DNA from: Clostridia bacterium
GTDB taxonomy: Bacteria > Bacillota > Clostridia > TANB77 > UBA1234
NCBI GenBank assembly: GCA_017469565.1
Contig: JAFUGC010000003.1
Location: forward strand, 13,656-77,655
Reading direction: 5' to 3'
Length of the DNA: 64,000 nucleotides
Shown here: in pieces, positions 1-64,000 of the stretch
Layout of the letters: each line of letters starts with the position of its first letter
How positions within the stretch are numbered: the first letter of the stretch is position 1
Translations under genes and position numbers: made by a program
The notes under the pieces: model-generated
The model's database searches: none
Seen by the model: only the letters and a program-made list of their open reading frames with translations
What the model was told of the DNA's origin: nothing

Positions 1-25
1 GATTAATCTCTTCAATTGTTTTCAT
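1..25 (-). CDS. 5' end (8 codons) of the gene downstream of the NuoE-like gene; product not assignable
   Basis: ATG at 25..23 (minus strand) follows GGAGGTG (rc of 31..37). It reads MKTIEEIN and then leaves the window. Confidence 0.35.
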
Positions 26-37
26 GCAAGCACCTCC

Positions 38-541
38 TTATTCTTCAGATTCTTTTGAATATTTATCAATTGCTTCATCTAGCATTTTCACTGTTGCATT
101 GCCATAAACTTCATCATTTATCATAAATACTGGAGCAAGTCCACAAGCACCAACGCATCTTACATCATCATAAGAAAATTTTCCGTCTGCTGTGACATCT
201 CCTGCTTTTTCAATCTTTAAACGATCTTTTACTCTATCTAAGATGGCCTGAGAACCCTTAACAAAGCAAGCTGTTCCCATACAAACAGAGATATTATATT
301 TTCCCTTTGGTTTTAGGGTAAACCTTGAATAAAATGTAATAACTCCATAAATTTCTGCCATTGGAACATTTAGATATTTTGAGATTTCTTCTTGTGCCTG
401 TTGTGGCACGTATCCAAAACGCTCCTGAACATCATTTAAAATTGCAACAAGTTTATCTTTTTCTCTTGGATAATTCTCAAGAATTTTAAGAGTCTCTTCT
501 TGCACTTTTAAAGCTGCACAATTTCCACAATTCGATTCCAT
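38..541 (-). CDS. NuoE/HndA-family thioredoxin-like [2Fe-2S] ferredoxin subunit (NADH dehydrogenase 24 kDa / hydrogenase diaphorase module)
   Basis: 167-aa ORF with Cys motifs CMGTAC...CVGACGLAPV typical of the NuoE family. AGGAGGAA RBS lies upstream. Confidence 0.8.
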   Translation of the reverse strand: MESNCGNCAALKVQEETLKILENYPREKDKLVAILNDVQERFGYVPQQAQEEISKYLNVPMAEIYGVITFYSRFTLKPKGKYNISVCMGTACFVKGSQAILDRVKDRLKIEKAGDVTADGKFSYDDVRCVGACGLAPVFMINDEVYGNATVKMLDEAIDKYSKESEE

Positions 542-846
542 ACTCTATTCCTCCTAAAATTGTACTAATCAATGCAATGTAACTTGCATTAACCTACCCT
601 CCTATTCTACAACGAACTAGGGGCAAATTTCAATATTTTTGTCGAATTTTTGATAAGAAAAATTCTGGGAAAGTTAGCTGTTTCTAACAATTCAGGACAA
701 CCTATCTAAAAAATGTAGTCCATTAGGATATGAAAATAAATGTGATACTATAAATGTATAATGAAGTTTGGGAGAATTATATGACACGAAAAATTTTTAT
801 TAATGAAAAGAAGCTAAAAGCAGAAACATAAGCAGCAATATTTTGA

Positions 847-875
847 TTGCATTATGTAAATTGCCGTGTTATAAT
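847..875 (+). promoter_or_regulatory. sigma-A-type promoter for the LRR gene pair
   Basis: TTGCAT (847..852), 17-nt spacer, TGtTATAAT (extended -10, TATAAT 870..875). Confidence 0.5.
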
Positions 876-942
876 ATGGCTGTTTACATATACCTTGTCA
901 TTTCGACAAAGAGACTTCTTAAACGAAAGGTGGTATTTACAG

Positions 943-3729
943 GTGACTAAAAAGCAATTAGACGCGATTGAAGTAATGCTCCTAAAGATTGACGAAAATG
1001 ATTCCTATAAGGCTCCTTTGGAAAAAGAATACGAGCTTTACCGGACTTCATTAGAATCGATTCCCAGAGACGTGAATGTTCCACAAACACTTTCCACAAG
1101 TGTATTTTCCATGGAACAACGGTTAAGAAATTATGTGATTTTAGGCAAATCAAGTAACCCTCTTTTAGAACTGGCACCAACCATTTCCCCAAAAATCACA
1201 AGCGAAGAGGACAAAAAAGAACTTGTAAATCTTGCAAATTCAAATGCCTCGTATATTGCAAACCGGAAATCAAGCCTTGCTATCTTGAAATCGTATTTAG
1301 ATAAGATTGATTTTCAGGGGAATCTGGAAGACATTTGCTCCACCATTAAGCTGGTGCAAGAAAAGTATGAAAAGACGAATATTTTTTCTAATGAATTTGA
1401 GCAAGAGATTACTAGGGCCAAGTATTTTTATGAACTCAGGCTTTTATATGATGGTGAGCTTTCTCGTGCCAGCGAATATGCAACGCATTTTGATTCTGGC
1501 ATGATTTTGTTTCTTCATAAGCATCATCAAGATACGGTCCATAGGCTTTTGGAAGAGGGAAGGTCCAGGCTTGCCGAAGAACTCAATACTTTTCTGACTG
1601 AAATGCCTCAGGATAAGGAAAAGGATATTGCGTTTTGGAAAGTCTTGGCGCAAATTGAAAACCCGGAGTATAATCCCAACAGCGACATTATCATTGATGA
1701 AAGCAATTCTATCGTGGTAGATGAGATAGAAGAAACAACCAAAGAGATTACGACCGTGAAGAAAAGACGGTTCTTATCTTTGAGAAATCTCTTCCAAAGA
1801 AAAAGTTTGAGCGTTCCGGGGGAAAGTATGATTGTTTCGGCTTCCAAAACAAAAAACTCCAAGTACTACAGTGCTTCATTGAATTCAGAAAGTGTGGTCA
1901 TTCATTTAACCCTTAACTTTGAGTTTTATATGCTCCAAGACGAATTAGACAAATTAGAGAATTTATTATCTACTTGGTACAAAAAGGAGAGCGAGCCGTT
2001 TTCCAATGTATCCGTTTATGTAACAGAAGTGTATAGCACTCCCATGTTTGAAAAATATGAGTATGCCGATTTAGGGAGAATTGTCCGAAGGCTTACCAAT
2101 TATGCTCATATCACTCTTTTGGACGTGAAAGTTTCTCAAAAGAGCCATATTTATGAGATAACGGAGGGTATGTTTCAAGGAACGTATTTTGACACTTTTG
2201 TAGTTCATGGTGGTTTATGGAAAATTGGTCCCTTTGCCTTCTATAAGACGCATTTCTTGCAAAAAGTGGACTTTAGCGATGCCAAGATTTATCACATCAA
2301 AGATTATGCGTTTAGTGAGGCACAAAATTTGACAGAGGTTATCTTACCTGAAATTTCAACTGCCATCATGGATAGTCATGATTTAGGTGCTTATGTTTTT
2401 GAAAACTGTTATTCGCTGACTAAATTTGAATTCCCATACAATCTCACTGAGATTAATGAGGGGTTCTTTAAAGGGTGCAGAAAGCTGACGTCAGTTGGCT
2501 ATCTTGGCCAAATTACCCGGATTGGTGACAGAGCATTTGAAGGCTGTGAGAATTTTTCTGATTTTCCTTTTTCCTCTGATATTGAAGAAGTAGGGCATAG
2601 AGCCTTCTTTGGATGCAAGTTACTCACGGATTTTAGCTTTAAAAATATACGCCGTATTGGAGACTATGCATTTGCAGAAACGGGCCTTAAAAGTGTTACC
2701 TTAACACTAGAACTCCATCAGGTGGGAGTTGGTATTTTTTCTAAGAGTAATCTCCATTCTGTATGGATAGAAGACTCTTTGGTATTAACTTCTGAAATTT
2801 TTAAGGGCTGTCAAAACTTGGAGCGCGTACATCTGGATGATGGCATTGCCGTATTTGGAGATGCTTGTTTTGAGGATTGCAAAAATCTTGAAAGCGTGAA
2901 TATTCCAAGTATCCTTGGTCAATTAGGAGAAAAGTGCTTTAAGAATTGCAAAAGTCTATCGGTATTGGAATTTCCTGTTGGTTGCAGAAGAATCGGAGCG
3001 GAATGCTTTAGTGGCTGTGATGGACTCACCAAATTTCAGCTCCCAAAAGTGGATGTGATTGAGCCAAAACTGTTCTATGAATGCACTCATTTAGAAACTG
3101 TTACATTTGCGGATGAAAAGGAATTGCTAGAAATATCCGAAAAGGCGTTTTGCCTGTGCGGTAGGCTAAGAGACTTTAAGATTCCGTCAAATGTGAAAGC
3201 GATTGGAAACGGTGCCTTTGCAGGAACGGATTTGGAAAAAGTTATCCTTCCGGATTCTCTCACAGATTTAGGAGAAGGTGTTTTTAATGAATGCAGACGC
3301 TTGGAAGAAGTAACGCTGTCCAAGTATCTAAGAGAAATTAAAGCGGAAACGTTCAGAAACTGCTATAATTTGTGTGAAATAGACCTGTCTCCTTGCTATA
3401 TCAGTACTATTGGAAAATACGCATTTGCCAGATGTGATTCCTTAAAAAAGATTGTGCTATCGGTAGGAATCCGAAAAGTATACAAAAGTTCTTTTGAAAA
3501 AGTTTATAGCATAGATACGATTGTGGTTCCAGTGAAGCTGATTGGCTTATCAAAGGAGGAACAAGAACGAATCCACGAAGATTATACGCCACTATACAGT
3601 TTCTTGGAAAACAGCCTAGGCTTAAGCGAGGATTTTAGCATTGTTAGTGTTAGTATGGAAGCAGAGGAAACGGTTGCGATTCAGCTGAATTTCCATTATG
3701 GAAGTGCTAAAGTAACCCTTGCCAAGTAA
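943..3729 (+). CDS. BspA-type leucine-rich-repeat protein, paralog A (novel helical N-domain + LRR_5-like repeats)
   Basis: ORF 847..3729, with the start moved to GTG 943 (AAAGGTGG upstream) because the alignment to the downstream paralog begins there (..NDSYKAPLEKEY vs ..NDTYKAALEKEY). The C-terminal half is many ~23-25 aa repeats of the I..IG..AF..C..L type. No signal peptide was seen. Confidence 0.75.
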   Translation: MTKKQLDAIEVMLLKIDENDSYKAPLEKEYELYRTSLESIPRDVNVPQTLSTSVFSMEQRLRNYVILGKSSNPLLELAPTISPKITSEEDKKELVNLANSNASYIANRKSSLAILKSYLDKIDFQGNLEDICSTIKLVQEKYEKTNIFSNEFEQEITRAKYFYELRLLYDGELSRASEYATHFDSGMILFLHKHHQDTVHRLLEEGRSRLAEELNTFLTEMPQDKEKDIAFWKVLAQIENPEYNPNSDIIIDESNSIVVDEIEETTKEITTVKKRRFLSLRNLFQRKSLSVPGESMIVSASKTKNSKYYSASLNSESVVIHLTLNFEFYMLQDELDKLENLLSTWYKKESEPFSNVSVYVTEVYSTPMFEKYEYADLGRIVRRLTNYAHITLLDVKVSQKSHIYEITEGMFQGTYFDTFVVHGGLWKIGPFAFYKTHFLQKVDFSDAKIYHIKDYAFSEAQNLTEVILPEISTAIMDSHDLGAYVFENCYSLTKFEFPYNLTEINEGFFKGCRKLTSVGYLGQITRIGDRAFEGCENFSDFPFSSDIEEVGHRAFFGCKLLTDFSFKNIRRIGDYAFAETGLKSVTLTLELHQVGVGIFSKSNLHSVWIEDSLVLTSEIFKGCQNLERVHLDDGIAVFGDACFEDCKNLESVNIPSILGQLGEKCFKNCKSLSVLEFPVGCRRIGAECFSGCDGLTKFQLPKVDVIEPKLFYECTHLETVTFADEKELLEISEKAFCLCGRLRDFKIPSNVKAIGNGAFAGTDLEKVILPDSLTDLGEGVFNECRRLEEVTLSKYLREIKAETFRNCYNLCEIDLSPCYISTIGKYAFARCDSLKKIVLSVGIRKVYKSSFEKVYSIDTIVVPVKLIGLSKEEQERIHEDYTPLYSFLENSLGLSEDFSIVSVSMEAEETVAIQLNFHYGSAKVTLAK

Positions 3730-3745
3730 AAAGGAGGGGTAGTCA

Positions 3746-5830
3746 GTGATTATGGGTAACGATTTAAACAGAATTGGTATTTATATTTCTAAGCTAGCCC
3801 CGAATGACACATATAAGGCTGCTTTAGAAAAAGAGTATCATTTTTATCGGGAAGTTTTAGAGGCTTTTCCGGCAGATTCTGCTCTGCCGGAAGAGCTTAT
3901 TTCGAGCATTTATTCTTTGCTTCAAAGAATCAAAAACTATGTGGTTTTTGGTAACACCAGTAATCCTTTAGTGCCTATCGTTCCCTATATGACAGAGCTG
4001 ATTGACTGTGAAAATGACAAAGAAAAAATCATTGCAAAAGCCAAGACAAATCCTTCCTTTATTGCTAATAGAAGGCAGAAACTTGCTATTTTCAAACAGC
4101 TTTTAGATGCCATTGACTATGGCGGAGAAAGAAAGGATATTCGGGGAACCATCGATCTTGCCACTACAGAATATGAAAAGAGTAATATTTACGCAAGTGA
4201 TTTTGAGCAAGAAATTGCCAAGGCAAAGTATTTTTATATGATAAGACTAATCATGGATGATGCGATAGACGATGCCAATATACTTGCACAAGATTTTGAG
4301 ACAGATATGCTTCTTTTTATGCATCTTAGGCATAAGGATAGTGTTTCACATCTTTTAAAAGAAAGCAAAGCGATGCTGGCAAATGAAATGTATCATTTTT
4401 TAAATGAGTTCCAGGATGGTAAGATTCATGATATTGAATTTTGGAAGATTCTCGCACAAATTGAAAATCCGGAATGGATGCTAAAAGAAGAGAGAAAAGA
4501 AGAAAAGAATCAAGAAGAATTGGAAAATGAAACTTCCTTGGAAGAATTGATAATGGACAAAGAGCCTGCAACAAGCAAGCACAGTTTATTTGAAGTCATT
4601 TCAAGAAAACGGATAGAAAGAAAATTCTATACGGTAGTTTCAGAAGAACACGAATATATCCATATTACTTTGAAACATTTTCAGGGATTTATCATGCCTA
4701 AAGCGGAAATAAAAAAGCTTAATCATTTTTTAAGGAAGCTGGGAGGCTCTCATGGAGAGCATTATAAAACAATAACAATTCAAACCTTTGCTTACAATAA
4801 AGTTCATAGCTATGATTTACGGGATACTCTTTCGATTCGTCATGTGATTGAGTGTATTAGCTATTATCTGCCATCTTCACAATTGGTTCTTGATTTTTCT
4901 TACTGTCATACAACTCACATTCCTCAAGAATTTTTTGAAAATCTAAGCATTACAAAAGTGGTGTTACCATACGATTTGCAGGTGATAGAAGATTTTGCTT
5001 TTCATGGTTGCAAAGAATTAGAAGAAGTTATCTTTCCTGAAAAGTTGCTTGAGATTCGCACGGGAGCATTTCTCGGGTGTTTCAAATTAAAACAAGCAGA
5101 CTTAAGTAAAACATCACTGAAAAAGAATGGCTTGAAAAATAGATGCTTTGAAAGTTGCACTGACCTTGAAAAAGTTCTTTTTAATGATGAATTACAAGTA
5201 ATTGGTGAGGAGGCATTTAGATGTTGTGAGTCACTAAGGCAGATTTCATTGAAAAATGTTTCCATTATTGAGCCATATGCATTTTTGTATTGTTACCACT
5301 TAGGAAAAGTAGAAGAAACGCAAAACTTAACAATGATAGGGACAAGTGCTTTTAAAGAATGTAAAAATCTTAAGCATTTTAATTTTCCAACCTATTATGA
5401 TGAAACAGAACTTATCATTGAAGAAGAAGCCTTTGCTTTAAGCGGACTTAAAAAAATGTATATGGATTGCATCCACTTAAGTATAGGGGAAGGCATTTTC
5501 AAAAACACTAATTTGAAGAAAGCTGAGATTCATAGCACTATCACAAGTCTTCCAGAAAGTACTTTTGAGGGATGTTCCGAATTAGAAGAAGTCATTTTAC
5601 CCGCTAATCTAGAAACGCTAGAAGAGGGCTGTTTTAAGGAATGCATTTCTTTAAAAGTGATAGATCTTCCAAAATCTTTAAAAAGAATTAACCGAGATAG
5701 TTTTAGAGATTGTGAAGAAATTGAAATGATTCATTTTTCAGGACAGCTTGAATATGTTGGAGATAATGCCTTTTGTGGCTGCGATGCTTTAGACCTGAAA
5801 AAACTCAACTTTATGACACCAATAGACTAA
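3746..5830 (+). CDS. BspA-type leucine-rich-repeat protein, paralog B
   Basis: 694-aa ORF with AAGGAGGGG RBS. The N-terminal ~250 aa are collinear with paralog A (FWKVLAQIENPEY / FWKILAQIENPEW). The C-terminal LRR_5-like repeats read AF.GC..L..v.lP. Confidence 0.75.
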   Translation: MIMGNDLNRIGIYISKLAPNDTYKAALEKEYHFYREVLEAFPADSALPEELISSIYSLLQRIKNYVVFGNTSNPLVPIVPYMTELIDCENDKEKIIAKAKTNPSFIANRRQKLAIFKQLLDAIDYGGERKDIRGTIDLATTEYEKSNIYASDFEQEIAKAKYFYMIRLIMDDAIDDANILAQDFETDMLLFMHLRHKDSVSHLLKESKAMLANEMYHFLNEFQDGKIHDIEFWKILAQIENPEWMLKEERKEEKNQEELENETSLEELIMDKEPATSKHSLFEVISRKRIERKFYTVVSEEHEYIHITLKHFQGFIMPKAEIKKLNHFLRKLGGSHGEHYKTITIQTFAYNKVHSYDLRDTLSIRHVIECISYYLPSSQLVLDFSYCHTTHIPQEFFENLSITKVVLPYDLQVIEDFAFHGCKELEEVIFPEKLLEIRTGAFLGCFKLKQADLSKTSLKKNGLKNRCFESCTDLEKVLFNDELQVIGEEAFRCCESLRQISLKNVSIIEPYAFLYCYHLGKVEETQNLTMIGTSAFKECKNLKHFNFPTYYDETELIIEEEAFALSGLKKMYMDCIHLSIGEGIFKNTNLKKAEIHSTITSLPESTFEGCSELEEVILPANLETLEEGCFKECISLKVIDLPKSLKRINRDSFRDCEEIEMIHFSGQLEYVGDNAFCGCDALDLKKLNFMTPID

Positions 5831-5836
5831 ATTATA

Positions 5837-5865
5837 CTCGCTAGAATTTTCTAGCGAGTTTTTTA
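5837..5865 (+). terminator. rho-independent terminator of the LRR gene pair
   Basis: CTCGCTAGAA-TT-TTCTAGCGAG followed by a T7 run. Confidence 0.85.
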
Positions 5866-5868
5866 TTC

Positions 5869-6100
5869 TGCATTTGGGGATGCAATTGGGGGACACCTTC
5901 CAAAGAGGTGCATTTGGGGATGCAATTGGGGATGCATTTGGGGACACCTTCCAAAAGCATCATATGTCATGCACATTTGGAGATGCATTAGGAAGGTGTC
6001 CCCGAATGCATGACATATGATGCTTTTGGAAGGTGTCCCCAAATGCATCCCCAAATGCATCCCCAAATGCACCTCTTTGGAAAGTGTCCCCAATTGCATC
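5869..6100. repeat. ~230-bp composite palindrome built from 12-bp TGCAWTTGGGGA units and GGAAGGTGTCCCC motifs
   Basis: The left arm (5869..5973) is the near-exact reverse complement of the right arm (6007..6100). The central 33 nt carry one more GGAAGGTGTCCCC. Confidence 0.85.
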
Positions 6101-6163
6101 TTGCCAAACAGTGAAAAGTACAGTATACTAGTCATGAAAATTGAAAGAATAGGAGAGGATAAC

Positions 6164-6541
6164 GTGAGTGAATTAAAAGTATATAAGTGTACAATTTGTG
6201 GAACAACGGTAGAAATTTTAAATGGAAATGGTAGTAGCCTTACTTGTTGCGGACAAAATATGGTGGAGCTAAAAGCAAATACAGCAGATGCTGCTGCAGA
6301 AAAACATGTTCCAGTCATTGAAAAAGAGGGAGACAAAATTCTTGTGAAAGTAGGAGAGGTGCCACATCCAATGGACCCTGACCATTACATTGTGTGGATT
6401 GCAATGGTAAGTGATGAAAAGGTGGTTAAGGTAAATTTAAAACCTGGTGATAAACCAGAGGCAACCTTCTGTTATGTTCCAGGAGCTACTGTTTATGCAT
6501 ATTGTAATAAACATAACCTTTGGAAAAAGGATGTAGAATAA
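6164..6541 (+). CDS. dfx: desulfoferrodoxin (2Fe superoxide reductase)
   Basis: The ORF-track N-terminus (6017..6163, KCIPKCIPKC) is read-through of the repeat. GTG 6164 after AGGAGAGG gives SELKVYKCTICG..LTCCG (desulforedoxin-type Cys) plus a SOR domain (HPMDPDHYI.., CNKHNLW). Confidence 0.85.
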   Translation: MSELKVYKCTICGTTVEILNGNGSSLTCCGQNMVELKANTADAAAEKHVPVIEKEGDKILVKVGEVPHPMDPDHYIVWIAMVSDEKVVKVNLKPGDKPEATFCYVPGATVYAYCNKHNLWKKDVE

Positions 6542-6546
6542 CAAAA

Positions 6547-6586
6547 ATAATAAGCATGCTAAAAATTAGTATGCTTATTATTTTTA
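6547..6586 (+). terminator. rho-independent terminator after dfx
   Basis: ATAATAAGCAT ... ATGCTTATTAT stem followed by a T-run. Confidence 0.7.
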
Positions 6587-6662
6587 TGCATATTATCACT
6601 TGATTTTTTGAAAGTTAGATAATATAATGCAATTGTAACAATGACCAGAAAGGAAAGAAGAC

Positions 6663-7127
6663 ATGCCAGAAGAATTTATGAAAGAAGCCTTAAAGGAAGC
6701 CCAAAAAGCTATGAGTAAAGAGGAAGTTCCAATAGGTGCTGTTATAGTAAAAGACGGGAAAATAATTGCAAGAGGACATAATTTACGAGAAACCAAAAAA
6801 GATGCATGTGCTCATGCAGAAATTATTGCAATTCAAAAAGCATGTAAGAAATTAGATGCATGGAGACTAGAAGACTGTGAAATCTATGTAACACTAGAAC
6901 CCTGTTCCATGTGTGCTGGTGCAATCATGAATGCAAGAATAAAAAAACTATATATTGGTGCCATGGAACCTAAGTCTGGAAGTGTGGGATCCAAATTAAA
7001 TTTGTTGGGTGATTATACTTTCAATCATAAAGTAGAGGTGGTTACTGGCATTTGTGAAGAAGAATCTGTAAGGCTACTAAAGGATTTTTTTCAATATTTA
7101 AGGAAAAAGGATAAGGAGAAAAAATAG
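6663..7127 (+). CDS. tadA: tRNA adenosine(34) deaminase
   Basis: CMP/dCMP-deaminase zinc motifs HAEIIAI and PCSMCAGAI; 154 aa. Confidence 0.9.
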   Translation: MPEEFMKEALKEAQKAMSKEEVPIGAVIVKDGKIIARGHNLRETKKDACAHAEIIAIQKACKKLDAWRLEDCEIYVTLEPCSMCAGAIMNARIKKLYIGAMEPKSGSVGSKLNLLGDYTFNHKVEVVTGICEEESVRLLKDFFQYLRKKDKEKK

Positions 7128-7167
7128 TTTTTGGATGTCAAAAGAAAAATAGAAGTGATAAGAAAGG

Positions 7168-7587
7168 ATGAATGAAATGGAAAATATAACCGCATATTTT
7201 AGAAGTATTACACAGGCAGAGTATCATAAAGTTTATAAGAGATTAGAAAAATATAATTTGGTGAATGGGCAAGCAAGCTTACTTTCTATTATCAAGGAAA
7301 ATGATGGGCTTTCTCAAAATGAGCTTGCAAACATTTTAAATGTAAAACCTTCTTCTATGAGCGAAAGAATTAATAAGCTAGAAGCACTCGGATACATTAA
7401 TAGAATAGTTGATGAAGATAATTTGAGAATGAAGAGAATTTTTATTACTACAGAGGGTAAGAAAGCAGCAGTTCAGTGTAAAAGAATTTTGAATGAATTT
7501 GAAGAAACATTATTTGCGGGATTTACCAAGAAGGATAAACGTATGCTTGAAAACTATTTGCAGAAGATGTTGCAAAACTTAGAATAA
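7168..7587 (+). CDS. MarR-family transcriptional regulator
   Basis: 139 aa with a winged-helix region LSQNELANILNVKPSSMSERINKLEALGYINR typical of MarR. The start could instead be ATG 7177. Confidence 0.8.
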   Translation: MNEMENITAYFRSITQAEYHKVYKRLEKYNLVNGQASLLSIIKENDGLSQNELANILNVKPSSMSERINKLEALGYINRIVDEDNLRMKRIFITTEGKKAAVQCKRILNEFEETLFAGFTKKDKRMLENYLQKMLQNLE

Positions 7588-7625
7588 AAATAGAATGTTT
7601 TATGAATAGTTTTTAAAATAAAAAG

Positions 7626-7659
7626 GCTTGCAGTTTTAACACTGCAAGCTCATTTTTTC
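7626..7659. terminator. bidirectional terminator between the marR-like gene and the AKP-repeat gene
   Basis: GCTTGCAGT-TTTAAC-ACTGCAAGC, flanked by A-run and T-run. Confidence 0.75.
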
Positions 7660-7668
7660 TTTTGTACC

Positions 7669-8106
7669 TTATTTTGCTTTTTTAGCAACTGGCTTTTTAG
7701 CAACTGGTTTAGCAGCTGTTTTTTTAGCAGCTGGTTTAGCAGCAGCCGTTTTCTTAGCAGCTGGTTTAGCAGCAGCTGTTTTCTTAGCAGCTGGTTTAGC
7801 AGCAGCTGTCTTCTTAGCAGCTGGTTTAGCAGCAGCTGTCTTTTTAGCAGCTGGTTTAGCAGCAGCCGTTTTCTTAGCAGCTGGTTTAGCAGCAGCTGTT
7901 TTCTTAGCAGCTGGTTTAGCAGCAGCTGTCTTTTTAGCAGCTGGTTTAGCAGCAGCTGTCTTTTTAGCAGCAGGCTTAGCAGCAGCTGTTTTCTTAGCAG
8001 CTGGTTTAGCAGCTACTTTTTTAGTAGCAGTTTTAGCAGCAACTGTTTTTTTAGCAGCTGGTTTAGTTGTAGCCTTTTTAGCTGTAGTTTTTTTAGCTGT
8101 TGGCAT
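7669..8106 (-). CDS. histone-H1-like, extremely basic Ala/Lys/Pro repeat protein
   Basis: 145 aa, about ten tandem copies of AKPAAKKTAA. GGGGGG/AGAGGG purine-rich RBS region upstream. Confidence 0.7.
   Translation of the reverse strand: MPTAKKTTAKKATTKPAAKKTVAAKTATKKVAAKPAAKKTAAAKPAAKKTAAAKPAAKKTAAAKPAAKKTAAAKPAAKKTAAAKPAAKKTAAAKPAAKKTAAAKPAAKKTAAAKPAAKKTAAAKPAAKKTAAKPVAKKPVAKKAK
7725..8013. repeat. 30-bp tandem DNA repeat (about 10 copies) inside the AKP-repeat CDS
   Basis: GCAGCTGGTTTAGCAGCAGC(T/C)GT(C/T)TT(C/T)TTA is reiterated head-to-tail with only synonymous-type variation. Confidence 0.9.
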
Positions 8107-8246
8107 GTGAATTGCCCCCCTCTCTTTTGTAAAACCTTCTTTTGTAAGTTTTATTTTTAATCATGAAGTTCATCTATTACAATTAAAATATAACTAATTT
8201 AGACATTTTTTGCAATAGAAAAATGAAAAAATTTTTTTGAAATTAA

Positions 8247-8264
8247 TTATTAGTATACTAATAA
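8247..8264. promoter_or_regulatory. perfect 18-bp palindrome in a very AT-rich divergent promoter region
   Basis: TTATTAGTA|TACTAATAA. Related TACTAATAAT / TATACTAGTA copies lie nearby. Confidence 0.4.
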
Positions 8265-8435
8265 TTAACGTACTAATAATATAAAACATAGAGTGGTACA
8301 AATAAGAAAAAATATTATAAAAATAACACTTTTGAAAAATTTTTTAATTTTTTTAAAAGAATCAAAAAAATTTAAAAAAATTTTTAAATATATACTAGTA
8401 TTTTAAAATAAAATGTAATATAATCCTTTCTAAGG

Positions 8436-9581
8436 GTGGTGAGTGATGTGCGTTATAGCGGAACCTTAATAGATGAAAATCAAAAAATATTAAGTTTAAT
8501 TAGCCATGAATACGTTAAGCTTGACTTTTCAAGCCTTTCATCACTTTCTGTCACAAATTGGAATGAACCTAGTTTCATGGATAATTACGTTTTAATTTAT
8601 AAAGCTAATCTTCCAGCAGATATTACTATTTATAATATTTTGCTAGAAAAATTATCATCAAAAATATTTTTATTCACATATATAAATTCCTCAGATACAT
8701 ATATTGCTAATGCAGACGCATTCATGATTAGAGCTTATGTTAATTACTTAATCACCAAAGAGCCAGTAGAATATTATATAAGAGCACAGTTTTTACCGAA
8801 TAAAGAGTATGCAAAAGAAATACTTAAGGTAAATAAATTTACGGATTGTGGTGTTAATGTTGAACATTTGGGGAAAAATAAGTTCCAAATTACTCCATTG
8901 AACATTACTTTTGAAAATATGGAAGGGGCAAAAAGTGTATATCATGATTTGCTTGATTTGAATGATTTTTGTAAAGATGTAAATATGGATAAAGGTATCA
9001 TTCTTGCAAATTATGAATCTGTTCAAAAACTTAGTAAAGATAAAAGAATGCTTGCTACACTTAGTAATATTAAAACTTATTTTGGCTGTCAATTCAACAT
9101 GAAAAATGGTAATATTATTTTTGATGGAACAGAGTATATGATAAATGATGAAGAATCTGCTACAGCATTTCAAGCAAAAGTGATTGATGCGTATCACTTT
9201 TTTAGAAATGTAATTAACACAAAAGATAAAAAGGATATTATCAGTGAAATCTATAATCAAAAGGTTTCCACTGAAATAAAGAAGGAATTCTTAGGAAATA
9301 TGGCTTCCTATATAAATGCTACCAAAAATCAGGAACTTGTTGATTGGATTGTTACAATCTCGAAAGAAAGCAAATATACATTGCCTATATCTTATGATAC
9401 ACAAGGGATATTCTATATAGATGGTGCTATCATCGTAACTCCTTTAGATGCAAAAGAATATTATATAGATTATATGGATAAGCAAAGAGAGAAGTTAGCA
9501 ATGATTATTTACAAGAATAATATTATTGGTAAAATCAAGAGAATTTGGGATAAATTCAGAGCAAGATTTGCAAGAGCATAA
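8436..9581 (+). CDS. hypothetical protein (orphan, very AT-rich)
   Basis: 381-aa ORF with a GTG start region after GGGTGGTGAG. No motif recognised. Confidence 0.5.
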   Translation: MVSDVRYSGTLIDENQKILSLISHEYVKLDFSSLSSLSVTNWNEPSFMDNYVLIYKANLPADITIYNILLEKLSSKIFLFTYINSSDTYIANADAFMIRAYVNYLITKEPVEYYIRAQFLPNKEYAKEILKVNKFTDCGVNVEHLGKNKFQITPLNITFENMEGAKSVYHDLLDLNDFCKDVNMDKGIILANYESVQKLSKDKRMLATLSNIKTYFGCQFNMKNGNIIFDGTEYMINDEESATAFQAKVIDAYHFFRNVINTKDKKDIISEIYNQKVSTEIKKEFLGNMASYINATKNQELVDWIVTISKESKYTLPISYDTQGIFYIDGAIIVTPLDAKEYYIDYMDKQREKLAMIIYKNNIIGKIKRIWDKFRARFARA

Positions 9582-9586
9582 ATTTT

Positions 9587-9663
9587 GCAAGAGGCGCAAG
9601 AAGAAGCGAACAACCGGGGACAACCTTTTTTGTCCCTGGTTGTTCGCTTCTTGCGCCTCTTGC
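9587..9663. terminator. very long hairpin (34-37 nt arms) between convergent genes; GGGAC-core repeat family
   Basis: GCAAGAGGCGCAAGAAGAAGCGAACAACCGGGGACAA - CCTTTT - TTGTCCCTGGTTGTTCGCTTCTTGCGCCTCTTGC, with one mismatch and one 3-nt bulge. Confidence 0.85.
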
Positions 9664-9665
9664 AT

Positions 9666-9950
9666 TTATTTATTCGCGATGATTACTTCGTTATCATTTG
9701 TTTCTTCAATCTCACTATTTGGGGATTTTTCGTCATTTGTTGAACTGTTTTCTTCTTGCTTTATGCTTCCGCTCGTGGTATATACTTTCCCACCAGTACT
9801 AGTATTCTTGGCAGTTTCAGTATTATTAGCGGCTTCAACAACAGAAAGATTATAATCTCTAAATATATAGTCCATAAAGTTGTTGCCAGCTACAACACCG
9901 GCAGAAAAAGAAAAAACAGTTATAAACAAAAGAATTATTTTCTTAGTCAT
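9666..9950 (-). CDS. small secreted or membrane-anchored hypothetical protein
   Basis: 94 aa with an N-terminal hydrophobic segment KKIILLFITVFSFSAGVVA. GGGGGAAAC RBS region. Confidence 0.5.
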   Translation of the reverse strand: MTKKIILLFITVFSFSAGVVAGNNFMDYIFRDYNLSVVEAANNTETAKNTSTGGKVYTTSGSIKQEENSSTNDEKSPNSEIEETNDNEVIIANK

Positions 9951-10190
9951 AAAAGTTTCCCCCTATAAAGTGATAGAAATAATCACATATTTAATTCGCA
10001 ATCATTATTATAGCACGGCTTATAAACTTATGTCAACAAAATAATATAGATATTTTATGAAAGTAGGAATCTTTAAGTAGGTATTTACACTTTTTCCTCC
10101 GTCCCTAATTTGTCCACCTTGCTATTTACATTTAAAAAATAATGTGCTATAATGACTCTTGTCTTAAGATAGAAAAAAGGTTATAATCAT

Positions 10191-10316
10191 ACCGTAAAGT
10201 GTGTTTATATGAATGGTGGTCAAGGAAAGACTATGAACCTTGTCAGGTCCGGAAGGAAGCAGCAATAAGTAGATCCTTTTTTGTGATACACCATTCATAT
10301 AAGCGTATTTTACGGT
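10191..10316 (+). ncRNA. ffs: signal recognition particle RNA (small/4.5S-type)
   Basis: Contains the conserved domain IV sequence GTCAGGTCCGGAAGGAAGCAGC. The long closing helix is ACCGTAAAGTGTGTTTATATGAATGGTG...CACCATTCATATAAGCGTATTTTACGGT, followed by a T-run. It sits in the canonical position upstream of dnaX. The 5' end is approximate. Confidence 0.75.
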
Positions 10317-10343
10317 ATTTTTTATTAAGGGTGGGGGAATGGT

Positions 10344-11762
10344 ATGTCTTATGTAGCTTTATATAGGCAGTTTAGGCCTAAGGTTTTTGAAGATGTTGTG
10401 GGGCAAGAACATATTACTAAAACTTTAAAAAATCAAATAAAAAGTGGCAGGGTGGCGCATGCTTATCTTTTTAGTGGAGGCAGAGGTAGTGGAAAAACTA
10501 GTACGGCTAAGATATTGTCAAGAGCAGTAAACTGCTTAAATCCAAAAGATGGTGAGCCTTGTAATGAATGTGAAATATGCAGACAAGCCTTAGAAGGAAC
10601 TTTAACAGATATCAGTGAAATTGATGCGGCATCGAATAATGGCGTTGATAATATTAGAGACATTCGAGAAGAAGTTGAATTTATTCCTACAAATGCTAGA
10701 TACAGGGTTTATATTATTGATGAGGTTCACATGCTTTCTACAGGTGCATTTAATGCTCTACTAAAAACATTAGAAGAACCACCTAAACATGTGATATTTA
10801 TTTTGGCTACCACGGAACCTCAAAAACTTCCTATCACCATACTTTCAAGATGTCAGAGGTTTGATTTTAAGAGGATTTCGGTAGAGAATATTATTAAAAG
10901 GTTAAATATCATTTGTAATGAATCGCATATCAAAATTGAAGAAGGTGCTCTTAAGATTATTGCAAAAATGTCTGACGGTGCAATGAGAGATGCCATTAGC
11001 ATATTAGAAAGATGTGTGGCAGATGGAGAAGATATCATCACAGAAGAAAAAGTAAGGGAACTTGTTGGAATTCCGGAATTAGAGTATTTATTAGAAATAT
11101 CAAAGAATCTGATGTTAAATGATGCTGCTCAGGTATTGGAAAGTGCAGAAAAAATCATTAATGAGGGAAAAGATTTAGAAATATTCACTTGGGAGCTTAT
11201 TAAGTTTATGAGAGATCTCATTATGCTTCAGATTTCAGATAATTTAGTACTTTATAAAGAGGATGAAAAAGTGAGAATGAGAGAACTGCTTAAGTTCACC
11301 GATAAGGAAAGATTGTTACGTTTGATTACGGATTTGTCATCCCTTCAGAGCAGCATGAAATGGGCATCGGACAGGGAAGTGATATTTGAAACAGGGCTGA
11401 TTAAGATTGCTTATGAGGGCAATCGTAATCAAATGCTTTCTCATGTAGGTATTTCTCAAAATGTGTCGGCCAAGGCAAATGGAAATGCCTCAGTTCCTCA
11501 GGAAAGTAATACATCAGATAATGAACTAAAAGAGAAAGTTCTATCAATATTAAAAGAAAATCGAAAAATGATTATGCACACAATTTTGACAGGGGCAGAA
11601 ATAAAAGTTGCGAGTGAAGACCTTGTGCACATTATTTTTGGAGCATCGATTGATGATGTTAACAAACAATATATGCAAAAAGAAGAGAGTAAAGCAGTAA
11701 TCAAAGAAACAGTAAAAAATGCTCTTCATAAGGAAATGAAAATTAAATATGTATTTGGATAA
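10344..11762 (+). CDS. dnaX: DNA polymerase III subunit gamma/tau
   Basis: AAA+ clamp-loader motifs GGRGSGKTS, zinc module CNECEIC, DEVHML, SRCQRF. Confidence 0.95.
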   Translation: MSYVALYRQFRPKVFEDVVGQEHITKTLKNQIKSGRVAHAYLFSGGRGSGKTSTAKILSRAVNCLNPKDGEPCNECEICRQALEGTLTDISEIDAASNNGVDNIRDIREEVEFIPTNARYRVYIIDEVHMLSTGAFNALLKTLEEPPKHVIFILATTEPQKLPITILSRCQRFDFKRISVENIIKRLNIICNESHIKIEEGALKIIAKMSDGAMRDAISILERCVADGEDIITEEKVRELVGIPELEYLLEISKNLMLNDAAQVLESAEKIINEGKDLEIFTWELIKFMRDLIMLQISDNLVLYKEDEKVRMRELLKFTDKERLLRLITDLSSLQSSMKWASDREVIFETGLIKIAYEGNRNQMLSHVGISQNVSAKANGNASVPQESNTSDNELKEKVLSILKENRKMIMHTILTGAEIKVASEDLVHIIFGASIDDVNKQYMQKEESKAVIKETVKNALHKEMKIKYVFG

Positions 11763-11885
11763 TCCAAGTAAAAAGTTTATGGTTAAGAAATTTTGAATTA
11801 ATTTGAATTAAATAGTTGTATCATGAATTTATATGTTATAATAAAGTGCATGTTGTAAATCAAAAATGAGAAAGGAAGATGAATC

Positions 11886-12236
11886 ATGGCAAAGTTTAAT
11901 GGATTCCCAGGAATGGGTGGAGGCGCCGGTAATATGGCAAACTTATTAAAACAAGCACAAAAAATGCAATCAGATATGATGAAAACGCATACAGAAATAG
12001 AGGAAAGAGAGTTTGAAGTTGCTACTGGCGGTGGCGCTGTGACAATCATCATGACTGGTAAAAAGACGATTAAATCAATCAAAATCAAACCAGAAGTTAT
12101 TGATAAAGATGATCCGGAAATGTTGGAAGATTTAGTGATGACAGCAGTGAATGAAGGCATAAAAAAAGCAGATGATATGATGGAAGAAGAAATGAAAAAA
12201 TATAATATTCCTAGTGGATTAAATGGACTATTGTAG
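11886..12236 (+). CDS. ybaB: YbaB/EbfC-family nucleoid-associated protein
   Basis: 116 aa with NMANLLKQAQKMQ... typical of the family, in the conserved dnaX-ybaB-recR order. Confidence 0.9.
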   Translation: MAKFNGFPGMGGGAGNMANLLKQAQKMQSDMMKTHTEIEEREFEVATGGGAVTIIMTGKKTIKSIKIKPEVIDKDDPEMLEDLVMTAVNEGIKKADDMMEEEMKKYNIPSGLNGLL

Positions 12237-12257
12237 TATTAGAGAGGTTTTTGAAGT

Positions 12258-12854
12258 ATGGGATTTAGTGCATCTATTGAAAAACTGATTGAGGAATTTG
12301 AAAAATTACCTAGTATAGGGCATAAAACTGCAGTTAGACTGGCGTTTTATATTCTAAATTCATCAGAAGCGGACTGTGAAGAGTTTGCAAATACAATTAT
12401 GAATACCAGAAAAAATTTAAAATACTGTTCTATTTGCAATAATATTACGGATTCAGATCCATGCCCAATATGCTCTAACACAAAGAGAAATAAAGAAGTT
12501 ATCTGTGTTGTAGAAGATGTTAGAGATATTGTTCAAATTGAAAGAACACATGAGTATAATGGCGTTTATCATGTGCTAAATGGTGTTATTTCGCCAATGA
12601 ATGGTATTGGACCAAATGATATCAAATTAAAAGAATTGATGACTAGAATTGGAAATGATGATGTGAAAGAAGTCATCTTGGCTACTAATCCAAATGTGGA
12701 AGGAGAAGCTACAGCCATGTATATTTCAAAACTAGTGAAACCTTTTAATATTAAGACAACCAGAATTGCGCACGGCATTCCTATTGGTGGTGATTTGGAA
12801 TATACAGATGAAGTAACTCTTGCGAAGGCTCTAGAAAATAGAACAGAGCTTTAA
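12258..12854 (+). CDS. recR: recombination protein RecR
   Basis: HhH region [15 protein letters not shown]4 zinc finger CSICNN..CPIC, and a Toprim region. Confidence 0.95.
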
Positions 12855-12903
12855 GAATACACAAATAACATGAATATCTTTACAAAGGAAGGTGTTGTTT
12901 TCA

Positions 12904-13537
12904 ATGAATATAAAAAAATTGAAAGTGATTTTTATTTTGCTATTGATATTGCTAATAGTGTTTATTGCGTTTGCAAGATTTAATGCGGCATCAAAAATAA
13001 AGGAACAATTATCTGATATTCCGAATGATGAGTTTGATGTTAGTACGGATGTTACCGCTGATGTAACAGTGGTCAATCAGCCACTAACGAGAAGAATCAT
13101 TAATGATTATACAAATCCTACTATTGAGGATAAGGCAACCGTATATGAAAGGTATGGCATGCGGTACATGTTATTTTGATTCTTATGGACTTTGGGTAGA
13201 TAAGAGTGAGTATGATGTATCAGAGAGTACGCTTTATACAAATGTATGGCCTACTGGTCTTAGTAGAATACGAAATGCTGTGGAGCCTGAGTTTGAAGAG
13301 ATTGACTTAATAGAGGTTGGGGAAACTGGTATAACAATATATATGTTAGATATTGGAAAGAAAGATGCTCAAAGCTATGTAAATTCAGTAAAGAAAGTTT
13401 ATACAAAATCAGTGAAGAACAATGCCTCAAATGTGTTATATACGGGACTTGATGAGGGAAAAAATAAAGTAACCGTGAAATATAATGCGGATACGAAAGA
13501 GCTTAGAATTATCTATAAATTCGAGAAGAAAATATAA
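12904..13537 (+). pseudogene. membrane-anchored hypothetical protein split by an apparent +1 frameshift (ORFs 12892..13179 and 13103..13537)
   Basis: The N-terminal ORF has a signal-anchor (IFILLLILLIVFIAF) and stops at 13179. The +1 frame continues from GGT 13163 to 13537. Skipping C13162 fuses them as ..VYERYGM-GTCYFDSYGLW.. No homology support is available. Confidence 0.45.
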
Positions 13538-13543
13538 TGGATA

Positions 13544-13610
13544 AAAAGGTTAACAGATTAGGGACGGAGGAAAAAGTGTAACCTCCGTCCCTAATCTGTC
13601 AACCTTTTTT
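13544..13610. terminator. 27-nt-stem bidirectional terminator; TAGGGACGGAGG repeat subfamily
   Basis: AAAAAGGTTAACAGATTAGGGACGGAGG - loop - CCTCCGTCCCTAATCTGTCAACCTTTTTT (1 mismatch). Confidence 0.85.
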
Positions 13611-13615
13611 CAACC

Positions 13616-14887
13616 TTAATCTGTTAATTTTTTTTCTTCTCTGTTTTGATTCATCCAATCTTTGCCGTCAATTATTCTAGCGGCCAGCATAGAAGATGCG
13701 GAATCTCCAACTACATTTAGAACAGTTGCTGGGGCATCGATGATGGTAGCGATAATTGTAAGGATAGGAAGTGCTGTTAATGGATAACCAAGCATTGTGA
13801 TAATCATTGTTTCAGAAATTGTTCCACCCCCGACTGGAACTGCTGTGATGAATAGTGTTGCTACTAGTGAAATTAGTAAAATTTGTGCAATTCCTCCTAA
13901 TGAGTATACGTTTGTTCCAAATAAACAAACTAGGAACATGGCTTTAAATACAGAACCAATGATAGACCCATCTTTGTGGAAACTTGTGCCAAGTGGAATT
14001 AAGGTTTCTGCAATATCATTTGATACGCCAATTTTATGTGCTGCTTGTAAGTTTGTAGGAATGGATGCTGCACTTGAACAAGTGGCAAGGGCAGTTACTG
14101 TTGCTGGGATAATGGCACCCCAGAATCTTTTTACTCCCGTTTTTCCTCCTGCAATTAGTGCATATAAAGAATAAACTGCAAAATAAGTTACTAAGCAAGC
14201 AATGACATAAAGAATAAATGTTTTTAAGTAGCCTACTGCAATGGTTGCACCAAATGTGCCAATGAGCGCTGCAAAATAGGCTCCTATTCCTATTGGGGCA
14301 TAGTACATGATAATATTCAGTAATGACATGATGACATTTGTTAGCGAATCTAATACATTCTTTACTGCTTCTGCTTTTTCTCCGGCTGCCCTCATGGCAC
14401 ATCCAAACAAAATGGAGAATACAATTAAAGCAACGATATTTTGACGTGAGAATAAACCAACAAAGTCATTGACTGTAAGTACCTGAACGGTTCTGTCTAA
14501 GATAGAAATGTCTTCATCATTTGATTCTTCGGTTTCTTCTTGAAGAGCAGTTCTGATTTCTGCACTATTTTCTGTGGAAACTAGTTTGAATGGATAAGAG
14601 AATACAAGACCAATTACCACTGAAACAAGCGATGTAATGATAAAAACAAGAATAACAGTGCCTAATATTTTTCCTACTCTTTTTGGCTCTTTTACTTTAG
14701 AAATGGAAGTGGAAATGGTTAAGAAAATTAGTGGAATAATAATGACAAACATTAAATTAATGAAAATATCCCCTAATGGACTTAACACTTTAGCTTGTTC
14801 TCCAAAGCATAATCCAATAATTGCACCTATGACTACAGCAAGCAATAGAATAACTGTCTGCTTGTAGTTTTTAAAAAAATTCTTCAT
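13616..14887 (-). CDS. dicarboxylate/amino acid:cation symporter (DAACS family)
   Basis: 423 aa, polytopic. Family-type segments are SSAASIPT and IIDAPATVLNVVGD. Confidence 0.85.
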   Translation of the reverse strand: MKNFFKNYKQTVILLLAVVIGAIIGLCFGEQAKVLSPLGDIFINLMFVIIIPLIFLTISTSISKVKEPKRVGKILGTVILVFIITSLVSVVIGLVFSYPFKLVSTENSAEIRTALQEETEESNDEDISILDRTVQVLTVNDFVGLFSRQNIVALIVFSILFGCAMRAAGEKAEAVKNVLDSLTNVIMSLLNIIMYYAPIGIGAYFAALIGTFGATIAVGYLKTFILYVIACLVTYFAVYSLYALIAGGKTGVKRFWGAIIPATVTALATCSSAASIPTNLQAAHKIGVSNDIAETLIPLGTSFHKDGSIIGSVFKAMFLVCLFGTNVYSLGGIAQILLISLVATLFITAVPVGGGTISETMIITMLGYPLTALPILTIIATIIDAPATVLNVVGDSASSMLAARIIDGKDWMNQNREEKKLTD

Positions 14888-15027
14888 AAGTTACCCCCTT
14901 CTTATTTGTATATGGATATTATATAAATATTGTGGAAAATTTGCAATATGCATGAAAGTTTTAAGTCATGGTGGGACGTCCCTATTGGTTGGTTTTTGAT
15001 TTTCATGAAAATGGATGTCCCTATTTG

Positions 15028-15056
15028 TTGAAAATGTGCTTGCTTCATGATATAAT
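15028..15056 (+). promoter_or_regulatory. sigma-A-type promoter
   Basis: TTGAAA - 17 nt - TATAAT. Confidence 0.6.
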
Positions 15057-15102
15057 CAAATCCTAATATGATTCACAAATATCCAATGAAGGAGGAAGGC
15101 AT

Positions 15103-15729
15103 ATGTCAGAAAATTATAAACTTCTTTGTCATAATAGTATTAAGATAACAGGCAGTAAGACAATTTATATTGATCCCTTTAGAGTAGATACCGAATATCA
15201 TGATGCAGATGTTGTTTTTTCCACACATTCTCATTATGACCATTTTTCGGAGGAAGACATTGAAAAGGTGATGAAGGATTCCACGGTGATAGTGACCCCG
15301 GATTCTTCCAGGGAACTTGCTTATGGATTAACCAAGGATAAGGAAAAGGTTTTCATTGTAGAACCGGATCAGGAGTATGAGGTAGAGGAAATTCATTTTT
15401 CTACCACATATGCGTATAACAAAGAAAAGATGTATCATCAAAAGAGTGAAGGCTGGGTAGGATATATTATTGAGTTAGATGGCGTAAAGTACTATATTGC
15501 CGGTGATACAGACAATTTAAAAGAACTAGGAAATGTTTCCTGCGATATTGCATTTTTGCCGGTTGGCGGAAAATATACGATGGATTATCGTGAGGCAGCT
15601 GAGCTTGCTAACAGAATAGAGGCAAAGGTTGTTGTGCCAACGCATTATGGATTAATTGTGGGAGAAAGAGCGGATGCAGAAAAATTTAAGGAGCTAGTGG
15701 TAGAGAAAGAGGTTAGGATTGAAATTTAG
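15103..15729 (+). CDS. MBL-fold metallo-hydrolase
   Basis: 208 aa with HSHYDH metal motif and GGAGGAAGG RBS. Confidence 0.75.
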   Translation: MSENYKLLCHNSIKITGSKTIYIDPFRVDTEYHDADVVFSTHSHYDHFSEEDIEKVMKDSTVIVTPDSSRELAYGLTKDKEKVFIVEPDQEYEVEEIHFSTTYAYNKEKMYHQKSEGWVGYIIELDGVKYYIAGDTDNLKELGNVSCDIAFLPVGGKYTMDYREAAELANRIEAKVVVPTHYGLIVGERADAEKFKELVVEKEVRIEI

Positions 15730-15765
15730 CATGGGAAAGACAAAAAGAAAGGCAGGAAGTAAGAG

Positions 15766-16515
15766 TTGCGCAATATAAAATTAACAATAGAATATGATGG
15801 AAAAAACTTTCCGGGGTGGCAGTCACAGCCAGGTAAGGTTAGTATTCAAACAGAAATAGAAAGAGCAATAGAGGAAGTGACAGGCGAAAAGGTGGAGCTG
15901 ATTGCATCGGGCAGAACGGATGCCGGGGTCCATGCATTGGGGCAAGTTGCAAACTTTCATACAAATACGAATATTGAAATCAATAAGATACCGTATGCCA
16001 TTAATTCCAAACTTTCAAAAAGCATTGTGGTAAAGAAAGCAGAAGAGGTAGAAGAAAGATTTCATGCAAGGTATAATTGTAAATTAAAAACATACAGATA
16101 TATTATCAATCATGCTCCCTTTCCATCGGCACTGAACCGATATAGAGAATATCACATGCCTTATGAATTAGATTTTGAGGCAATGCAAAGAGCTGCCCAA
16201 TATTTTGAGGGAGAGCATGATTTTAAAGCATTTAAAGCCTCGGGAGGAAATGCCAAAAAAACAACTGTTAGGACACTAACAAAATGCAGCGTGGAAAAAG
16301 ACGGAGATAGAATTATCATAGAACTGACGGGAAATGGTTTTTTGTATAATATGGTGAGGATTATAAGCGGTACTATTTTGGACGTAGGATTGGGAAAAAT
16401 TGAGGCGGACAAAATTCCAGAAATCATAGAAAGTGGTGTGAGAGAAAAGGCAGGAAAAACTTTGCCACCACATGGATTATACTTAGTGTCTGTGGATTAC
16501 CAAAATGAAAAATGA
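15766..16515 (+). CDS. truA: tRNA pseudouridine(38-40) synthase
   Basis: GRTDAGVHA catalytic Asp motif and NGFLYNMVR. TTG start. Confidence 0.9.
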   Translation: MRNIKLTIEYDGKNFPGWQSQPGKVSIQTEIERAIEEVTGEKVELIASGRTDAGVHALGQVANFHTNTNIEINKIPYAINSKLSKSIVVKKAEEVEERFHARYNCKLKTYRYIINHAPFPSALNRYREYHMPYELDFEAMQRAAQYFEGEHDFKAFKASGGNAKKTTVRTLTKCSVEKDGDRIIIELTGNGFLYNMVRIISGTILDVGLGKIEADKIPEIIESGVREKAGKTLPPHGLYLVSVDYQNEK

Positions 16516-16574
16516 GTGCACAAATTAGGGCGTTCATTTACTATGCACTGTGACGAAAAGGAGGGAAAGGAATC

Positions 16575-17393
16575 ATGAATCTTTCTAATGAAAATGTGAT
16601 TCATGTGATAGATGGCGAGGTAGAGTATATACAATTCAAAAGGTTATTAGACTTTCCTGAGGTGGTTCATGCATTCGGGTTAAAGCCTTTGGATTATAGG
16701 GCACATGGTGAAAATAATCAAAATGTTCCGGAAGCATATGCAAAGTTAGCAGGTAGCATTGGGGTAGAATGGAGTTCTATTGTTAGACCTGGGCAAAAGC
16801 ATACCAACCATGTACTTGTGATAGAGAGCAAAGAAAATCAAGAGGCTCCGGATATGTTTCTTGATTATTTAAAGGAAACAGACGGATTGATTACAGATAA
16901 GTCCAAGATAGCACTTGCTACCACCAATGCGGATTGTATCATTCTTTTATTTTATGATCCTATCAAAAAAGTGATTGCTAGCGTGCATTCAGGTTGGAGA
17001 GGAACGTTTCAAAAGATTGCACAGGTGACCGTAAGAAAGATGAAAGAACAGTTTGGATGCCAAGCACAAGATATGATTGTTTGCATTTGTCCTAGTATTC
17101 GAGTTTGCCATTTTGAAGTGGAGGATGATGTAAAAGACATGTGCGAGCAGATTTTTGCGGATACAGGAAGATTGGAAGAAATCATTCACCAAGGAGATAT
17201 CAAGGAAGGCAAGCAAAAGTATTTTATTGATACAATACTGATCACAAAGATACTGTTAGAAGCAGAAGGCGTATTTCCTGAAAACATTATTGATTCTGGT
17301 ATTTGCAGTGTTTGTGCATCGGAAAAAGTTCATTCTAGAAGGGCAGATGGAGCGGAGTATGGATTAGGAACGGGAATGATTTATTTAAAATGA
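16575..17393 (+). CDS. pgeF: peptidoglycan editing factor PgeF (YfiH / laccase-domain protein)
   Basis: QKHTNHV, ADCIILLFYDP and HSGWRGT motifs of the YfiH family. Confidence 0.85.
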   Translation: MNLSNENVIHVIDGEVEYIQFKRLLDFPEVVHAFGLKPLDYRAHGENNQNVPEAYAKLAGSIGVEWSSIVRPGQKHTNHVLVIESKENQEAPDMFLDYLKETDGLITDKSKIALATTNADCIILLFYDPIKKVIASVHSGWRGTFQKIAQVTVRKMKEQFGCQAQDMIVCICPSIRVCHFEVEDDVKDMCEQIFADTGRLEEIIHQGDIKEGKQKYFIDTILITKILLEAEGVFPENIIDSGICSVCASEKVHSRRADGAEYGLGTGMIYLK

Positions 17394-17404
17394 AAATGAG
17401 CAGA

Positions 17405-17450
17405 CAAACAGGGACAACCATGCAAAAAGGTGTCCCTGTTTTTGTTTTTT
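17405..17450. terminator. bidirectional terminator with a GGGACA/TGTCCC stem
   Basis: AAACAGGGACA ... TGTCCCTGTTT followed by TTTGTTTTTT. Confidence 0.8.
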
Positions 17451-18045
17451 AATAAGAAATCTTATTTACTTGATATTTCATATACTCATTTTTAGGCATA
17501 TAAGTAAGAGATATTTTTACCTCAGGCAAGACGTCAAGAACTTCTGTATCCTCCGTTTTGGAGGCGGAACATGTGATATGATATTGATTTCCATTTTCTT
17601 TGACGGAGCTTATCACATTAATTGAGTAGTATGATGGTGTGGCAGGACGGTAATAGTAATAGTCATTTTCACTATCATACAAATAATAAAAATCTTCCAC
17701 TTCAATTGGTGCCTCTATGATAAGTCCCGTGAATTCCTGAATTAGTGAATGTAAATCTTCTCTTGAAACATATTCGATGAATACTTCTTCATCACTGTAT
17801 GTGCTCATCATGCCAAGTTTTTCAGCAAGCTGCATAGATACATCTAAAAGTTTGGAATCTTCATAGTGACTTTGTGAAAATTCACCTAGATTAACCATAA
17901 TGTCTAATGATGCTGCTTCTTTTAAATCAGTAATTTTGTTTTCATCTGTAATTTTTTTGCCATTTTGTGATAGTAATAGTGCGACTGTTACAATCATTAC
18001 CAGCACAATGATGATAGCAATGGCTATTATCGACTGTTTTTTCAT
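17449..18045 (-). CDS. membrane-anchored hypothetical protein
   Basis: 198 aa with an N-terminal TM segment SIIAIAIIIVLVMIVTVALLL and AGGAGGAA RBS. Confidence 0.5.
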   Translation of the reverse strand: MKKQSIIAIAIIIVLVMIVTVALLLSQNGKKITDENKITDLKEAASLDIMVNLGEFSQSHYEDSKLLDVSMQLAEKLGMMSTYSDEEVFIEYVSREDLHSLIQEFTGLIIEAPIEVEDFYYLYDSENDYYYYRPATPSYYSINVISSVKENGNQYHITCSASKTEDTEVLDVLPEVKISLTYMPKNEYMKYQVNKISY

Positions 18046-18224
18046 AAAATTCCTCCTATGTATAAAGAAAGTATTTTTATTCTATCATATTTATGATAAA
18101 AGTGGTAGAAAAAGTTAAAAATTGTGAAAAATGATAATCTTTGAGAAAACAATTGCAATTTTATGTAAACGATGCTATAATAAAAAAGGTGAAATCCATT
18201 ATTTTTAGAAAGGGAGATTAGACA

Positions 18225-19007
18225 ATGATAAGCTCCAAGTTCATGACTATTTCAACCCCTAATGTTATTCCTGGAATGATGGTGGAGGAGAAGCTGGAGG
18301 AAGCAATTGATAATGTTGCTGACTTTATCGTGAATTTGCCGGCGGAGATGAAAAAGGCGCAGAAGCATCAGCGTATTGTGCGTATGCGGCAGAAGCGCCG
18401 TGACTGTAAGCACAAGCGGGAAACGCTGAAGGCACAGCGCTTGAATCACGAGGTCAAGATGTTCCTCTCCGGAAAGCTGGAGGGAATTTCTAACCGTGAG
18501 GGAAAGCGCATGCGTATGGCTCTGATGGAGCAGAATGCGGTGCTGAACTTCATCGAGGAGGACCTGGATGATGATGCGGGTTTTTTCGATGAGAACCGCA
18601 TGGACTACATCGAATACATGAACAAGCTCGAGGATGAGGCGAGCAACAATCGGGATTACGAAAGCGACTTTGCCTACTATGATTGCATGGACGATTACGA
18701 CGATTACTGGGATTACTGGGACGATTACAGGGATTTCACTTCTGATGAGGAAGAAGAAATGGATCCTGAGCGCATTGCGGAAGAGATCGAACAGGCGTAT
18801 ATGGAATATGATTCCTGGAATCAAAGCTGGGAATGGTATCGGAACGCCTTGGTCGAAGCCCTCTATTATGCAAGGCTGGACCAGCAGAAGAAGTGGGAAG
18901 AGTCTCTTTGGAGAGCGGAGGCACTCTGCTATTTTAACTCTCCTAAGAGCAGTCAGGAGGAGCATGAACGCATGGTAGCTACCATGCGTGAGGTAGCTAC
19001 CTACTAA
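18225..19007 (+). CDS. acidic hypothetical protein on a GC-rich islet next to ssrA
   Basis: 260 aa with GGGAGA RBS. A basic N-terminal region (RMRQKRRDCKHKRE) is followed by a DYWDYWDDY acidic/aromatic region. Composition is clearly GC-richer than the neighbours. Confidence 0.5.
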   Translation: MISSKFMTISTPNVIPGMMVEEKLEEAIDNVADFIVNLPAEMKKAQKHQRIVRMRQKRRDCKHKRETLKAQRLNHEVKMFLSGKLEGISNREGKRMRMALMEQNAVLNFIEEDLDDDAGFFDENRMDYIEYMNKLEDEASNNRDYESDFAYYDCMDDYDDYWDYWDDYRDFTSDEEEEMDPERIAEEIEQAYMEYDSWNQSWEWYRNALVEALYYARLDQQKKWEESLWRAEALCYFNSPKSSQEEHERMVATMREVATY

Positions 19008-19023
19008 GTAACTACAAAAAAAG

Positions 19024-19063
19024 GAAAACCCAATGTGCTTTAAGCACACTGGGTTTTCTTTTT
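19024..19063. terminator. bidirectional terminator shared by the 18225 gene and ssrA
   Basis: GAAAACCCAATGTGC-TTTAA-GCACACTGGGTTTTC followed by T6. Confidence 0.8.
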
Positions 19064-19417
19064 TGGTGGAAATGAGGAGAATCGAACTCCTGTCCGAAAA
19101 TTCTTCCATATCAACTTCTCCGAGTGCAGTTTATCTTTTAAAATTCCCATATTTGAAACGCCGATAAACAGGCTTTTCAAAACAGTAACTTGATAAATAC
19201 CCACTATCTCAAAGTTTTGATAGTTTTGTTTCCACTTTTAGATGACGCTTGCACCCAACGAAAGTGGCACATCAGGGCAAACGAAGCCGCAACTAGGCAG
19301 CTAAAGCAACTTTATTGTTGTTAATTATTTTTATTCTCACATTTTTTAGATGGCCAAGTGAGAATCCATCACTCGCTATTGATACTTCTAAATATCCGTC
19401 GAAACCATTACATCCCC
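19064..19417 (-). ncRNA. ssrA: transfer-messenger RNA
   Basis: On the minus strand it reads 5' GGGGATGTAATGGTTTCGAC ... GGAGTTCGATTCTCCTCATTTCCACCA 3'. The internal tag reading frame ends ..AAC AAC AAT AAA GTT GCT TTA GCT GCC TAG (..NNNKVALAA*). Confidence 0.9.
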
Positions 19418-19483
19418 GTATATTCAATTGTTATTATAGCAGATTATTGAAGAGATTGCAAATTTTTTAAGCGAGAAAGGGTG

Positions 19484-19565
19484 ACAAATAGGGACCACCA
19501 TTTTTGTGCGGCTTTATGAAAAATTTGTGAACGAAAAGCGAACAAAAATGGTTGTCCCTATTTGT
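19484..19565. repeat. 82-bp minimal member of the GTCCCTAWT repeat family (24-nt inverted ends only)
   Basis: ACAAATAGGGACCACCATTTTTGT ... ACAAAAATGGTTGTCCCTATTTGT. Confidence 0.8.
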
Positions 19566-19615
19566 ACGGTATGATATAATCTGAATATACATGAAAAATT
19601 TTGGAGGATAGTTTT

Positions 19616-20341
19616 ATGAGTGTTGATAAAGCGATACAAATTAGAAGCATTTTATCGCGAAAAAAGGATAAGATAAAGAGCCAAAAAAAGTTTAGAAGTG
19701 TATGTTTTGCAGCAACGCTTGCACTTTGTTGCGCAGTTTATGTGCTTTCTTATGCCAATGATACTGTCACAACTTATAATGAAAAAAATGAAGTTTTATC
19801 CAATGATCAACAAGAGGTAGAAATGGCAAAACAGCAAATTGAGGAGGAAAAGCTACAGATTGTGGAACAACAAGAAGAGCTTGCACTTACAGCTGAAATG
19901 CTTGCAAAGAATAACCAGAGCATCATTGAGGAAAATATGCGTCTACAAGATACCTTAAAAATTGCGGCGAGTGTTGGTATTACCCCGCAAAATTATAATG
20001 ATGCAGACCCGGCAGATACTGCTATTGATTACACTAAGTTAGAATATATTGGTGAGTTTGAAGGAACGGCGTATACACCAAGTCCGGAGGAGTGTAGTAA
20101 TAGTTTAGGATATACGGCATCGGGAAAGCCAATTGTAGCAGGCGTTTCTATTGCGGTTGATACTTCATACTGGAAATTAGGAACGGAGTTTTATATTGAG
20201 GGTTTAGGATATGTGGTGGCCATGGATACGGGAAGTGCGGTAAAAGGCAAGTACAGGTTTGATTATGCTGTTTTTGATAGATCGTTTGCATTAAAATTAG
20301 GAAGAAGGAATTGGAAGGTATATAAGGTAATTAGTGAGTGA
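19616..20341 (+). CDS. 3D-domain (MltA/RlpA-like fold) cell-wall protein
   Basis: N-terminal TM, a coiled-coil region, and a C-terminal 3D domain GTAYTP...GKPIVAGVSIAVD...VVAMDTGSAVKG. ATG 19616 follows TGGAGGA. Confidence 0.75.
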   Translation: MSVDKAIQIRSILSRKKDKIKSQKKFRSVCFAATLALCCAVYVLSYANDTVTTYNEKNEVLSNDQQEVEMAKQQIEEEKLQIVEQQEELALTAEMLAKNNQSIIEENMRLQDTLKIAASVGITPQNYNDADPADTAIDYTKLEYIGEFEGTAYTPSPEECSNSLGYTASGKPIVAGVSIAVDTSYWKLGTEFYIEGLGYVVAMDTGSAVKGKYRFDYAVFDRSFALKLGRRNWKVYKVISE

Positions 20342-20390
20342 AACTTTTGTTCGCGAAACTGTTGACAAGAACACATATTTGTGATAACAT
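20341..20390 (+). promoter_or_regulatory. lexA promoter with candidate LexA (Cheo-type) boxes
   Basis: TTGACA (20362..20367) - 17 nt - TAACAT. AAACTTTTGTTC (20341..20352) and AGAACACATATTTG in the spacer resemble GAAC-N4-GTTC with 1-3 mismatches. Confidence 0.55.
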
Positions 20391-20443
20391 CCACTTAGAA
20401 TTAGAAGGATTTTCCGTAAAACTCACATTCTAGGAGGTATCAT

Positions 20444-21076
20444 ATGAAGAAAAAAGGTGCTACAGATAAACAGCAAAAGGTTTTAGATTTTGTTAAAGAA
20501 TCCATGAAAAGAGATGGATATGCTCCATCTGTAAGAGAAATATGTAAGGCGTTAGATTTAAAATCAACTTCTACGGTTCATGGTTATCTTGTAAGGCTTG
20601 AAAAGAAGGGCTTAATTCAAAGGGCTGCATTAAAACCAAGAACTCTTAGAATTGTTGGTAGTCAGGATGCCGCAGATGAAAAAGGTTTTTATTCATCAAA
20701 AGAAATGGTAGATGTTCCAATTGTGGGAAAAGTAACAGCAGGTCTTCCTATTCTTGCTGTGGAAAATATAGAGGATTCCTTCCCATTGCCTGTAGATTTT
20801 GTTGGTAATTCCGAATCTTTCATGCTAAAGGTAAGAGGAGATAGTATGATTGATGCAGGTATTTTGGATGGAGATCTTGTGCTTGTAAAAAAACAAAATA
20901 CTGCTGAAAATGGTGATATTGTTGTTGCGTTAATTGAAGATGAGGCTACAGTGAAAAAGTTCTATAAAGAAAAGAATTTTATTAGATTGCAGCCACAGAA
21001 CCAGTTTATGCAGCCAATCATCGTACCAGATTGTACTATTCTTGGAAAAGTGGCAGGGGTATTTAGAAGATTATAA
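20444..21076 (+). CDS. lexA: LexA repressor
   Basis: N-terminal wHTH ([10 protein letters not shown]), an AG-type cleavage region, and S24 peptidase motifs GDSM and [14 protein letters not shown]. Confidence 0.95.
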
Positions 21077-21152
21077 TAGAACCATTGAGAATAAGCTAAT
21101 TCAATGTATAAAAAAGAAATCACTTCATAAAATATTCATGAGGTGATTTTTT

Positions 21153-21365
21153 ATGTCTGAAAATAAATCGGAAAAATCAAATATACCAAGCTATAGGAAA
21201 AATAAACTTGGTCTTGACAATAGTAATGTTAGAATTAAGGGCAGAGGGATTGTGGAAGATGATACAGAATACGGTGAATTTATTGCAACATTTGATGCCT
21301 GGCTAACGCCAGAAGAACAAAAAAGAAGAGCAAAATATCTAGAAAATTTAGGAAGAGAGGAATAA
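21153..21365 (+). CDS. small hypothetical protein
   Basis: 70-aa ORF. Its GAGGTGA RBS is embedded in the lexA terminator hairpin. Confidence 0.4.
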   Translation: MSENKSEKSNIPSYRKNKLGLDNSNVRIKGRGIVEDDTEYGEFIATFDAWLTPEEQKRRAKYLENLGREE

Positions 21366-21380
21366 AATTCGTAAAAAGAC

Positions 21381-21415
21381 TTGTAAAAACTCGATAATTA
21401 TGTTAACATAATTAT
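21381..21415 (+). promoter_or_regulatory. promoter overlapped by a perfect 22-bp palindrome (candidate operator)
   Basis: TTGTAA - 17 nt - TAACAT. The palindrome ATAATTATGTT|AACATAATTAT occupies 21394..21415. Confidence 0.5.
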
Positions 21416-21448
21416 GTTGGCAATAATTCAATATAGACCGATGCCAGA

Positions 21449-22351
21449 ATGGCAGAAAGGAAAAAGAAAAAAATGAAAAGCAACGAGAACGTTCAGAAAG
21501 AACTGGAAATCCGGGAAGAAATGAACCAGGAGGATGCTGGATTTGTGGAAATTCAGCAGGAGTATCTGCAGGAAAAGTATGAGGAAGAAATGAGTCAAAA
21601 GGCTCAGACAGACGGCACGCAAGAAGGTCATGTGGTGGATGAGCCGCTGAATCCTGATGTTTCCGTGGAAACAGAACAGACCAAGTTTGAAAAAGAGGAT
21701 GAGGAACGGCCGGTTGATGTTAATGAGGTGTATGGATATGTTCCTCCTAGGAAGAGACGCCCTAGACCCTCTAGTACTTTAAAAAGGCATTGGAATGCCA
21801 AGGAGTTTGCATTTGGTATACTGGAAGGAACTCTCCTTGGTTTGTCCATCTTAGTGGTGTTTCTCACCACATACCTTACATGGCATGGTGGCATGTCCAA
21901 ATGGAACTATGAAGTTGAAAATCTGTGTGAGAAGATGGCCATGGGTACTTGGGTGAATGGTCTCAATCTTATCGATGGCTATGATTCTCTAGAGTTTACC
22001 ACGTCTGATAGACAGACACTGGATACTATAGTCACTTATGGCATTCAGAAGAATGTGACTGCTGGCGAGGAATCTGATTTGAAACTGAGGATGAAAATCG
22101 GAAGTATTCAGATGGACTATGATTCTAAAAATCCTAATGTGTTCAAATTCGTAAATCACGATGAAATATATTTCAAAAATATGAAGGTTACGTTTGATGG
22201 ACTTTCGTATAAGGTGTCATACGGGGTGGAAATCATCACACTGACGCTGATGACGGTTGTGGTTTTACTAGCAGGGTTAATCATATATTATCTGTTTTAT
22301 CTGTTGGTCAAAAAACTTCTGTATGGATACAAGAAGGAGGATTTTCGTTGA
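21449..22351 (+). CDS. hypothetical two-TM membrane protein (GC-rich islet)
   Basis: 300 aa with a charged N-terminal ~110 aa. TM segments are FAFGILEGTLLGLSILVVFLTTYL and IITLTLMTVVVLLAGLIIYYLFYLL. Confidence 0.5.
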   Translation: MAERKKKKMKSNENVQKELEIREEMNQEDAGFVEIQQEYLQEKYEEEMSQKAQTDGTQEGHVVDEPLNPDVSVETEQTKFEKEDEERPVDVNEVYGYVPPRKRRPRPSSTLKRHWNAKEFAFGILEGTLLGLSILVVFLTTYLTWHGGMSKWNYEVENLCEKMAMGTWVNGLNLIDGYDSLEFTTSDRQTLDTIVTYGIQKNVTAGEESDLKLRMKIGSIQMDYDSKNPNVFKFVNHDEIYFKNMKVTFDGLSYKVSYGVEIITLTLMTVVVLLAGLIIYYLFYLLVKKLLYGYKKEDFR

Positions 22352-22569
22352 ATATAAGAAGAACAGTAACTTGTCCTCATTGCGGAGAATATCTTGCGAC
22401 GATTTCCGAGATAAGCGTAGGATCATTTATGGATGTTTGTATCCCGGAAACTCGGAAAATTGCCGAGTGGTCTAATGAGGCAAAAGTAATCCATACCTCT
22501 GAGCCGGATGTAGTGGAGATTATCTGCGGGACGTGCGGATACGGATGCAAAGTGGATTATAGAGACTAA
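22348..22569 (+). CDS. small zinc-ribbon protein
   Basis: 73 aa with CPHC...CGTCGYGC. The TTG start overlaps the upstream stop, indicating translational coupling. Confidence 0.5.
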   Translation: MNIRRTVTCPHCGEYLATISEISVGSFMDVCIPETRKIAEWSNEAKVIHTSEPDVVEIICGTCGYGCKVDYRD

Positions 22570-22632
22570 TTTTTAATCGGGTTGGGAATTTTTCCTGACC
22601 TGATTTTTTTGTCTTAACTTTCAAAAAAAATA

Positions 22633-22689
22633 TTGACAAGTAAAAATAAGGTGCTATAATACTACTTGAAAGGTCAAAGAAAGTCAAAG
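22633..22689 (+). promoter_or_regulatory. ctsR operon promoter plus CtsR operator
   Basis: TTGACA - 16 nt - TGcTATAAT, then the direct repeat AGGTCAAAGAAAGTCAAAG (22671..22689), which matches the (A/G)GTCAAA-NAN-(A/G)GTCAAA CtsR box. Confidence 0.8.
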
Positions 22690-22716
22690 TTAAATTTAAA
22701 TCGAGGTGATTGGAAA

Positions 22717-23169
22717 ATGAGACTATCAGAATTAATTGAAGAATATATCAAAAGTATGATGGCAGATAGTGATGAGTTTGTAGAGTTTGGAAGAAATGAA
22801 TTGGCAGAATATTTTCACTGTGTACCATCGCAAATCAATTATGTCATTAGCACACGTTTTAGTCCTGAAAGAGGCTATTATGTAGAAAGCAGAAGGGGTG
22901 GTGGCGGAAACGTCAAAATCAAAAGAATTGATATCACAAAGGATACTTATATTATGCACCTTGTCAATTCTTTAGATAAGAGTTTATCTCAGCAAGAAGC
23001 GGAAATAATGATTCATAATATGATTGATTATCAGGTGATTGATGAGAAGACGGGAAAGCTTTTGAAAGTGGCAACCAATGATAAGGTGCTAGGGCTGCCA
23101 AAGGAATATAGGGATGATGTGAGAACAAGAATTTTTAAGAATATGATTATTAATTTAATCAGTGAGTGA
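22717..23169 (+). CDS. ctsR: class III heat-shock repressor CtsR
   Basis: MRLSELIEEYIK.., Gly-rich loop SRRGGGGNVKI, and its position ahead of mcsA-mcsB-clpC. Confidence 0.9.
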   Translation: MRLSELIEEYIKSMMADSDEFVEFGRNELAEYFHCVPSQINYVISTRFSPERGYYVESRRGGGGNVKIKRIDITKDTYIMHLVNSLDKSLSQQEAEIMIHNMIDYQVIDEKTGKLLKVATNDKVLGLPKEYRDDVRTRIFKNMIINLISE

Positions 23170-23204
23170 GGAATGGGCCTGTGCCTAAAAAGGAGGTAAT
23201 TTTT

Positions 23205-23780
23205 ATGAAATGTCAAAATTGTGGAGAAAATGAAGCAAATGTAAGATATACACAGATTATTAATGGAAAAAAAGAGGAAATTTTTGTTTGTGATAAGTGT
23301 GCCAGTCAGTTAAAGTTGGATATGAATTTTAAGTTTGGATTTGATGATGTCTTTTCATCATTTTTTGGTGAGCCAGCCTTTTTTAAACCTCTTGAAATTT
23401 CTGATGGTTTAGTGTGTGATGTGTGTGGCACCAAGTATGATGACTTTGCAAGTACTGGAATGTTAGGATGTGAAAATTGTTATCGTGTTTTTAGCAGGAG
23501 GCTTGATAACGTCTTGAAGAAACTTCATGGTAATAATAGACATATTGAGGAGGGAGAAAGACAAGTTCCAATGTCATCAGAAATCAGTGCTTCGAAAGAA
23601 AAGAAAAAGAGTTTAGAAGAGGTGATTGCGGAGTTAAAAGAAAAACTAGCAAGTTGTATCAAGAGTGAAGATTATGAGCAGGCCGCGATTATCCGTGACA
23701 AGATAAAAAAATTGGAGAAAAAGTTAAATGATAAAAAATTCAATACCAAAAAATTGGAAGATAGAGAAAGAGGTGAGTGA
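23205..23780 (+). CDS. mcsA: McsA (zinc-finger / UVR-motif activator of McsB)
   Basis: CQNCGE..CDKC and CDVCG..CENC zinc fingers, plus the C-terminal UVR motif EDYEQAAIIRDKIKKLE. Confidence 0.85.
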   Translation: MKCQNCGENEANVRYTQIINGKKEEIFVCDKCASQLKLDMNFKFGFDDVFSSFFGEPAFFKPLEISDGLVCDVCGTKYDDFASTGMLGCENCYRVFSRRLDNVLKKLHGNNRHIEEGERQVPMSSEISASKEKKKSLEEVIAELKEKLASCIKSEDYEQAAIIRDKIKKLEKKLNDKKFNTKKLEDRERGE

Positions 23781-23782
23781 TC

Positions 23783-24784
23783 ATGAGTTGGTATTTGGAA
23801 AATGGGCCTGAATCAGATGTTGTAGTGAGTACTAGGGTAAGGCTTGCAAGAAATATTGTGGGTCACAAGTTTGTACCAAAGGCAAATGGGAAAGAGTTAG
23901 AAGAAGTAATGAATTTATTCAAGGAGAATAAAATAATTCCTGAACTTAGATTTGTAAGGCTTTGTGAATTGGATGAATTGATGCAAAATAGTTTGGTGGA
24001 GAAACATATCATTAGTAGAGATATTTTAAATGAGGAAAATGCAGCACTCTTACTCAATAATGATGAAGATGTTTGTGTGATGATTAATGAAGAGGATCAT
24101 GTTCGTATTCAAGCAATGAAGCCGGGATTGGATTTAAATGGTGCTTTAAAAATGGCCAAAGAAATTGATAGCAAGATTGCAAGCAAAGTGGAATATGCTT
24201 ATAGTGATATTTATGGATATTTGACAGCATGCCCAACCAATGTTGGTACTGGTCTTAGGGCTTCGGTTATGCTTCATTTGCCTGCACTTAGGATTACGGG
24301 TAGACTTGGCAAGATTATGGATGTGATTAGCAAGGTAAACCTAAATGTTCGTGGTGTTTATGGTGAGGGCACAGAAGCAATCGGAGATATGTATCAGGTT
24401 TCTAATAAGGCAAGTTTAGGAATGACAAATGAGGAAATAATTGTTAATGTAAAAGCAATTTCAAAGAAAATTATTGAACAAGAGAGAAAGGCTCGTGAAT
24501 ATTTAAAAGACAGAGGAATTGATTTTGAAGATAAGGTTTATCGTGATTATGGGATATTGACATCGGCAAGAAAGATTTCTTCCGATGAATGTGCTAAATT
24601 GATTTCCATTGTAAAACTTGGTGTGGATATGGGAATTATTAAAGAAATTGATTCTAAAAAAGTGAACGAAATATCAATCATGACAAAGCCTGCCACATTG
24701 CAAAAGTGCTATAAGGAGGCATTGGAACCAAATGAGAGAGATGTGAAAAGGGCAGAGTTAATTAAGAATATTATGAAAGAGTGA
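23783..24784 (+). CDS. mcsB: protein arginine kinase McsB
   Basis: Phosphagen-kinase-like motifs NEEDHVRIQ, CPTNVGTGLRAS and GVYGEG. Confidence 0.9.
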   Translation: MSWYLENGPESDVVVSTRVRLARNIVGHKFVPKANGKELEEVMNLFKENKIIPELRFVRLCELDELMQNSLVEKHIISRDILNEENAALLLNNDEDVCVMINEEDHVRIQAMKPGLDLNGALKMAKEIDSKIASKVEYAYSDIYGYLTACPTNVGTGLRASVMLHLPALRITGRLGKIMDVISKVNLNVRGVYGEGTEAIGDMYQVSNKASLGMTNEEIIVNVKAISKKIIEQERKAREYLKDRGIDFEDKVYRDYGILTSARKISSDECAKLISIVKLGVDMGIIKEIDSKKVNEISIMTKPATLQKCYKEALEPNERDVKRAELIKNIMKE

Positions 24785-24798
24785 GAAAGGAGAATTTT

Positions 24799-27228
24799 AT
24801 GGCAATGATGTATAAGTTTACAAATAGGGCGGAAAAAGCAATTGCGCTTGCCCAAGAGGCTGCAGCGGAACTTGGACATAATTATGTGGGGACAGAGCAT
24901 TTGCTTTGTGGCTTGCTTCGTGAGGGAAGTGGTCTGGCATACAGAGTGCTTACAGACCAAGGAATTACGGACGAGAAAGTAATGAATTTAATTGAAGAGT
25001 TAATTGGAAGAAATGATTCTTTGACAGAGATGCCAACCGGTTTTACACCAAGAACAAAGCGTGTTTTTGAGATTAGCTTTATGGAAGCGAAAAAAATTAA
25101 TAATAATTATATTGGAACGGAGCACTTGTTACTTGGCATTATGAAGGAGGGTGATAGTGTTGCGTCAAGGATTATTCTGGAATTAGGGGTGGATATTCAG
25201 AAATTATTTTCTGACTTAGTAAAAACATTAAATGATGAAAATAGTGGAGGGGCCACCACATCGCATAAGAAACAATCATATCATCAAACGCCAACCTTAA
25301 ATCAGTTTGGTAAGGATTTGACTTCTGATGCTACTTCTGGAAAGCTTGACCCTATTATCGGAAGAGATGATGAAATTGAAAGAATCATTCAGATTTTGAG
25401 TAGAAGAACCAAAAATAATCCATGTTTAATTGGTGAGCCGGGTGTTGGTAAAACAGCAGTGGTAGAAGGACTTGCAGAGAGAATTGTGGAGGGAAATGTT
25501 CCAGAAAATCTAAGGAATAAAAGGGTAGTAACACTGGATGTTTCTAGCATGGTGGCAGGAGCAAAATATCGAGGTGATTTTGAGGAAAGGCTTAAGAAGT
25601 GTTTGCAAGAAATTAAAAAGAGTGGAAATGTGGTTTTGTTTATTGATGAAATTCATACCATTGTTGGTGCCGGTGCAGCAGAAGGTGCCATAGATGCTGC
25701 AAACATTTTAAAACCACTTCTTGCAAGGGCAGAGATTCAAGTAATTGGTGCTACTACATTAAATGAGTATCGAAAATATATTGAGAAAGATGCGGCACTA
25801 GAAAGAAGGTTTCAACCAGTGATTGTGGGTGAGCCAACTACAGAGGAAACAGTTCAAATTTTGAGAGGAATCAGAGATAAATATGAGGCACATCATAAAG
25901 TAAAAATCACAGATGAGGCGATTAAGGCGGCTGTGGATTTATCGTCTAGATATATTAATGATAGGTATTTGCCAGATAAGGCGATTGATATCATGGATGA
26001 GGCAGCATCTAGGGTGAAACTTGCATCGCTTACGGCTCCTAAAGAAGTCAAGAAGATGGAGGAGAAAATTGAGGAAACGGTGAAAGAAAAAGAGGATGCC
26101 ATTAATACGCAAGATTTTGAGAAAGCCGCAAAATTAAGGGATAGAGAACAAAAGGAAAGAGCAAAACTGGAAAAAATGAAGGTGGAATGGGAACAGAAAA
26201 ATCAAATTGCTACAACAGAGGTGTCAGAAAATGAGATTGCTGAAGTAGTTGCAAAATGGACGGGAATCCCAGTGAGTAAAATATCTGAGGCAGAAACAAC
26301 AAGACTTAAGAATTTGGAGCAAGAACTTCATAAGAGGGTAATTGGTCAAGATGATGCCATTGTCGCAGTGAGTAAGGCTGTAAGAAGAGGAAGAGTGGGA
26401 CTTAAGGATCCTAAAAGACCAATTGGTTCCTTTATTTTCTTAGGCCCTACAGGTGTTGGAAAGACAGAGACCTGTAAAGCACTTGCAGAATGTTTATTTG
26501 GTGATGAAAATGCGATGATTCGAATCGACATGTCTGAATACATGGAGAAACATACCGTGGCAAAACTGATTGGCTCACCTCCAGGATATGTTGGTTATGA
26601 AGAGGGCGGCCAATTGACAGAAAAAGTGAGAAGAAAACCTTATTCTGTAATTTTATTTGATGAGATTGAGAAAGCGCATCCGGATGTATTTAATATATTA
26701 CTTCAAATATTGGAGGATGGTAGACTAACAGATTCTCAGGGGAGAACGGTAGATTTTAAAAATACGGTTATCATCATGACATCGAATGTGGGAGCAAGAA
26801 ATATCACAGATCATAAGGCAATTGGATTTAATAGTGCAGAAGAAAAGAAGAAAAACTATGAACAAATTAAGAGCGATGTGATGAGTGAACTTAAGAAGGA
26901 ATTTAGACCAGAGTTCTTGAATAGAGTGGATGAGATGATTGTATTTAAACAACTAGATGAAACTGAAATTGAAAAGATCGTGGACATTATGGTTAAGAAT
27001 TCTATTGCAAGACTTCAGGATAGAGAGATTAAAGTGTCTGTTACAAATTCTATGAAGAAACATATTGCGAAAAAAGGATTTGACCCGTTATATGGTGCGC
27101 GTCCGCTAAGAAGGGCAATCCAATCTTTGGTGGAGGATAAGCTGGCAGAAGGTATCTTGGATGGAAAGATTAAAGATGGAGAGAGTGTAACGTTGGATTT
27201 TGCAAAAGATGAGGTTGTGATTAAGTAA
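24799..27228 (+). CDS. clpC: ATP-dependent Clp protease ATP-binding subunit ClpC
   Basis: Clp_N repeats, two AAA+ modules (GEPGVGKT, GPTGVGKT), and UVR motif QDFEKAAKLRDRE. Confidence 0.95.
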   Translation: MAMMYKFTNRAEKAIALAQEAAAELGHNYVGTEHLLCGLLREGSGLAYRVLTDQGITDEKVMNLIEELIGRNDSLTEMPTGFTPRTKRVFEISFMEAKKINNNYIGTEHLLLGIMKEGDSVASRIILELGVDIQKLFSDLVKTLNDENSGGATTSHKKQSYHQTPTLNQFGKDLTSDATSGKLDPIIGRDDEIERIIQILSRRTKNNPCLIGEPGVGKTAVVEGLAERIVEGNVPENLRNKRVVTLDVSSMVAGAKYRGDFEERLKKCLQEIKKSGNVVLFIDEIHTIVGAGAAEGAIDAANILKPLLARAEIQVIGATTLNEYRKYIEKDAALERRFQPVIVGEPTTEETVQILRGIRDKYEAHHKVKITDEAIKAAVDLSSRYINDRYLPDKAIDIMDEAASRVKLASLTAPKEVKKMEEKIEETVKEKEDAINTQDFEKAAKLRDREQKERAKLEKMKVEWEQKNQIATTEVSENEIAEVVAKWTGIPVSKISEAETTRLKNLEQELHKRVIGQDDAIVAVSKAVRRGRVGLKDPKRPIGSFIFLGPTGVGKTETCKALAECLFGDENAMIRIDMSEYMEKHTVAKLIGSPPGYVGYEEGGQLTEKVRRKPYSVILFDEIEKAHPDVFNILLQILEDGRLTDSQGRTVDFKNTVIIMTSNVGARNITDHKAIGFNSAEEKKKNYEQIKSDVMSELKKEFRPEFLNRVDEMIVFKQLDETEIEKIVDIMVKNSIARLQDREIKVSVTNSMKKHIAKKGFDPLYGARPLRRAIQSLVEDKLAEGILDGKIKDGESVTLDFAKDEVVIK

Positions 27229-27349
27229 TTTGATACTTCTTTTCGACCTTGTAATAAAATGGTAATGAATTTGTAACAAAAATGTAATTGTATTATGTAG
27301 TTGTAAGTTATAAAATTGAATAGTACAAAGGATAAGAGGGGGTGTTTGC

Positions 27350-27958
27350 GTGATCACCGAAAAGAATAAAGAAAATATCATAAAAGGATTAGAGGCTGAG
27401 CTTGAAAATGGCACATTTTATCAAGTGAATCAGTGGGATGTGCTTGCAAACACTGACACGGATTTTTATCATGATGTTTTTGATTTATCTACATCAAAAA
27501 GTTATGCTACCCCTGAGTTTAAGGGTGTTGGGCTGTTTAGACCGCTTGTAAGTAATGAGTTTAATCCTTTAAATAGCACGGTTTATAATTATAAGGCAAG
27601 CTATGAGGCACCGGTACATGGAATGGCGTTTACTGGTAAGAATGGAGAGTATGTGGAGTCACATTATCTTTCCGGATTGAATTTAGGAGCAAGCATCACC
27701 AATGAGTTTGGTACAGTTACAGTGGAAGCGCCGGTTACTCATATAGATATGAAAATTAATAATATGGGTACGGATGATAATGTTCAAGTAAATATGGCTG
27801 ATATTCTACCAAATACCCAAACTGCTAATGTGATAGATTTTGCATCGGTTCCACAAGAACTTGCACTTGCCAAAAGAAATCATTGGAAAGATATTCTATT
27901 TATGGATGTGGATATTATAGGCAGTGTAAAGAAACTTTGGAAAAATATTTCTGTATAG
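27350..27958 (+). CDS. hypothetical protein
   Basis: 202-aa ORF with a GTG start after AGAGGGGG. No motif recognised. Confidence 0.45.
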   Translation: MITEKNKENIIKGLEAELENGTFYQVNQWDVLANTDTDFYHDVFDLSTSKSYATPEFKGVGLFRPLVSNEFNPLNSTVYNYKASYEAPVHGMAFTGKNGEYVESHYLSGLNLGASITNEFGTVTVEAPVTHIDMKINNMGTDDNVQVNMADILPNTQTANVIDFASVPQELALAKRNHWKDILFMDVDIIGSVKKLWKNISV

Positions 27959-27983
27959 AATTGAGGAATATTAAAAAATAACT

Positions 27984-28018
27984 AAGTGTGTAAGTGATTT
28001 TACTTACACACTTTTTTT
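27984..28018 (+). terminator. rho-independent terminator
   Basis: AAGTGTGTAAGT-GATTTT-ACTTACACACTT followed by T5. Confidence 0.85.
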
Positions 28019-28024
28019 GCTTTT

Positions 28025-28054
28025 GATGCTTTCGGAAGGTGTCCCCAAAAACAT
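28025..28054. repeat. solo copy of the GGAAGGTGTCCCC repeat arm found at 5869..6100
   Basis: GATGCTTTCGGAAGGTGTCCCCAAAAACAT compared with GATGCTTTTGGAAGGTGTCCCCAAATGCAT (6019..6048); about 27 of 30 positions identical by eye. Confidence 0.8.
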
Positions 28055-28066
28055 TTTTGAAATTTG

Positions 28067-28095
28067 TTGCTTTTTATGTTAATCCCTGATAAAAT
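28067..28095 (+). promoter_or_regulatory. sigma-A-type promoter of the PK-like/PurA-like operon
   Basis: TTGCTT - 17 nt - TAAAAT. Confidence 0.55.
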
Positions 28096-28148
28096 GAATC
28101 CGCAATTGAATTGGTTTTGGGTAGTCTTTGTTTTTTGTTAAATGAAGA

Positions 28149-29093
28149 ATGAAAAAGGAGGAATGTTTTTTGAAACGGGATTGTAGACTTATTGCAACGC
28201 TACCTTCATTGAGTAATTTGAAAAAGGTGCAAGAGGTTTTTGAGAGTGATTGTGTAGATGAAGTAAGGTTTAATACGGGAGTGCATGTGCCTTTTGCGGC
28301 GGAAGAAGCGCTGGATATTTTACAAAGGTTGTCACTGAAGTATGATAAGAAACTTTGGATTGATGTGAAGGGCAGGCAGCTTAGGATTAGCAAGTGGGCG
28401 GATCCTTTGTATTCTTGCATTGAACTCAATCACCATGTGGAGGTTTTATATCCGGCAGAGGTTTGTTTTAGAAATGGTGATCGGGTGAGAATTGCCCATA
28501 TCAAAGATGGAAATAAACTTTTTGTGGAACCGCTGCCCAAAGAGGCGCTTGGTGCAGGGCAGTCTGTGAATATTATTGGGAGAGATGTTGAGATTGATGG
28601 TTACTTAACGGAGAAAGATAAAGAGTACTTAACTGCTTGCGCTAAGCTGGGTATGCCTTGGATTATGGCTTCTTTTGTAGAAGAGTTCTTGGATTTCATG
28701 GAGATTTTGACGCTCCAACCGAATGCTCAAATTATGGCTAAAATTGAGTCACTCAAGGGAATGGAGCTTGTGACAAGGCATCCATCTGTACTTATGGAGA
28801 AGTTTAACATTTTTTCTCTAATGGCTGCGAGAGATGACCTGTATATTCAGACAGGTGAAAATTGCAGCATGTTAAAGCATTTGAAAGCAATTGTTGATGT
28901 GGACAGTGGGGCAGTTTGTGCATCCCGGATTTTCCCTTCTTTGGAGAGAAGGCAAACGCCTGAGTTTGCAGATTATGCGGACTTGGAACTCATGTATAGC
29001 ATGGGCTATCGGAGGTTCATGCTGTGTGATAACATATGCAATTACCATTTTGAAAAAGCAATCAAAGCATGGAAGGAGTTTCAGCATGGATAG
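28149..29093 (+). CDS. pyruvate-kinase-like TIM-barrel protein lacking the C-terminal regulatory domain
   Basis: Collinear with PK barrel motifs: RLIATLPS (cf. KIVCTIGP), VRFNTGVH (cf. ARLNFSHG), IDVKGRQLRI (cf. LDTKGPEIR), LTEKDKEYL, IMASFVE (cf. IAASFVR), IMAKIESLKG (cf. IIAKIENQEG), MAARDDL (cf. VARGDLG). The likely true start is TTG 28170, 8 nt after AAGGAGG. Confidence 0.65.
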   Translation: MKKEECFLKRDCRLIATLPSLSNLKKVQEVFESDCVDEVRFNTGVHVPFAAEEALDILQRLSLKYDKKLWIDVKGRQLRISKWADPLYSCIELNHHVEVLYPAEVCFRNGDRVRIAHIKDGNKLFVEPLPKEALGAGQSVNIIGRDVEIDGYLTEKDKEYLTACAKLGMPWIMASFVEEFLDFMEILTLQPNAQIMAKIESLKGMELVTRHPSVLMEKFNIFSLMAARDDLYIQTGENCSMLKHLKAIVDVDSGAVCASRIFPSLERRQTPEFADYADLELMYSMGYRRFMLCDNICNYHFEKAIKAWKEFQHG

Positions 29094-30549
29094 TTATGTA
29101 TTATGTGGAATGCAGTTCGGTGATGAAGGAAAAGGTACGTTTGTTGACTATATGTCACATAGAGAAGACGCGGATGCCGTTGTCCGGTATAACGGAGGTT
29201 CACAGGCATCGCATACGGTGGTGACTCCAAGTGGAACGCTTCATAAGTTTAGTCAGTTAGGTTCCGGAATGTTTTTGGAAAATTGTCACACATATATTAC
29301 GGAAAACACTGTGGTGAACCTGGATAATCTTATGGTGGAGTTGAAGGTTTTTTCGGAAAAAACTGGTATTTCTGTTTCTGAACTCATCAATCGGATTCAC
29401 ATTCATGAGAATTGTTTTGTGGTAACGCCTTATCACAAGCTGCTGAACAAGCTAAGAGAATTGTCATTGGGAGAAAACCGCAGAGGAACGGTTGGCACTG
29501 GTGTGAGTGAGGTCCGGTATGTGTTGGAAGAGTCTCAAAATTTTCCGCTTGAGCCATCCTTAGGGGTTCAAGTAAAAGATATTTTTGATTCTCGTGGTAT
29601 TCGTCCACTCCTTGCTGGTTTCATGGGGCTTCATGAGTATGTGAGTGCGTTCTATCAGGAAAATCAGGAAGTGATTTGGAAAAATACTCCTGAGGAGATG
29701 AAAGAGGGTTTACAGAAAGAGATAGATTCTTTGCTTTCTGGACAAGTTTTTAATCTTACTAACATTTATAGAAGATACTTTAATACGGTACCACGAGAGT
29801 TTAACCTGAAAAGATGTATTTATAGTACTTATGAACAGTCTTTGCACGCAAACTGTAAGAAGGTGATTTTTGAGGGGTCACAGGGACTTTTGATTGATGG
29901 TAAATATGGCATCAAGCCGAATACCACTTTTCTGGATACCACCAATCAGTTTGCTTTGAGGATAAGTAGGTACACGGACCATGTGACAAAGGTTGGTATC
30001 GTGAAGGCTTTTAGCTCTCGGCATGGACCAGGTATATTTCCCACGGAATCAGAGGAAGTGAGCAGTAAGATTCAAGACCCAAATCAGGAGGAATCTTTCT
30101 GGAATGGTAAGATTCGTTTTGGGTGGCTGGATGTGGTGCTGCTCCGGTATGCACAGCACATCAACCAGGTGGATGAGCTTTATTTGTCTTCCTTGGACCT
30201 GCTGGATGATTTTGAGGAACTCAAAATTTGTGTTGGTTATATATACGATGGCAAGGTAGATGAAGAATTCAATCGGACTTTCGAATATGTTGATATGTTG
30301 GACGGTAGGAAGTATATTGATGATATTGTGATGCCCAGTGACAGGCTGGGAGAGTACTTGAAACTTTGCGTTCCGGATTACATGTGCATCAGAGGCTGGA
30401 AGAAGGATATTTCTCAGGTGACTGATCAGGAGGAACTGCCAGTTCGGTGTAGAAATTACATTGGCTGGCTGGGACGTCTTATGAATCTTCCTGTTACGGT
30501 GGTGTCTGTGGGACCTACTCGGGAAAACAAGATACGAATGGATTCTTAG
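29086..30549 (+). CDS. divergent adenylosuccinate synthetase (PurA) family protein
   Basis: Start ATG 29086 (GGAAGGAG RBS) overlaps the upstream stop by 8 nt. PurA motifs present are QFGDEGKG, RYNGGSQASHT, FEGSQGLLID, VKAFSSRHGPGIFPTE, FGWLD, SSLDLLD and VSVGPTRE. The Arg-rich loop before GWLD is degenerate (WNGKIRF). Confidence 0.8.
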   Translation: MDSYVLCGMQFGDEGKGTFVDYMSHREDADAVVRYNGGSQASHTVVTPSGTLHKFSQLGSGMFLENCHTYITENTVVNLDNLMVELKVFSEKTGISVSELINRIHIHENCFVVTPYHKLLNKLRELSLGENRRGTVGTGVSEVRYVLEESQNFPLEPSLGVQVKDIFDSRGIRPLLAGFMGLHEYVSAFYQENQEVIWKNTPEEMKEGLQKEIDSLLSGQVFNLTNIYRRYFNTVPREFNLKRCIYSTYEQSLHANCKKVIFEGSQGLLIDGKYGIKPNTTFLDTTNQFALRISRYTDHVTKVGIVKAFSSRHGPGIFPTESEEVSSKIQDPNQEESFWNGKIRFGWLDVVLLRYAQHINQVDELYLSSLDLLDDFEELKICVGYIYDGKVDEEFNRTFEYVDMLDGRKYIDDIVMPSDRLGEYLKLCVPDYMCIRGWKKDISQVTDQEELPVRCRNYIGWLGRLMNLPVTVVSVGPTRENKIRMDS

Positions 30550-30572
30550 AGAGAAGAAGAGGAGGATTATGC

Positions 30573-31175
30573 ATGAAAGATAAGCTTTATGAAGAGATTG
30601 ACCGGCGTATTACCACTGGTCAAAAGGTGAATGTGCTGATTGCTGGGATGACCTGTTCCGGAAAGAGCACTCTTGCCAGAGAAATTCAGGAGCATTATGT
30701 GTTTGGAAAGCATCCTAAACAGGTGTCTATTATTTCTCAGGATTGTTACTTTAAAAATTTAGGATTGATTCCTAGAAATAAAGGCGGCTATTTGATGGAT
30801 TCTCTTTATGCCTTTCATGCAGATGAGTACCGGGCTCATGCACAGTATCTGACTCAACATGGAACGGTGAGAGTGCCTCAGTATGACATTGCCAGAAATA
30901 AAAGGACGGCGGAATACACTAAAATTGAAAATGGAGATATTAATATCTTTGAGGGTTTGCATAGCATCCGGATATTAAGTGGACTGTGGCATAATGTAAA
31001 AGTCTATTTGGATACTGATGTAGAAACCTGCCTGGAAAGAAGGATTGCAAGGGATACGTCTTTATATGACGTGCCGGAGGAGCGCATTCGTGAGTACTGG
31101 GCGGAGTGTATTATGCCCTTAAGTAGAGAGTTCATTTTCCCGCAAAAGGAAATGGCGGATTGGATTATCAGCTAA
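30573..31175 (+). CDS. uridine kinase / phosphoribulokinase-family P-loop nucleoside kinase
   Basis: Walker A GMTCSGKST, plus SQDCYF, FEGLHS and RRIARDT, collinear with Udk. Confidence 0.75.
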   Translation: MKDKLYEEIDRRITTGQKVNVLIAGMTCSGKSTLAREIQEHYVFGKHPKQVSIISQDCYFKNLGLIPRNKGGYLMDSLYAFHADEYRAHAQYLTQHGTVRVPQYDIARNKRTAEYTKIENGDINIFEGLHSIRILSGLWHNVKVYLDTDVETCLERRIARDTSLYDVPEERIREYWAECIMPLSREFIFPQKEMADWIIS

Positions 31176-31189
31176 AGGGGGAAATGCTT

Positions 31190-32236
31190 ATGACGGTTAA
31201 GGAAATTTATGAAAGGCTGCTGAGGGCCAAACGGCCGGTGGATTTTTTTGGTGAGGCTACCACGGAAGAGGAGCTGAAAAGGTTCTATAAGGATTTTGCC
31301 AAAAAGGTTCATCCGGATTTAGTGCCTGACTGTGACAGGTATCTTGCCGGTGAGGCGTTTTCTGTGCTGAATAGACTTTATCATTTGGGTCTTGCTGAGT
31401 TCCAACAGGGCATTTATGGCGTAATTGACCAGGTGCAACTGTATTCGCATCAGTCGCCGCTGTTTGAAATCACGGCTGGAGGAAAGCGGTATCAGTTTTT
31501 TGAGAATGTGTTTGAAGGCGAGGTTGCCTATCTTTTTAAGGGGAAGTCGGCCGATGATGATATTGTGTATCTGAAAGTAGCGATTGACCCAGCAGACAAT
31601 GAACTGATTGACACGGAGTATGATGTGCTTTCCACGCTTAGGCATCAGTCTTTTCCATATGTGGAACAGAAAATTCAGGTGAATGATACCAGGGCCATTT
31701 TGATGCGAGAGGTGAAGGGCATTACTATGCTGGAGCTTTTGGAGCAATATCCGCATGGTGTGCCTGCAGAGCATGTGATGTGGATGCTGGAGCGCCTGCT
31801 GAGTGCTGTGGGGTATCTGCATGCTAACTTTGTGGTGCATGGGAATATCAAGCCGGAAAATATCATCATTAACAAGGAAAATCATAATGTTTCCTTGGTT
31901 GGTTTTTCTTTCTGTATTCCTAAGGCGAATACCCCAGAGGCAAAGTACAAGATTCAAAATGATAATTATTCTGCTCCTGAGGTAAGTGCGGATGCCACGG
32001 TTTATCCGGCATCGGATGTATATTCGGTTGGCAAAATTGCGATTGCGCTTTTAGGAGGTGCCGTTTCTTCTTCTGGAATGCCCATTTCCGTGAATGCGAA
32101 AGTGAGGGCGTTTATCCGGAAAATGGTGAATCCTTCTATGATGGATAGACCAGACGATGCCTGGAAACTCTGGACGGAGCTGATTGAGCTCAGAACGGAA
32201 GTTTTTGGAACTCAGCGGTTTCAAAAATTGGACTGA
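31190..32236 (+). CDS. J-domain protein fused to a Ser/Thr-kinase-fold pseudokinase
   Basis: J-domain with the HPD tripeptide (FAKKVHPDL). The kinase fold has VYLKVAI (beta3 Lys), SAPEV and SDVYSVG, but the catalytic loop reads VHGNIKPEN (HRD Asp replaced by Asn) and the DFG position reads VGFSF (Asp lost). Start ATG 31190 is 8 nt after AAGGGGG. Confidence 0.75.
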   Translation: MTVKEIYERLLRAKRPVDFFGEATTEEELKRFYKDFAKKVHPDLVPDCDRYLAGEAFSVLNRLYHLGLAEFQQGIYGVIDQVQLYSHQSPLFEITAGGKRYQFFENVFEGEVAYLFKGKSADDDIVYLKVAIDPADNELIDTEYDVLSTLRHQSFPYVEQKIQVNDTRAILMREVKGITMLELLEQYPHGVPAEHVMWMLERLLSAVGYLHANFVVHGNIKPENIIINKENHNVSLVGFSFCIPKANTPEAKYKIQNDNYSAPEVSADATVYPASDVYSVGKIAIALLGGAVSSSGMPISVNAKVRAFIRKMVNPSMMDRPDDAWKLWTELIELRTEVFGTQRFQKLD

Positions 32237-32292
32237 GAGTGTGTTGGTTGAACATGACGCATGAAACAAATTAGTATAAGGAGGAAATCACA

Positions 32293-33243
32293 ATGGGTGG
32301 AAGCAGCTATGACCGGGATGTGTACAGTGGTAGCTCTAGTTCAGGCTGGGGTGCTAGTTCTTATTCAGCAATGAAGATGGGCAGTAGCACTTTGGATAGC
32401 TCCCTGAGGGCTAATGGTAAGATTCTGAAAAGTACAAGCAAGAATCCTATTATTGTGGTGCTGGATGTGACTGGCTCCAACATTGATTTTGCCAGATTGG
32501 TTTATGACAAGATGCCGATGTTTTATGGGCAGATTGAGCAGAAGGGGTATTTGGATGACTTTGATATTGCTTTTTGTGCGGTGGGTGATGCCTACACGGA
32601 TGATTATCCTTTGCAGATAGGTGATTTTGCAAAGGGGATTGCTTTGGACTCCCAACTGGAAAAGTTAGTGCTGGAGGGTGCTGGCGGAGGCCAGAGGAAG
32701 GAGTCTTACGAGCTTGCCGCTTATTATCTGTATAAGAATGCGGAGTTTCCACCGGGCAGTAAGCCTCTCATCTTCTTTATTGGAGATGAGGCACCTTATC
32801 CTAAGGTGAATGAGGTTCAGGCTCAGGAGTTTGGCATTGACTGCACTGAAGGTAATGTGGAGCCTTTTGAGCTTTTGCGGAAGAAGGTAAATGACAATGT
32901 CTTTATGCTCTTGAACAAGTATTGCAGTAGGAGTTTTGAAAGTGACATTACAGAGGCGTGGACCACGCGGTTGGCGCCAGAACATGTGATTAAGATTCAG
33001 GAGGAAAAGGCGATTGTGGACCTGATGCTGGGCATTATCTCCATGGTTTCGAATGCGAGAACGCTAGAGACTTATAAGGTGGATATGCTGGATAGAGGGC
33101 AGACACAGGAGCGGATTGCCGGTGTTTCGGAATCGCTTCAGAATTTTTCAAAGGTCACATCGATTGTGCCTGTGAAGGTGTCTGGGATAATTCCCAAGGC
33201 TTCCGGTGGGAAGCAAAGCACTCAGAAGGGCAAACGCCTGTAA
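32293..33243 (+). CDS. von Willebrand factor A (vWA) domain protein
   Basis: MIDAS-like IIVVLDVTGS, later FFIGDEAPY, and the beta-alpha-beta periodicity of vWA. TAAGGAGGAA RBS. Confidence 0.7.
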   Translation: MGGSSYDRDVYSGSSSSGWGASSYSAMKMGSSTLDSSLRANGKILKSTSKNPIIVVLDVTGSNIDFARLVYDKMPMFYGQIEQKGYLDDFDIAFCAVGDAYTDDYPLQIGDFAKGIALDSQLEKLVLEGAGGGQRKESYELAAYYLYKNAEFPPGSKPLIFFIGDEAPYPKVNEVQAQEFGIDCTEGNVEPFELLRKKVNDNVFMLLNKYCSRSFESDITEAWTTRLAPEHVIKIQEEKAIVDLMLGIISMVSNARTLETYKVDMLDRGQTQERIAGVSESLQNFSKVTSIVPVKVSGIIPKASGGKQSTQKGKRL

Positions 33244-33253
33244 GATGAATTTT

Positions 33254-33287
33254 GGTGGTACACTTATTTTAGTGTACCACCTTTTTT
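33254..33287 (+). terminator. rho-independent terminator ending the five-gene operon
   Basis: GGTGGTACAC-TTATTTTA-GTGTACCACC followed by T6. Confidence 0.85.
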
Positions 33288-33329
33288 GGCACTTTTTGTT
33301 GTTTTTTGATGCTTTTTCTATTTATGTGC

Positions 33330-33358
33330 TTGACATAATGATGGGCAAAATATATAAT
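33330..33358 (+). promoter_or_regulatory. consensus sigma-A promoter for the 473-aa orphan
   Basis: TTGACA - 17 nt - TATAAT. Confidence 0.7.
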
Positions 33359-33410
33359 AACAAGGCTAAATATGTTACTTTAGGACCAACCATTATTAAG
33401 GAGGTAAAAT

Positions 33411-34832
33411 ATGGGTATTCGAAACTGGTTAAACCGCAGGCGTGAGATGGAAGACGGACTGGATGATGCGGCTGTTACTAGTTCAACTGGTTCAACCACT
33501 TCAACCGCTTCAACCGTGAATGACACTTCTTGTCATGTGAAGGTTCCCGAGAAGGTGGAGAATCTTCCGCAGATAGAGCGTGAGGCACTTTACCGGTGGA
33601 GCAAAGTGTTTTTGGGAGAAGTGGCGAGTGCAGATTATACCAAGCGGTTTGTGAAGTCCCTGAATATCAGCCCGTATCATATGGGAGATACTTATTGGAA
33701 TGTTAAACAGGAAGAAATGGAAAGGATTGGCTGTCTGACGGAGTGCTACCGGGCGTGCATCAGCAGAGTCTTTGCAGAGAATAATTTTCTGGCCGGCCCT
33801 GAGATGCTGGAAGAACTCATACGGGTTGTCACGGCAAATCTGGTAAGTCGCATGCTTCAGGAAACAGATATCACTTATGATTATGATCTGTCTGAGTATG
33901 AGAAAGAGATTTTTCAGTTTGGTTCAGAGCTTTTGAAGGCGGTTTATTGGGTGGCCACCGAGAATGTGGTGGATTTTGTTAGTCTTTACGAGAAAATCAA
34001 TCACGGTATTGATTTCAGGCTGAAAAGCATGTATGGGCCGGAGATTACATACCGGTATACTTACCTTATTCCGGCGGAGTATCTGTTTGAACTTCCTGAT
34101 TTTGTTTATGAAAAGAGATTGGGCAGTATTCAAGACAGGATGGAGGCTGTTCATGATGTGGAAGCCATCATTAGTGGAGTTCTTTCTCGGGATAATGATA
34201 TTGGTGATGGCGCAGTATACCTTTCCAAGCTTAAGGAATTCATGATAAAAGAAAAGGAGTTTCTGACACTGGATTTTGAGCATATTCTGTTCCAGTATTT
34301 TGAAGAGTTTAAAGAGGAGAACGAATTAACGTCCTATAACTTTTATGCTTATGGGATACATGACCTGATTGCTGCTATTCCGCAATATTTCCCGGAAATG
34401 ATTGTGGAGTCTTTTGAGTATCAGCTGGCAATGATGCAGCGTGTTTATGTATGCCAAGATGAAGTGGAGATGTTTGAAGAGGATCTGGTGGATCTGTATG
34501 AACGCATCGTCATTTATCGGAATTATAGAGCGGAAGATTTTCAGGTAACTGATTCTGATTCCTGGAAAGCAACTATTAGTAGTTTTTTTGAACTGGGGCT
34601 TTCGGGGTATGCACTGACCAGAATTTCGGATTTGCTCACGGATGGTTTAGGCGTGAGCAGAGATGAAGTGGAAGCGTACATTGAGAGTCTGACCCGGGAT
34701 TATTTGGATGATTGCTACTGGATTGGTACGGATGAGGAGAGCCTCATTCATATGATTCGGCTGCTGTCTAATCCTGTTGTTTACCGTGTGATTGAAGAAG
34801 AGAAGCCGGCCATCATTGACTGCTTCTGGTAA
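33411..34832 (+). CDS. hypothetical acidic, probably all-helical protein (473 aa) linked to the island
   Basis: AAGGAGG RBS. It has the same GC-rich composition and CGG usage as the preceding operon. It has an S/T-rich linker near the N-terminus and no recognisable motif. Confidence 0.55.
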   Translation: MGIRNWLNRRREMEDGLDDAAVTSSTGSTTSTASTVNDTSCHVKVPEKVENLPQIEREALYRWSKVFLGEVASADYTKRFVKSLNISPYHMGDTYWNVKQEEMERIGCLTECYRACISRVFAENNFLAGPEMLEELIRVVTANLVSRMLQETDITYDYDLSEYEKEIFQFGSELLKAVYWVATENVVDFVSLYEKINHGIDFRLKSMYGPEITYRYTYLIPAEYLFELPDFVYEKRLGSIQDRMEAVHDVEAIISGVLSRDNDIGDGAVYLSKLKEFMIKEKEFLTLDFEHILFQYFEEFKEENELTSYNFYAYGIHDLIAAIPQYFPEMIVESFEYQLAMMQRVYVCQDEVEMFEEDLVDLYERIVIYRNYRAEDFQVTDSDSWKATISSFFELGLSGYALTRISDLLTDGLGVSRDEVEAYIESLTRDYLDDCYWIGTDEESLIHMIRLLSNPVVYRVIEEEKPAIIDCFW

Positions 34833-34841
34833 GAATTTTGT

Positions 34842-34877
34842 GGTGGAGGAAAACTTGTTTCCTCCGCCATTTTTTTG
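34842..34877 (+). terminator. rho-independent terminator
   Basis: GGTGGAGGAAAC-TT-GTTTCCTCCGCC followed by ATTTTTTT. Confidence 0.85.
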
Positions 34878-34904
34878 TTCGCCCTAATTTTTTTGGAAAA
34901 AGGC

Positions 34905-34933
34905 TTGACAAGTGGGAAAAATCGTTGTAAACT
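34905..34933 (+). promoter_or_regulatory. sigma-A-type promoter of ylxM-ffh
   Basis: TTGACA - 17 nt - TAAACT. Confidence 0.6.
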
Positions 34934-34958
34934 ATTTGAGGTTTACAGGAGGTGGCAT

Positions 34959-35264
34959 ATGGAGAAGAATATTCGTGTTAGTATGCTCACAGAAATGTAT
35001 GGCAAATTGCTTACAGATAAGCAGTTTGATGTTGTTGATTTGTATTATAACAATAACCTATCACTTAGTGAAATTGCGGAAGAGCTTGGGATTACTCGTC
35101 AAGGGGTGCGCAAGATTTTGGTAAGTGCTGAGAATCATTTGTTTGAAATAGAAGAAAAATTGGGTTTCTTAGAGCAAAAGTTGCAGCAAAGAAAAGTTTT
35201 GAGTGAAGTGATTCGTCAAACAGAAGATAAATGGATAAAAGAAAAATTAACCAATTTATTATAA
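34959..35264 (+). CDS. ylxM: YlxM/p13-like putative DNA-binding protein (UPF0122)
   Basis: HTH region LSLSEIAEELGITRQGVRK, in the conserved position immediately upstream of ffh. ATG 34959 follows AGGAGGTGG. Confidence 0.85.
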   Translation: MEKNIRVSMLTEMYGKLLTDKQFDVVDLYYNNNLSLSEIAEELGITRQGVRKILVSAENHLFEIEEKLGFLEQKLQQRKVLSEVIRQTEDKWIKEKLTNLL

Positions 35265-35283
35265 AGATAAAGGAGTTTCGAGA

Positions 35284-64000: not shown

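Follow-up and report, generated by a model that had tools for sequence, protein, structure and literature searches.

The G+C-rich island at positions 28025-34877 of the window (the whole 64,000-nt stretch of Clostridia bacterium DNA analysed here) carries a conserved gene module, acquired horizontally, together with one unrelated orphan gene. The module is widespread but undescribed, as neither the literature searched nor the PADLOC models contain such a system. Its recurrent core is a vWA protein and an enzyme resembling adenylosuccinate synthetase (PurA), usually preceded by a J-domain pseudokinase (JK). Genes for a pyruvate-kinase (PK)-like protein, a Udk-like kinase, a NUDIX protein and, in one case, a deaminase are lineage-specific accessories. 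The features of the island are listed in Table 1.

Table 1. Genes and predicted signals of the island, in window coordinates
Feature	Position	Strand	Basis
Terminator-like hairpin at the end of the ctsR-mcsA-mcsB-clpC-g0 region, left edge of the island	27984..28013	+	13-pair stem, then T run
Candidate operon promoter, TTGCTT-17 nt-TAAAAT	28067..28095 (TTGCTT 28067-28072, TAAAAT 28090-28095)	+	Sequence reading; weak, inferred
g1, PK-like phosphotransferase	28170..29093 (ORF opens at ATG 28149)	+	Pfam PK, E 2e-10
g2, divergent adenylosuccinate-synthetase-family protein, predicted GTP-dependent ligase, 487 aa	29086..30549	+	PF00709 (Adenylsucc_synt), 269 bits
g3, Udk/PRK-family nucleoside kinase, 200 aa	30573..31175	+	PF00485, E 4e-17
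g4, J domain (HPD) fused to a protein-kinase fold	31190..32236	+	Pkinase, E 6e-20; J-domain profile matches
g5, vWA-fold protein, 316 aa	32293..33243	+	AF2 pLDDT 83; Foldseek
Terminator-like hairpin closing the five-gene operon	33254..33281	+	11 pairs, 6 G-C, then T run
g6 consensus promoter	33330-33358	+	12/12 consensus match
g6, acidic orphan, 473 aa	33411-34832 (unit 33330..34870)	+	ORF with its own promoter and terminator
Terminator-like hairpin after g6	34840-34870	+	Hairpin scan

The horizontal origin of the island is deduced from its base composition and codon usage. A first-pass annotation had judged the block richer in G+C than its flanks and full of CGG arginine codons, and both impressions hold on counting. 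The G+C content is 0.431 (43.1 %) against 0.356 (35.6 %) in the rest of the window, the GC3 of the island genes is 0.42-0.53 against 0.23-0.38 outside, and 32 CGG codons occur across g1-g6 compared with none in clpC, g0, ylxM, ffh, rpsP and rimM. The six ORFs also lie on one strand as described, with g1 and g2 overlapping by 8 nt and the next gaps being 23, 14 and 56 nt, and the expected terminator after the operon and the separate promoter and terminator of the sixth gene were found. The proposed promoter of g1 is plausible but weak: the sequence is present, with a TG directly upstream of the -10 element (extended -10), but it matches the consensus at only 3/6 and 5/6 positions, which is under the threshold of the consensus scan and left it off the scan's list. 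No riboswitch or other RNA element offering a clue to a ligand was found.

The orphan g6 shares the island's composition (G+C 0.437, 9 CGG codons) and had been counted as a component of the system. However, the only match among 5.8 billion clusters was g6 itself, and neither the 43 loci L001-L043 nor L044-L050, from phages and plasmids, contained a counterpart. It also had no Pfam, PADLOC, NCBIfam or PHROG match. With no homolog and no presence at the other loci searched, g6 was dropped from the system.

The hallmark of the module is g5; it and g4 are the best conserved of the module's proteins. The Pfam scan, including the vWA and TerY models, gave no match for g5, but its AF2 model has the vWA fold that had been assigned to it, matching integrin beta-I and vWF A domains in Foldseek at E about 1e-6. 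The protein has a DxTGS MIDAS motif and a disordered linker rich in Ser; it starts with the invariant sequence MGGxSYDRDVY and ends in the basic sequence KGKRL. In the model, disorder covers residues 1-19, after which comes the Ser-rich tether. At 50 % identity the family falls into 1,601 clusters. All 20/20 diverse members compared, drawn from bacteria, archaea, phages, plasmids and eukaryotes, have Met-Gly at positions 1-2, with a conserved aromatic/acidic motif directly after it, and 92/148 family representatives start with MGG.

The partner of the vWA protein, g2, was recognized at the outset as a PurA homolog that keeps the GTP and catalytic motifs and has a degenerate substrate loop, and the clade alignment bears this out. 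As in canonical PurA, whose fold and family it shares, it retains the P-loop GDEGKG, and D13, K16, H41, Q224, T239 and the guanine-specific D333 are invariant. In contrast, the Asp loop and 3/4 of the IMP-phosphate ligands are replaced. T300/T301/R303-R305 become F/Y, W/Y-Q/N and G, with a one-residue deletion, and V273 becomes an invariant His; among the phosphate ligands, Q replaces N38, V/C replaces T129 and R143 is missing. The same active-site signature is common to cellular, plasmid and phage copies. Judged by these residues, such an active site cannot be the housekeeping one, and since so many of the IMP-phosphate ligands are changed, the substrate may be no mononucleotide at all. The scores of g2 are also low, at 234.8 bits against a 402-bit cut-off for NCBIfam PurA and 51 bits against a 300-bit cut-off for the PurZ model.

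The fusion of a J domain to a kinase fold lacking both catalytic Asp residues was likewise verified for g4. HGN replaces HRD and GFS replaces DFG in the kinase fold, and HPD is invariant in the family's J domain. All 78 matches of the N-terminal profile were J-domain chains, with E values down to 4e-7; hhalign against E. coli DnaJ gave 92 %. Pseudokinases of the JAK JH2 or HER3 type have HGN or HRN for HRD and keep the ATP-site Lys and Glu, and GAK joins a kinase fold to a J domain in a single chain. The former resemble g4 in the HGN/HRN substitution, and auxilin J domains were among the PDB matches of the g4 profile. In GAK, however, the J domain is C-terminal, which is the reverse order, and all of these (JAK JH2, HER3, auxilin, GAK) are eukaryotic signalling and uncoating proteins with no PurA- or vWA-type operon partner. 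We could not find an Hsp70 gene among the neighbours scanned or clustered, so that the case for DnaK recruitment by g4 comes from the J domain alone.

The two remaining operon genes encode accessories. The product of g1 had been described as a 314-aa PK-like barrel without the regulatory C-domain. The fold and the missing domain stand, as the protein is made up of the A barrel plus a short B domain, but the start needs correction: TTG 28170, with AGGAGG 8 nt upstream, is the likely start and most likely gives 307 aa, homolog matches begin from residue 7-8, and public gene calls agree. The g1-family profile matched 102 pyruvate-kinase chains in the PDB, down to E 2e-15, and only pyruvate kinases; the pyruvate-kinase catalytic motifs are kept, and RxN, DxKGRQLR, KIES and MAARDDL are invariant in the family. 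For g3, the uridine-kinase/PRK-family identity was borne out by its Pfam family and by the best PDB matches (UCK2, UCK1 and Udk, E 1e-16). The NCBIfam scores of g1 and g3 are 40.8 against an equivalog cut-off of 306 and 99 against 180, respectively.

Co-conservation across genomes, the main test of the original proposal, was strong. The PurA-like gene is present in 34/38 GTDB-species loci found with the vWA profile, and contig ends truncate the other 4. The five-gene order is retained amid unrelated flanks at 45-65 % PurA identity, and in Firmicutes-type loci the identity to the window copy is 53-73 % for the vWA protein and 38-65 % for the PurA-like enzyme. Module genes were seen again in many metagenome contigs with varied flanks and several gene orders, including JK-vWA-PK-PurA, JK-vWA-PK-Udk-PurA, vWA-PK-PurA and vWA-PurA. 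Clustering of the ORFs called in each locus, and likewise of the genes no more than two positions away from the core, revealed no other recurrent family past lineage-level synteny, and no PurA-like gene was near the wider-family vWA genes on the contigs of L103, L108, L116, L124, L137 and L138.

The linkage extends across bacteria, archaea, plasmids and large lytic phages. For example, gp253-255 of phage QBert form a vWA/PurA-like/J-pseudokinase triad, found in about 200 records of the lytic Bixzunavirus (Cluster C mycobacteriophages). The vWA-PurA pair is present in phages of Rhizobium and Vibrio, Rhodococcus and Tsukamurella plasmids have the order JK-vWA-PurA-NUDIX, and the Allorhizobium plasmid pAtS4e has a further module copy. 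The PK-like and Udk-like genes are missing from the phage and plasmid versions and are thus not essential to the core reaction. The Udk-like gene, present in Firmicutes-type loci and in L070/L071, is absent from the archaeal and leptospiral versions as well. A NUDIX gene occurs in Leptospiraceae, Actinobacteria and Allorhizobium, a gene for a CDA-like deaminase overlaps the PurA stop codon in L033, and eukaryotes have vWA-U-box or vWA-NUDIX fusions, the latter in a eukaryotic transcript. The NUDIX gene, the deaminase and the vWA-NUDIX fusion point to nucleotide chemistry, in line with the first-pass annotation. The trio of PK-, PurA- and Udk-like enzymes that it proposed to act in series is not the conserved unit.

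As had been expected of an unnamed system, PADLOC gave only generic kinase matches and no system model for the island. A close parallel to the PurA-like enzyme is the phage Z-genome pathway (PurZ, MazZ, DatZ), which also has a divergent phage-borne PurA-family enzyme and yields a non-canonical nucleotide. MazZ is reportedly an NTP pyrophosphatase supplying the NMP substrate, and the NUDIX protein of several loci here would play a comparable part. However, PurZ still takes aspartate and depends on PurB, while in the present clade the Asp loop is gone and no lyase accompanies the enzyme, and PurZ loci do not have the vWA protein, J-pseudokinase or PK-like gene. The earlier analogy to TerY (vWA)-Ser/Thr kinase-PP2C triads breaks down in their defining components. 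A cytoplasmic vWA protein is encoded beside a eukaryote-type kinase-fold protein in both, and a link to nucleoside-like metabolites is said to have been proposed for ter clusters by Anantharaman et al. in 2012. The kinase here, however, is a pseudokinase with a J domain, and no locus has PP2C, TerD/TerB/TelA, PRTase or ATP-grasp genes of a ter cluster. The MoxR-vWA and GTPase-centred ternary conflict systems, some with Hsp70/DnaJ components, share the pairing of a vWA adaptor with a P-loop NTPase (Kaur et al. 2020, PMC7159879), but that paper makes no mention of adenylosuccinate synthetase or pyruvate kinase. The module lacks MoxR AAA+, TRAFAC GTPase, effector and EAD domains, and the NTPase paired with its vWA protein belongs to the PurA ligase family and has its catalytic residues intact.

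The explanation that we tentatively put forward, at somewhat under an even chance, is that the module makes or restores an unusual nucleotide through the PurA-like enzyme, under vWA/J-pseudokinase control. An oxo-base nucleoside or nucleotide would come from lineage-specific helpers, the Udk-like kinase here and a NUDIX hydrolase or deaminase elsewhere. The PurA-like enzyme would activate the base carbonyl with GTP, and the phosphate would then be displaced by an amine other than aspartate, so that the product would be an N-substituted or directly aminated nucleotide. Using PEP, the PK-like enzyme could re-phosphorylate a diphosphate, either regenerating GTP or raising the product to the triphosphate. 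Acting together as a regulator or scaffold, the vWA protein and the J-pseudokinase may recruit the Hsp70 (DnaK) of the host and gate the PurA-like enzyme. We infer every chemical step from residue conservation.

Ordinary purA, pyk and udk genes adjoining a kinase and a vWA gene by chance would be another account, given that the Pfam families are the housekeeping ones and that public annotation calls g2 'adenylosuccinate synthetase'. This reading is effectively refuted: all three scores are far under the equivalog cut-offs, the Asp loop is lost, the PK-like protein has no C domain, the composition is foreign to the genome, extra copies sit on Rhodococcus plasmids and in phages, and across phyla the genes keep their order relative to the vWA and J-pseudokinase genes. 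That the three are not housekeeping enzymes agrees with the first-pass annotation. The linkage to a vWA gene, constant for the PurA-like gene here, also separates it from canonical purA. A chaperone-like machine, by analogy to MoxR-vWA systems, is quite unlikely. The PurA-like protein would mainly be a GTP-driven switch or remodeller with a vWA adaptor, the J-pseudokinase would bring Hsp70, and the nucleotide enzymes, such as a GTP-regenerating PK-like protein, would merely feed GTP. vWA proteins often pair with P-loop NTPases. That common pairing, discussed in PMC7159879, fits such a machine, as do the J domain and the eukaryotic U-box fusions, which point to Hsp70-linked protein handling. 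However, the carbonyl-phosphorylation residues D13, H41 and Q224, along with T239, are invariant and would be needless for a mere switch, and the NUDIX and deaminase accessories favour substrate chemistry.

Two further readings are each improbable to a similar degree. The PurA-like enzyme might attach the base of a purine or pyrimidine nucleotide covalently to the vWA protein, whose N-terminal Gly, exposed after Met removal, would replace aspartate; the J-pseudokinase/DnaK pair, or a U-box ligase in eukaryotes, would then act on the modified protein. The invariant Met-Gly, the frequent MGG start, the disordered N-terminus on its Ser-rich tether, the recurrent adjacency of the two genes, the aromatic Asp loop (W/Y, plus the invariant His) in every PurA-like copy and the lack of a PurB-like lyase in any locus are all consistent with this. 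The proposal is purely inferential, however, and the conserved N-terminus could just as well be a peptide that docks onto the pseudokinase, DnaK or the MIDAS site of its own chain, or in eukaryotes a myristoylation or Gly-degron signal, while the nucleotide-supply accessories suit a small-molecule pathway equally. Alternatively, though we doubt it, IMP, perhaps derived from ITP or IDP, might be aminated directly, for example by ammonia, restoring the adenylate or nucleotide pool. NUDIX would turn ITP into IMP and the PK-like enzyme would lift ADP or GDP to the triphosphate, for phage use against ATP-deaminating or ATP-destroying defences or for cell use after stress. Loss of the Asp-binding Arg/Thr with D13/H41/Q224 kept suits a small nucleophile, and the scheme requires no lyase. 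The triad is found in lytic mycobacteriophages, and the phage genes lie among nucleotide, NAD-salvage or anti-defence-type genes (PRTase, NMNAT/NUDIX, NADAR, RNR). Against this, the IMP 5'-phosphate ligands T129, R143 and N38 are unconserved, which is unexpected if IMP is the substrate, a simple salvage enzyme would need no vWA protein and J-pseudokinase, and the Udk family are pyrimidine nucleoside kinases.

The flanking genes gave no consistent defence-island signal, contrary to what had been expected. A defence role of the module is unproven, and it is complicated by the presence of the module in lytic phages. 'Anti-phage system' is therefore only one of several possible roles. Because the module is mobile and is borne by cells and phages alike, its setting is most likely a host-virus or stress conflict, on the side of either the cell or the phage.

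The loci that carry homologs of the operon genes describe a mobile, cross-domain module with a recurrent core of a vWA protein and a PurA-like enzyme, usually joined by the J-domain pseudokinase (JK), and the accessories of this module are all nucleotide-handling enzymes. Three homologs of the PurA-like protein g2, at 46-65 % identity, lie in the same five-gene order within unrelated flanks. Scanning one genome per GTDB species with a profile of the vWA protein g5 gave 38 loci, in which the other module genes were located by tblastn with the window proteins. A PurA-like gene was found in 34 of these and the remaining four are cut by contig ends, so that the co-occurrence across genomes that the first-pass annotation proposed to test was borne out for the five operon genes. 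The order PK-PurA-Udk-JK-vWA is found in uncultured Clostridia, Bacilli and 'Tenericutes' MAGs, and the order JK-vWA-PK-PurA, without Udk, in Methanosarcinales, Woesearchaeota, Leptospiraceae, Spirochaetes and a Verrucomicrobia contig. Myxococcales and Haliangiales have vWA-PK-PurA, with no JK detectable by tblastn. Scanning metagenomes added 80 loci and further orders (JK-vWA-PK-Udk-PurA, vWA-PK-PurA and vWA-PurA), with no additional recurrent neighbour; when the ORFs of all neighbours were clustered, the five module families alone were recurrent. The vWA-PurA link is strong but not absolute, since the wider vWA family includes loci (L103, L108, L116, L124, L137 and L138) that lack a nearby PurA-like gene; the contigs of the distant vWA representatives are mostly short. 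Other nucleotide enzymes are attached in places. For example, a NUDIX gene is directly upstream of JK in Leptospiraceae, and one archaeal locus has a CDA-like deaminase gene that overlaps the stop codon of PurA. In locus L019, a second Udk-like gene (11106-11729) comes right after the vWA gene.

The module is also carried by phages and plasmids. About 200 records of Cluster C (Bixzunavirus) mycobacteriophages were matched by g5 and g2 in tblastn, including phage QBert, where the vWA gene is gp254, annotated as 'hypothetical'. Large Rhizobium and Vibrio phages have the vWA-PurA pair amid nucleotide- and NAD-related genes, and PHROGs has families for JK, the vWA protein and the PurA-like enzyme, the vWA family being listed as 'unknown function'. 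The set JK-vWA-PurA-NUDIX is found on Rhodococcus and Tsukamurella plasmids; on plasmid pAtS4e of Allorhizobium ampelinum a divergently transcribed NUDIX gene adjoins JK-vWA-PurA. Immediately downstream of JK-vWA-PurA on pAtS4e are AAA ATPase, DUF5682 and DUF4132 genes (L051, 8240-12633), which may form a separate conflict-type cluster, and a T6SS VgrG gene lies upstream. NADAR-domain genes were seen two genes downstream of vWA on a metagenome contig (L103, 8959-9573) and near the vWA-PurA pair of Vibrio phage phiKT1024 (L050, 3023-3667), where a TROVE/Ro60-like gene follows about 2 kb downstream.

A setting in defence islands, which had also been anticipated, did not materialize. The 112 immediate neighbours gave only scattered matches to PADLOC and Pfam (one DpdF and generic ABC/AAA proteins, besides a small number of resolvase, Mob or TnpV genes), clustering of the neighbours in cellular and metagenome loci revealed nothing recurrent beyond lineage synteny, and ten further neighbours had unrelated functions by Pfam. 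Neither a recurrent PP2C nor any ter gene was detected by Pfam among the 112 GTDB-species neighbours and selected others; a SpoIIE/PP2C-type domain appeared once, in a 7TM receptor two genes upstream in L036.

The island itself consists of six genes between a terminator that follows clpC and g0 and the ylxM-ffh genes (see the table). The 8-nt overlap and the gaps of 23, 14 and 56 nt described for g1-g5 were as measured, and the impression of a higher G+C content with free use of CGG codons proved correct: G+C is 0.431 in the island vs 0.356 in the remainder of the window, with 32 CGG codons in g1-g6 vs none in six flanking genes. GC3 likewise ranges over 0.42-0.53 inside vs 0.23-0.38 outside, and the block is compositionally foreign. 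The promoter proposed for g1 is present as a sequence (TTGCTT, 17 nt, TAAAAT, with an upstream TG) but is weak. Translation of g1 probably begins at the TTG at 28170, because AGGAGG lies 8 nt upstream, homologs match from residue 7-8 and public calls give 307 aa.

Features of the island and its surroundings (window coordinates)
Feature	Position	Strand	Size or remark
tmRNA gene	19064-19417	-	ARAGORN call
ctsR-mcsA-mcsB-clpC operon	about 22666-27228		mapped from L139 genes
g0	27350-27958		202 aa
Terminator after clpC-g0	27984-28013
T-rich sequence, copy 1	28007-28032		26 nt
g1 candidate promoter, TTGCTT	28067-28072
g1 candidate promoter, TAAAAT	28090-28095
g1, PK-like	28149/28170-29093	+	314/307 aa
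g2, PurA-like	29086-30549	+	487 aa
g3, Udk-like	30573-31175	+	200 aa
g4, J-domain pseudokinase	31190-32236	+	348 aa
g5, vWA	32293-33243	+	316 aa
Terminator-like hairpin 3' of g5	33254-33281
T-rich sequence, copy 2	33290-33315		26 nt
g6 promoter	33330-33358
g6, orphan	33411-34832	+	473 aa
g6 terminator	34840-34870

Seven contigs of the same species from other samples have the layout ctsR-mcsA-mcsB-clpC-g0-island-ylxM-ffh. No insertion polymorphism was seen, as all 7 contigs with the same upstream gene have the island or stop within it; nor were there direct repeats flanking the island or a tRNA close by that could be read as integration scars. Upstream of g1, no riboswitch or leader RNA matched Rfam at E <= 1. 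The two copies of a T-rich sequence (…TTTTGATGCTTT), 77 % identical, stand directly after terminators, 5' of g1 and after g5, each upstream of the next promoter, and could be a common regulatory site or merely low-complexity sequence. The operon directly upstream of the island is the class III heat-shock operon. Its position is worth noting beside a J-domain component, but is probably a coincidence, because the flanks differ in other loci. The intervening g0, of native composition, is present in all same-species contigs and has no match in Pfam, NCBIfam, PADLOC or PHROG, nor in the module loci L001-L050. Elsewhere in the window, the tmRNA gene predicted by ARAGORN would encode a short, unusual tag peptide (VETKLSKL).

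The sixth gene, g6, encodes an acidic, helical-looking ORFan with a promoter that matches the sigma-70 consensus at 12 of 12 positions and with its own terminator; its G+C and CGG use are those of the island. Among 5.8 billion protein clusters it finds only itself, and there was no family match in Pfam, NCBIfam, PADLOC or PHROG and no match in L001-L050. The suggestion that this orphan is part of the system was therefore dropped.

The g2 protein is a full-length member of the adenylosuccinate synthetase family (PF00709, 269 bits vs a cut-off of 27, residues 5-482), yet it does not reach the equivalog cut-offs for PurA (NF002223, 234.8 vs 402; TIGR00184, 213.4 vs 395.6). Against the PurZ model NF038379 it reaches 51.2 bits vs a cut-off of 300, with only the N-terminal 114 residues matching, thus ruling out that g2 is a succino-amino-deoxyadenylate synthase. 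We aligned 35 homologs and four phage or plasmid copies with E. coli PurA; the E. coli numbering agreed at D13, K16, H41, Q224, R303 and D333. GDEGKG, D13, K16, H41, Q224 and D333, of the GTP and catalytic sites, are the same in all 35 family members. T239 is invariant too, and is the sole one retained of the four IMP 5'-phosphate ligands (N38, T129, R143' and T239); N38 is replaced by Q or H, T129 by V or C in most copies and R143 by G, P or S. In every one of the 35 cellular and four phage or plasmid copies, the aspartate loop T300-T301-G-R303-R-R305 carries a one-residue deletion and has become (F/Y)-(W/Y)-(Q/N)-G, and V273 is an invariant His in the PurA-like clade. Compared with canonical PurA, g2 thus shares the family, the GTP site and the catalytic residues, whereas the aspartate loop and most IMP-phosphate ligands are replaced. 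By this residue signature, g2 belongs to a distinct clade whose members almost certainly do not use aspartate. QBert gp255, publicly labelled 'PurA-like adenylosuccinate synthetase', bears the same signature.

The two accessory enzymes in the operon also belong to known families. The g1 protein matches the pyruvate kinase barrel (PF00224, 40.6 vs a cut-off of 30, E 2e-10), and the 102 PDB chains matched by a profile of eight g1-family members (E down to 2e-15) are pyruvate kinases without exception. Its family has the invariant motifs RxN, DxKGRQLR, KIES and MAARDDL (with an ARGDL-type Asp). At 307 aa, g1 has no PK_C match, i.e. no C-terminal regulatory domain, and it is far under the cut-off of the equivalog TIGR01064 (40.8 vs 306). 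The g3 protein is a nucleoside kinase of the Udk/PRK family (PF00485, 63 vs a cut-off of 22; equivalog NF004018, 99 vs 180), with UCK2, UCK1 and Udk as best PDB matches at E 1e-16; the residue aligned to UCK2 His117 is Asn.

The g4 protein has a protein kinase fold (Pfam, E 6e-20). Its HRD motif is replaced by HGN and its DFG motif by GFS; the Lys of the ATP site (VAIK), the Glu of alphaC and the Asn of the catalytic loop are retained. Every copy in the JK family has HGN, HGS, HGA or HTA at the HRD position, and the DFG Asp is found only in some copies from outside the Firmicutes. As a single sequence, the N-terminus scores under the gathering threshold for the Pfam J domain (21.1 vs 27.8). 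Its profile matched 78 J-domain chains in the PDB (E down to 4e-7; the best 60 of 78 were all J-domain), hhalign aligned it to E. coli DnaJ at 92 %, and all 20 aligned JK N-termini have HPD. In QBert gp253, annotated as 'serine/threonine kinase', a J domain with HPD is likewise present and the Asp of HRD is missing.

For g5, no Pfam vWA model matched (nor any other Pfam model), and its profile matched no PDB sequence, so that a fold search was needed. The AF2 model (pLDDT 83, pTM 0.83) was matched by Foldseek to integrin beta-I, alpha-I and vWF A3 domains (E 3e-6 to 3e-5, probability 1.0), and the MIDAS motif DxTGS is conserved in the family (in g5, D58-x-T60-G61-S62, D99 and D165). At 50 % identity, the family falls into 1,601 clusters. 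Outside the vWA core, Met1-Gly2 are the only invariant residues in 20 diverse members; 92 of 148 family representatives start with MGG. Next comes a conserved aromatic/acidic motif (MGGxSYDRDVY in g5, MGSGAWDSYTY in QBert, MGGDYYDRDV in eukaryotes), and residues 1-19 of g5 are disordered in the model. Among the longer members, several have a C-terminal U-box (E3 ligase domain) and one a NUDIX domain. Their contigs are transcript-like or clearly eukaryotic, one being an MMETSP transcript, and the neighbours include genes for a mitochondrial carrier, L35Ae, a chromo-domain protein and a eukaryotic SelB. Eukaryotic relatives with MGG and a U-box or NUDIX domain are proteins P0259, P0260, P0263, P0268, P0282, P0283 and P0290 (loci L055 and L057). 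Other long members, of about 475-500 aa (Haliangiales/Myxococcales loci L041 and L042; P0294, P0339-P0341), have a large mid-domain insertion, which splits the vWA profile match into two stretches. Two tandem vWA paralogs are present in the Methanosarcinales locus L030 (9740-11977).

How might such a module work? The reading that we prefer, at a little less than even odds, is that the PurA-like enzyme would activate a base carbonyl with GTP, and that an amine other than aspartate would then attack it. Udk, NUDIX or deaminase proteins would supply the substrate, the PK-like protein would either regenerate GTP or lift the product to the triphosphate, and the vWA protein and the J-pseudokinase would gate the PurA-like enzyme via DnaK. 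The conserved N-terminus of the vWA protein raises a further reading, a novel form of protein-nucleotide conjugation: a PurA-derived ligase would use GTP to link a nucleotide base to the invariant N-terminal Gly of the vWA protein, the modified protein would be handled by Hsp70 via the J-pseudokinase, eukaryotic vWA proteins would be wired to a U-box ubiquitin ligase instead, and the switch would be deployed by phages and cells in conflict. We regard this as distinctly improbable.

With the GTP and catalytic sites kept and the aspartate loop gone, the PurA-like enzyme might instead restore depleted pools by converting IMP directly to AMP, an account that we consider unlikely; three of the four IMP-phosphate ligands are changed. 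The J domain might also be part of a chaperone-like NTPase-vWA machine; in view of the NUDIX and deaminase accessories, which speak for substrate chemistry, we find this improbable. That g1-g3 are simply the housekeeping pyk, purA and udk is effectively excluded by the equivalog scores, the active-site changes, the foreign composition and the extra plasmid and phage copies. A role in defence is possible but unproven: the loci do not lie in defence islands, and the module is also found in lytic phages.

The expectation that the cluster would match no known defence system held against PADLOC-DB v2.0.0, which has no system-specific model for the module components: g4 gave generic kinase-domain matches (MkoA, PD-T4-6 and PglW), g1 and g3 marginal generic ones, and g2, g5 and g6 none. 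In the openly searchable full-text literature, no paper was found that connects PurA or adenylosuccinate synthetase to vWA, J-domain or pseudokinase proteins or to conflict systems, and the phrase 'PurA-like adenylosuccinate synthetase' came up in genome announcements only. The module also falls outside the closest known systems, namely the PurZ/MazZ pathway (by the g2 score of 51.2 bits vs 300), the TerY-kinase-PP2C triads (by the lack of a recurrent PP2C and of ter genes in the scanned neighbourhoods) and the MoxR-vWA systems. For these reasons, we consider it a system of a new type, as judged against the open literature and PADLOC v2.

If the inference holds, the module would represent an unrecognised branch of nucleotide chemistry, in which a PurA-type enzyme has given up aspartate and become coupled to a pseudokinase that recruits Hsp70 and to a vWA protein. 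The module is common to Firmicutes of the gut, archaea, plasmids of soil actinobacteria and a very well sampled group of lytic mycobacteriophages. It is within reach of cultured systems such as Bixzunavirus/M. smegmatis, Rhodococcus jostii RHA1, Tsukamurella and Allorhizobium ampelinum S4. On that condition, the module would bring a novel enzyme activity, and perhaps a modified nucleotide or a protein modification that is likewise novel, would give a function to genes called 'PurA-like', 'Ser/Thr kinase' or 'hypothetical' in hundreds of phage genomes, and would connect the vWA proteins of prokaryotes and eukaryotes, including the U-box and NUDIX fusions, to Hsp70-centred control.

Follow-up and report, generated by a model that had tools for sequence, protein, structure and literature searches.

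Within the window, by which we mean the whole 64-kb stretch of DNA analysed, five genes on the forward strand are predicted to form one transcription unit. They encode, in order, a mini pyruvate-kinase-like protein, a PurA-like protein, a uridine-kinase-like protein, a J-domain pseudokinase and a vWA protein. The operon is bounded upstream by a terminator-like hairpin (27984..28013, forward strand; 13-bp stem followed by a T-run), which ends a 202-aa open reading frame (ORF), and downstream by a second terminator-like hairpin (33254..33281, forward strand; 11-bp stem, six of its pairs GC, plus a T-run), which lies 11 nt past the stop codon of the vWA gene. The 202-aa ORF (27350-27958) and a 473-aa ORF on the other side (33411-34832) were rejected as cassette members, as each has its own promoter and terminator and is absent from all other loci. 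Searching the region upstream of the operon for a riboswitch or leader with Rfam gave weak terminator-like matches only. The operon is also the highest-GC 5-kb stretch of the window (0.437 against a mean of 0.364, s.d. 0.029), with GC3 values of 0.42-0.53 as compared to 0.29-0.38 in the flanking genes.

The second gene (29086..30549, forward strand) is an intact ORF with an ATG start, sharing 8 nt at its 5' end with the end of gene 1, and encodes a non-canonical PurA-family protein of 487 aa that is labelled 'adenylosuccinate synthetase' in databases. Six contigs from independent assemblies carry an identical protein. Pfam PF00709 matched it over its full length (residues 5-482, 269 bits, E 8e-80), and its AlphaFold (AF2) model, with a pLDDT of 91.4, superimposed in Foldseek on full-length PurA structures solved for bacteria and eukaryotes with target-normalised TM scores of 0.79-0.87, at 22-28% identity over the structural alignment. 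It scored below the cut-offs of both NCBIfam PurA equivalog models, with 234.8 bits against 402 for NF002223 and 213.4 bits against 395.55 for TIGR00184. An earlier note on this DNA had proposed a PurA paralog with collinear motifs and about 55 extra residues. Every quoted motif is present, in order, in this ORF, including FEGSQG (262-267), GIFPTE (316-321), SLDLLD (369-374) and SVGPTRE (474-480), and the length difference holds (487 versus 432 residues in E. coli PurA). In a neighbour-joining tree of 117 sequences, computed without bootstrap support and with seven canonical PurA sequences as the only outgroup, the 110 non-canonical sequences group as a single clade on a long branch, separate from canonical PurA, and the protein sits within it. 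No canonical purA was found within the 64-kb window.

We then mapped conservation residue by residue, comparing 110 non-canonical relatives with seven canonical sequences (lost residues are given in canonical PurA numbering). The P-loop QFGDEGKG (residues 10-17; 29113..29136, forward strand), holding the Asp13 and Lys16 equivalents, is present in 110/110 non-canonical and 7/7 canonical sequences. The motif GGSQASHT (residues 37-44; 29194..29217, forward strand) carries His43, the equivalent of the catalytic His41, with Gln40 replacing Asn38 and Ser42 replacing Gly40; the catalytic His is invariant, and position 38 is Gln in 104 of the 110 relatives and Asn in all seven canonical sequences. Altogether, the equivalents of Asp13, Lys16, His41 (H43), Gln224 (Q266) and Thr239 are invariant or nearly so across the relatives, and that of the guanine-binding Asp333 is conserved in 107/110 and present here.

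Around this core, the acceptor side has changed. The loop that binds the IMP 5'-phosphate reads GTVGTGVSE (residues 134-142; 29485..29511, forward strand), with T129V, R131T, G134S and P135E, so that the earlier note's altered IMP loop was borne out; its E. coli strings were likewise correct, as MG1655 PurA contains GTTGRGIGP and TTGRRRRTGWLD. Among the 5'-phosphate ligands Asn38, Thr129, Thr239 and Arg143' (the last from the other subunit), Thr239 (T281) alone is retained, and none of the 110 clade members has an Arg at position 143. The segment SRHGPGIFPTE (residues 311-321; 30016..30048, forward strand) places His313 at the position of Val273, which is His in 110/110 relatives and Val in 7/7 canonical sequences. 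The N38Q and V273H changes and the missing Arg at position 143 lie beyond those listed in the earlier note. The degenerate aspartate loop that it described was confirmed: the loop reads SFWNGKIRFGWLD (residues 337-349; 30094..30132, forward strand), with T300F, T301W, G302N, R303G or a deletion, and R305I. The L-aspartate ligands Thr301, Arg303 and Arg305, kept in all seven canonical sequences, thus correspond to W339, G341 (or a deletion) and I343; the Arg303 equivalent is absent in 110/110 clade members, and Arg344, the equivalent of Arg306, is the sole Arg retained in the loop.

The replacements of the aspartate and IMP-phosphate ligands follow a fixed, clade-wide pattern, and the alignment did not restore these residues. 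The pattern can be condensed into the signature G-G-[SAP]-Q-A, R-H-G and [WFY]-[NQ]-G-x-[hydrophobic]-R-x-G, represented here by GGSQA, SRHG and FWNGKIRFG. The protein has the PurA fold and keeps the catalytic core (GTP P-loop, catalytic base, catalytic acid and the Gln reading the 6-oxo group), while the residues that hold aspartate are gone and both the aspartate pocket and the 5'-phosphate site are rebuilt. In principle, Arg344, Asn340 and the invariant His313 could re-form a carboxylate site, so the use of aspartate can still be envisaged.

Two of the neighbouring genes encode likely enzymes. Gene 1 (28170..29093, forward strand; 307 aa) starts with TTG at 28170, preceded by AAGGAGG, and encodes a pyruvate-kinase-like protein that consists of the A-domain barrel only; its B domain has shrunk and the C domain is absent. 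It has 390 homologues, of about 299 aa. It matched Pfam PF00224 with 40.6 bits (gathering threshold 30) and the pyruvate kinase equivalog TIGR01064 with 40.8 bits against a cut-off of 306, and lacks the full pyruvate kinase architecture; its family profile retrieved only pyruvate kinases from the PDB (E 2e-11). The catalytic Lys and both metal ligands (K-I-E-S, A-R-D-D-L), which it shares with pyruvate kinase, are invariant in 25 homologues, as are R-x-N and D-x-K-G-x-x-x-R. It differs in being an A-domain-only form of about 300 aa, in which M-L-S-G-E-T has become M-L-C-D-N-I. Gene 3 (30573..31175, forward strand; 200 aa) encodes a uridine/cytidine-kinase-like P-loop nucleoside kinase (Pfam PRK 63 bits; NCBIfam udk 99 bits against a cut-off of 180; human UCK2 E 6e-16). 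Human UCK2 and Udk align with it end to end, and the base-reading His117 of UCK2 is replaced by Asn.

The remaining two partners are of a different kind. Gene 4 (31190..32236, forward strand; 348 aa) combines a J domain (HPD at 41-43) with a protein-kinase fold (E 5e-18) whose catalytic loop reads H-G-N (217-219). Although the single sequence reached only 21 bits for Pfam DnaJ, below the gathering threshold of 27.8, the profile of its 75 N-terminal residues retrieved almost exclusively J domains from the PDB (best E 4e-5), and, within the arrangement helix II, HPD, helix III, the HPD motif recurs in 29/34 bacterial and 42/43 aligned viral homologues. The catalytic Asp of the kinase is missing in 33 of 34 bacterial homologues, where Asn or Ala stands instead, and in all 51 viral ones. 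In one locus (L130), genes 3 and 4 are fused. Gene 5 (32293..33243, forward strand; 316 aa) encodes a vWA-domain protein assigned to PHROG 2971 ('unknown function'); it has the vWA Rossmann-like fold and the MIDAS pattern D-x-S/T-x-S ... D, here D58-x-T60-x-S62. When clustered at 50% identity, its family splits into at least 1,100 groups; the protein has an invariant Gly-Gly N-terminus.

Wherever the contig extends far enough, the five-gene order recurs in related GTDB loci (27/27, 37-66% identity), with unrelated flanks. The hosts, all uncultured metagenome-assembled genomes (MAGs), belong to the Clostridia, Bacilli, Tenericutes, Muribaculaceae and Ignavibacteriales, and include lineages whose genomes are reduced; further metagenome loci hold the same cassette between differing flanks, and a member of the PurA-like clade also sits on a 7-Mb Obscuribacter contig. 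In the loci examined, the cassette neighbours are mostly housekeeping genes and pur genes never adjoin the PurA-like gene. The vWA (PHROG 2971-type) and J-domain pseudokinase genes, by comparison, are adjacent to it in 27/27 bacterial and most viral loci. A separate non-canonical sub-clade adjoins a PAS protein and a HAMP-PP2C phosphatase; signalling-type partners therefore recur. In two related genomes the cassette occupies the same chromosomal site.

Three of the five genes are also carried by phages. The trio of J-domain pseudokinase, vWA protein and PurA-like protein was found in large phages, including cluster C mycobacteriophages and phages of Vibrio and Rhizobium; in GenBank, about 202 Mycobacterium, 10 Rhizobium and 6 Vibrio phages matched both the PurA-like and the vWA protein, the sets being the same. 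The module was present in each cluster C mycobacteriophage searched and on many large-phage contigs of 100-500 kb. In IMG/VR, the vWA gene adjoins the PurA-like gene in about 70 of 80 loci, in most cases together with the pseudokinase gene. Clustering of 63 non-redundant viral loci left the trio as the sole conserved neighbourhood, with no further conserved partner. IMG/VR held no homologue above 40% identity, the viral relatives being 25-33% identical. Two metagenome contigs of phage-like appearance carry the five-gene form. The phage trio lacks the pyruvate-kinase-like and uridine-kinase-like genes, so both are accessory. The bacterial module was probably acquired horizontally from phages. 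A full-text search found no description of the module beyond genome announcements, and the mycobacteriophage PurA-like gene is listed only as a conserved C1 gene (PMC9476963); the module is apparently undescribed. The operon and its phage-borne three-gene core are context that the earlier note did not contain.

With the activation machinery conserved, the ligands replaced, the scores below the equivalog cut-offs and a separate clade, a changed acceptor and/or nucleotide is the natural reading. We put a probability of about 60% on a non-canonical, catalytically competent PurA-superfamily enzyme that is neither the housekeeping IMP:aspartate ligase nor PurZ and acts in a phage-derived nucleotide-converting module; in the likeliest reading, it is active as a GTP-dependent ligase of 6-oxopurines whose acceptor has changed. 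With GTP, such an enzyme would phosphorylate a 6-oxopurine nucleoside or nucleotide at O6; the phosphate would then be displaced by some amine that is not free L-aspartate, giving an adenine-type nucleotide that is N6-substituted or re-aminated. Going by family membership, the uridine-kinase-like enzyme may phosphorylate or supply the nucleoside, and the pyruvate-kinase-like enzyme may regenerate GTP from GDP at the expense of phosphoenolpyruvate (PEP) or convert the product into a triphosphate. The J-domain pseudokinase and its vWA partner could be a non-catalytic scaffold or switch through which the enzyme is coupled to host DnaK/Hsp70. The module as a whole might either benefit the bacterium, for example against phages, or serve phage take-over or counter-defence.

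A bolder version of the same idea is tentative, and we consider it possible at most: the reaction would be new, a GTP-driven transfer of a non-aspartate nucleophile onto C6 of a 6-oxopurine nucleoside or nucleotide, and the trio would be a widespread, undescribed device for phage take-over or counter-defence. The nucleophile could be ammonia, some other metabolite amine, or an amine belonging to a protein or peptide, for instance at the invariant Gly-Gly N-terminus of the vWA partner. The trio might, for example, restore adenine nucleotides following deaminase-type immunity of the host or, alternatively, produce a new nucleotide, either modified or used in signalling, with DnaK in control; captured by some gut bacteria, it would have been extended there with the pyruvate-kinase-like and uridine-kinase-like enzymes.

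Taken at face value, the database name would make the protein the organism's divergent, functional housekeeping adenylosuccinate synthetase, joining IMP and aspartate with GTP through alternative aspartate-binding residues. The intact catalytic residues and the lack of another purA in the window agree with this, as does the provenance of several host lineages, uncultured gut bacteria in which purine metabolism may be reduced. However, the equivalog scores reach little more than half of the cut-offs, the lost residues Thr129, Arg143, Thr301, Arg303 and Arg305 are retained in all seven canonical sequences, and the gene, never beside pur genes, always sits in the five-gene cassette with differing flanks and foreign GC. 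Moreover, members of the clade are carried by phages that infect hosts with a purA of their own (M. smegmatis phages are an example) and occur on the large Obscuribacter contig. A housekeeping role is improbable, and the protein probably does not have one. In the PurA dimer, Arg143 reaches across to complete the active site, and its loss throughout the clade would also suit a non-enzymatic GTP-binding switch or scaffold built on an exapted PurA fold, or a protein interfering with host PurA, either of them forming no product. The adaptor-type, non-catalytic partners would fit such a role, and the SIMIBI class of P-loop NTPases, of which PurA is a member, includes many dimer switches. Yet the strictly conserved Asp13, His41, Gln224 and Thr239, along with the new invariant His313, Trp/Phe339 and Gln40, are as expected under purifying selection on a substrate pocket, not for a mere GTP switch, and the gene is tightly coupled to two more nucleotide enzymes with intact catalytic residues, leaving this reading very unlikely. 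A PurZ-type enzyme, which would join dGMP and aspartate for 2-aminoadenine (Z) DNA, is effectively refuted. The protein does match PHROG 1211 ('2-aminooxy adenylosuccinate synthetase') at 235 bits, and a trio-type homologue in Rhizobium phage RHph_TM30 bears the same label. The NCBIfam PurZ model NF038379, however, gave 51.2 bits against a cut-off of 300 and covered the 114 N-terminal residues only; PurZ, DgsS and PurZ0 ranked 34-43 by structure, after all PurAs, at 11-15% identity; the aspartate ligands common to PurZ and PurA are absent; and Pfam and NCBIfam searches found none of the Z-genome companions DatZ, MazZ and DpoZ among the operon genes. Score and structure both led to PurZ membership being rejected. 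The different-substrate reading of the earlier note stands as regards the retained phosphoryl-activation residues, replaced ligands and sub-threshold scores, and its parallel to PurZ is conceptual only.

A further reading is about biological role and can coexist with the enzymology favoured here: the cassette could be a bacterial anti-phage system of the abortive-infection type, domesticated from phages. The vWA and J-domain pseudokinase pair would sense infection and release the PurA-like protein, which, fed by the pyruvate-kinase-like and uridine-kinase-like enzymes, would deplete GTP or IMP or make a toxic or signalling purine nucleotide. A compact, self-contained and horizontally moving operon with unrelated flanks and foreign GC is consistent with this, as are homologous modules in phages, which are common for defence and counter-defence genes. 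Retention of the cassette at one chromosomal site in two related genomes suggests a benefit to the host. The kinase-fold domain, the only part of the operon proteins matched by PADLOC models, resembles the defence kinases PD-T4-6, MkoA and MAD6 (E 1e-18 to 6e-22), and vWA and kinase pairs are known from the TerY-P defence triad. On the other hand, PADLOC models match none of the PurA-like, pyruvate-kinase-like and vWA proteins, the kinase lacks the catalytic Asp, unlike PD-T4-6/Stk2-type effectors, and the neighbours are mostly housekeeping genes instead of defence islands. With the core trio residing mostly in lytic large phages, a function benefiting the phage is at least as strongly indicated, and we consider an anti-phage role rather unlikely. 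The missing catalytic Asp and the lack of a match for the vWA protein led us to reject identity with TerY-P or PD-T4-6.

PurA has long been regarded as a one-reaction family, from which PurZ emerged as a phage offshoot able to rewrite DNA chemistry. The clade described here represents a second, much larger offshoot with a fixed acceptor pocket distinct from that of PurA, apparently linked obligately to a vWA protein and to a pseudokinase predicted to recruit chaperones. If its members indeed make a new nucleotide or re-aminate inosine nucleotides, purine metabolism would gain a new reaction and the phage-host conflict over nucleotide pools a further layer. The current labels of the module genes ('adenylosuccinate synthetase', 'PurZ-like', 'serine/threonine kinase' and 'pyruvate kinase') distort metabolic reconstructions of gut MAGs as well as the annotation of phage auxiliary genes.

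Among known systems, canonical PurA (EC 6.3.4.4; E. coli PDB 1ADE/1CG0, B. anthracis 4M0G) shares with the protein the full-length fold, the P-loop, the catalytic Asp and His, Gln224, Thr239, the guanine-binding Asp333 and S-x-G-P; it differs at Thr129, Arg131, Arg143, Val273, Thr300/301, Arg303 and Arg305, all replaced here, in lacking the additional residues and in its wholly different gene context. PurZ, DgsS and PurZ0 (phage N6-succino-2-amino-2'-deoxyadenylate synthase) are likewise phage-associated PurA-superfamily offshoots of altered specificity that fall into PHROG 1211, PurZ being a short, aspartate-using form of about 340 aa. The TerY-P triad, an anti-phage phospho-switch, consists of the vWA protein TerY, a Ser/Thr kinase and a PP2C phosphatase, without a PurA-like enzyme. 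It resembles the cassette in pairing a cytoplasmic MIDAS vWA protein with a kinase-fold protein, and a distant PurA-like sub-clade adjoins a PP2C phosphatase; the cassette itself has no phosphatase, its kinase fold no catalytic Asp and its vWA protein no PADLOC match. A counterpart in context is the cluster C mycobacteriophage QBert (Bixzunavirus), whose gp253, gp254 and gp255 are homologous to the J-domain pseudokinase, the vWA protein and the PurA-like protein, respectively. This phage has the order pseudokinase-vWA-PurA-like, without the pyruvate-kinase-like and uridine-kinase-like genes, and its gp255, annotated as 'PurA-like adenylosuccinate synthetase' and uncharacterised, falls into a sister sub-clade at 30% identity. 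The phage protein gp255 carries the same signature (GGSQA, RHG and W-Q/N-G-x-F/I-R-x-G-x-L-D) and has the same neighbours as the protein described here, a 'serine/threonine kinase' with an HPD motif (gp253) and a hypothetical protein with a vWA domain (gp254).

The reading frame at 29086-30549 (+) is intact and encodes a protein of 487 residues, in which all PurA motifs quoted in the earlier note were recovered in collinear order. Comparison with the fetched purA of E. coli MG1655 showed that the E. coli strings given there were accurate and that the reported excess of 55 residues is exact (487 versus 432). Six contigs from independent assemblies encode an identical protein, recorded as 'MAG: adenylosuccinate synthetase [Clostridia bacterium]'. 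The Pfam family Adenylsucc_synt covers its whole length (269 bits, E = 8e-80), and bacterial PurAs are its closest solved relatives (B. anthracis 4M0G, E = 2e-46). An AlphaFold2 model with 40 homologues as input was confident (pLDDT 91.4) and matched PurA structures of full length from bacteria and eukaryotes (TM scores, normalised to the target, of 0.79-0.87 at 22-28% identity), with PurZ, DgsS and PurZ0 structures at the bottom of the significant matches (11-15% identity). Against the NCBIfam PurA equivalog models, the protein scored 235 and 213 bits versus cut-offs of 402 and 395.55; against the PurZ model, it scored 51 bits versus a cut-off of 300. The idea that the protein is itself a PurZ is rejected.

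Catalytic and substrate-site residues were compared by aligning the E. coli MG1655 purA product, 40 proteins of the clade and one phage homologue, using E. coli literature numbering (window-protein equivalents in parentheses). The window protein retains Asp13, Lys16, Gly17, His41 (His43), Gln224 (Gln266), Thr239 (Thr281), Arg306 (Arg344), Asp311, Asp333 (Asp371) and Ser414/Gly416. Altered positions comprise two N-terminal sites (Asn38 to Gln, Gly40 to Ser), the IMP loop (Thr129 to Val, Arg131 to Thr, Gly134-Pro135 to Ser-Glu), Val273 (to His), Lys331 (to Ser) and the aspartate loop (Thr300 to Phe, Thr301 to Trp, Gly302 to Asn, Arg305 to Ile), in which Arg303 is replaced by Gly or deleted, depending on the alignment; position 143 is not Arg. 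The degenerate aspartate loop and altered IMP loop described earlier thus hold up in alignment to E. coli PurA.

Searching 5.8 billion proteins returned 575 matches, the best 120 of which are 450-527 residues long, 44-65% identical to the window protein and unnamed or automatically named. We compared 110 non-canonical sequences (36 from bacterial cassettes, 67 from phage-type trios, 7 of a myxobacterial type) with seven canonical PurAs (E. coli, Acinetobacter, Listeria, Staphylococcus, Aquihabitans and two viral/metagenomic sequences). Asp13, Lys16, His41 and Gln224 are invariant across both sets, and the non-canonical proteins retain Thr239 in 109 and Asp333 in 107 cases. In contrast, Arg303 and Arg143 are present in every canonical sequence and in no non-canonical one, and position 273 is His in all 110 versus Val in all seven. 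Position 38 is Gln in 104 of 110 (canonical Asn, 7/7), position 129 Val or Cys in 106 (canonical Thr, 7/7) and position 305 hydrophobic in ~105 (canonical Arg, 7/7). The earlier note had asked whether the protein falls in a separate clade, and it does: a neighbour-joining tree of 117 sequences and 386 columns, computed without bootstrap and with few outgroups, placed all non-canonical sequences on one long branch apart from the canonical ones. Since the signature residues agree with this split, it is backed independently of the tree. Judged by these residues, this PurA-fold protein has its predicted phosphoryl-transfer and 6-oxo-recognition apparatus intact and its acceptor and 5'-phosphate sites rebuilt.

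The non-canonical branch divides in two: the window protein belongs to a five-gene cassette sub-clade, and the other part is a phage trio sub-clade. A third sub-clade, from Myxococcales and Pseudomonadota, lacks the von Willebrand factor A-like (vWA) and J-kinase partners described below. In two of its loci (L036, 4710-8398; L038, 3992-7736), the PurA-like gene directly follows one for a 196-aa PAS protein and adjoins a divergently transcribed HAMP-PP2C phosphatase gene; the motifs read GGPQAAHH and NPWQGPMRVGWFD. Here the same enzyme signature stands in another kind of setting, one of signalling type.

In the window, the PurA-like gene is the second of five tightly packed plus-strand genes. 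It overlaps by 8 nt the preceding gene for a 307-aa pyruvate kinase (PK)-barrel-like protein (28170-29093, +) and is followed by genes for a uridine-kinase/PRK-family (Udk-like) protein (30573-31175, +), a protein with DnaJ-like and protein-kinase matches (31190-32236, +) and a 316-aa vWA protein (32293-33243, +) that matches PHROG 2971 ('unknown function') and no Pfam family. Strong terminator-like hairpins at 27984-28013 and 33254-33281 bracket the five genes, and no riboswitch was found upstream. With a GC content of 0.437, this is the highest 5 kb in the window (mean 0.364, sd 0.029), and GC3 is 0.42-0.53 versus 0.29-0.38 in the flanking clpC and ffh. The flanks are housekeeping genes, namely ctsR-mcsA-mcsB-clpC upstream and ylxM-ffh-rpsP-rimM-trmD-rplS downstream.

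The next open reading frame (33411-34832) encodes an orphan, acidic 473-aa protein and is served by a perfect TTGACA-17-TATAAT promoter (33330-33358) and a terminator (34840-34870), both separate from those of the cassette. It had no match in Pfam, NCBIfam, PHROGs or PADLOC and does not lie beside the cassette at other loci; its GC content equals that of the cassette (0.437), and it may have been acquired together with it. The window also carries a small bacterial SRP RNA (10211-10299, +; Rfam, 56 bits), along with ffh (35284-36711), and a tmRNA gene (19064-19417, -; Rfam, 160 bits). The tag peptide given by ARAGORN for the latter, VETKLSKL*, is atypical, and the resume codon may therefore be mis-set.

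Diverse homologous loci carry the same series (PK-like, PurA-like, PRK-like, kinase and a ~320-aa unknown) in constant order, with different flanking genes each time. A GTDB scan with one genome per species yielded 40 loci, whose reading frames we searched with the window proteins. As far as the contigs extend, the five genes keep one order in all 27 loci at 37-66% identity, which come from Clostridia, Ruminococcaceae, Lachnospiraceae, Oscillospiraceae, uncultured Bacilli, 'Tenericutes', Muribaculaceae and Ignavibacteriales MAGs. In two related genomes, the cassette occupies the same chromosomal site. Two five-gene contigs (L130 and L131) look phage-like, with unidirectional small reading frames, a primase Zn-ribbon, an RNase H-like protein and an RNA ligase. 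On L130, the Udk-like protein is fused to the J-domain pseudokinase in a single 554-aa protein (10500-12164), which supports the view that the two associate physically. Immediately upstream of the PK-like gene, both contigs encode a ~545-aa protein with a PF04127 'DFP' (CoaB-like ligase) domain (L130, 6374-8011; L131, 5554-7194), which may be an additional module component. In an Ignavibacteriales MAG (L003, 11034-12020, on a contig shared with L019), the vWA gene is split into two reading frames, which could reflect a frameshift, decay to a pseudogene or faulty assembly.

A core trio of J-domain pseudokinase, vWA and PurA-like genes is a phage module, and its phage gene order also occurs in MAGs of Melainabacteria and Polyangiales. 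Among GenBank phages, tblastn with the PurA-like and 316-aa proteins matched the same sets, comprising ~202 Mycobacterium, 10 Rhizobium and 6 Vibrio phages. Three adjacent genes of mycobacteriophage QBert (Bixzunavirus, cluster C), annotated as 'serine/threonine kinase' (gp253), 'hypothetical' (gp254) and 'PurA-like adenylosuccinate synthetase' (gp255), are homologous to window genes 4, 5 and 2 at 27%, 32% and 30% identity, and the HPD motif and a W-x-G-K-[IF]-R loop are common to the QBert and window proteins. The vWA gene likewise adjoins an 'adenylosuccinate synthase' in Vibrio phage Va1 (195 kb) and Rhizobium phage RHph_TM30 (208 kb). In the latter phage, the trio-type PurA-like gene adjoining vWA (gp019; L140, 4525-5775) carries the name '2-aminooxy adenylosuccinate synthetase', which is the label of PHROG 1211 (PurZ), a family that seems to lump PurZ with the unrelated PurA-like clade. 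At the best 80 IMG/VR loci, many of them on contigs of 100-500 kb, the vWA gene adjoins the PurA-like gene in ~70, and ~60 have the J-kinase gene as well; the PK-like gene also occurs in two, and a single locus is a canonical PurA. Clustering of 63 non-redundant viral loci revealed no neighbour beyond the trio in more than nine. Together, these loci show an obligate genomic linkage of the PurA-like protein to the vWA protein and the J-domain pseudokinase, and a horizontal, phage-connected distribution.

Residues 1-75 of the gene 4 protein form a J domain: the PDB matches to their profile are nearly all J domains (best E = 4e-5, spanning helix II-HPD-helix III), and HPD is kept in 29/34 bacterial and 42/43 aligned viral homologues. 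The remainder is a bona fide protein-kinase fold (E = 5e-18) that retains the beta3 Lys and alphaC Glu in the bacterial set. In the catalytic loop, 30 of the 34 bacterial sequences have Asn and 3 have Ala at the Asp position, giving H-G-N/A, and 51/51 viral ones lack the Asp; the DFG Asp is Gly in 21/34 bacterial proteins. Owing to this family-wide loss and the J domain, the family (window 31190-32236; QBert gp253, L006 5772-6845) is predicted to be a pseudokinase and Hsp70 co-chaperone, and the phage 'serine/threonine kinase' annotations are probably wrong. The vWA proteins (32293-33243 and homologues in loci L048-L127) share an invariant yet disordered N terminus, MGGxSYDRDVYS (pLDDT <50), and most, from gut bacteria to phages, end in a tail closing with R-L; both segments look like docking or substrate peptides.

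In gut bacteria, the module is further linked to a PK-like and a nucleoside-kinase-like enzyme, both of which have kept their catalytic residues. The PK-like proteins are a cassette-specific family (~299 aa, 390 homologues) whose profile matches only pyruvate kinases (E = 2e-11), with the catalytic Lys, both divalent-metal ligands, R-x-N and D-x-K-G-x-x-x-R invariant. Unlike pyruvate kinase, they have no C domain and little of the B domain, and M-L-C-D-N-I stands in place of M-L-S-G-E-T. Alignment of the Udk-like protein with UCK2 and Udk runs over the full length (E = 6e-16); the catalytic Asp is present, but a conserved Asn aligns with UCK2 His117, which we take to be the base-reading residue. 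Another relative is 'Uridine kinase P10' (PDB 9y3v chain K, E = 2e-9; entries 9y3v, 9y4b and 9y4w).

We favour, with a probability of about 0.6, the reading that the protein is an active non-canonical ligase of a phage-derived module rather than a housekeeping enzyme. The PurA-like enzyme would use GTP to activate O6 of a 6-oxopurine, since established PurA enzymology knows no other role for Asp13, His41 and Gln224 in this fold, and the activated intermediate would then react with some nucleophile that is not free aspartate. The absence of Thr129 and Arg143 and the invariance of Glu142 point to a different mode of 5'-phosphate reading, and the substrate could be a nucleoside, deoxy or polyphosphate form; any specific assignment is tentative and more probably wrong than right. 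The Udk-like enzyme may supply or phosphorylate the nucleoside, and the PK-like enzyme may regenerate GTP from GDP using PEP or convert the product to a triphosphate. The vWA/J-pseudokinase pair might act as a scaffold or switch engaging DnaK.

No other purA was found in the 64-kb window, but gene context, equivalog cut-offs, lost ligands and phage distribution make a housekeeping PurA improbable. A non-enzymatic GTP switch is less probable still, given the conserved catalytic and pocket residues. That the cassette is a bacterial anti-phage system concerns its biological role and is compatible with the proposed enzymology; its mobility and phage homology speak for this role, which we nevertheless consider unlikely given no PADLOC support and no defence-island context.

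A full-text literature search found no description of the clade or module; it is mentioned solely in genome announcements, which for C1 mycobacteriophages list 'PurA-like adenylosuccinate synthetase' and 'serine/threonine kinase' among conserved genes (PMC9476963). To a specialist, the unexpected features would be the scale, a pocket fixed in a non-aspartate form and the linkage of pseudokinase, J domain and vWA. We rate the PurA-like clade as a functional branch of its own within the PurA superfamily, the third after PurA and PurZ, that belongs to a so far undescribed module of three to five genes.

Follow-up and report, generated by a model that had tools for sequence, protein, structure and literature searches.

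A gene in the stretch of Clostridia DNA analyzed here (64 kb; the window) encodes a stand-alone pyruvate kinase (PK)-like protein, PKL, which from its sequence, profile and fold is a member of the PK superfamily. Its residues mark it as a stripped-down PK-type enzyme whose catalytic center is intact, and we tentatively favor the view that it is a catalytically competent, minimal PK-type phosphotransferase that would pass the phosphoryl group of PEP to nucleoside diphosphates (NDPs), converting GDP to GTP for the partner protein encoded by the adjoining PurA-like gene (PurAL). PKL is the first of five genes, followed in order by PurAL, a Udk-like kinase, a predicted J-domain pseudokinase, and a vWA protein with a MIDAS motif, which together form a terminator-bounded cassette. 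The core of an earlier, sequence-only reading of this DNA, a stand-alone PK-like barrel without the allosteric C domain and coupled to the PurA-like gene, was borne out by our analysis; however, the five-gene cassette with its vWA partner had been missed. Although few enzymes have been studied as thoroughly as pyruvate kinase, a search of the literature revealed no description of the cassette or of PKL, which represents a distinct stand-alone PK subfamily of ∼300 aa.

The PKL open reading frame (positions 28149 to 29093, forward strand, as are all features given below) was confirmed as real and comprises 314 aa. A ribosome-binding site and probable start were read from the sequence at 28157 to 28172, with GGAGG at 28157 to 28161 located 8 nt upstream of an in-frame TTG at 28170. 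Since an identical public protein (P0001, from a Clostridia bacterium MAG) has a length of 307 aa, TTG 28170 is the likely start. The range of 307 to 314 aa proposed earlier matched both the open reading frame and the public protein. Likewise, the reported overlap of the PKL stop with the PurAL start was seen directly in the sequence: the TAG at 29091 to 29093 and the ATG at 29086 to 29088 (not 29087) overlap within ATGGATAG.

PKL matched the Pfam model of the PK barrel, PF00224, with 40.6 bits (gathering score, 30; E = 2.1e-10), and when the family profile was compared to the PDB, the best 60 matches were all PKs (top E = 3.6e-18). The barrel is a (beta/alpha)8 A domain, the fold of which is nearer to PK than to other PEP/pyruvate barrels, with PKs ahead of lyases by ∼6 Z units and ∼80 extra aligned residues. 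The score against the pyruvate kinase equivalog model TIGR01064 (NCBIfam) was 40.8 bits and thus below the cutoff of 306.4. The chain terminates at residue 307, after the final barrel helix, a Pfam search yielded no match to the C-terminal PK domain PF02887, and the PurAL start overlaps the stop, all in agreement with the previously claimed absence of a C-terminal domain. At the position of the B domain, PKL has a 72-aa all-beta segment of eight strands (approximately residues 71 to 142). Sequence alignment matches the second half of this segment to the PK B domain, which makes the "short insert" described earlier a trimmed lid domain rather than a loop.

Canonical PKs (EC 2.7.1.40; PF00224 plus PF02887), such as E. 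coli PykF, the yeast enzyme (1a3w), and the Leishmania enzyme (3e0v), share only 16 to 21% identity with PKL. In contrast to these, PKL lacks the C-terminal allosteric/tetramerization domain, has a lid of ∼72 aa instead of ∼100 aa, and carries replacements of the lid lysines, of Ser, Thr, and Glu at the K+ site, and of Gly in the ARGDLG motif. Its gene is moreover found next to vWA, J-domain kinase, and PurA-like genes and not next to glycolytic genes. A PK chain from Entamoeba histolytica (8iw2_A, 321 residues), which is either a natural enzyme devoid of the C domain or a truncated construct, is similarly short and shares 17% identity with PKL.

Among 97 family members, taken from four types of genomic context, the invariant or almost invariant positions were R33, N35, D65, K67, R69, Q70, R72, G130, S168, K191, E193, G197, A220, D223, S252, and D287. 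Among these, R33, N35, D65, K67, R72, K191, E193, and D223 were kept in 96 to 97 of the 97 members, which bears directly on the K/R/E/D catalytic set whose conservation the sequence-only reading had proposed to check, and S252 stands in for the proton-relay Thr of PK in 96 of them. In HMMER alignments, the conserved set maps to R32, N34, D66, K68, R73, K220, E222, D246, and T278 of E. coli PykF, whose roles in the PK active site, in contacting PEP/phosphate and Mg2+ and in phosphoryl transfer, are established. These catalytic residues are retained at overall identities between 25 and 67%. Other parts of the site have changed. PKL reads AARDDL where PK has ARGDLG, an alteration that had already been recognized, and the Gly of this motif is Asp in all PurAL-linked members. 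The lid lysines of PK (the KKGVN stretch) correspond to G130-Q/E131 (G130-Q131 in the protein of the window), the K+-site Glu to Q70, which is directly preceded by the invariant R69, and the K+-site Ser and Thr to G37 and L/V66 (V66 in the window). Since several residues of the PK nucleotide and K+ sites have been replaced throughout the family, PKL may use an acceptor other than a plain NDP and may differ in its K+ dependence.

Whether PKL is a PK or an HpcH/CitE-type protein had been left open, and is now largely settled in favor of PK by the profiles, the PDB matches, the phosphoryl-transfer residues, and the lid, a domain that to our knowledge is absent from the lyases of the PEP/pyruvate-binding superfamily. 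No Pfam match to a lyase or PEP mutase was obtained at an E value of 0.1 or better, and profile and fold evidence together lead us to reject an identity as HpcH, CitE, or PEP mutase; neither the profile match nor the lid-free barrel of an HpcH/HpaI aldolase or CitE lyase was found. With all sequence and profile matches being PKs, and with invariance of both the lid domain and the Arg/Lys residues that bind phosphate, we consider it very unlikely that PKL acts as a C-C lyase or aldolase (HpcH/CitE-like) or as a decarboxylase instead of a phosphotransferase. Even less credible is that PKL serves as a noncatalytic scaffold or senses a ligand, or that it is what remains of a decayed housekeeping pyk, as could be suspected from the missing C domain and the score far under the equivalog cutoff. 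The family comprises 248 cluster representatives (50% identity; E of 0.001 or better), with nearly all of the 150 listed being ∼300 aa long, and a genome scan located it in at least 337 species genomes from many phyla, as well as on large phage contigs. In addition, its catalytic residues stay invariant over the identity range given above, and its coupling to the neighboring gene is tight and conserved. No further PK remnants were detected near the gene or elsewhere in the 64-kb window, and a disrupted housekeeping pyk, which the sequence-only reading had named as a possible refutation, was thus ruled out. The subfamily retains its entire catalytic core, whereas the allosteric domain has been lost, and control appears to be exerted in trans by the vWA protein and the J-domain (pseudo)kinase.

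PurAL (29086 to 30549; 487 aa) starts 8 nt inside PKL and matches PF00709 (E = 8e-80). With 235 bits versus a cutoff of 402 for PurA, it scored under every PurA and PurZ equivalog cutoff. PDB alignments and a motif census indicated that it shares with adenylosuccinate synthetase PurA and phage PurZ the PurA fold and the catalytic Asp/His, retaining the GTP P-loop GDEGKG, H41, Q224, D333, and SxGP. It differs from both by N38Q, by GSCGTG in place of GTTGRG, and by a remodeled aspartate loop, which reads SFWNG-KIRF in the window where PurA has GATTGRRRR, and which across the family is an aromatic FWQG-KFRF. Because of these three changes, the substrates of PurAL are uncertain; its conserved GTP-site residues imply that it should release GDP. 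A PurZ/Z-base pathway was ruled out, as the PurZ model gave 51 bits (cutoff, 300) and neither MazZ nor DatZ was present. Of ∼66 loci, 35 have an 8-nt overlap between the PKL stop and the PurAL start and a further 7 have one of 4 nt, with these loci spread over different phyla, and from this conservation we infer that the two proteins may be coexpressed stoichiometrically.

The third gene (30573 to 31175; 200 aa) encodes a ribonucleoside kinase-like protein of the Udk/NRK superfamily (PF00485, E = 4e-17), with UCK2/UCK1 (E = 6e-16) as the best PDB matches, followed by NRK1 (E = 2e-5). The fourth (31160 to 32236, with ATG 31184 or 31190 as the likely start) codes for a protein kinase fold (Pkinase, E = 6e-20) with a weakly matching J domain (DnaJ, E = 3e-4) that contains the HPD motif. 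In the window, this protein has HGN for HRD and GFS for DFG and is predicted to be a pseudokinase; in a motif census of ∼75 homologues, the HRD Asp was missing in all that are linked to PurAL. The fifth gene (32293 to 33243) encodes a protein of the vWA fold in which the MIDAS motif (DxTGS...SYE...GDE) is conserved. Since searches by sequence gave no family assignment for it, fold comparison was required. Across the family, the vWA gene adjoins PKL almost always. The cassette is delimited by two terminator-like hairpins: one upstream (27984 to 28013; 13-bp stem followed by a T run), which closes a 202-aa orphan gene, and one downstream (33254 to 33281; 11-bp stem with 6 GC pairs and a T run), 11 nt past the vWA stop. 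Its GC content of 40 to 46% exceeds that of the flanks (35 to 38%), which consist of housekeeping operons (clpC, ffh). The 202-aa and 473-aa open reading frames flanking the cassette had no relatives in any locus compared.

Cassette and family members are hosted by many bacteria, some archaea, and phages. Frequent neighbors of PKL are NadE (or NadE-NadD), NMNAT, PncA, and the repressor NrtR, which responds to ADP-ribose (ADPR). Type B loci have the order PncA, NadE-NadD fusion, in some cases a Udk-like gene, J-domain pseudokinase, vWA, PKL, and PurAL, and Chloroflexi loci have the order NMNAT, vWA, PKL, and NadE. In four Type A Firmicutes loci (L036, Clostridium sp.; L040, an unassigned bacterium; L045 and L048, Bacilli), nrtR lies directly upstream of PKL, and in one Tenericutes locus (L038) a single small open reading frame is located between the two. 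Nudix and ADP-ribosylglycohydrolase genes recur nearby, and the cassette is retained in reduced CPR and DPANN genomes, within NAD-salvage operons and under NrtR. On one phage-like contig (L101), PKL is fused to a QueC-like PP-loop amidoligase, followed by a NadR-RNK-like kinase. At two loci (L001 and L003), transposase fragments adjoin the cassette. Antisense open reading frames in high-GC Chloroflexi loci (families f190, f175, and f113) and in CPR (f308) had no PDB matches; those from Chloroflexi are probably shadow open reading frames. Those Clostridia cassettes that are nearest to the one in the window had no NAD genes within 8 kb.

Starting from this fold, family placement, residue conservation, gene coupling, and set of genomic associations, we propose that PKL would move the phosphoryl group of PEP onto an NDP, with the translationally coupled, putatively GTP-dependent ligase PurAL as its immediate client, whose GDP would be turned back into GTP. 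A second client could be the Udk-like nucleoside kinase, with ADP being returned to ATP. PKL would be free of built-in allosteric control, and the vWA protein and J-domain (pseudo)kinase might instead provide regulation in trans, by scaffolding, by sensing, or by recruiting chaperones. The module as a whole may be a unit linked to nucleotide or NAD salvage, a link that for the Clostridia cassette of the window is drawn from its relatives. Consistently, the neighbors of PKL are NTP-consuming nucleotide enzymes: PurAL, the Udk-like kinase, NadE, NadE-NadD, NMNAT, and the L101 fusion with its kinase. However, GTP recycling for PurAL cannot be the universal role of the family, because ∼200 Bxz1-like mycobacteriophages have PurAL but no PKL, and Chloroflexi and large phage contigs have PKL but no PurAL. 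Simple NTP regeneration also leaves the invariable pairing with vWA unexplained. The PP-loop partners of PKL (NadE, QueC-like) release AMP and PPi, neither of which PK can recycle. Recurrent neighbors of PKL are a neofunctionalized PurA paralogue, NAD synthetase, NMNAT, nicotinamidase, and a repressor that senses ADP-ribose, which suggests that nucleotide/NAD salvage includes an energy-coupling or biosynthetic step that has gone unrecognized. As a minimal, unregulated PK, it might also serve as a compact NTP-regeneration enzyme.

It is possible, albeit improbable in our estimation, that PKL phosphorylates a non-NDP acceptor (ribose-5-phosphate, ADP-ribose, NMN/NaMN, or NAD+) from PEP or another donor and, together with PurAL, fills a missing Preiss-Handler step. 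The gene orders of the Type B and Chloroflexi loci place beside the cassette all Preiss-Handler steps except nicotinate phosphoribosyl transfer, and the cassette would then be a new way to rebuild NAD+, induced by ADPR and independent of PRPP or PncB. The recurrent NrtR, Nudix, and ADP-ribosylglycohydrolase genes, the family-wide replacement of the ADP-serving lid lysines and K+-site residues, the aromatic aspartate loop of PurAL, and the L101 gene arrangement are all compatible with such a role. However, this support is purely contextual, we know of no glycosyl-transfer chemistry in the folds of PurA or PK, the Clostridia subtype of the window lacks NAD genes nearby, and the published phage pathways of NAD+ reconstitution rely on unrelated enzymes: NARP1, NARP2, and NARP3 employ Adps plus Namat, NamPT plus Nmnat, or PnuC plus a NadR-like protein. 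As all of these are absent from the cassette, it is not itself one of the NARP systems. With a similarly low expectation, PKL, PurAL, and the Udk-like kinase, held by the vWA protein and J-domain pseudokinase, may make up an unrecognized PEP-powered pathway, induced by ADPR via NrtR, that rebuilds or buffers NAD+ or makes an NAD-related nucleotide while bypassing the phosphoribosyltransferase step. If so, it would be common to CPR, DPANN, Firmicutes, Chloroflexi, Acidobacteria, and large phages. Phage-host conflict has come to be seen as revolving around NAD salvage, and such a pathway would be a new player in the host-virus tug-of-war over NAD+.

We also regard as rather doubtful that the cassette is a conflict system of the TerY-P kind, serving antiphage defense or phage counterdefense/takeover, in which the vWA protein and J-domain (pseudo)kinase would sense infection and the Udk-like kinase, PurAL, and PKL would produce a toxic or signaling nucleotide analogue triphosphate or drain a metabolite pool. 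Modules of vWA and Ser/Thr kinase are already known as defense/signaling units, and a modified NTP could plausibly be reached through a succession of nucleoside kinase, base-modifying ligase, and NDP kinase-like enzyme. The unrelated genomic contexts, adjoining transposase fragments, elevated GC content, and related modules on large phage contigs and in the Bxz1-like phages fit this idea as well, as does the resemblance of the kinase domain to the PADLOC defense kinases MkoA (E = 6e-22) and PD-T4-6. However, these PADLOC matches are generic and none were obtained for PKL, PurAL, or vWA, so that a known defense system was ruled out; the window flanks are housekeeping operons and not a defense island; and upkeep in reduced genomes, within NAD-salvage operons and under NrtR, looks metabolic. 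The TerY-P triad reportedly described by Anantharaman et al. in 2012 consists of a TerY vWA protein, a PP2C phosphatase, and a Ser/Thr kinase. According to PMC11090510, stand-alone defense activity of TerY goes back to Gao et al. 2020. Like that triad, the cassette pairs a MIDAS vWA protein, possibly of the TerY type, with a protein kinase fold, is combined with variable "payload" genes, and occurs on mobile elements and in phages. In contrast to it, the cassette kinase has an N-terminal J domain, lacks the zinc ribbon and OB fold, and, with HGN/GFS in the window and without the catalytic Asp wherever PurAL is present, does not qualify as an active Ser/Thr kinase; no TerY-type PADLOC match was found, the payloads are nucleotide enzymes, and there is no PP2C phosphatase among the five cassette genes. 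A dual-specificity phosphatase is present in one phage-like locus (L017).

Part of the module is found in the same order in Cluster C1 (Bxz1-like) mycobacteriophages, e.g., as LinStu gp257, gp258, and gp260, which are annotated as "kinase," "hypothetical protein," and "PurA-like / 2-aminooxy adenylosuccinate synthetase." These phages encode the J-domain pseudokinase of the cassette (HPD, HGA), its vWA-like MIDAS protein, and PurAL of the same subtype (GSCGKG, TRHGNG, and an MWQG-KFRQG loop), but, unlike the cassette, neither a PK-like nor a Udk-like gene. Since the ∼200 phages that carry the pseudokinase, vWA, and PurA-like genes are cultured, the biology of the module is experimentally tractable.

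The pyruvate-kinase-like gene (PKL; 28149 to 29093, + strand) reads as a 314-amino-acid (aa) open reading frame (ORF) in the window sequence. Since a public protein of identical sequence, encoded by a "Clostridia bacterium" metagenome-assembled genome, comprises 307 aa, and a GGAGG box (28157 to 28161) is located 8 nt upstream of an in-frame TTG at 28170, this TTG is the likely start codon. The stop codon (TAG, 29091 to 29093) is part of the octamer ATGGATAG, whose ATG starts the gene for a 487-aa PurA paralogue (PurAL; 29086 to 30549, +). The stop-start overlap described in the sequence-only reading is therefore genuine, although the ATG is at 29086 and not at 29087. The overlap comprises 8 nt in 35 of ∼66 loci and 4 nt in 7 more.

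PKL and PurAL belong to a cassette of five co-directional, tightly packed genes between two terminator-like hairpins (27984 to 28013 and 33254 to 33281). They are followed by a Udk/NRK-superfamily nucleoside kinase gene (30573 to 31175, +; best PDB matches UCK2/UCK1, E 6e-16; NRK1, E 2e-5), a protein-kinase-fold gene whose product has a J-domain-like N terminus with an HPD motif (31160 to 32236, +), and a gene for a 316-aa vWA protein without Pfam matches (32293 to 33243, +). The GC content of the cassette is 40 to 46%, compared to 35 to 38% in the flanks, and housekeeping operons surround it (lexA and ctsR-mcsA-mcsB-clpC upstream, ffh-rimM-trmD downstream). ORFs of 202 aa (27350 to 27958) and 473 aa (33411 to 34832) flank the cassette on either side; neither had a match in Pfam, PADLOC, NCBIfam, or PHROG or relatives in ∼100 related loci. 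The cassette and the 473-aa ORF (together ∼28000 to 35000) share raised GC and a reversed AT skew; the 473-aa ORF is preceded by a perfect sigma-70 consensus (12/12; 33330 to 33358), and the 202-aa ORF is situated in an upstream bin of 35% GC.

PKL is a member of the pyruvate kinase (PK) superfamily. The Pfam PK barrel model matched with 40.6 bits (curated cut-off, 30; E 2e-10), and no lyase or PEP-mutase family of Pfam matched at E ≤ 0.1. All NCBIfam matches were pyruvate kinase models and scored far below equivalog level (40.8 versus 306 bits). A PDB search with a profile of 58 diverse members returned pyruvate kinases for all of the best 60 matches (best E, 3.6e-18). Among 1.8 billion cluster representatives, 248 relatives were found at E ≤ 0.001; almost all of the 150 listed were ∼300 aa long, indicating a stand-alone family rather than a fragment, and no further PK-like remnant was present within the 64-kb window. 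In a confident AlphaFold2 model (pLDDT, 96.5; pTM, 0.93), residues ∼71 to 142 form eight beta strands, and the second half of this segment can be aligned with the PK B domain sequence. Hence, what had been taken for a short insert is a trimmed lid domain. As had been proposed, a C-terminal domain is absent, since the polypeptide stops behind the last barrel helix.

The PK motifs occur in the order originally described: VRFNTG, IDVKGRQLR, AKIESLKG, MAARDDL, and CASR align with RLNFSHG, LDTKGxEIR, KIENxEG, MVARGDLG, and ATQ of PK, respectively. Alignment of 97 family members from four kinds of genomic context showed conservation of the catalytic K/R/E/D set, with R33, N35, D65, K67, R69, Q70, R72, G130, S168, K191, E193, G197, A220, D223, S252, and D287 being invariant or nearly so. 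In HMMER alignments, the conserved residues have as E. coli PykF equivalents R32, N34, D66, K68, R73, K220, E222, D246, and T278, residues established in the PK active site as binding the phosphates of PEP and nucleotide as well as Mg2+ and assisting phosphoryl transfer. The two lid lysines of the PK KKGVN stretch are replaced by G130 and Q/E131, and the Ser, Thr, and Glu positions of the K+ site by G37, L/V66, and Q70, the last preceded by the invariant R69. The change of ARGDLG to ARDDL noted in the window protein was found in every PurAL-linked member, while most phage and minimal versions keep the Gly; G37/Q131 versus A-V37/E131 covary with Asp versus Gly at this position. Judged from the alignment, the phosphoryl-donor half of the active site looks intact, and the acceptor/monovalent-cation half is reshaped. 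A bona fide pyruvate kinase was rejected based on equivalog score and C domain; the lid lysine and K+ site positions also depart from PK. Overall, the reading of a PK-like barrel coupled to a PurA-like gene proved essentially right.

PurAL retains the GTP P-loop, H41, Q224, D333, and SxGP. Its changes relative to E. coli PurA, taken from an alignment that agrees with PDB alignments, comprise N38Q, TRVGAG to TRHGAG, GTTGRG to GSCGTG (the consensus of the family; the window protein has GTVGTG), and a family-wide replacement of the aspartate loop GATTGRRRR by (N)FWQG-KFRF. The protein did not reach any of the equivalog cut-offs for PurA and PurZ, and its loop signature recurs in "PurA-like" genes of Bxz1-like mycobacteriophages. 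It probably does not act simply on IMP and Asp. In locus L004 (9838 to 12083; also L005, 8331 to 8957), the five-gene cassette is followed, 2 kb further downstream, by another vWA-like gene, which is shorter (315 aa), and then by another PurA-like paralogue of 407 aa that carries this loop signature.

The kinase-fold protein of the window is a predicted pseudokinase, as HGN replaces HRD and GFS replaces DFG, eliminating both catalytic Asp residues, and the glycine loop is degenerate. Among ∼75 homologues, the HRD Asp was missing in every PurAL-containing cassette and also in three or four loci without detected PurAL (L050, L060, L063, and L072), and phage triads without PurAL had a canonical kinase (GGFG, HGD, and DFG). 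The HPD motif was retained almost everywhere.

Other gut Clostridia have these five genes in unrelated genomic surroundings, and when one genome per species was scanned, the PKL family was detected in at least 337 genomes. The best 80 of these belonged to Clostridia, Bacilli, Tenericutes, CPR/Patescibacteria, DPANN and Methanosarcinales archaea, Acidobacteria, Leptospiraceae, Proteobacteria, Chloroflexi, Planctomycetes, and Myxococcota. Further members were encoded on 15 IMG/VR contigs (several of 200 to 440 kb) and by one 485-kb uncultured phage. A gene-order census revealed four arrangements: PKL-PurAL-Udk-pseudokinase-vWA in Firmicutes, including the window (type A); [Udk]-pseudokinase-vWA-PKL-PurAL in CPR, Acidobacteria, archaea, and Proteobacteria (type B); a minimal vWA-PKL in Chloroflexi; and kinase-vWA-PKL in large phages. 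PKL nearly always adjoins either PurAL or the vWA gene. J-pseudokinase, vWA, and PurAL without PKL are found in ∼200 cultured mycobacteriophages of cluster C1 (Bxz1-like). Therefore, the vWA and J-(pseudo)kinase pair is the constant core, on which PKL, PurAL, and the Udk-like kinase are payload enzymes. In L013, a contig classed as viral, an EF-G gene (8843 to 10924) directly follows the kinase-vWA-PKL triad; this contig could be of cellular origin or belong to a huge phage with translation genes.

After clustering and annotation of the remaining neighbours, a glutamine-dependent NAD synthetase was found across five phyla, in 28 PKL loci. Type B loci often encode a version of 820 to 860 aa (proteins of this size in L046, L047, L050, L053, L059, L061, L062, L068, and L073), and the one tested (L055, 825 aa) was a NadE-NadD fusion. 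This apparent fusion of CN-hydrolase and PP-loop domains with a C-terminal NadD (2547 to 5024) lies beside the cassette and would unite the final two steps of NAD synthesis in a single protein. In Chloroflexi, an archaeal/NadM-type NMN adenylyltransferase gene immediately precedes vWA-PKL-NadE. Nicotinamidase PncA, scoring above its equivalog cut-off, was another recurrent neighbour. The ADP-ribose-responsive repressor NrtR was present in 10 loci, directly upstream of PKL in type A Firmicutes (L036, Clostridium sp.; L040, unassigned bacterium; L045 and L048, Bacilli) and separated from it by one small ORF in Tenericutes (L038). Nudix proteins recurred as well, and three CPR loci and as many viral contigs encoded ADP-ribosylglycohydrolases. 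In the phage-like L101 (4358 to 7556), a vWA-like gene, a 568-aa fusion of PKL to a QueC-like PP-loop amidoligase with an SGGLDS motif (P0215), and a NadR-RNK-like P-loop kinase gene follow each other among NrdD, thymidylate-synthase-like, and dCTP-deaminase genes. Taken together, these neighbours connect the family with nucleotide/NAD salvage and with amidoligases, enzymes that use NTP to activate a carbonyl or carboxyl group. No NAD genes were found within 8 kb of cassettes in the Clostridia subtype closest to the window, for which a NAD link would rest on homology to other subtypes.

The data show the fold and family placement of PKL, its gene coupling and genomic associations, and an invariant catalytic core. 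We infer phosphoryl donor, acceptor, and regulatory logic as follows, and tentatively favour this reading at somewhat below even chances: PKL would be active as a PK-type phosphotransferase and, with PEP, would regenerate NTP from NDP for adjacent NTP-consuming enzymes, in the first place GTP from GDP for the translationally coupled PurAL, and the vWA protein and J-(pseudo)kinase would replace the missing allosteric domain in trans. However, the acceptor and K+ half-site is reshaped, a PK cannot recycle the AMP and PPi that the PP-loop partners yield, PKL may be found without PurAL and vice versa, and the vWA partnership is left unexplained. A PEP-dependent step on a NAD- or ADP-ribose-related acceptor, filling the absent PncB-type step among the clustered Preiss-Handler genes, is rather unlikely. 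We give similarly little credence to a TerY-P-like conflict module that makes or drains a nucleotide. The vWA and kinase pair of the cassette resembles the TerY-P triad (PMC11090510), but the cassette lacks its PP2C phosphatase and, as predicted, an active kinase, and has a J domain. Lyase chemistry, the other option initially proposed, is very improbable, and an HpcH/CitE identity was rejected because no Pfam lyase family matched at E ≤ 0.1 and the best 60 PDB profile matches were all pyruvate kinases. A non-catalytic role of PKL seems less credible still, next to an invariant catalytic core.

Two viral contigs have arrangements that echo Ter/TerY-P-type and MoxR-vWA-type systems: in L017 (9160 to 9585), the triad is accompanied by a dual-specificity phosphatase and AAA+ ATPases, and in L007 (2736 to 5934) by an AAA+ ATPase together with a weakly TelA-like protein. 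The enzymes of the published phage NAD+ pathways NARP1-3 differ from those of the cassette. The widespread module around PKL appears undescribed, as a full-text literature search retrieved no description of the PK-like family or the cassette; a prior mention in a 2012 paper on Ter systems is possible. We consider the conserved cassette and its NAD/ADP-ribose-linked neighbourhoods a more interesting result than PKL itself, whose function is now directly testable by assays and Bxz1-like phage genetics.

Study of the module would be possible in the cultured C1 mycobacteriophages. In Mycobacterium phage LinStu (L104, 149023 to 152739), for example, it is represented by gp257, gp258, and gp260. The C1 gene order is J-pseudokinase, vWA-like, small ORF, and PurA-like, and the annotation goes no further than "kinase," "hypothetical protein," and "2-aminooxy adenylosuccinate synthetase." The announcement of phage Pinkcreek lists simply a "serine/threonine kinase" and a "PurA-like adenylosuccinate synthetase" (PMC9476963).

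Follow-up and report, generated by a model that had tools for sequence, protein, structure and literature searches.

The window, that is the whole stretch of 64,000 nucleotides that was analyzed, contains a five-gene operon at positions 28149–33243. Its genes encode, in order, a mini pyruvate-kinase-like (PK-like) protein, a PurA-like enzyme, a uridine-kinase-like (Udk-like) protein, a J-domain protein with an inactive kinase fold (the J-pseudokinase) and a vWA-like protein. The genes are tightly spaced or have overlapping ends, with an 8-nt overlap between the end of gene 1 and the start of gene 2, and there are terminators on both sides of the operon. The features of the locus are:

27984–28013, + strand: intrinsic-terminator-like hairpin (13-bp stem, then a T-run) that closes the upstream gene and marks the 5' cassette boundary
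28149–29093, + strand: gene 1, minimal pyruvate-kinase-like TIM barrel without the C-terminal regulatory domain, 314 aa (Pfam PK barrel, E = 2.1e-10)
29086–30549, + strand: gene 2, divergent PurA-family (adenylosuccinate-synthetase-like) enzyme, 487 aa (Pfam Adenylsucc_synt, E = 8e-80)
30573–31175, + strand: gene 3, uridine/cytidine-kinase-like P-loop nucleoside kinase, 200 aa (Pfam PRK, E = 3.8e-17)
31190–32236, + strand: gene 4, fusion of a J-domain and a pseudokinase, 348 aa, fourth of the five operon genes
31190–31414, + strand: J-domain, approximately residues 1–75 of gene 4 (DnaJ matches of the family, N-terminal profile, AF2 helices)
31463–32209, + strand: protein-kinase fold, approximately residues 92–340 of gene 4 (Pkinase match, CDKL5 alignment, Foldseek)
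32293–33243, + strand: gene 5, vWA-fold protein, 316 aa (Rossmann-like vWA fold, MIDAS-like motif)
33254–33281, + strand: intrinsic-terminator-like hairpin (11-bp stem with 6 GC pairs, then TTTTTT) directly after gene 5, marking the 3' operon boundary

An earlier note on this DNA had described gene 4 as a J-domain fused to a dead kinase fold and encoded directly upstream of a vWA protein. The downstream neighbor does have a vWA fold, and this part of the context stands; the three conserved upstream enzyme genes of the same operon had been overlooked. The 473-aa protein also proposed there as a partner is discounted, based on its own perfect sigma-70 promoter, its own terminator and its absence from all 26 related loci. 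A 202-aa neighbor was likewise rejected as a partner because it has no homolog in the 26 related loci. No riboswitch was found by Rfam searches of the whole window and the operon leader; the Rfam matches in the window were tmRNA and SRP RNA, both located elsewhere than the leader.

Searches of all operon proteins against Pfam, NCBIfam and PADLOC gave no equivalog or system-level match. In PADLOC-DB v2 no system was matched by the operon genes at the thresholds used: 25 listed of the 33 pseudokinase matches were generic kinase-domain matches (MkoA, PD-T4-6, mad6, PglW), the Udk-like protein had a weak P-loop match, and the other operon proteins scanned, including the vWA protein, had none.

Three enzymes encoded upstream of the J-pseudokinase

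The gene 1 protein scores far under the pyruvate-kinase equivalog cut-offs. Its motif residues R40, N42, D72, K74, K198, E200 and D230 are invariant among 33 family members, and we take these to be the catalytic and metal-binding residues of pyruvate kinase. Of the 26 related loci, 23 carry the gene and the other three end before reaching it. The gene 3 protein has UCK2 (6e-16) and NRK1 (2e-5) as its nearest PDB sequences, and its P-loop, D57 and RRxxRD lid are each at least 90% conserved.

The gene 2 protein is below the cut-offs of the PurA and PurZ equivalog models, at 235 bits for PurA (cut-off 402) and 51 bits for PurZ (NF038379; cut-off 300). For residue mapping the E. coli PurA sequence served as reference, and the mapping was cross-checked against an alignment with 4m0g. 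Like PurA, the module ligase has the PurA fold and retains the GDEGKG P-loop, the catalytic Asp and His, EGxQG and the guanine-specific Asp. Unlike PurA, its clade has Q in place of N38 and (S/T)RHG (SRHG) in place of TRVG, and the aspartate-binding TTGR is replaced across the clade by W(N/Q)G(K/x), which reads FWNGK in the window protein. The PurA-like enzyme probably carries out new chemistry. All three module enzymes keep their catalytic residues and look catalytically competent.

In phages, PurZ belongs to the 2-aminoadenine pathway (PMC8342488), and the module ligase resembles it in being a phage-borne PurA paralog. A PurZ or Z-genome reading was rejected based on the failure of the window protein and its phage homologs to reach the PurZ cut-off, the homologs scoring 30–58 bits in five of six cases and the sixth giving no match. 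In the phage loci, no DatZ, MazZ or DpoZ was seen among the genes that had been annotated or scanned. A further difference from both PurA and PurZ is that the module ligase always travels with the vWA protein.

The J-domain, the kinase fold and the vWA neighbor

The ATG start codon of gene 4 at 31190 is preceded by AAAGGGGG. We preferred this start over a longer ORF beginning with TTG at 31160 because the J-pseudokinase homologs begin at the same N-terminal MTVKEIY. All of the motifs quoted in the earlier note are present in the 348-aa translation: KKVHPDL, with HPD at residues 41–43 (nt 31310–31318); the beta3 Lys of VYLKVAI, K129 (nt 31574–31576); the alphaC Glu of DTEYDVL, E143 (nt 31616–31618); the catalytic loop HGNIKPEN at residues 217–224 (nt 31838–31861); GFS at the DFG position, residues 238–240 (nt 31901–31909); and SAPEV, SDVYSVG and DRP. 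Together with the analyses below, this confirmed that the gene is a real fusion of a J-domain with a catalytically dead protein-kinase fold.

The window protein matched Pfam DnaJ (PF00226) with 21 bits (E = 3.6e-4), which is below the gathering score of 27.8, and 61 of 75 homologs matched the same model at E ≤ 0.01, the best with 8.8e-9. A profile of the N-terminal 82 residues searched against the PDB gave 65 matches at E ≤ 1, and J-domain proteins were found in essentially every row of the best 60 of these, the top match being DNAJA3 (4.8e-6). Each of H41, P42 and D43 is at least 90% conserved within the close family. The AF2 model has the expected J-type hairpin, with helix II (26–40) and helix III (47–73) flanking HPD, and in the profile alignment the basic residues of helix II and the A-E-A-F-x-x-L-x-x-L-Y pattern of helix III agree with canonical J-domains. 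The N-terminal J-domain proposed in the earlier note is therefore well supported, and as judged from these sequence comparisons its assignment at the family level is not due to chance. The conservation of HPD across 24–76% identity indicates selection on the DnaK-contacting triad.

There are subclades in which HPD is absent, reading FDPEF in P0079 and P0081 and RPERF in L045–L050. Other relatives that are still paired with the vWA gene have a zinc ribbon and an unknown domain in place of the J-domain; therefore DnaK recruitment is not obligatory for the pair.

The kinase fold is supported by a Pfam Pkinase match at residues 105–311 (E = 5.7e-20) and by an AF2 model of the J-pseudokinase with a pLDDT of 93.8. 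The top PDB matches by Foldseek were PLK1, PknA, Aurora A and PknB (TM 0.55–0.64 against the first three), so that the comparison with a PknB-like fold suggested previously bears out the kinase claim. A structure search of BFVD gave generic viral kinases only. In a phmmer alignment to CDKL5, K129, E143, HGN and GFS fall on the VAIK Lys, the alphaC Glu, HRD and DFG, respectively. The catalytic Asp of HRD is thus replaced by N219 and the metal-binding Asp of DFG by G238, as had been claimed, and K129, E143, N219 and G238 are all invariant across 75 close homologs. The GxGxxG loop is also gone, reading EGEVAYLFKG; the APE motif and C-lobe are intact.

Superfamily-wide searches identified 379 clusters (50% identity) of HGN-type pseudokinases at E ≤ 1e-30. 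Among the best 150 representatives, HPD occurs at the aligned position in 64, and the architecture, called unusual in the earlier note, is not a single case. The K-E pair is present in 139 of these 150. Their catalytic Asp is most often replaced by N (HGN in 75, other H-x-N loops in approximately 16), or else by A (HGA in 17), S, L, G or C. Asp is found at this position in only three of them, P0263 (2027 aa, a canonical HRD/DFG kinase) and two HGD members. The Asp at the DFG position is kept by most of the wider superfamily (DWC, DWS) but lost in the J-pseudokinase subfamily. These patterns point to an inactivation that is ancient and selected.

Relatives of the pseudokinase domain occur in fusions with NACHT, CHAT, caspase or active kinase domains. 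No vWA, PurA-like or PK-like domain was found in the long relatives, and only in P0093 is a pseudokinase fused to a module protein, in this case a Udk-like one.

With few exceptions, the gene directly downstream of the pseudokinase gene encodes a vWA-fold protein, which in turn is always accompanied by the divergent PurA-family enzyme. In the window, the gene 5 protein has a vWA (Rossmann-like) fold and, at the position of the MIDAS DxSxS motif, the MIDAS-like sequence DVTGS (residues 58–62, nt 32464–32478). Pfam vWA models do not detect this protein, and a sequence profile of the family gave nothing meaningful against the PDB; the fold was found by fold search. Its N-terminal motif MGGSSYDRDVY (nt 32293–32325) is conserved, disordered and rich in Ser and Tyr, and its C-terminus is KGKRL.

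Distribution of the module in bacteria and phages

All 22 related Firmicute loci that cover the full cassette have its genes in the same order as the window, and four truncated Firmicute loci fit this order (related loci have 42–76% identity). The survey of the domain fusion across genomes that the earlier note had suggested was carried out for 185,579 species genomes as a pattern-based scan and found 24 loci, a lower bound. The distribution across species genomes is sporadic. In the window, and likewise in each of the 19 other loci measured, the cassette has a higher GC content than its flanks; it is compositionally foreign in every locus measured. The Firmicute flanking genes are housekeeping genes (clpC, ffh, ribosomal proteins, tRNA synthetases) and not defense islands, and the flanks are shared between several loci, suggesting vertical descent within a clade.

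More distant metagenomic loci (24–35% identity) were collected with a subset alignment of 12 sequences. A vWA gene follows the pseudokinase in 26 of the 29 that have downstream sequence, directly so in 25 of these 26 and approximately 1.1 kb downstream in L068. Several of these loci also carry Udk-like, PK-like and PurA-like genes. Distant metagenomic bacteria have the same gene set in other orders. In seven metagenomic loci an NAD-salvage set (NAPRTase, Prs-like and NadE-NMNAT) lies directly upstream of the module.

Mycobacteriophage Cali encodes gp251 (HPD present, loop HGA), gp252 (vWA) and gp254 (PurA-like), and parts of the module occur in approximately 200 sequenced cluster C1 mycobacteriophages. 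Cali gp248 ("PnK") was rejected as a counterpart of the Udk-like kinase, to which it has no similarity. The IMG/VR contig L033 has the order pseudokinase, vWA, PK-like and PurA-like, with a TelA-like gene upstream of the module. The vWA and PurA-like pair was also found in Vibrio phage Va1, Rhizobium phage RHph_TM39 and contigs L034 and L035; in the Vibrio and Rhizobium phages it comes without any pseudokinase, and in RHph_TM39 it is adjoined by Nampt/PRTase-like and NMNAT-like genes. The five-gene module is shared by Firmicutes of the gut, by bacteria from the environment and by several groups of phages. It is apparently undescribed, as our literature searches on the J-domain/pseudokinase fusion and on the module found no paper describing either.

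Possible roles of the J-pseudokinase and its module

The earlier note had favored a sensing scaffold over a phosphotransfer enzyme, and with the catalytic residues lost family-wide this is the most reasonable reading of gene 4. From the data above we infer the function of the module and of all its parts: the five genes would form a mobile, self-contained module, with the J-pseudokinase as its putative regulatory subunit. We estimate a probability of roughly 40% that it is a client-specific J-protein, whose dead kinase holds or senses the vWA partner and whose J-domain fires host DnaK, thereby controlling the PurA-like pathway. Going by gene adjacency only, the pseudokinase domain would bind the vWA partner and the J-domain would recruit host DnaK and trigger its ATPase on the vWA client. 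The pseudokinase may also sense a purine nucleotide in an Mg-independent pocket. DnaK action would then switch the assembly state of a vWA/PurA-like complex. In the pathway gated in this manner, the Udk-like kinase would phosphorylate a nucleoside to the NMP, the GTP-dependent PurA-like ligase, with its remodelled amine-acceptor pocket, would modify the NMP at a carbonyl, and the mini pyruvate kinase would carry out a PEP-driven conversion of NDP to NTP. The module would be used in a phage-host struggle over nucleotide and cofactor pools, which it would restore or alter. In favor of a role in conflict are the NACHT, CHAT, caspase and active-kinase fusions of pseudokinase relatives, the NAD-salvage genes close to the module and the raised GC content of the cassette; against it are the housekeeping flanks of the Firmicute loci and the lack of a PADLOC system match.

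There is precedent for a phage J-protein that hijacks DnaK in Rki of phage RB43 (PMC3486835), and TerB-J proteins such as DjlA are among the architectures listed in PMC10410713. As in these class C J-domain proteins, an HPD J-domain is joined in the J-pseudokinase to a specialized, non-DnaJ client or localization domain, a phage version exists (mycobacteriophage gp251), and the expected action would be recruitment of host DnaK to one specific target. The differences are that the partner domain is a protein-kinase fold and that the operon around the gene is fixed and also encodes a vWA protein and nucleotide enzymes. No description of a J-domain joined to a kinase fold was found in the J-protein literature searched.

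Several eukaryotic-like pseudokinases, such as MLKL (HGK/GFE), STRADalpha and HER3, act as switches or scaffolds. Like them, the J-pseudokinase preserves the Lys-Glu pocket, has lost the HRD Asp and DFG Asp (its HGN/GFS being very close to HGK/GFE of MLKL) and has an N-terminal effector or adaptor domain. Unlike them, its family is bacterial and phage-borne, the attached domain is a J-domain and not a membrane-permeabilizing bundle, and no upstream activating kinase is encoded with it. If the client-specific reading is true, the J-pseudokinase would be the first J-protein of bacteria and phages to have a pseudokinase as its client-binding domain, and would link the universal DnaK machine with one specific regulatory switch. 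The module is compact and testable, having five genes in approximately 5 kb and a range from gut Clostridia to soil and aquatic bacteria, and its vWA protein bears a conserved N-terminal peptide. It also provides a handle on the function of mycobacteriophage genes now labelled "serine/threonine kinase", "hypothetical protein" and "PurA-like".

A more specific proposal, which we put forward tentatively and regard as somewhat unlikely, is that of a widely distributed conflict module of phages and bacteria in which the PurA-family ligase with its rebuilt pocket would make a new nucleotide derivative and the J-pseudokinase would be an Hsp70-coupled switch during infection, restoring or poisoning pools. 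One possible derivative would have the purine C6 joined not to aspartate but to the invariant glycine tail at the N-terminus of the vWA protein. NARP1 and NARP2 are phage NAD+ reconstitution pathways, and the module resembles them and other counter-defenses that act on nucleotide pools as a small phage-carried set of salvage-type enzymes, with NAD-salvage genes beside it. It differs from them in its enzymes and in being present also in bacterial chromosomes among housekeeping genes.

We consider it unlikely that the operon is an ordinary purine/nucleoside salvage operon of genome-reduced gut Firmicutes, with the pseudokinase and vWA protein as an energy or nucleotide sensor and no link to phages. 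In its favor are the three competent-looking enzymes, the housekeeping neighbors and the shared flanks that suggest vertical descent, and a route can be written from inosine through IMP and adenylosuccinate to ADP (by host PurB and Adk) and ATP; the NAD-salvage genes that adjoin the module in environmental bacteria are also in keeping with it. Opposed to this are the PurA-like enzyme, which falls under the PurA cut-off and has its aspartate-binding residues replaced clade-wide, the sporadic distribution and foreign composition of the cassette, the occurrence of the same genes in lytic phages and the fusion of pseudokinase relatives to NACHT, CHAT and caspase domains.

Less probable still is that gene 4 encodes an atypical but active enzyme, either a non-canonical kinase or one with other chemistry, which modifies the Ser/Tyr-rich tail of the vWA protein in the style of TerY-P. 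There are kinases that work in the absence of a DFG Asp (CASK), and pseudokinase folds that catalyze other reactions (SelO). The Lys-Glu pair, APE motif and C-lobe of the J-pseudokinase are intact, the invariance of the replacement residues N219 and G238 suggests function at that site, and the conserved, disordered N-terminus of the vWA partner could be a substrate. The TerY-P triad (a TerY-like vWA protein, a Ser/Thr kinase and PP2C), in which a vWA protein is paired with a kinase, has been proposed to be a metal-sensing phosphorylation switch, and TerY-P-like modules act as stand-alone antiphage defense (PMC11090510). The present module is like TerY-P in its adjacent kinase-fold and vWA genes and like Ter systems in the TelA-like gene of L033, and a nucleoside-derivative pathway (PMC7824862) forms a loose thematic link to the latter. 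Unlike TerY-P, the module has a dead kinase that lacks catalytic residues, no PP2C or other eraser in any locus examined gene by gene, and a vWA protein that has no Pfam vWA or PADLOC match; its enzymes are PurA-like, Udk-like and PK-like, as against the PRTase, HAD and ATP-grasp enzymes of Ter systems. The catalytic base is absent in all but two family-like members among the best 150 representatives, the DFG Asp and GxGxxG loop are also gone in the subfamily, and the PADLOC matches of the pseudokinase are not specific (generic kinase-domain in the 25 listed of 33), all of which argue against an active enzyme.

Finally, it is very unlikely that the N-terminal segment is a degenerate J-domain relic or an N-lobe cap without DnaK contact, with the pseudokinase serving merely as a vWA adaptor: the DnaJ score of the window protein under the gathering threshold, the relatives that lack HPD or have the whole segment replaced, and the lack of a dedicated Hsp70 or GrpE among the genes inspected in module loci would fit this explanation, but the high conservation of H41, P42 and D43, the HPD of 64 of the best 150 representatives and the canonical helix II and helix III patterns weigh against it.

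The five-gene cassette and its surroundings

The J-domain protein is one part of a larger finding than the earlier note had supposed, namely a whole conserved module that is shared by phages and bacteria and is apparently uncharacterised. That note had suggested that the protein, encoded directly upstream of a vWA gene, is a sensing scaffold; its J-domain and dead kinase stand, while the wider module had been overlooked, so that the interpretation is partly supported. In the window the module forms a five-gene operon with the pseudokinase as its fourth gene, and the features that bear on it are as follows.

10211-10299 (+), small SRP RNA gene (Rfam, 56 bits, gathering threshold)
19064-19417 (-), tmRNA gene (Rfam, 160 bits, gathering threshold)
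27350-27958, 202-aa ORF between clpC and the cassette, ending at the hairpin at 27984-28013
27984-28013 and 33254-33281, terminator-like hairpins
28149-29093, minimal pyruvate-kinase-like (PK-like) barrel
29086-30549, divergent PurA-family enzyme (PurA-like ligase), its start overlapping the preceding stop by 8 nt
30573-31175, uridine/cytidine-kinase-like (Udk-like) P-loop kinase
31190-32236 (+), J-domain pseudokinase, 348 aa
32293-33243 (+), vWA protein, 316 aa
33330-33358, perfect sigma-70-like promoter of the 473-aa gene (TTGACA-17-TATAAT)
33411-34832, 473-aa ORF with its own promoter and terminator
34840-34870, terminator of the 473-aa gene

From three genomic-context queries, together with a scan covering 185,579 species genomes, we obtained 26 related loci. 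Gut or rumen MAGs (Clostridia, Bacilli or "Tenericutes") account for nearly all of them, and the bacterial examples of the module come exclusively from MAGs and metagenomes. The five genes keep one order in each of the 22 loci covering the complete cassette, and what is left in the four truncated loci agrees with that order. The genes beside the cassette vary by clade and are mostly housekeeping genes. GC content is higher in the cassette than in its flanks in the window (0.44 versus 0.36) and likewise in every one of 19 further loci for which it was measured, the excess reaching 15 points (0.40 versus 0.25 in L002, for example), which suggests either repeated horizontal arrival or strong compositional constraint.

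In the window the island lies between two housekeeping blocks. The upstream block (23166-27228) contains ORFs whose translations we take to be mcsB- and clpC-like; the downstream one (34959-38869) begins with ylxM (Pfam UPF0122), and after it come ORFs that we likewise take to be ffh, a KH-domain gene, rimM, trmD and rplS. As ylxM-ffh is likewise directly 3' of the cassette in a Lachnospiraceae locus (L025), there is a hint of a shared insertion site. Rfam found no known riboswitch upstream of the operon. The 202-aa ORF matched nothing in any protein-family library and has no homologue in the 26 related loci. The 473-aa ORF had no match in Pfam, NCBIfam, PADLOC or PHROG, and we rejected it as part of the module because none of the 26 related loci contains it and it has its own promoter and terminator; with a GC content of 0.437, elevated as in the cassette, it resembles an independent cargo gene carried on the same island.

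Phage carriers, distant versions and the enzymes

Three of the cassette proteins match phage families: the pseudokinase over its full length (PHROG 3043, E 1.6e-17), the vWA protein (PHROG 2971, unknown function, E 2.7e-33) and the PurA-like ligase (PHROG 1211, E 2.4e-69). The pseudokinase and the vWA protein are both encoded by about 200 cluster C1 mycobacteriophages (Bixzunavirus). In phage Cali, gp251 (motifs "...AVHPDR...", "VHGAITPDN" and "IDWC"), gp252 (L029 8747-9766, with "LDVTGSN" and the C-terminus ...DRL) and the PurA-like gp254 lie within a 4-kb stretch, and a genome announcement includes the kinase and the PurA-like gene among the C1-specific conserved genes, with no function given (PMC9476963). 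A 139-kb IMG/VR contig (L033) has the order pseudokinase, vWA, PK-like, PurA-like, with TelA-like and AAA genes ahead. Vibrio phage Va1, Rhizobium phage RHph_TM39 and two further viral contigs have a vWA gene close upstream of the PurA-like gene (adjacent in three of the four, about 0.8 kb away in L034) and no pseudokinase gene. The constant core is therefore the vWA and PurA-like pair, which pseudokinase, PK-like and Udk-like genes accompany in many lineages.

A metagenome scan that started from a distant J-HGN clade returned 36 loci; this clade shares 24-35% identity with the window protein, and in the seed alignment HPD is invariant and the loop mostly HGNIEPxH. A vWA gene follows the pseudokinase in 26 of the 29 with any downstream sequence, directly in 25 and about 1.1 kb downstream in L068. 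In six loci the order runs from a Udk-like gene through the pseudokinase, a vWA gene with an inserted domain and a PK-like gene to a PurA-like gene; several others have part of this set. The conserved insert of this environmental clade (about 150-200 aa, motif LLWNNRNDLDLHL...GWLDVDMN...; L040 7159-8649, with homologues in L038, L039, L042, L043, L046, L047, L051, L052, L054-L056, L058 and L059) has no Pfam match and is lacking from the Firmicute and phage vWA versions.

The PK-like, Udk-like and PurA-like enzymes look active, as judged from their residues, with the ligase apparently re-targeted. R40, N42, D72, K74, K198, E200 and D230 of the PK-like protein, which we take to be the pyruvate-kinase catalytic residues, are invariant in 33 members, and the Udk-like protein conserves its P-loop, D57 and RRxxRD lid. 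The PurA-like ligase keeps GDEGKG, the catalytic His, EGxQG and the guanine-specific Asp. Its clade has changed N38 to Q, T129 to V or C, TRVG to (S/T)RHG and the aspartate-binding TTGR to W(N/Q)G(K/x), the E. coli PurA sequence serving for numbering only; the ligase therefore probably uses an acceptor amine, and perhaps also a nucleotide, other than those of PurA. Assignment of the ligase to PurA or PurZ was rejected, as it fails membership of both, and none of six phage ligases passes either model.

Seven metagenomic loci (L036, L038-L041, L047 and L059) have NAD-salvage-type genes directly upstream of the module, in most a CN-hydrolase/NadE/NMNAT fusion and otherwise an NMNAT-like gene, and three of the seven also have NAPRTase and Prs-like genes upstream. 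PRTase-like and NMNAT/Nudix genes are likewise near the pair in RHph_TM39 (L032 2495-4098). Plain salvage metabolism, with the pseudokinase and vWA protein as a sensor, would sit well with these neighbours and less well with a re-targeted ligase, and we consider it unlikely.

At the N-terminus of the vWA protein is a disordered motif, MG[GSY]Gx[WFY][DNS]xxxY (window 32293-32325), which is kept in Clostridia and in Vibrio, Rhizobium and Mycobacterium phages (window, Cali gp252, Va1_038, EVB32_018, L033-L035 and L040 compared); its Met-Gly-Gly shows no variation among 57 close homologues. Because the motif is also present where there is no pseudokinase, it more likely concerns the ligase, or assembly of the vWA protein itself, than the pseudokinase; it may serve the PurA-like enzyme as a substrate or a docking peptide, or act as an internal ligand of the MIDAS. 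The basic C-terminus (window 33229-33243) ends in RL in the window, L040 and Cali and in KL in L033.

The J-domain and the pseudokinase

The pseudokinase ORF is real: it starts at an ATG with AAAGGGGG ahead, and its product is identical to P0001 from an uncultured Clostridia MAG. We are highly confident that this protein is a J-domain joined to a pseudokinase. Every motif quoted in the earlier note was found in place: HPD (41-43), K129, E143, HGNIKPEN (217-224), GFS (238-240), SAPEV, SDVYSVG and DRP. Residues 105-311 match Pfam Pkinase (E 5.7e-20), and in a phmmer alignment with CDKL5 the Lys, Glu, HGN and GFS align exactly with the VAIK Lys, alphaC Glu, HRD and DFG. The AlphaFold2 model, built from 75 homologues, has a mean pLDDT of 93.8 and no disordered segments, and the solved structures that Foldseek ranked highest for it were PLK1, PknA, Aurora A and S. 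aureus PknB.

Across 75 close homologues (50-76% identity), K129, E143, N219 and G238 never vary. An exhaustive profile search over 1.8 billion cluster representatives gave 379 relatives at E<=1e-30, and among the best 150 of these the catalytic-loop triplet is HGN in 75, HGA in 17 and HGS, HCN, HAN or similar in the remainder. Only three carry the catalytic-position Asp, one being a 2027-aa canonical HRD/DFG kinase (P0263) and the others HGD. The Lys-Glu pair is retained in 139 and HPD is found in 64; the DFG Asp (DWC, DWS) is retained in most, with Gly instead in the window's subfamily. Loss of the catalytic base was therefore an early event. The salt bridge of the nucleotide pocket and the J-domain triad stayed under selection, and the pseudokinase state is a product of selection, not decay. 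An atypical active enzyme that modifies the Ser/Tyr-rich vWA tail would make use of the retained Lys-Glu pair and would have to do without the catalytic Asp; we think this improbable.

For the J-domain, the window protein alone scores 21 bits with Pfam DnaJ versus Pfam's 27.8, 61 of 75 homologues match at E<=0.01, and a profile of residues 1-82 found J-domain proteins in essentially all PDB rows among the matches listed. HPD conservation is at least 90% in close homologues, and the AlphaFold2 model has the helix II-HPD-helix III hairpin. The assignment is weaker for the single sequence and solid at the family level, and a non-functional J-relic, for which the low single-sequence score might speak, is quite unlikely given the conserved HPD.

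Some relatives have a zinc ribbon and an unknown domain in place of the J-domain and keep the vWA pairing. One clade (L045, L048-L050) has a degenerate J-motif, RPERF, where HPD is expected; vWA, PurA-like and PK-like genes are absent within 5 kb downstream of its pseudokinase relative, behind which come further large ORFs of 355, 448 and 865 aa. One homologue (P0093) is a Udk-like/pseudokinase fusion, and in another relative (P0387) the fusion partner is a cytidylyltransferase-like domain. Further relatives (P0276, P0295, P0287, P0305, P0373 and P0261) are fused to an active Pkinase, which makes a tandem kinase-pseudokinase, or to NACHT, CHAT, caspase or aspartyl protease domains. We read the NACHT, CHAT and caspase partners as typical of prokaryotic immunity, conflict or cell-death proteins.

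A putative assembly switch

All our functional statements on the module draw on sequence, predicted structure and gene context, from which we tentatively infer the following mechanism, with a probability of roughly 0.4 for the composite. The dead kinase domain would bind the vWA protein, and its Lys-Glu pocket may act as a nucleotide sensor; MLKL and STRADalpha have such pockets, able to bind nucleotide without metal. The J-domain, from its homology and conserved HPD, would recruit DnaK; the window protein would work like a class C J-protein, and Rki of phage RB43 provides a phage precedent for DnaK recruitment by a J-protein (PMC3486835). Remodelling driven by DnaK would flip the assembly state of the vWA and PurA-like proteins, and this switch would in turn control a nucleoside-to-modified-nucleotide pathway, the purpose of the module being a possible contest over nucleotide and cofactor pools.

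PADLOC matched no system to the operon, and we found no paper describing a J-domain-pseudokinase fusion or the five-gene module. The kinase-vWA pairing is similar to that of TerY-P triads (PMC11090510), but membership was rejected because the module has no PP2C, a dead kinase and no TerY model match. The theme of a nucleoside-derivative pathway with vWA and TelA proteins is similar to that of Ter systems (PMC7824862).
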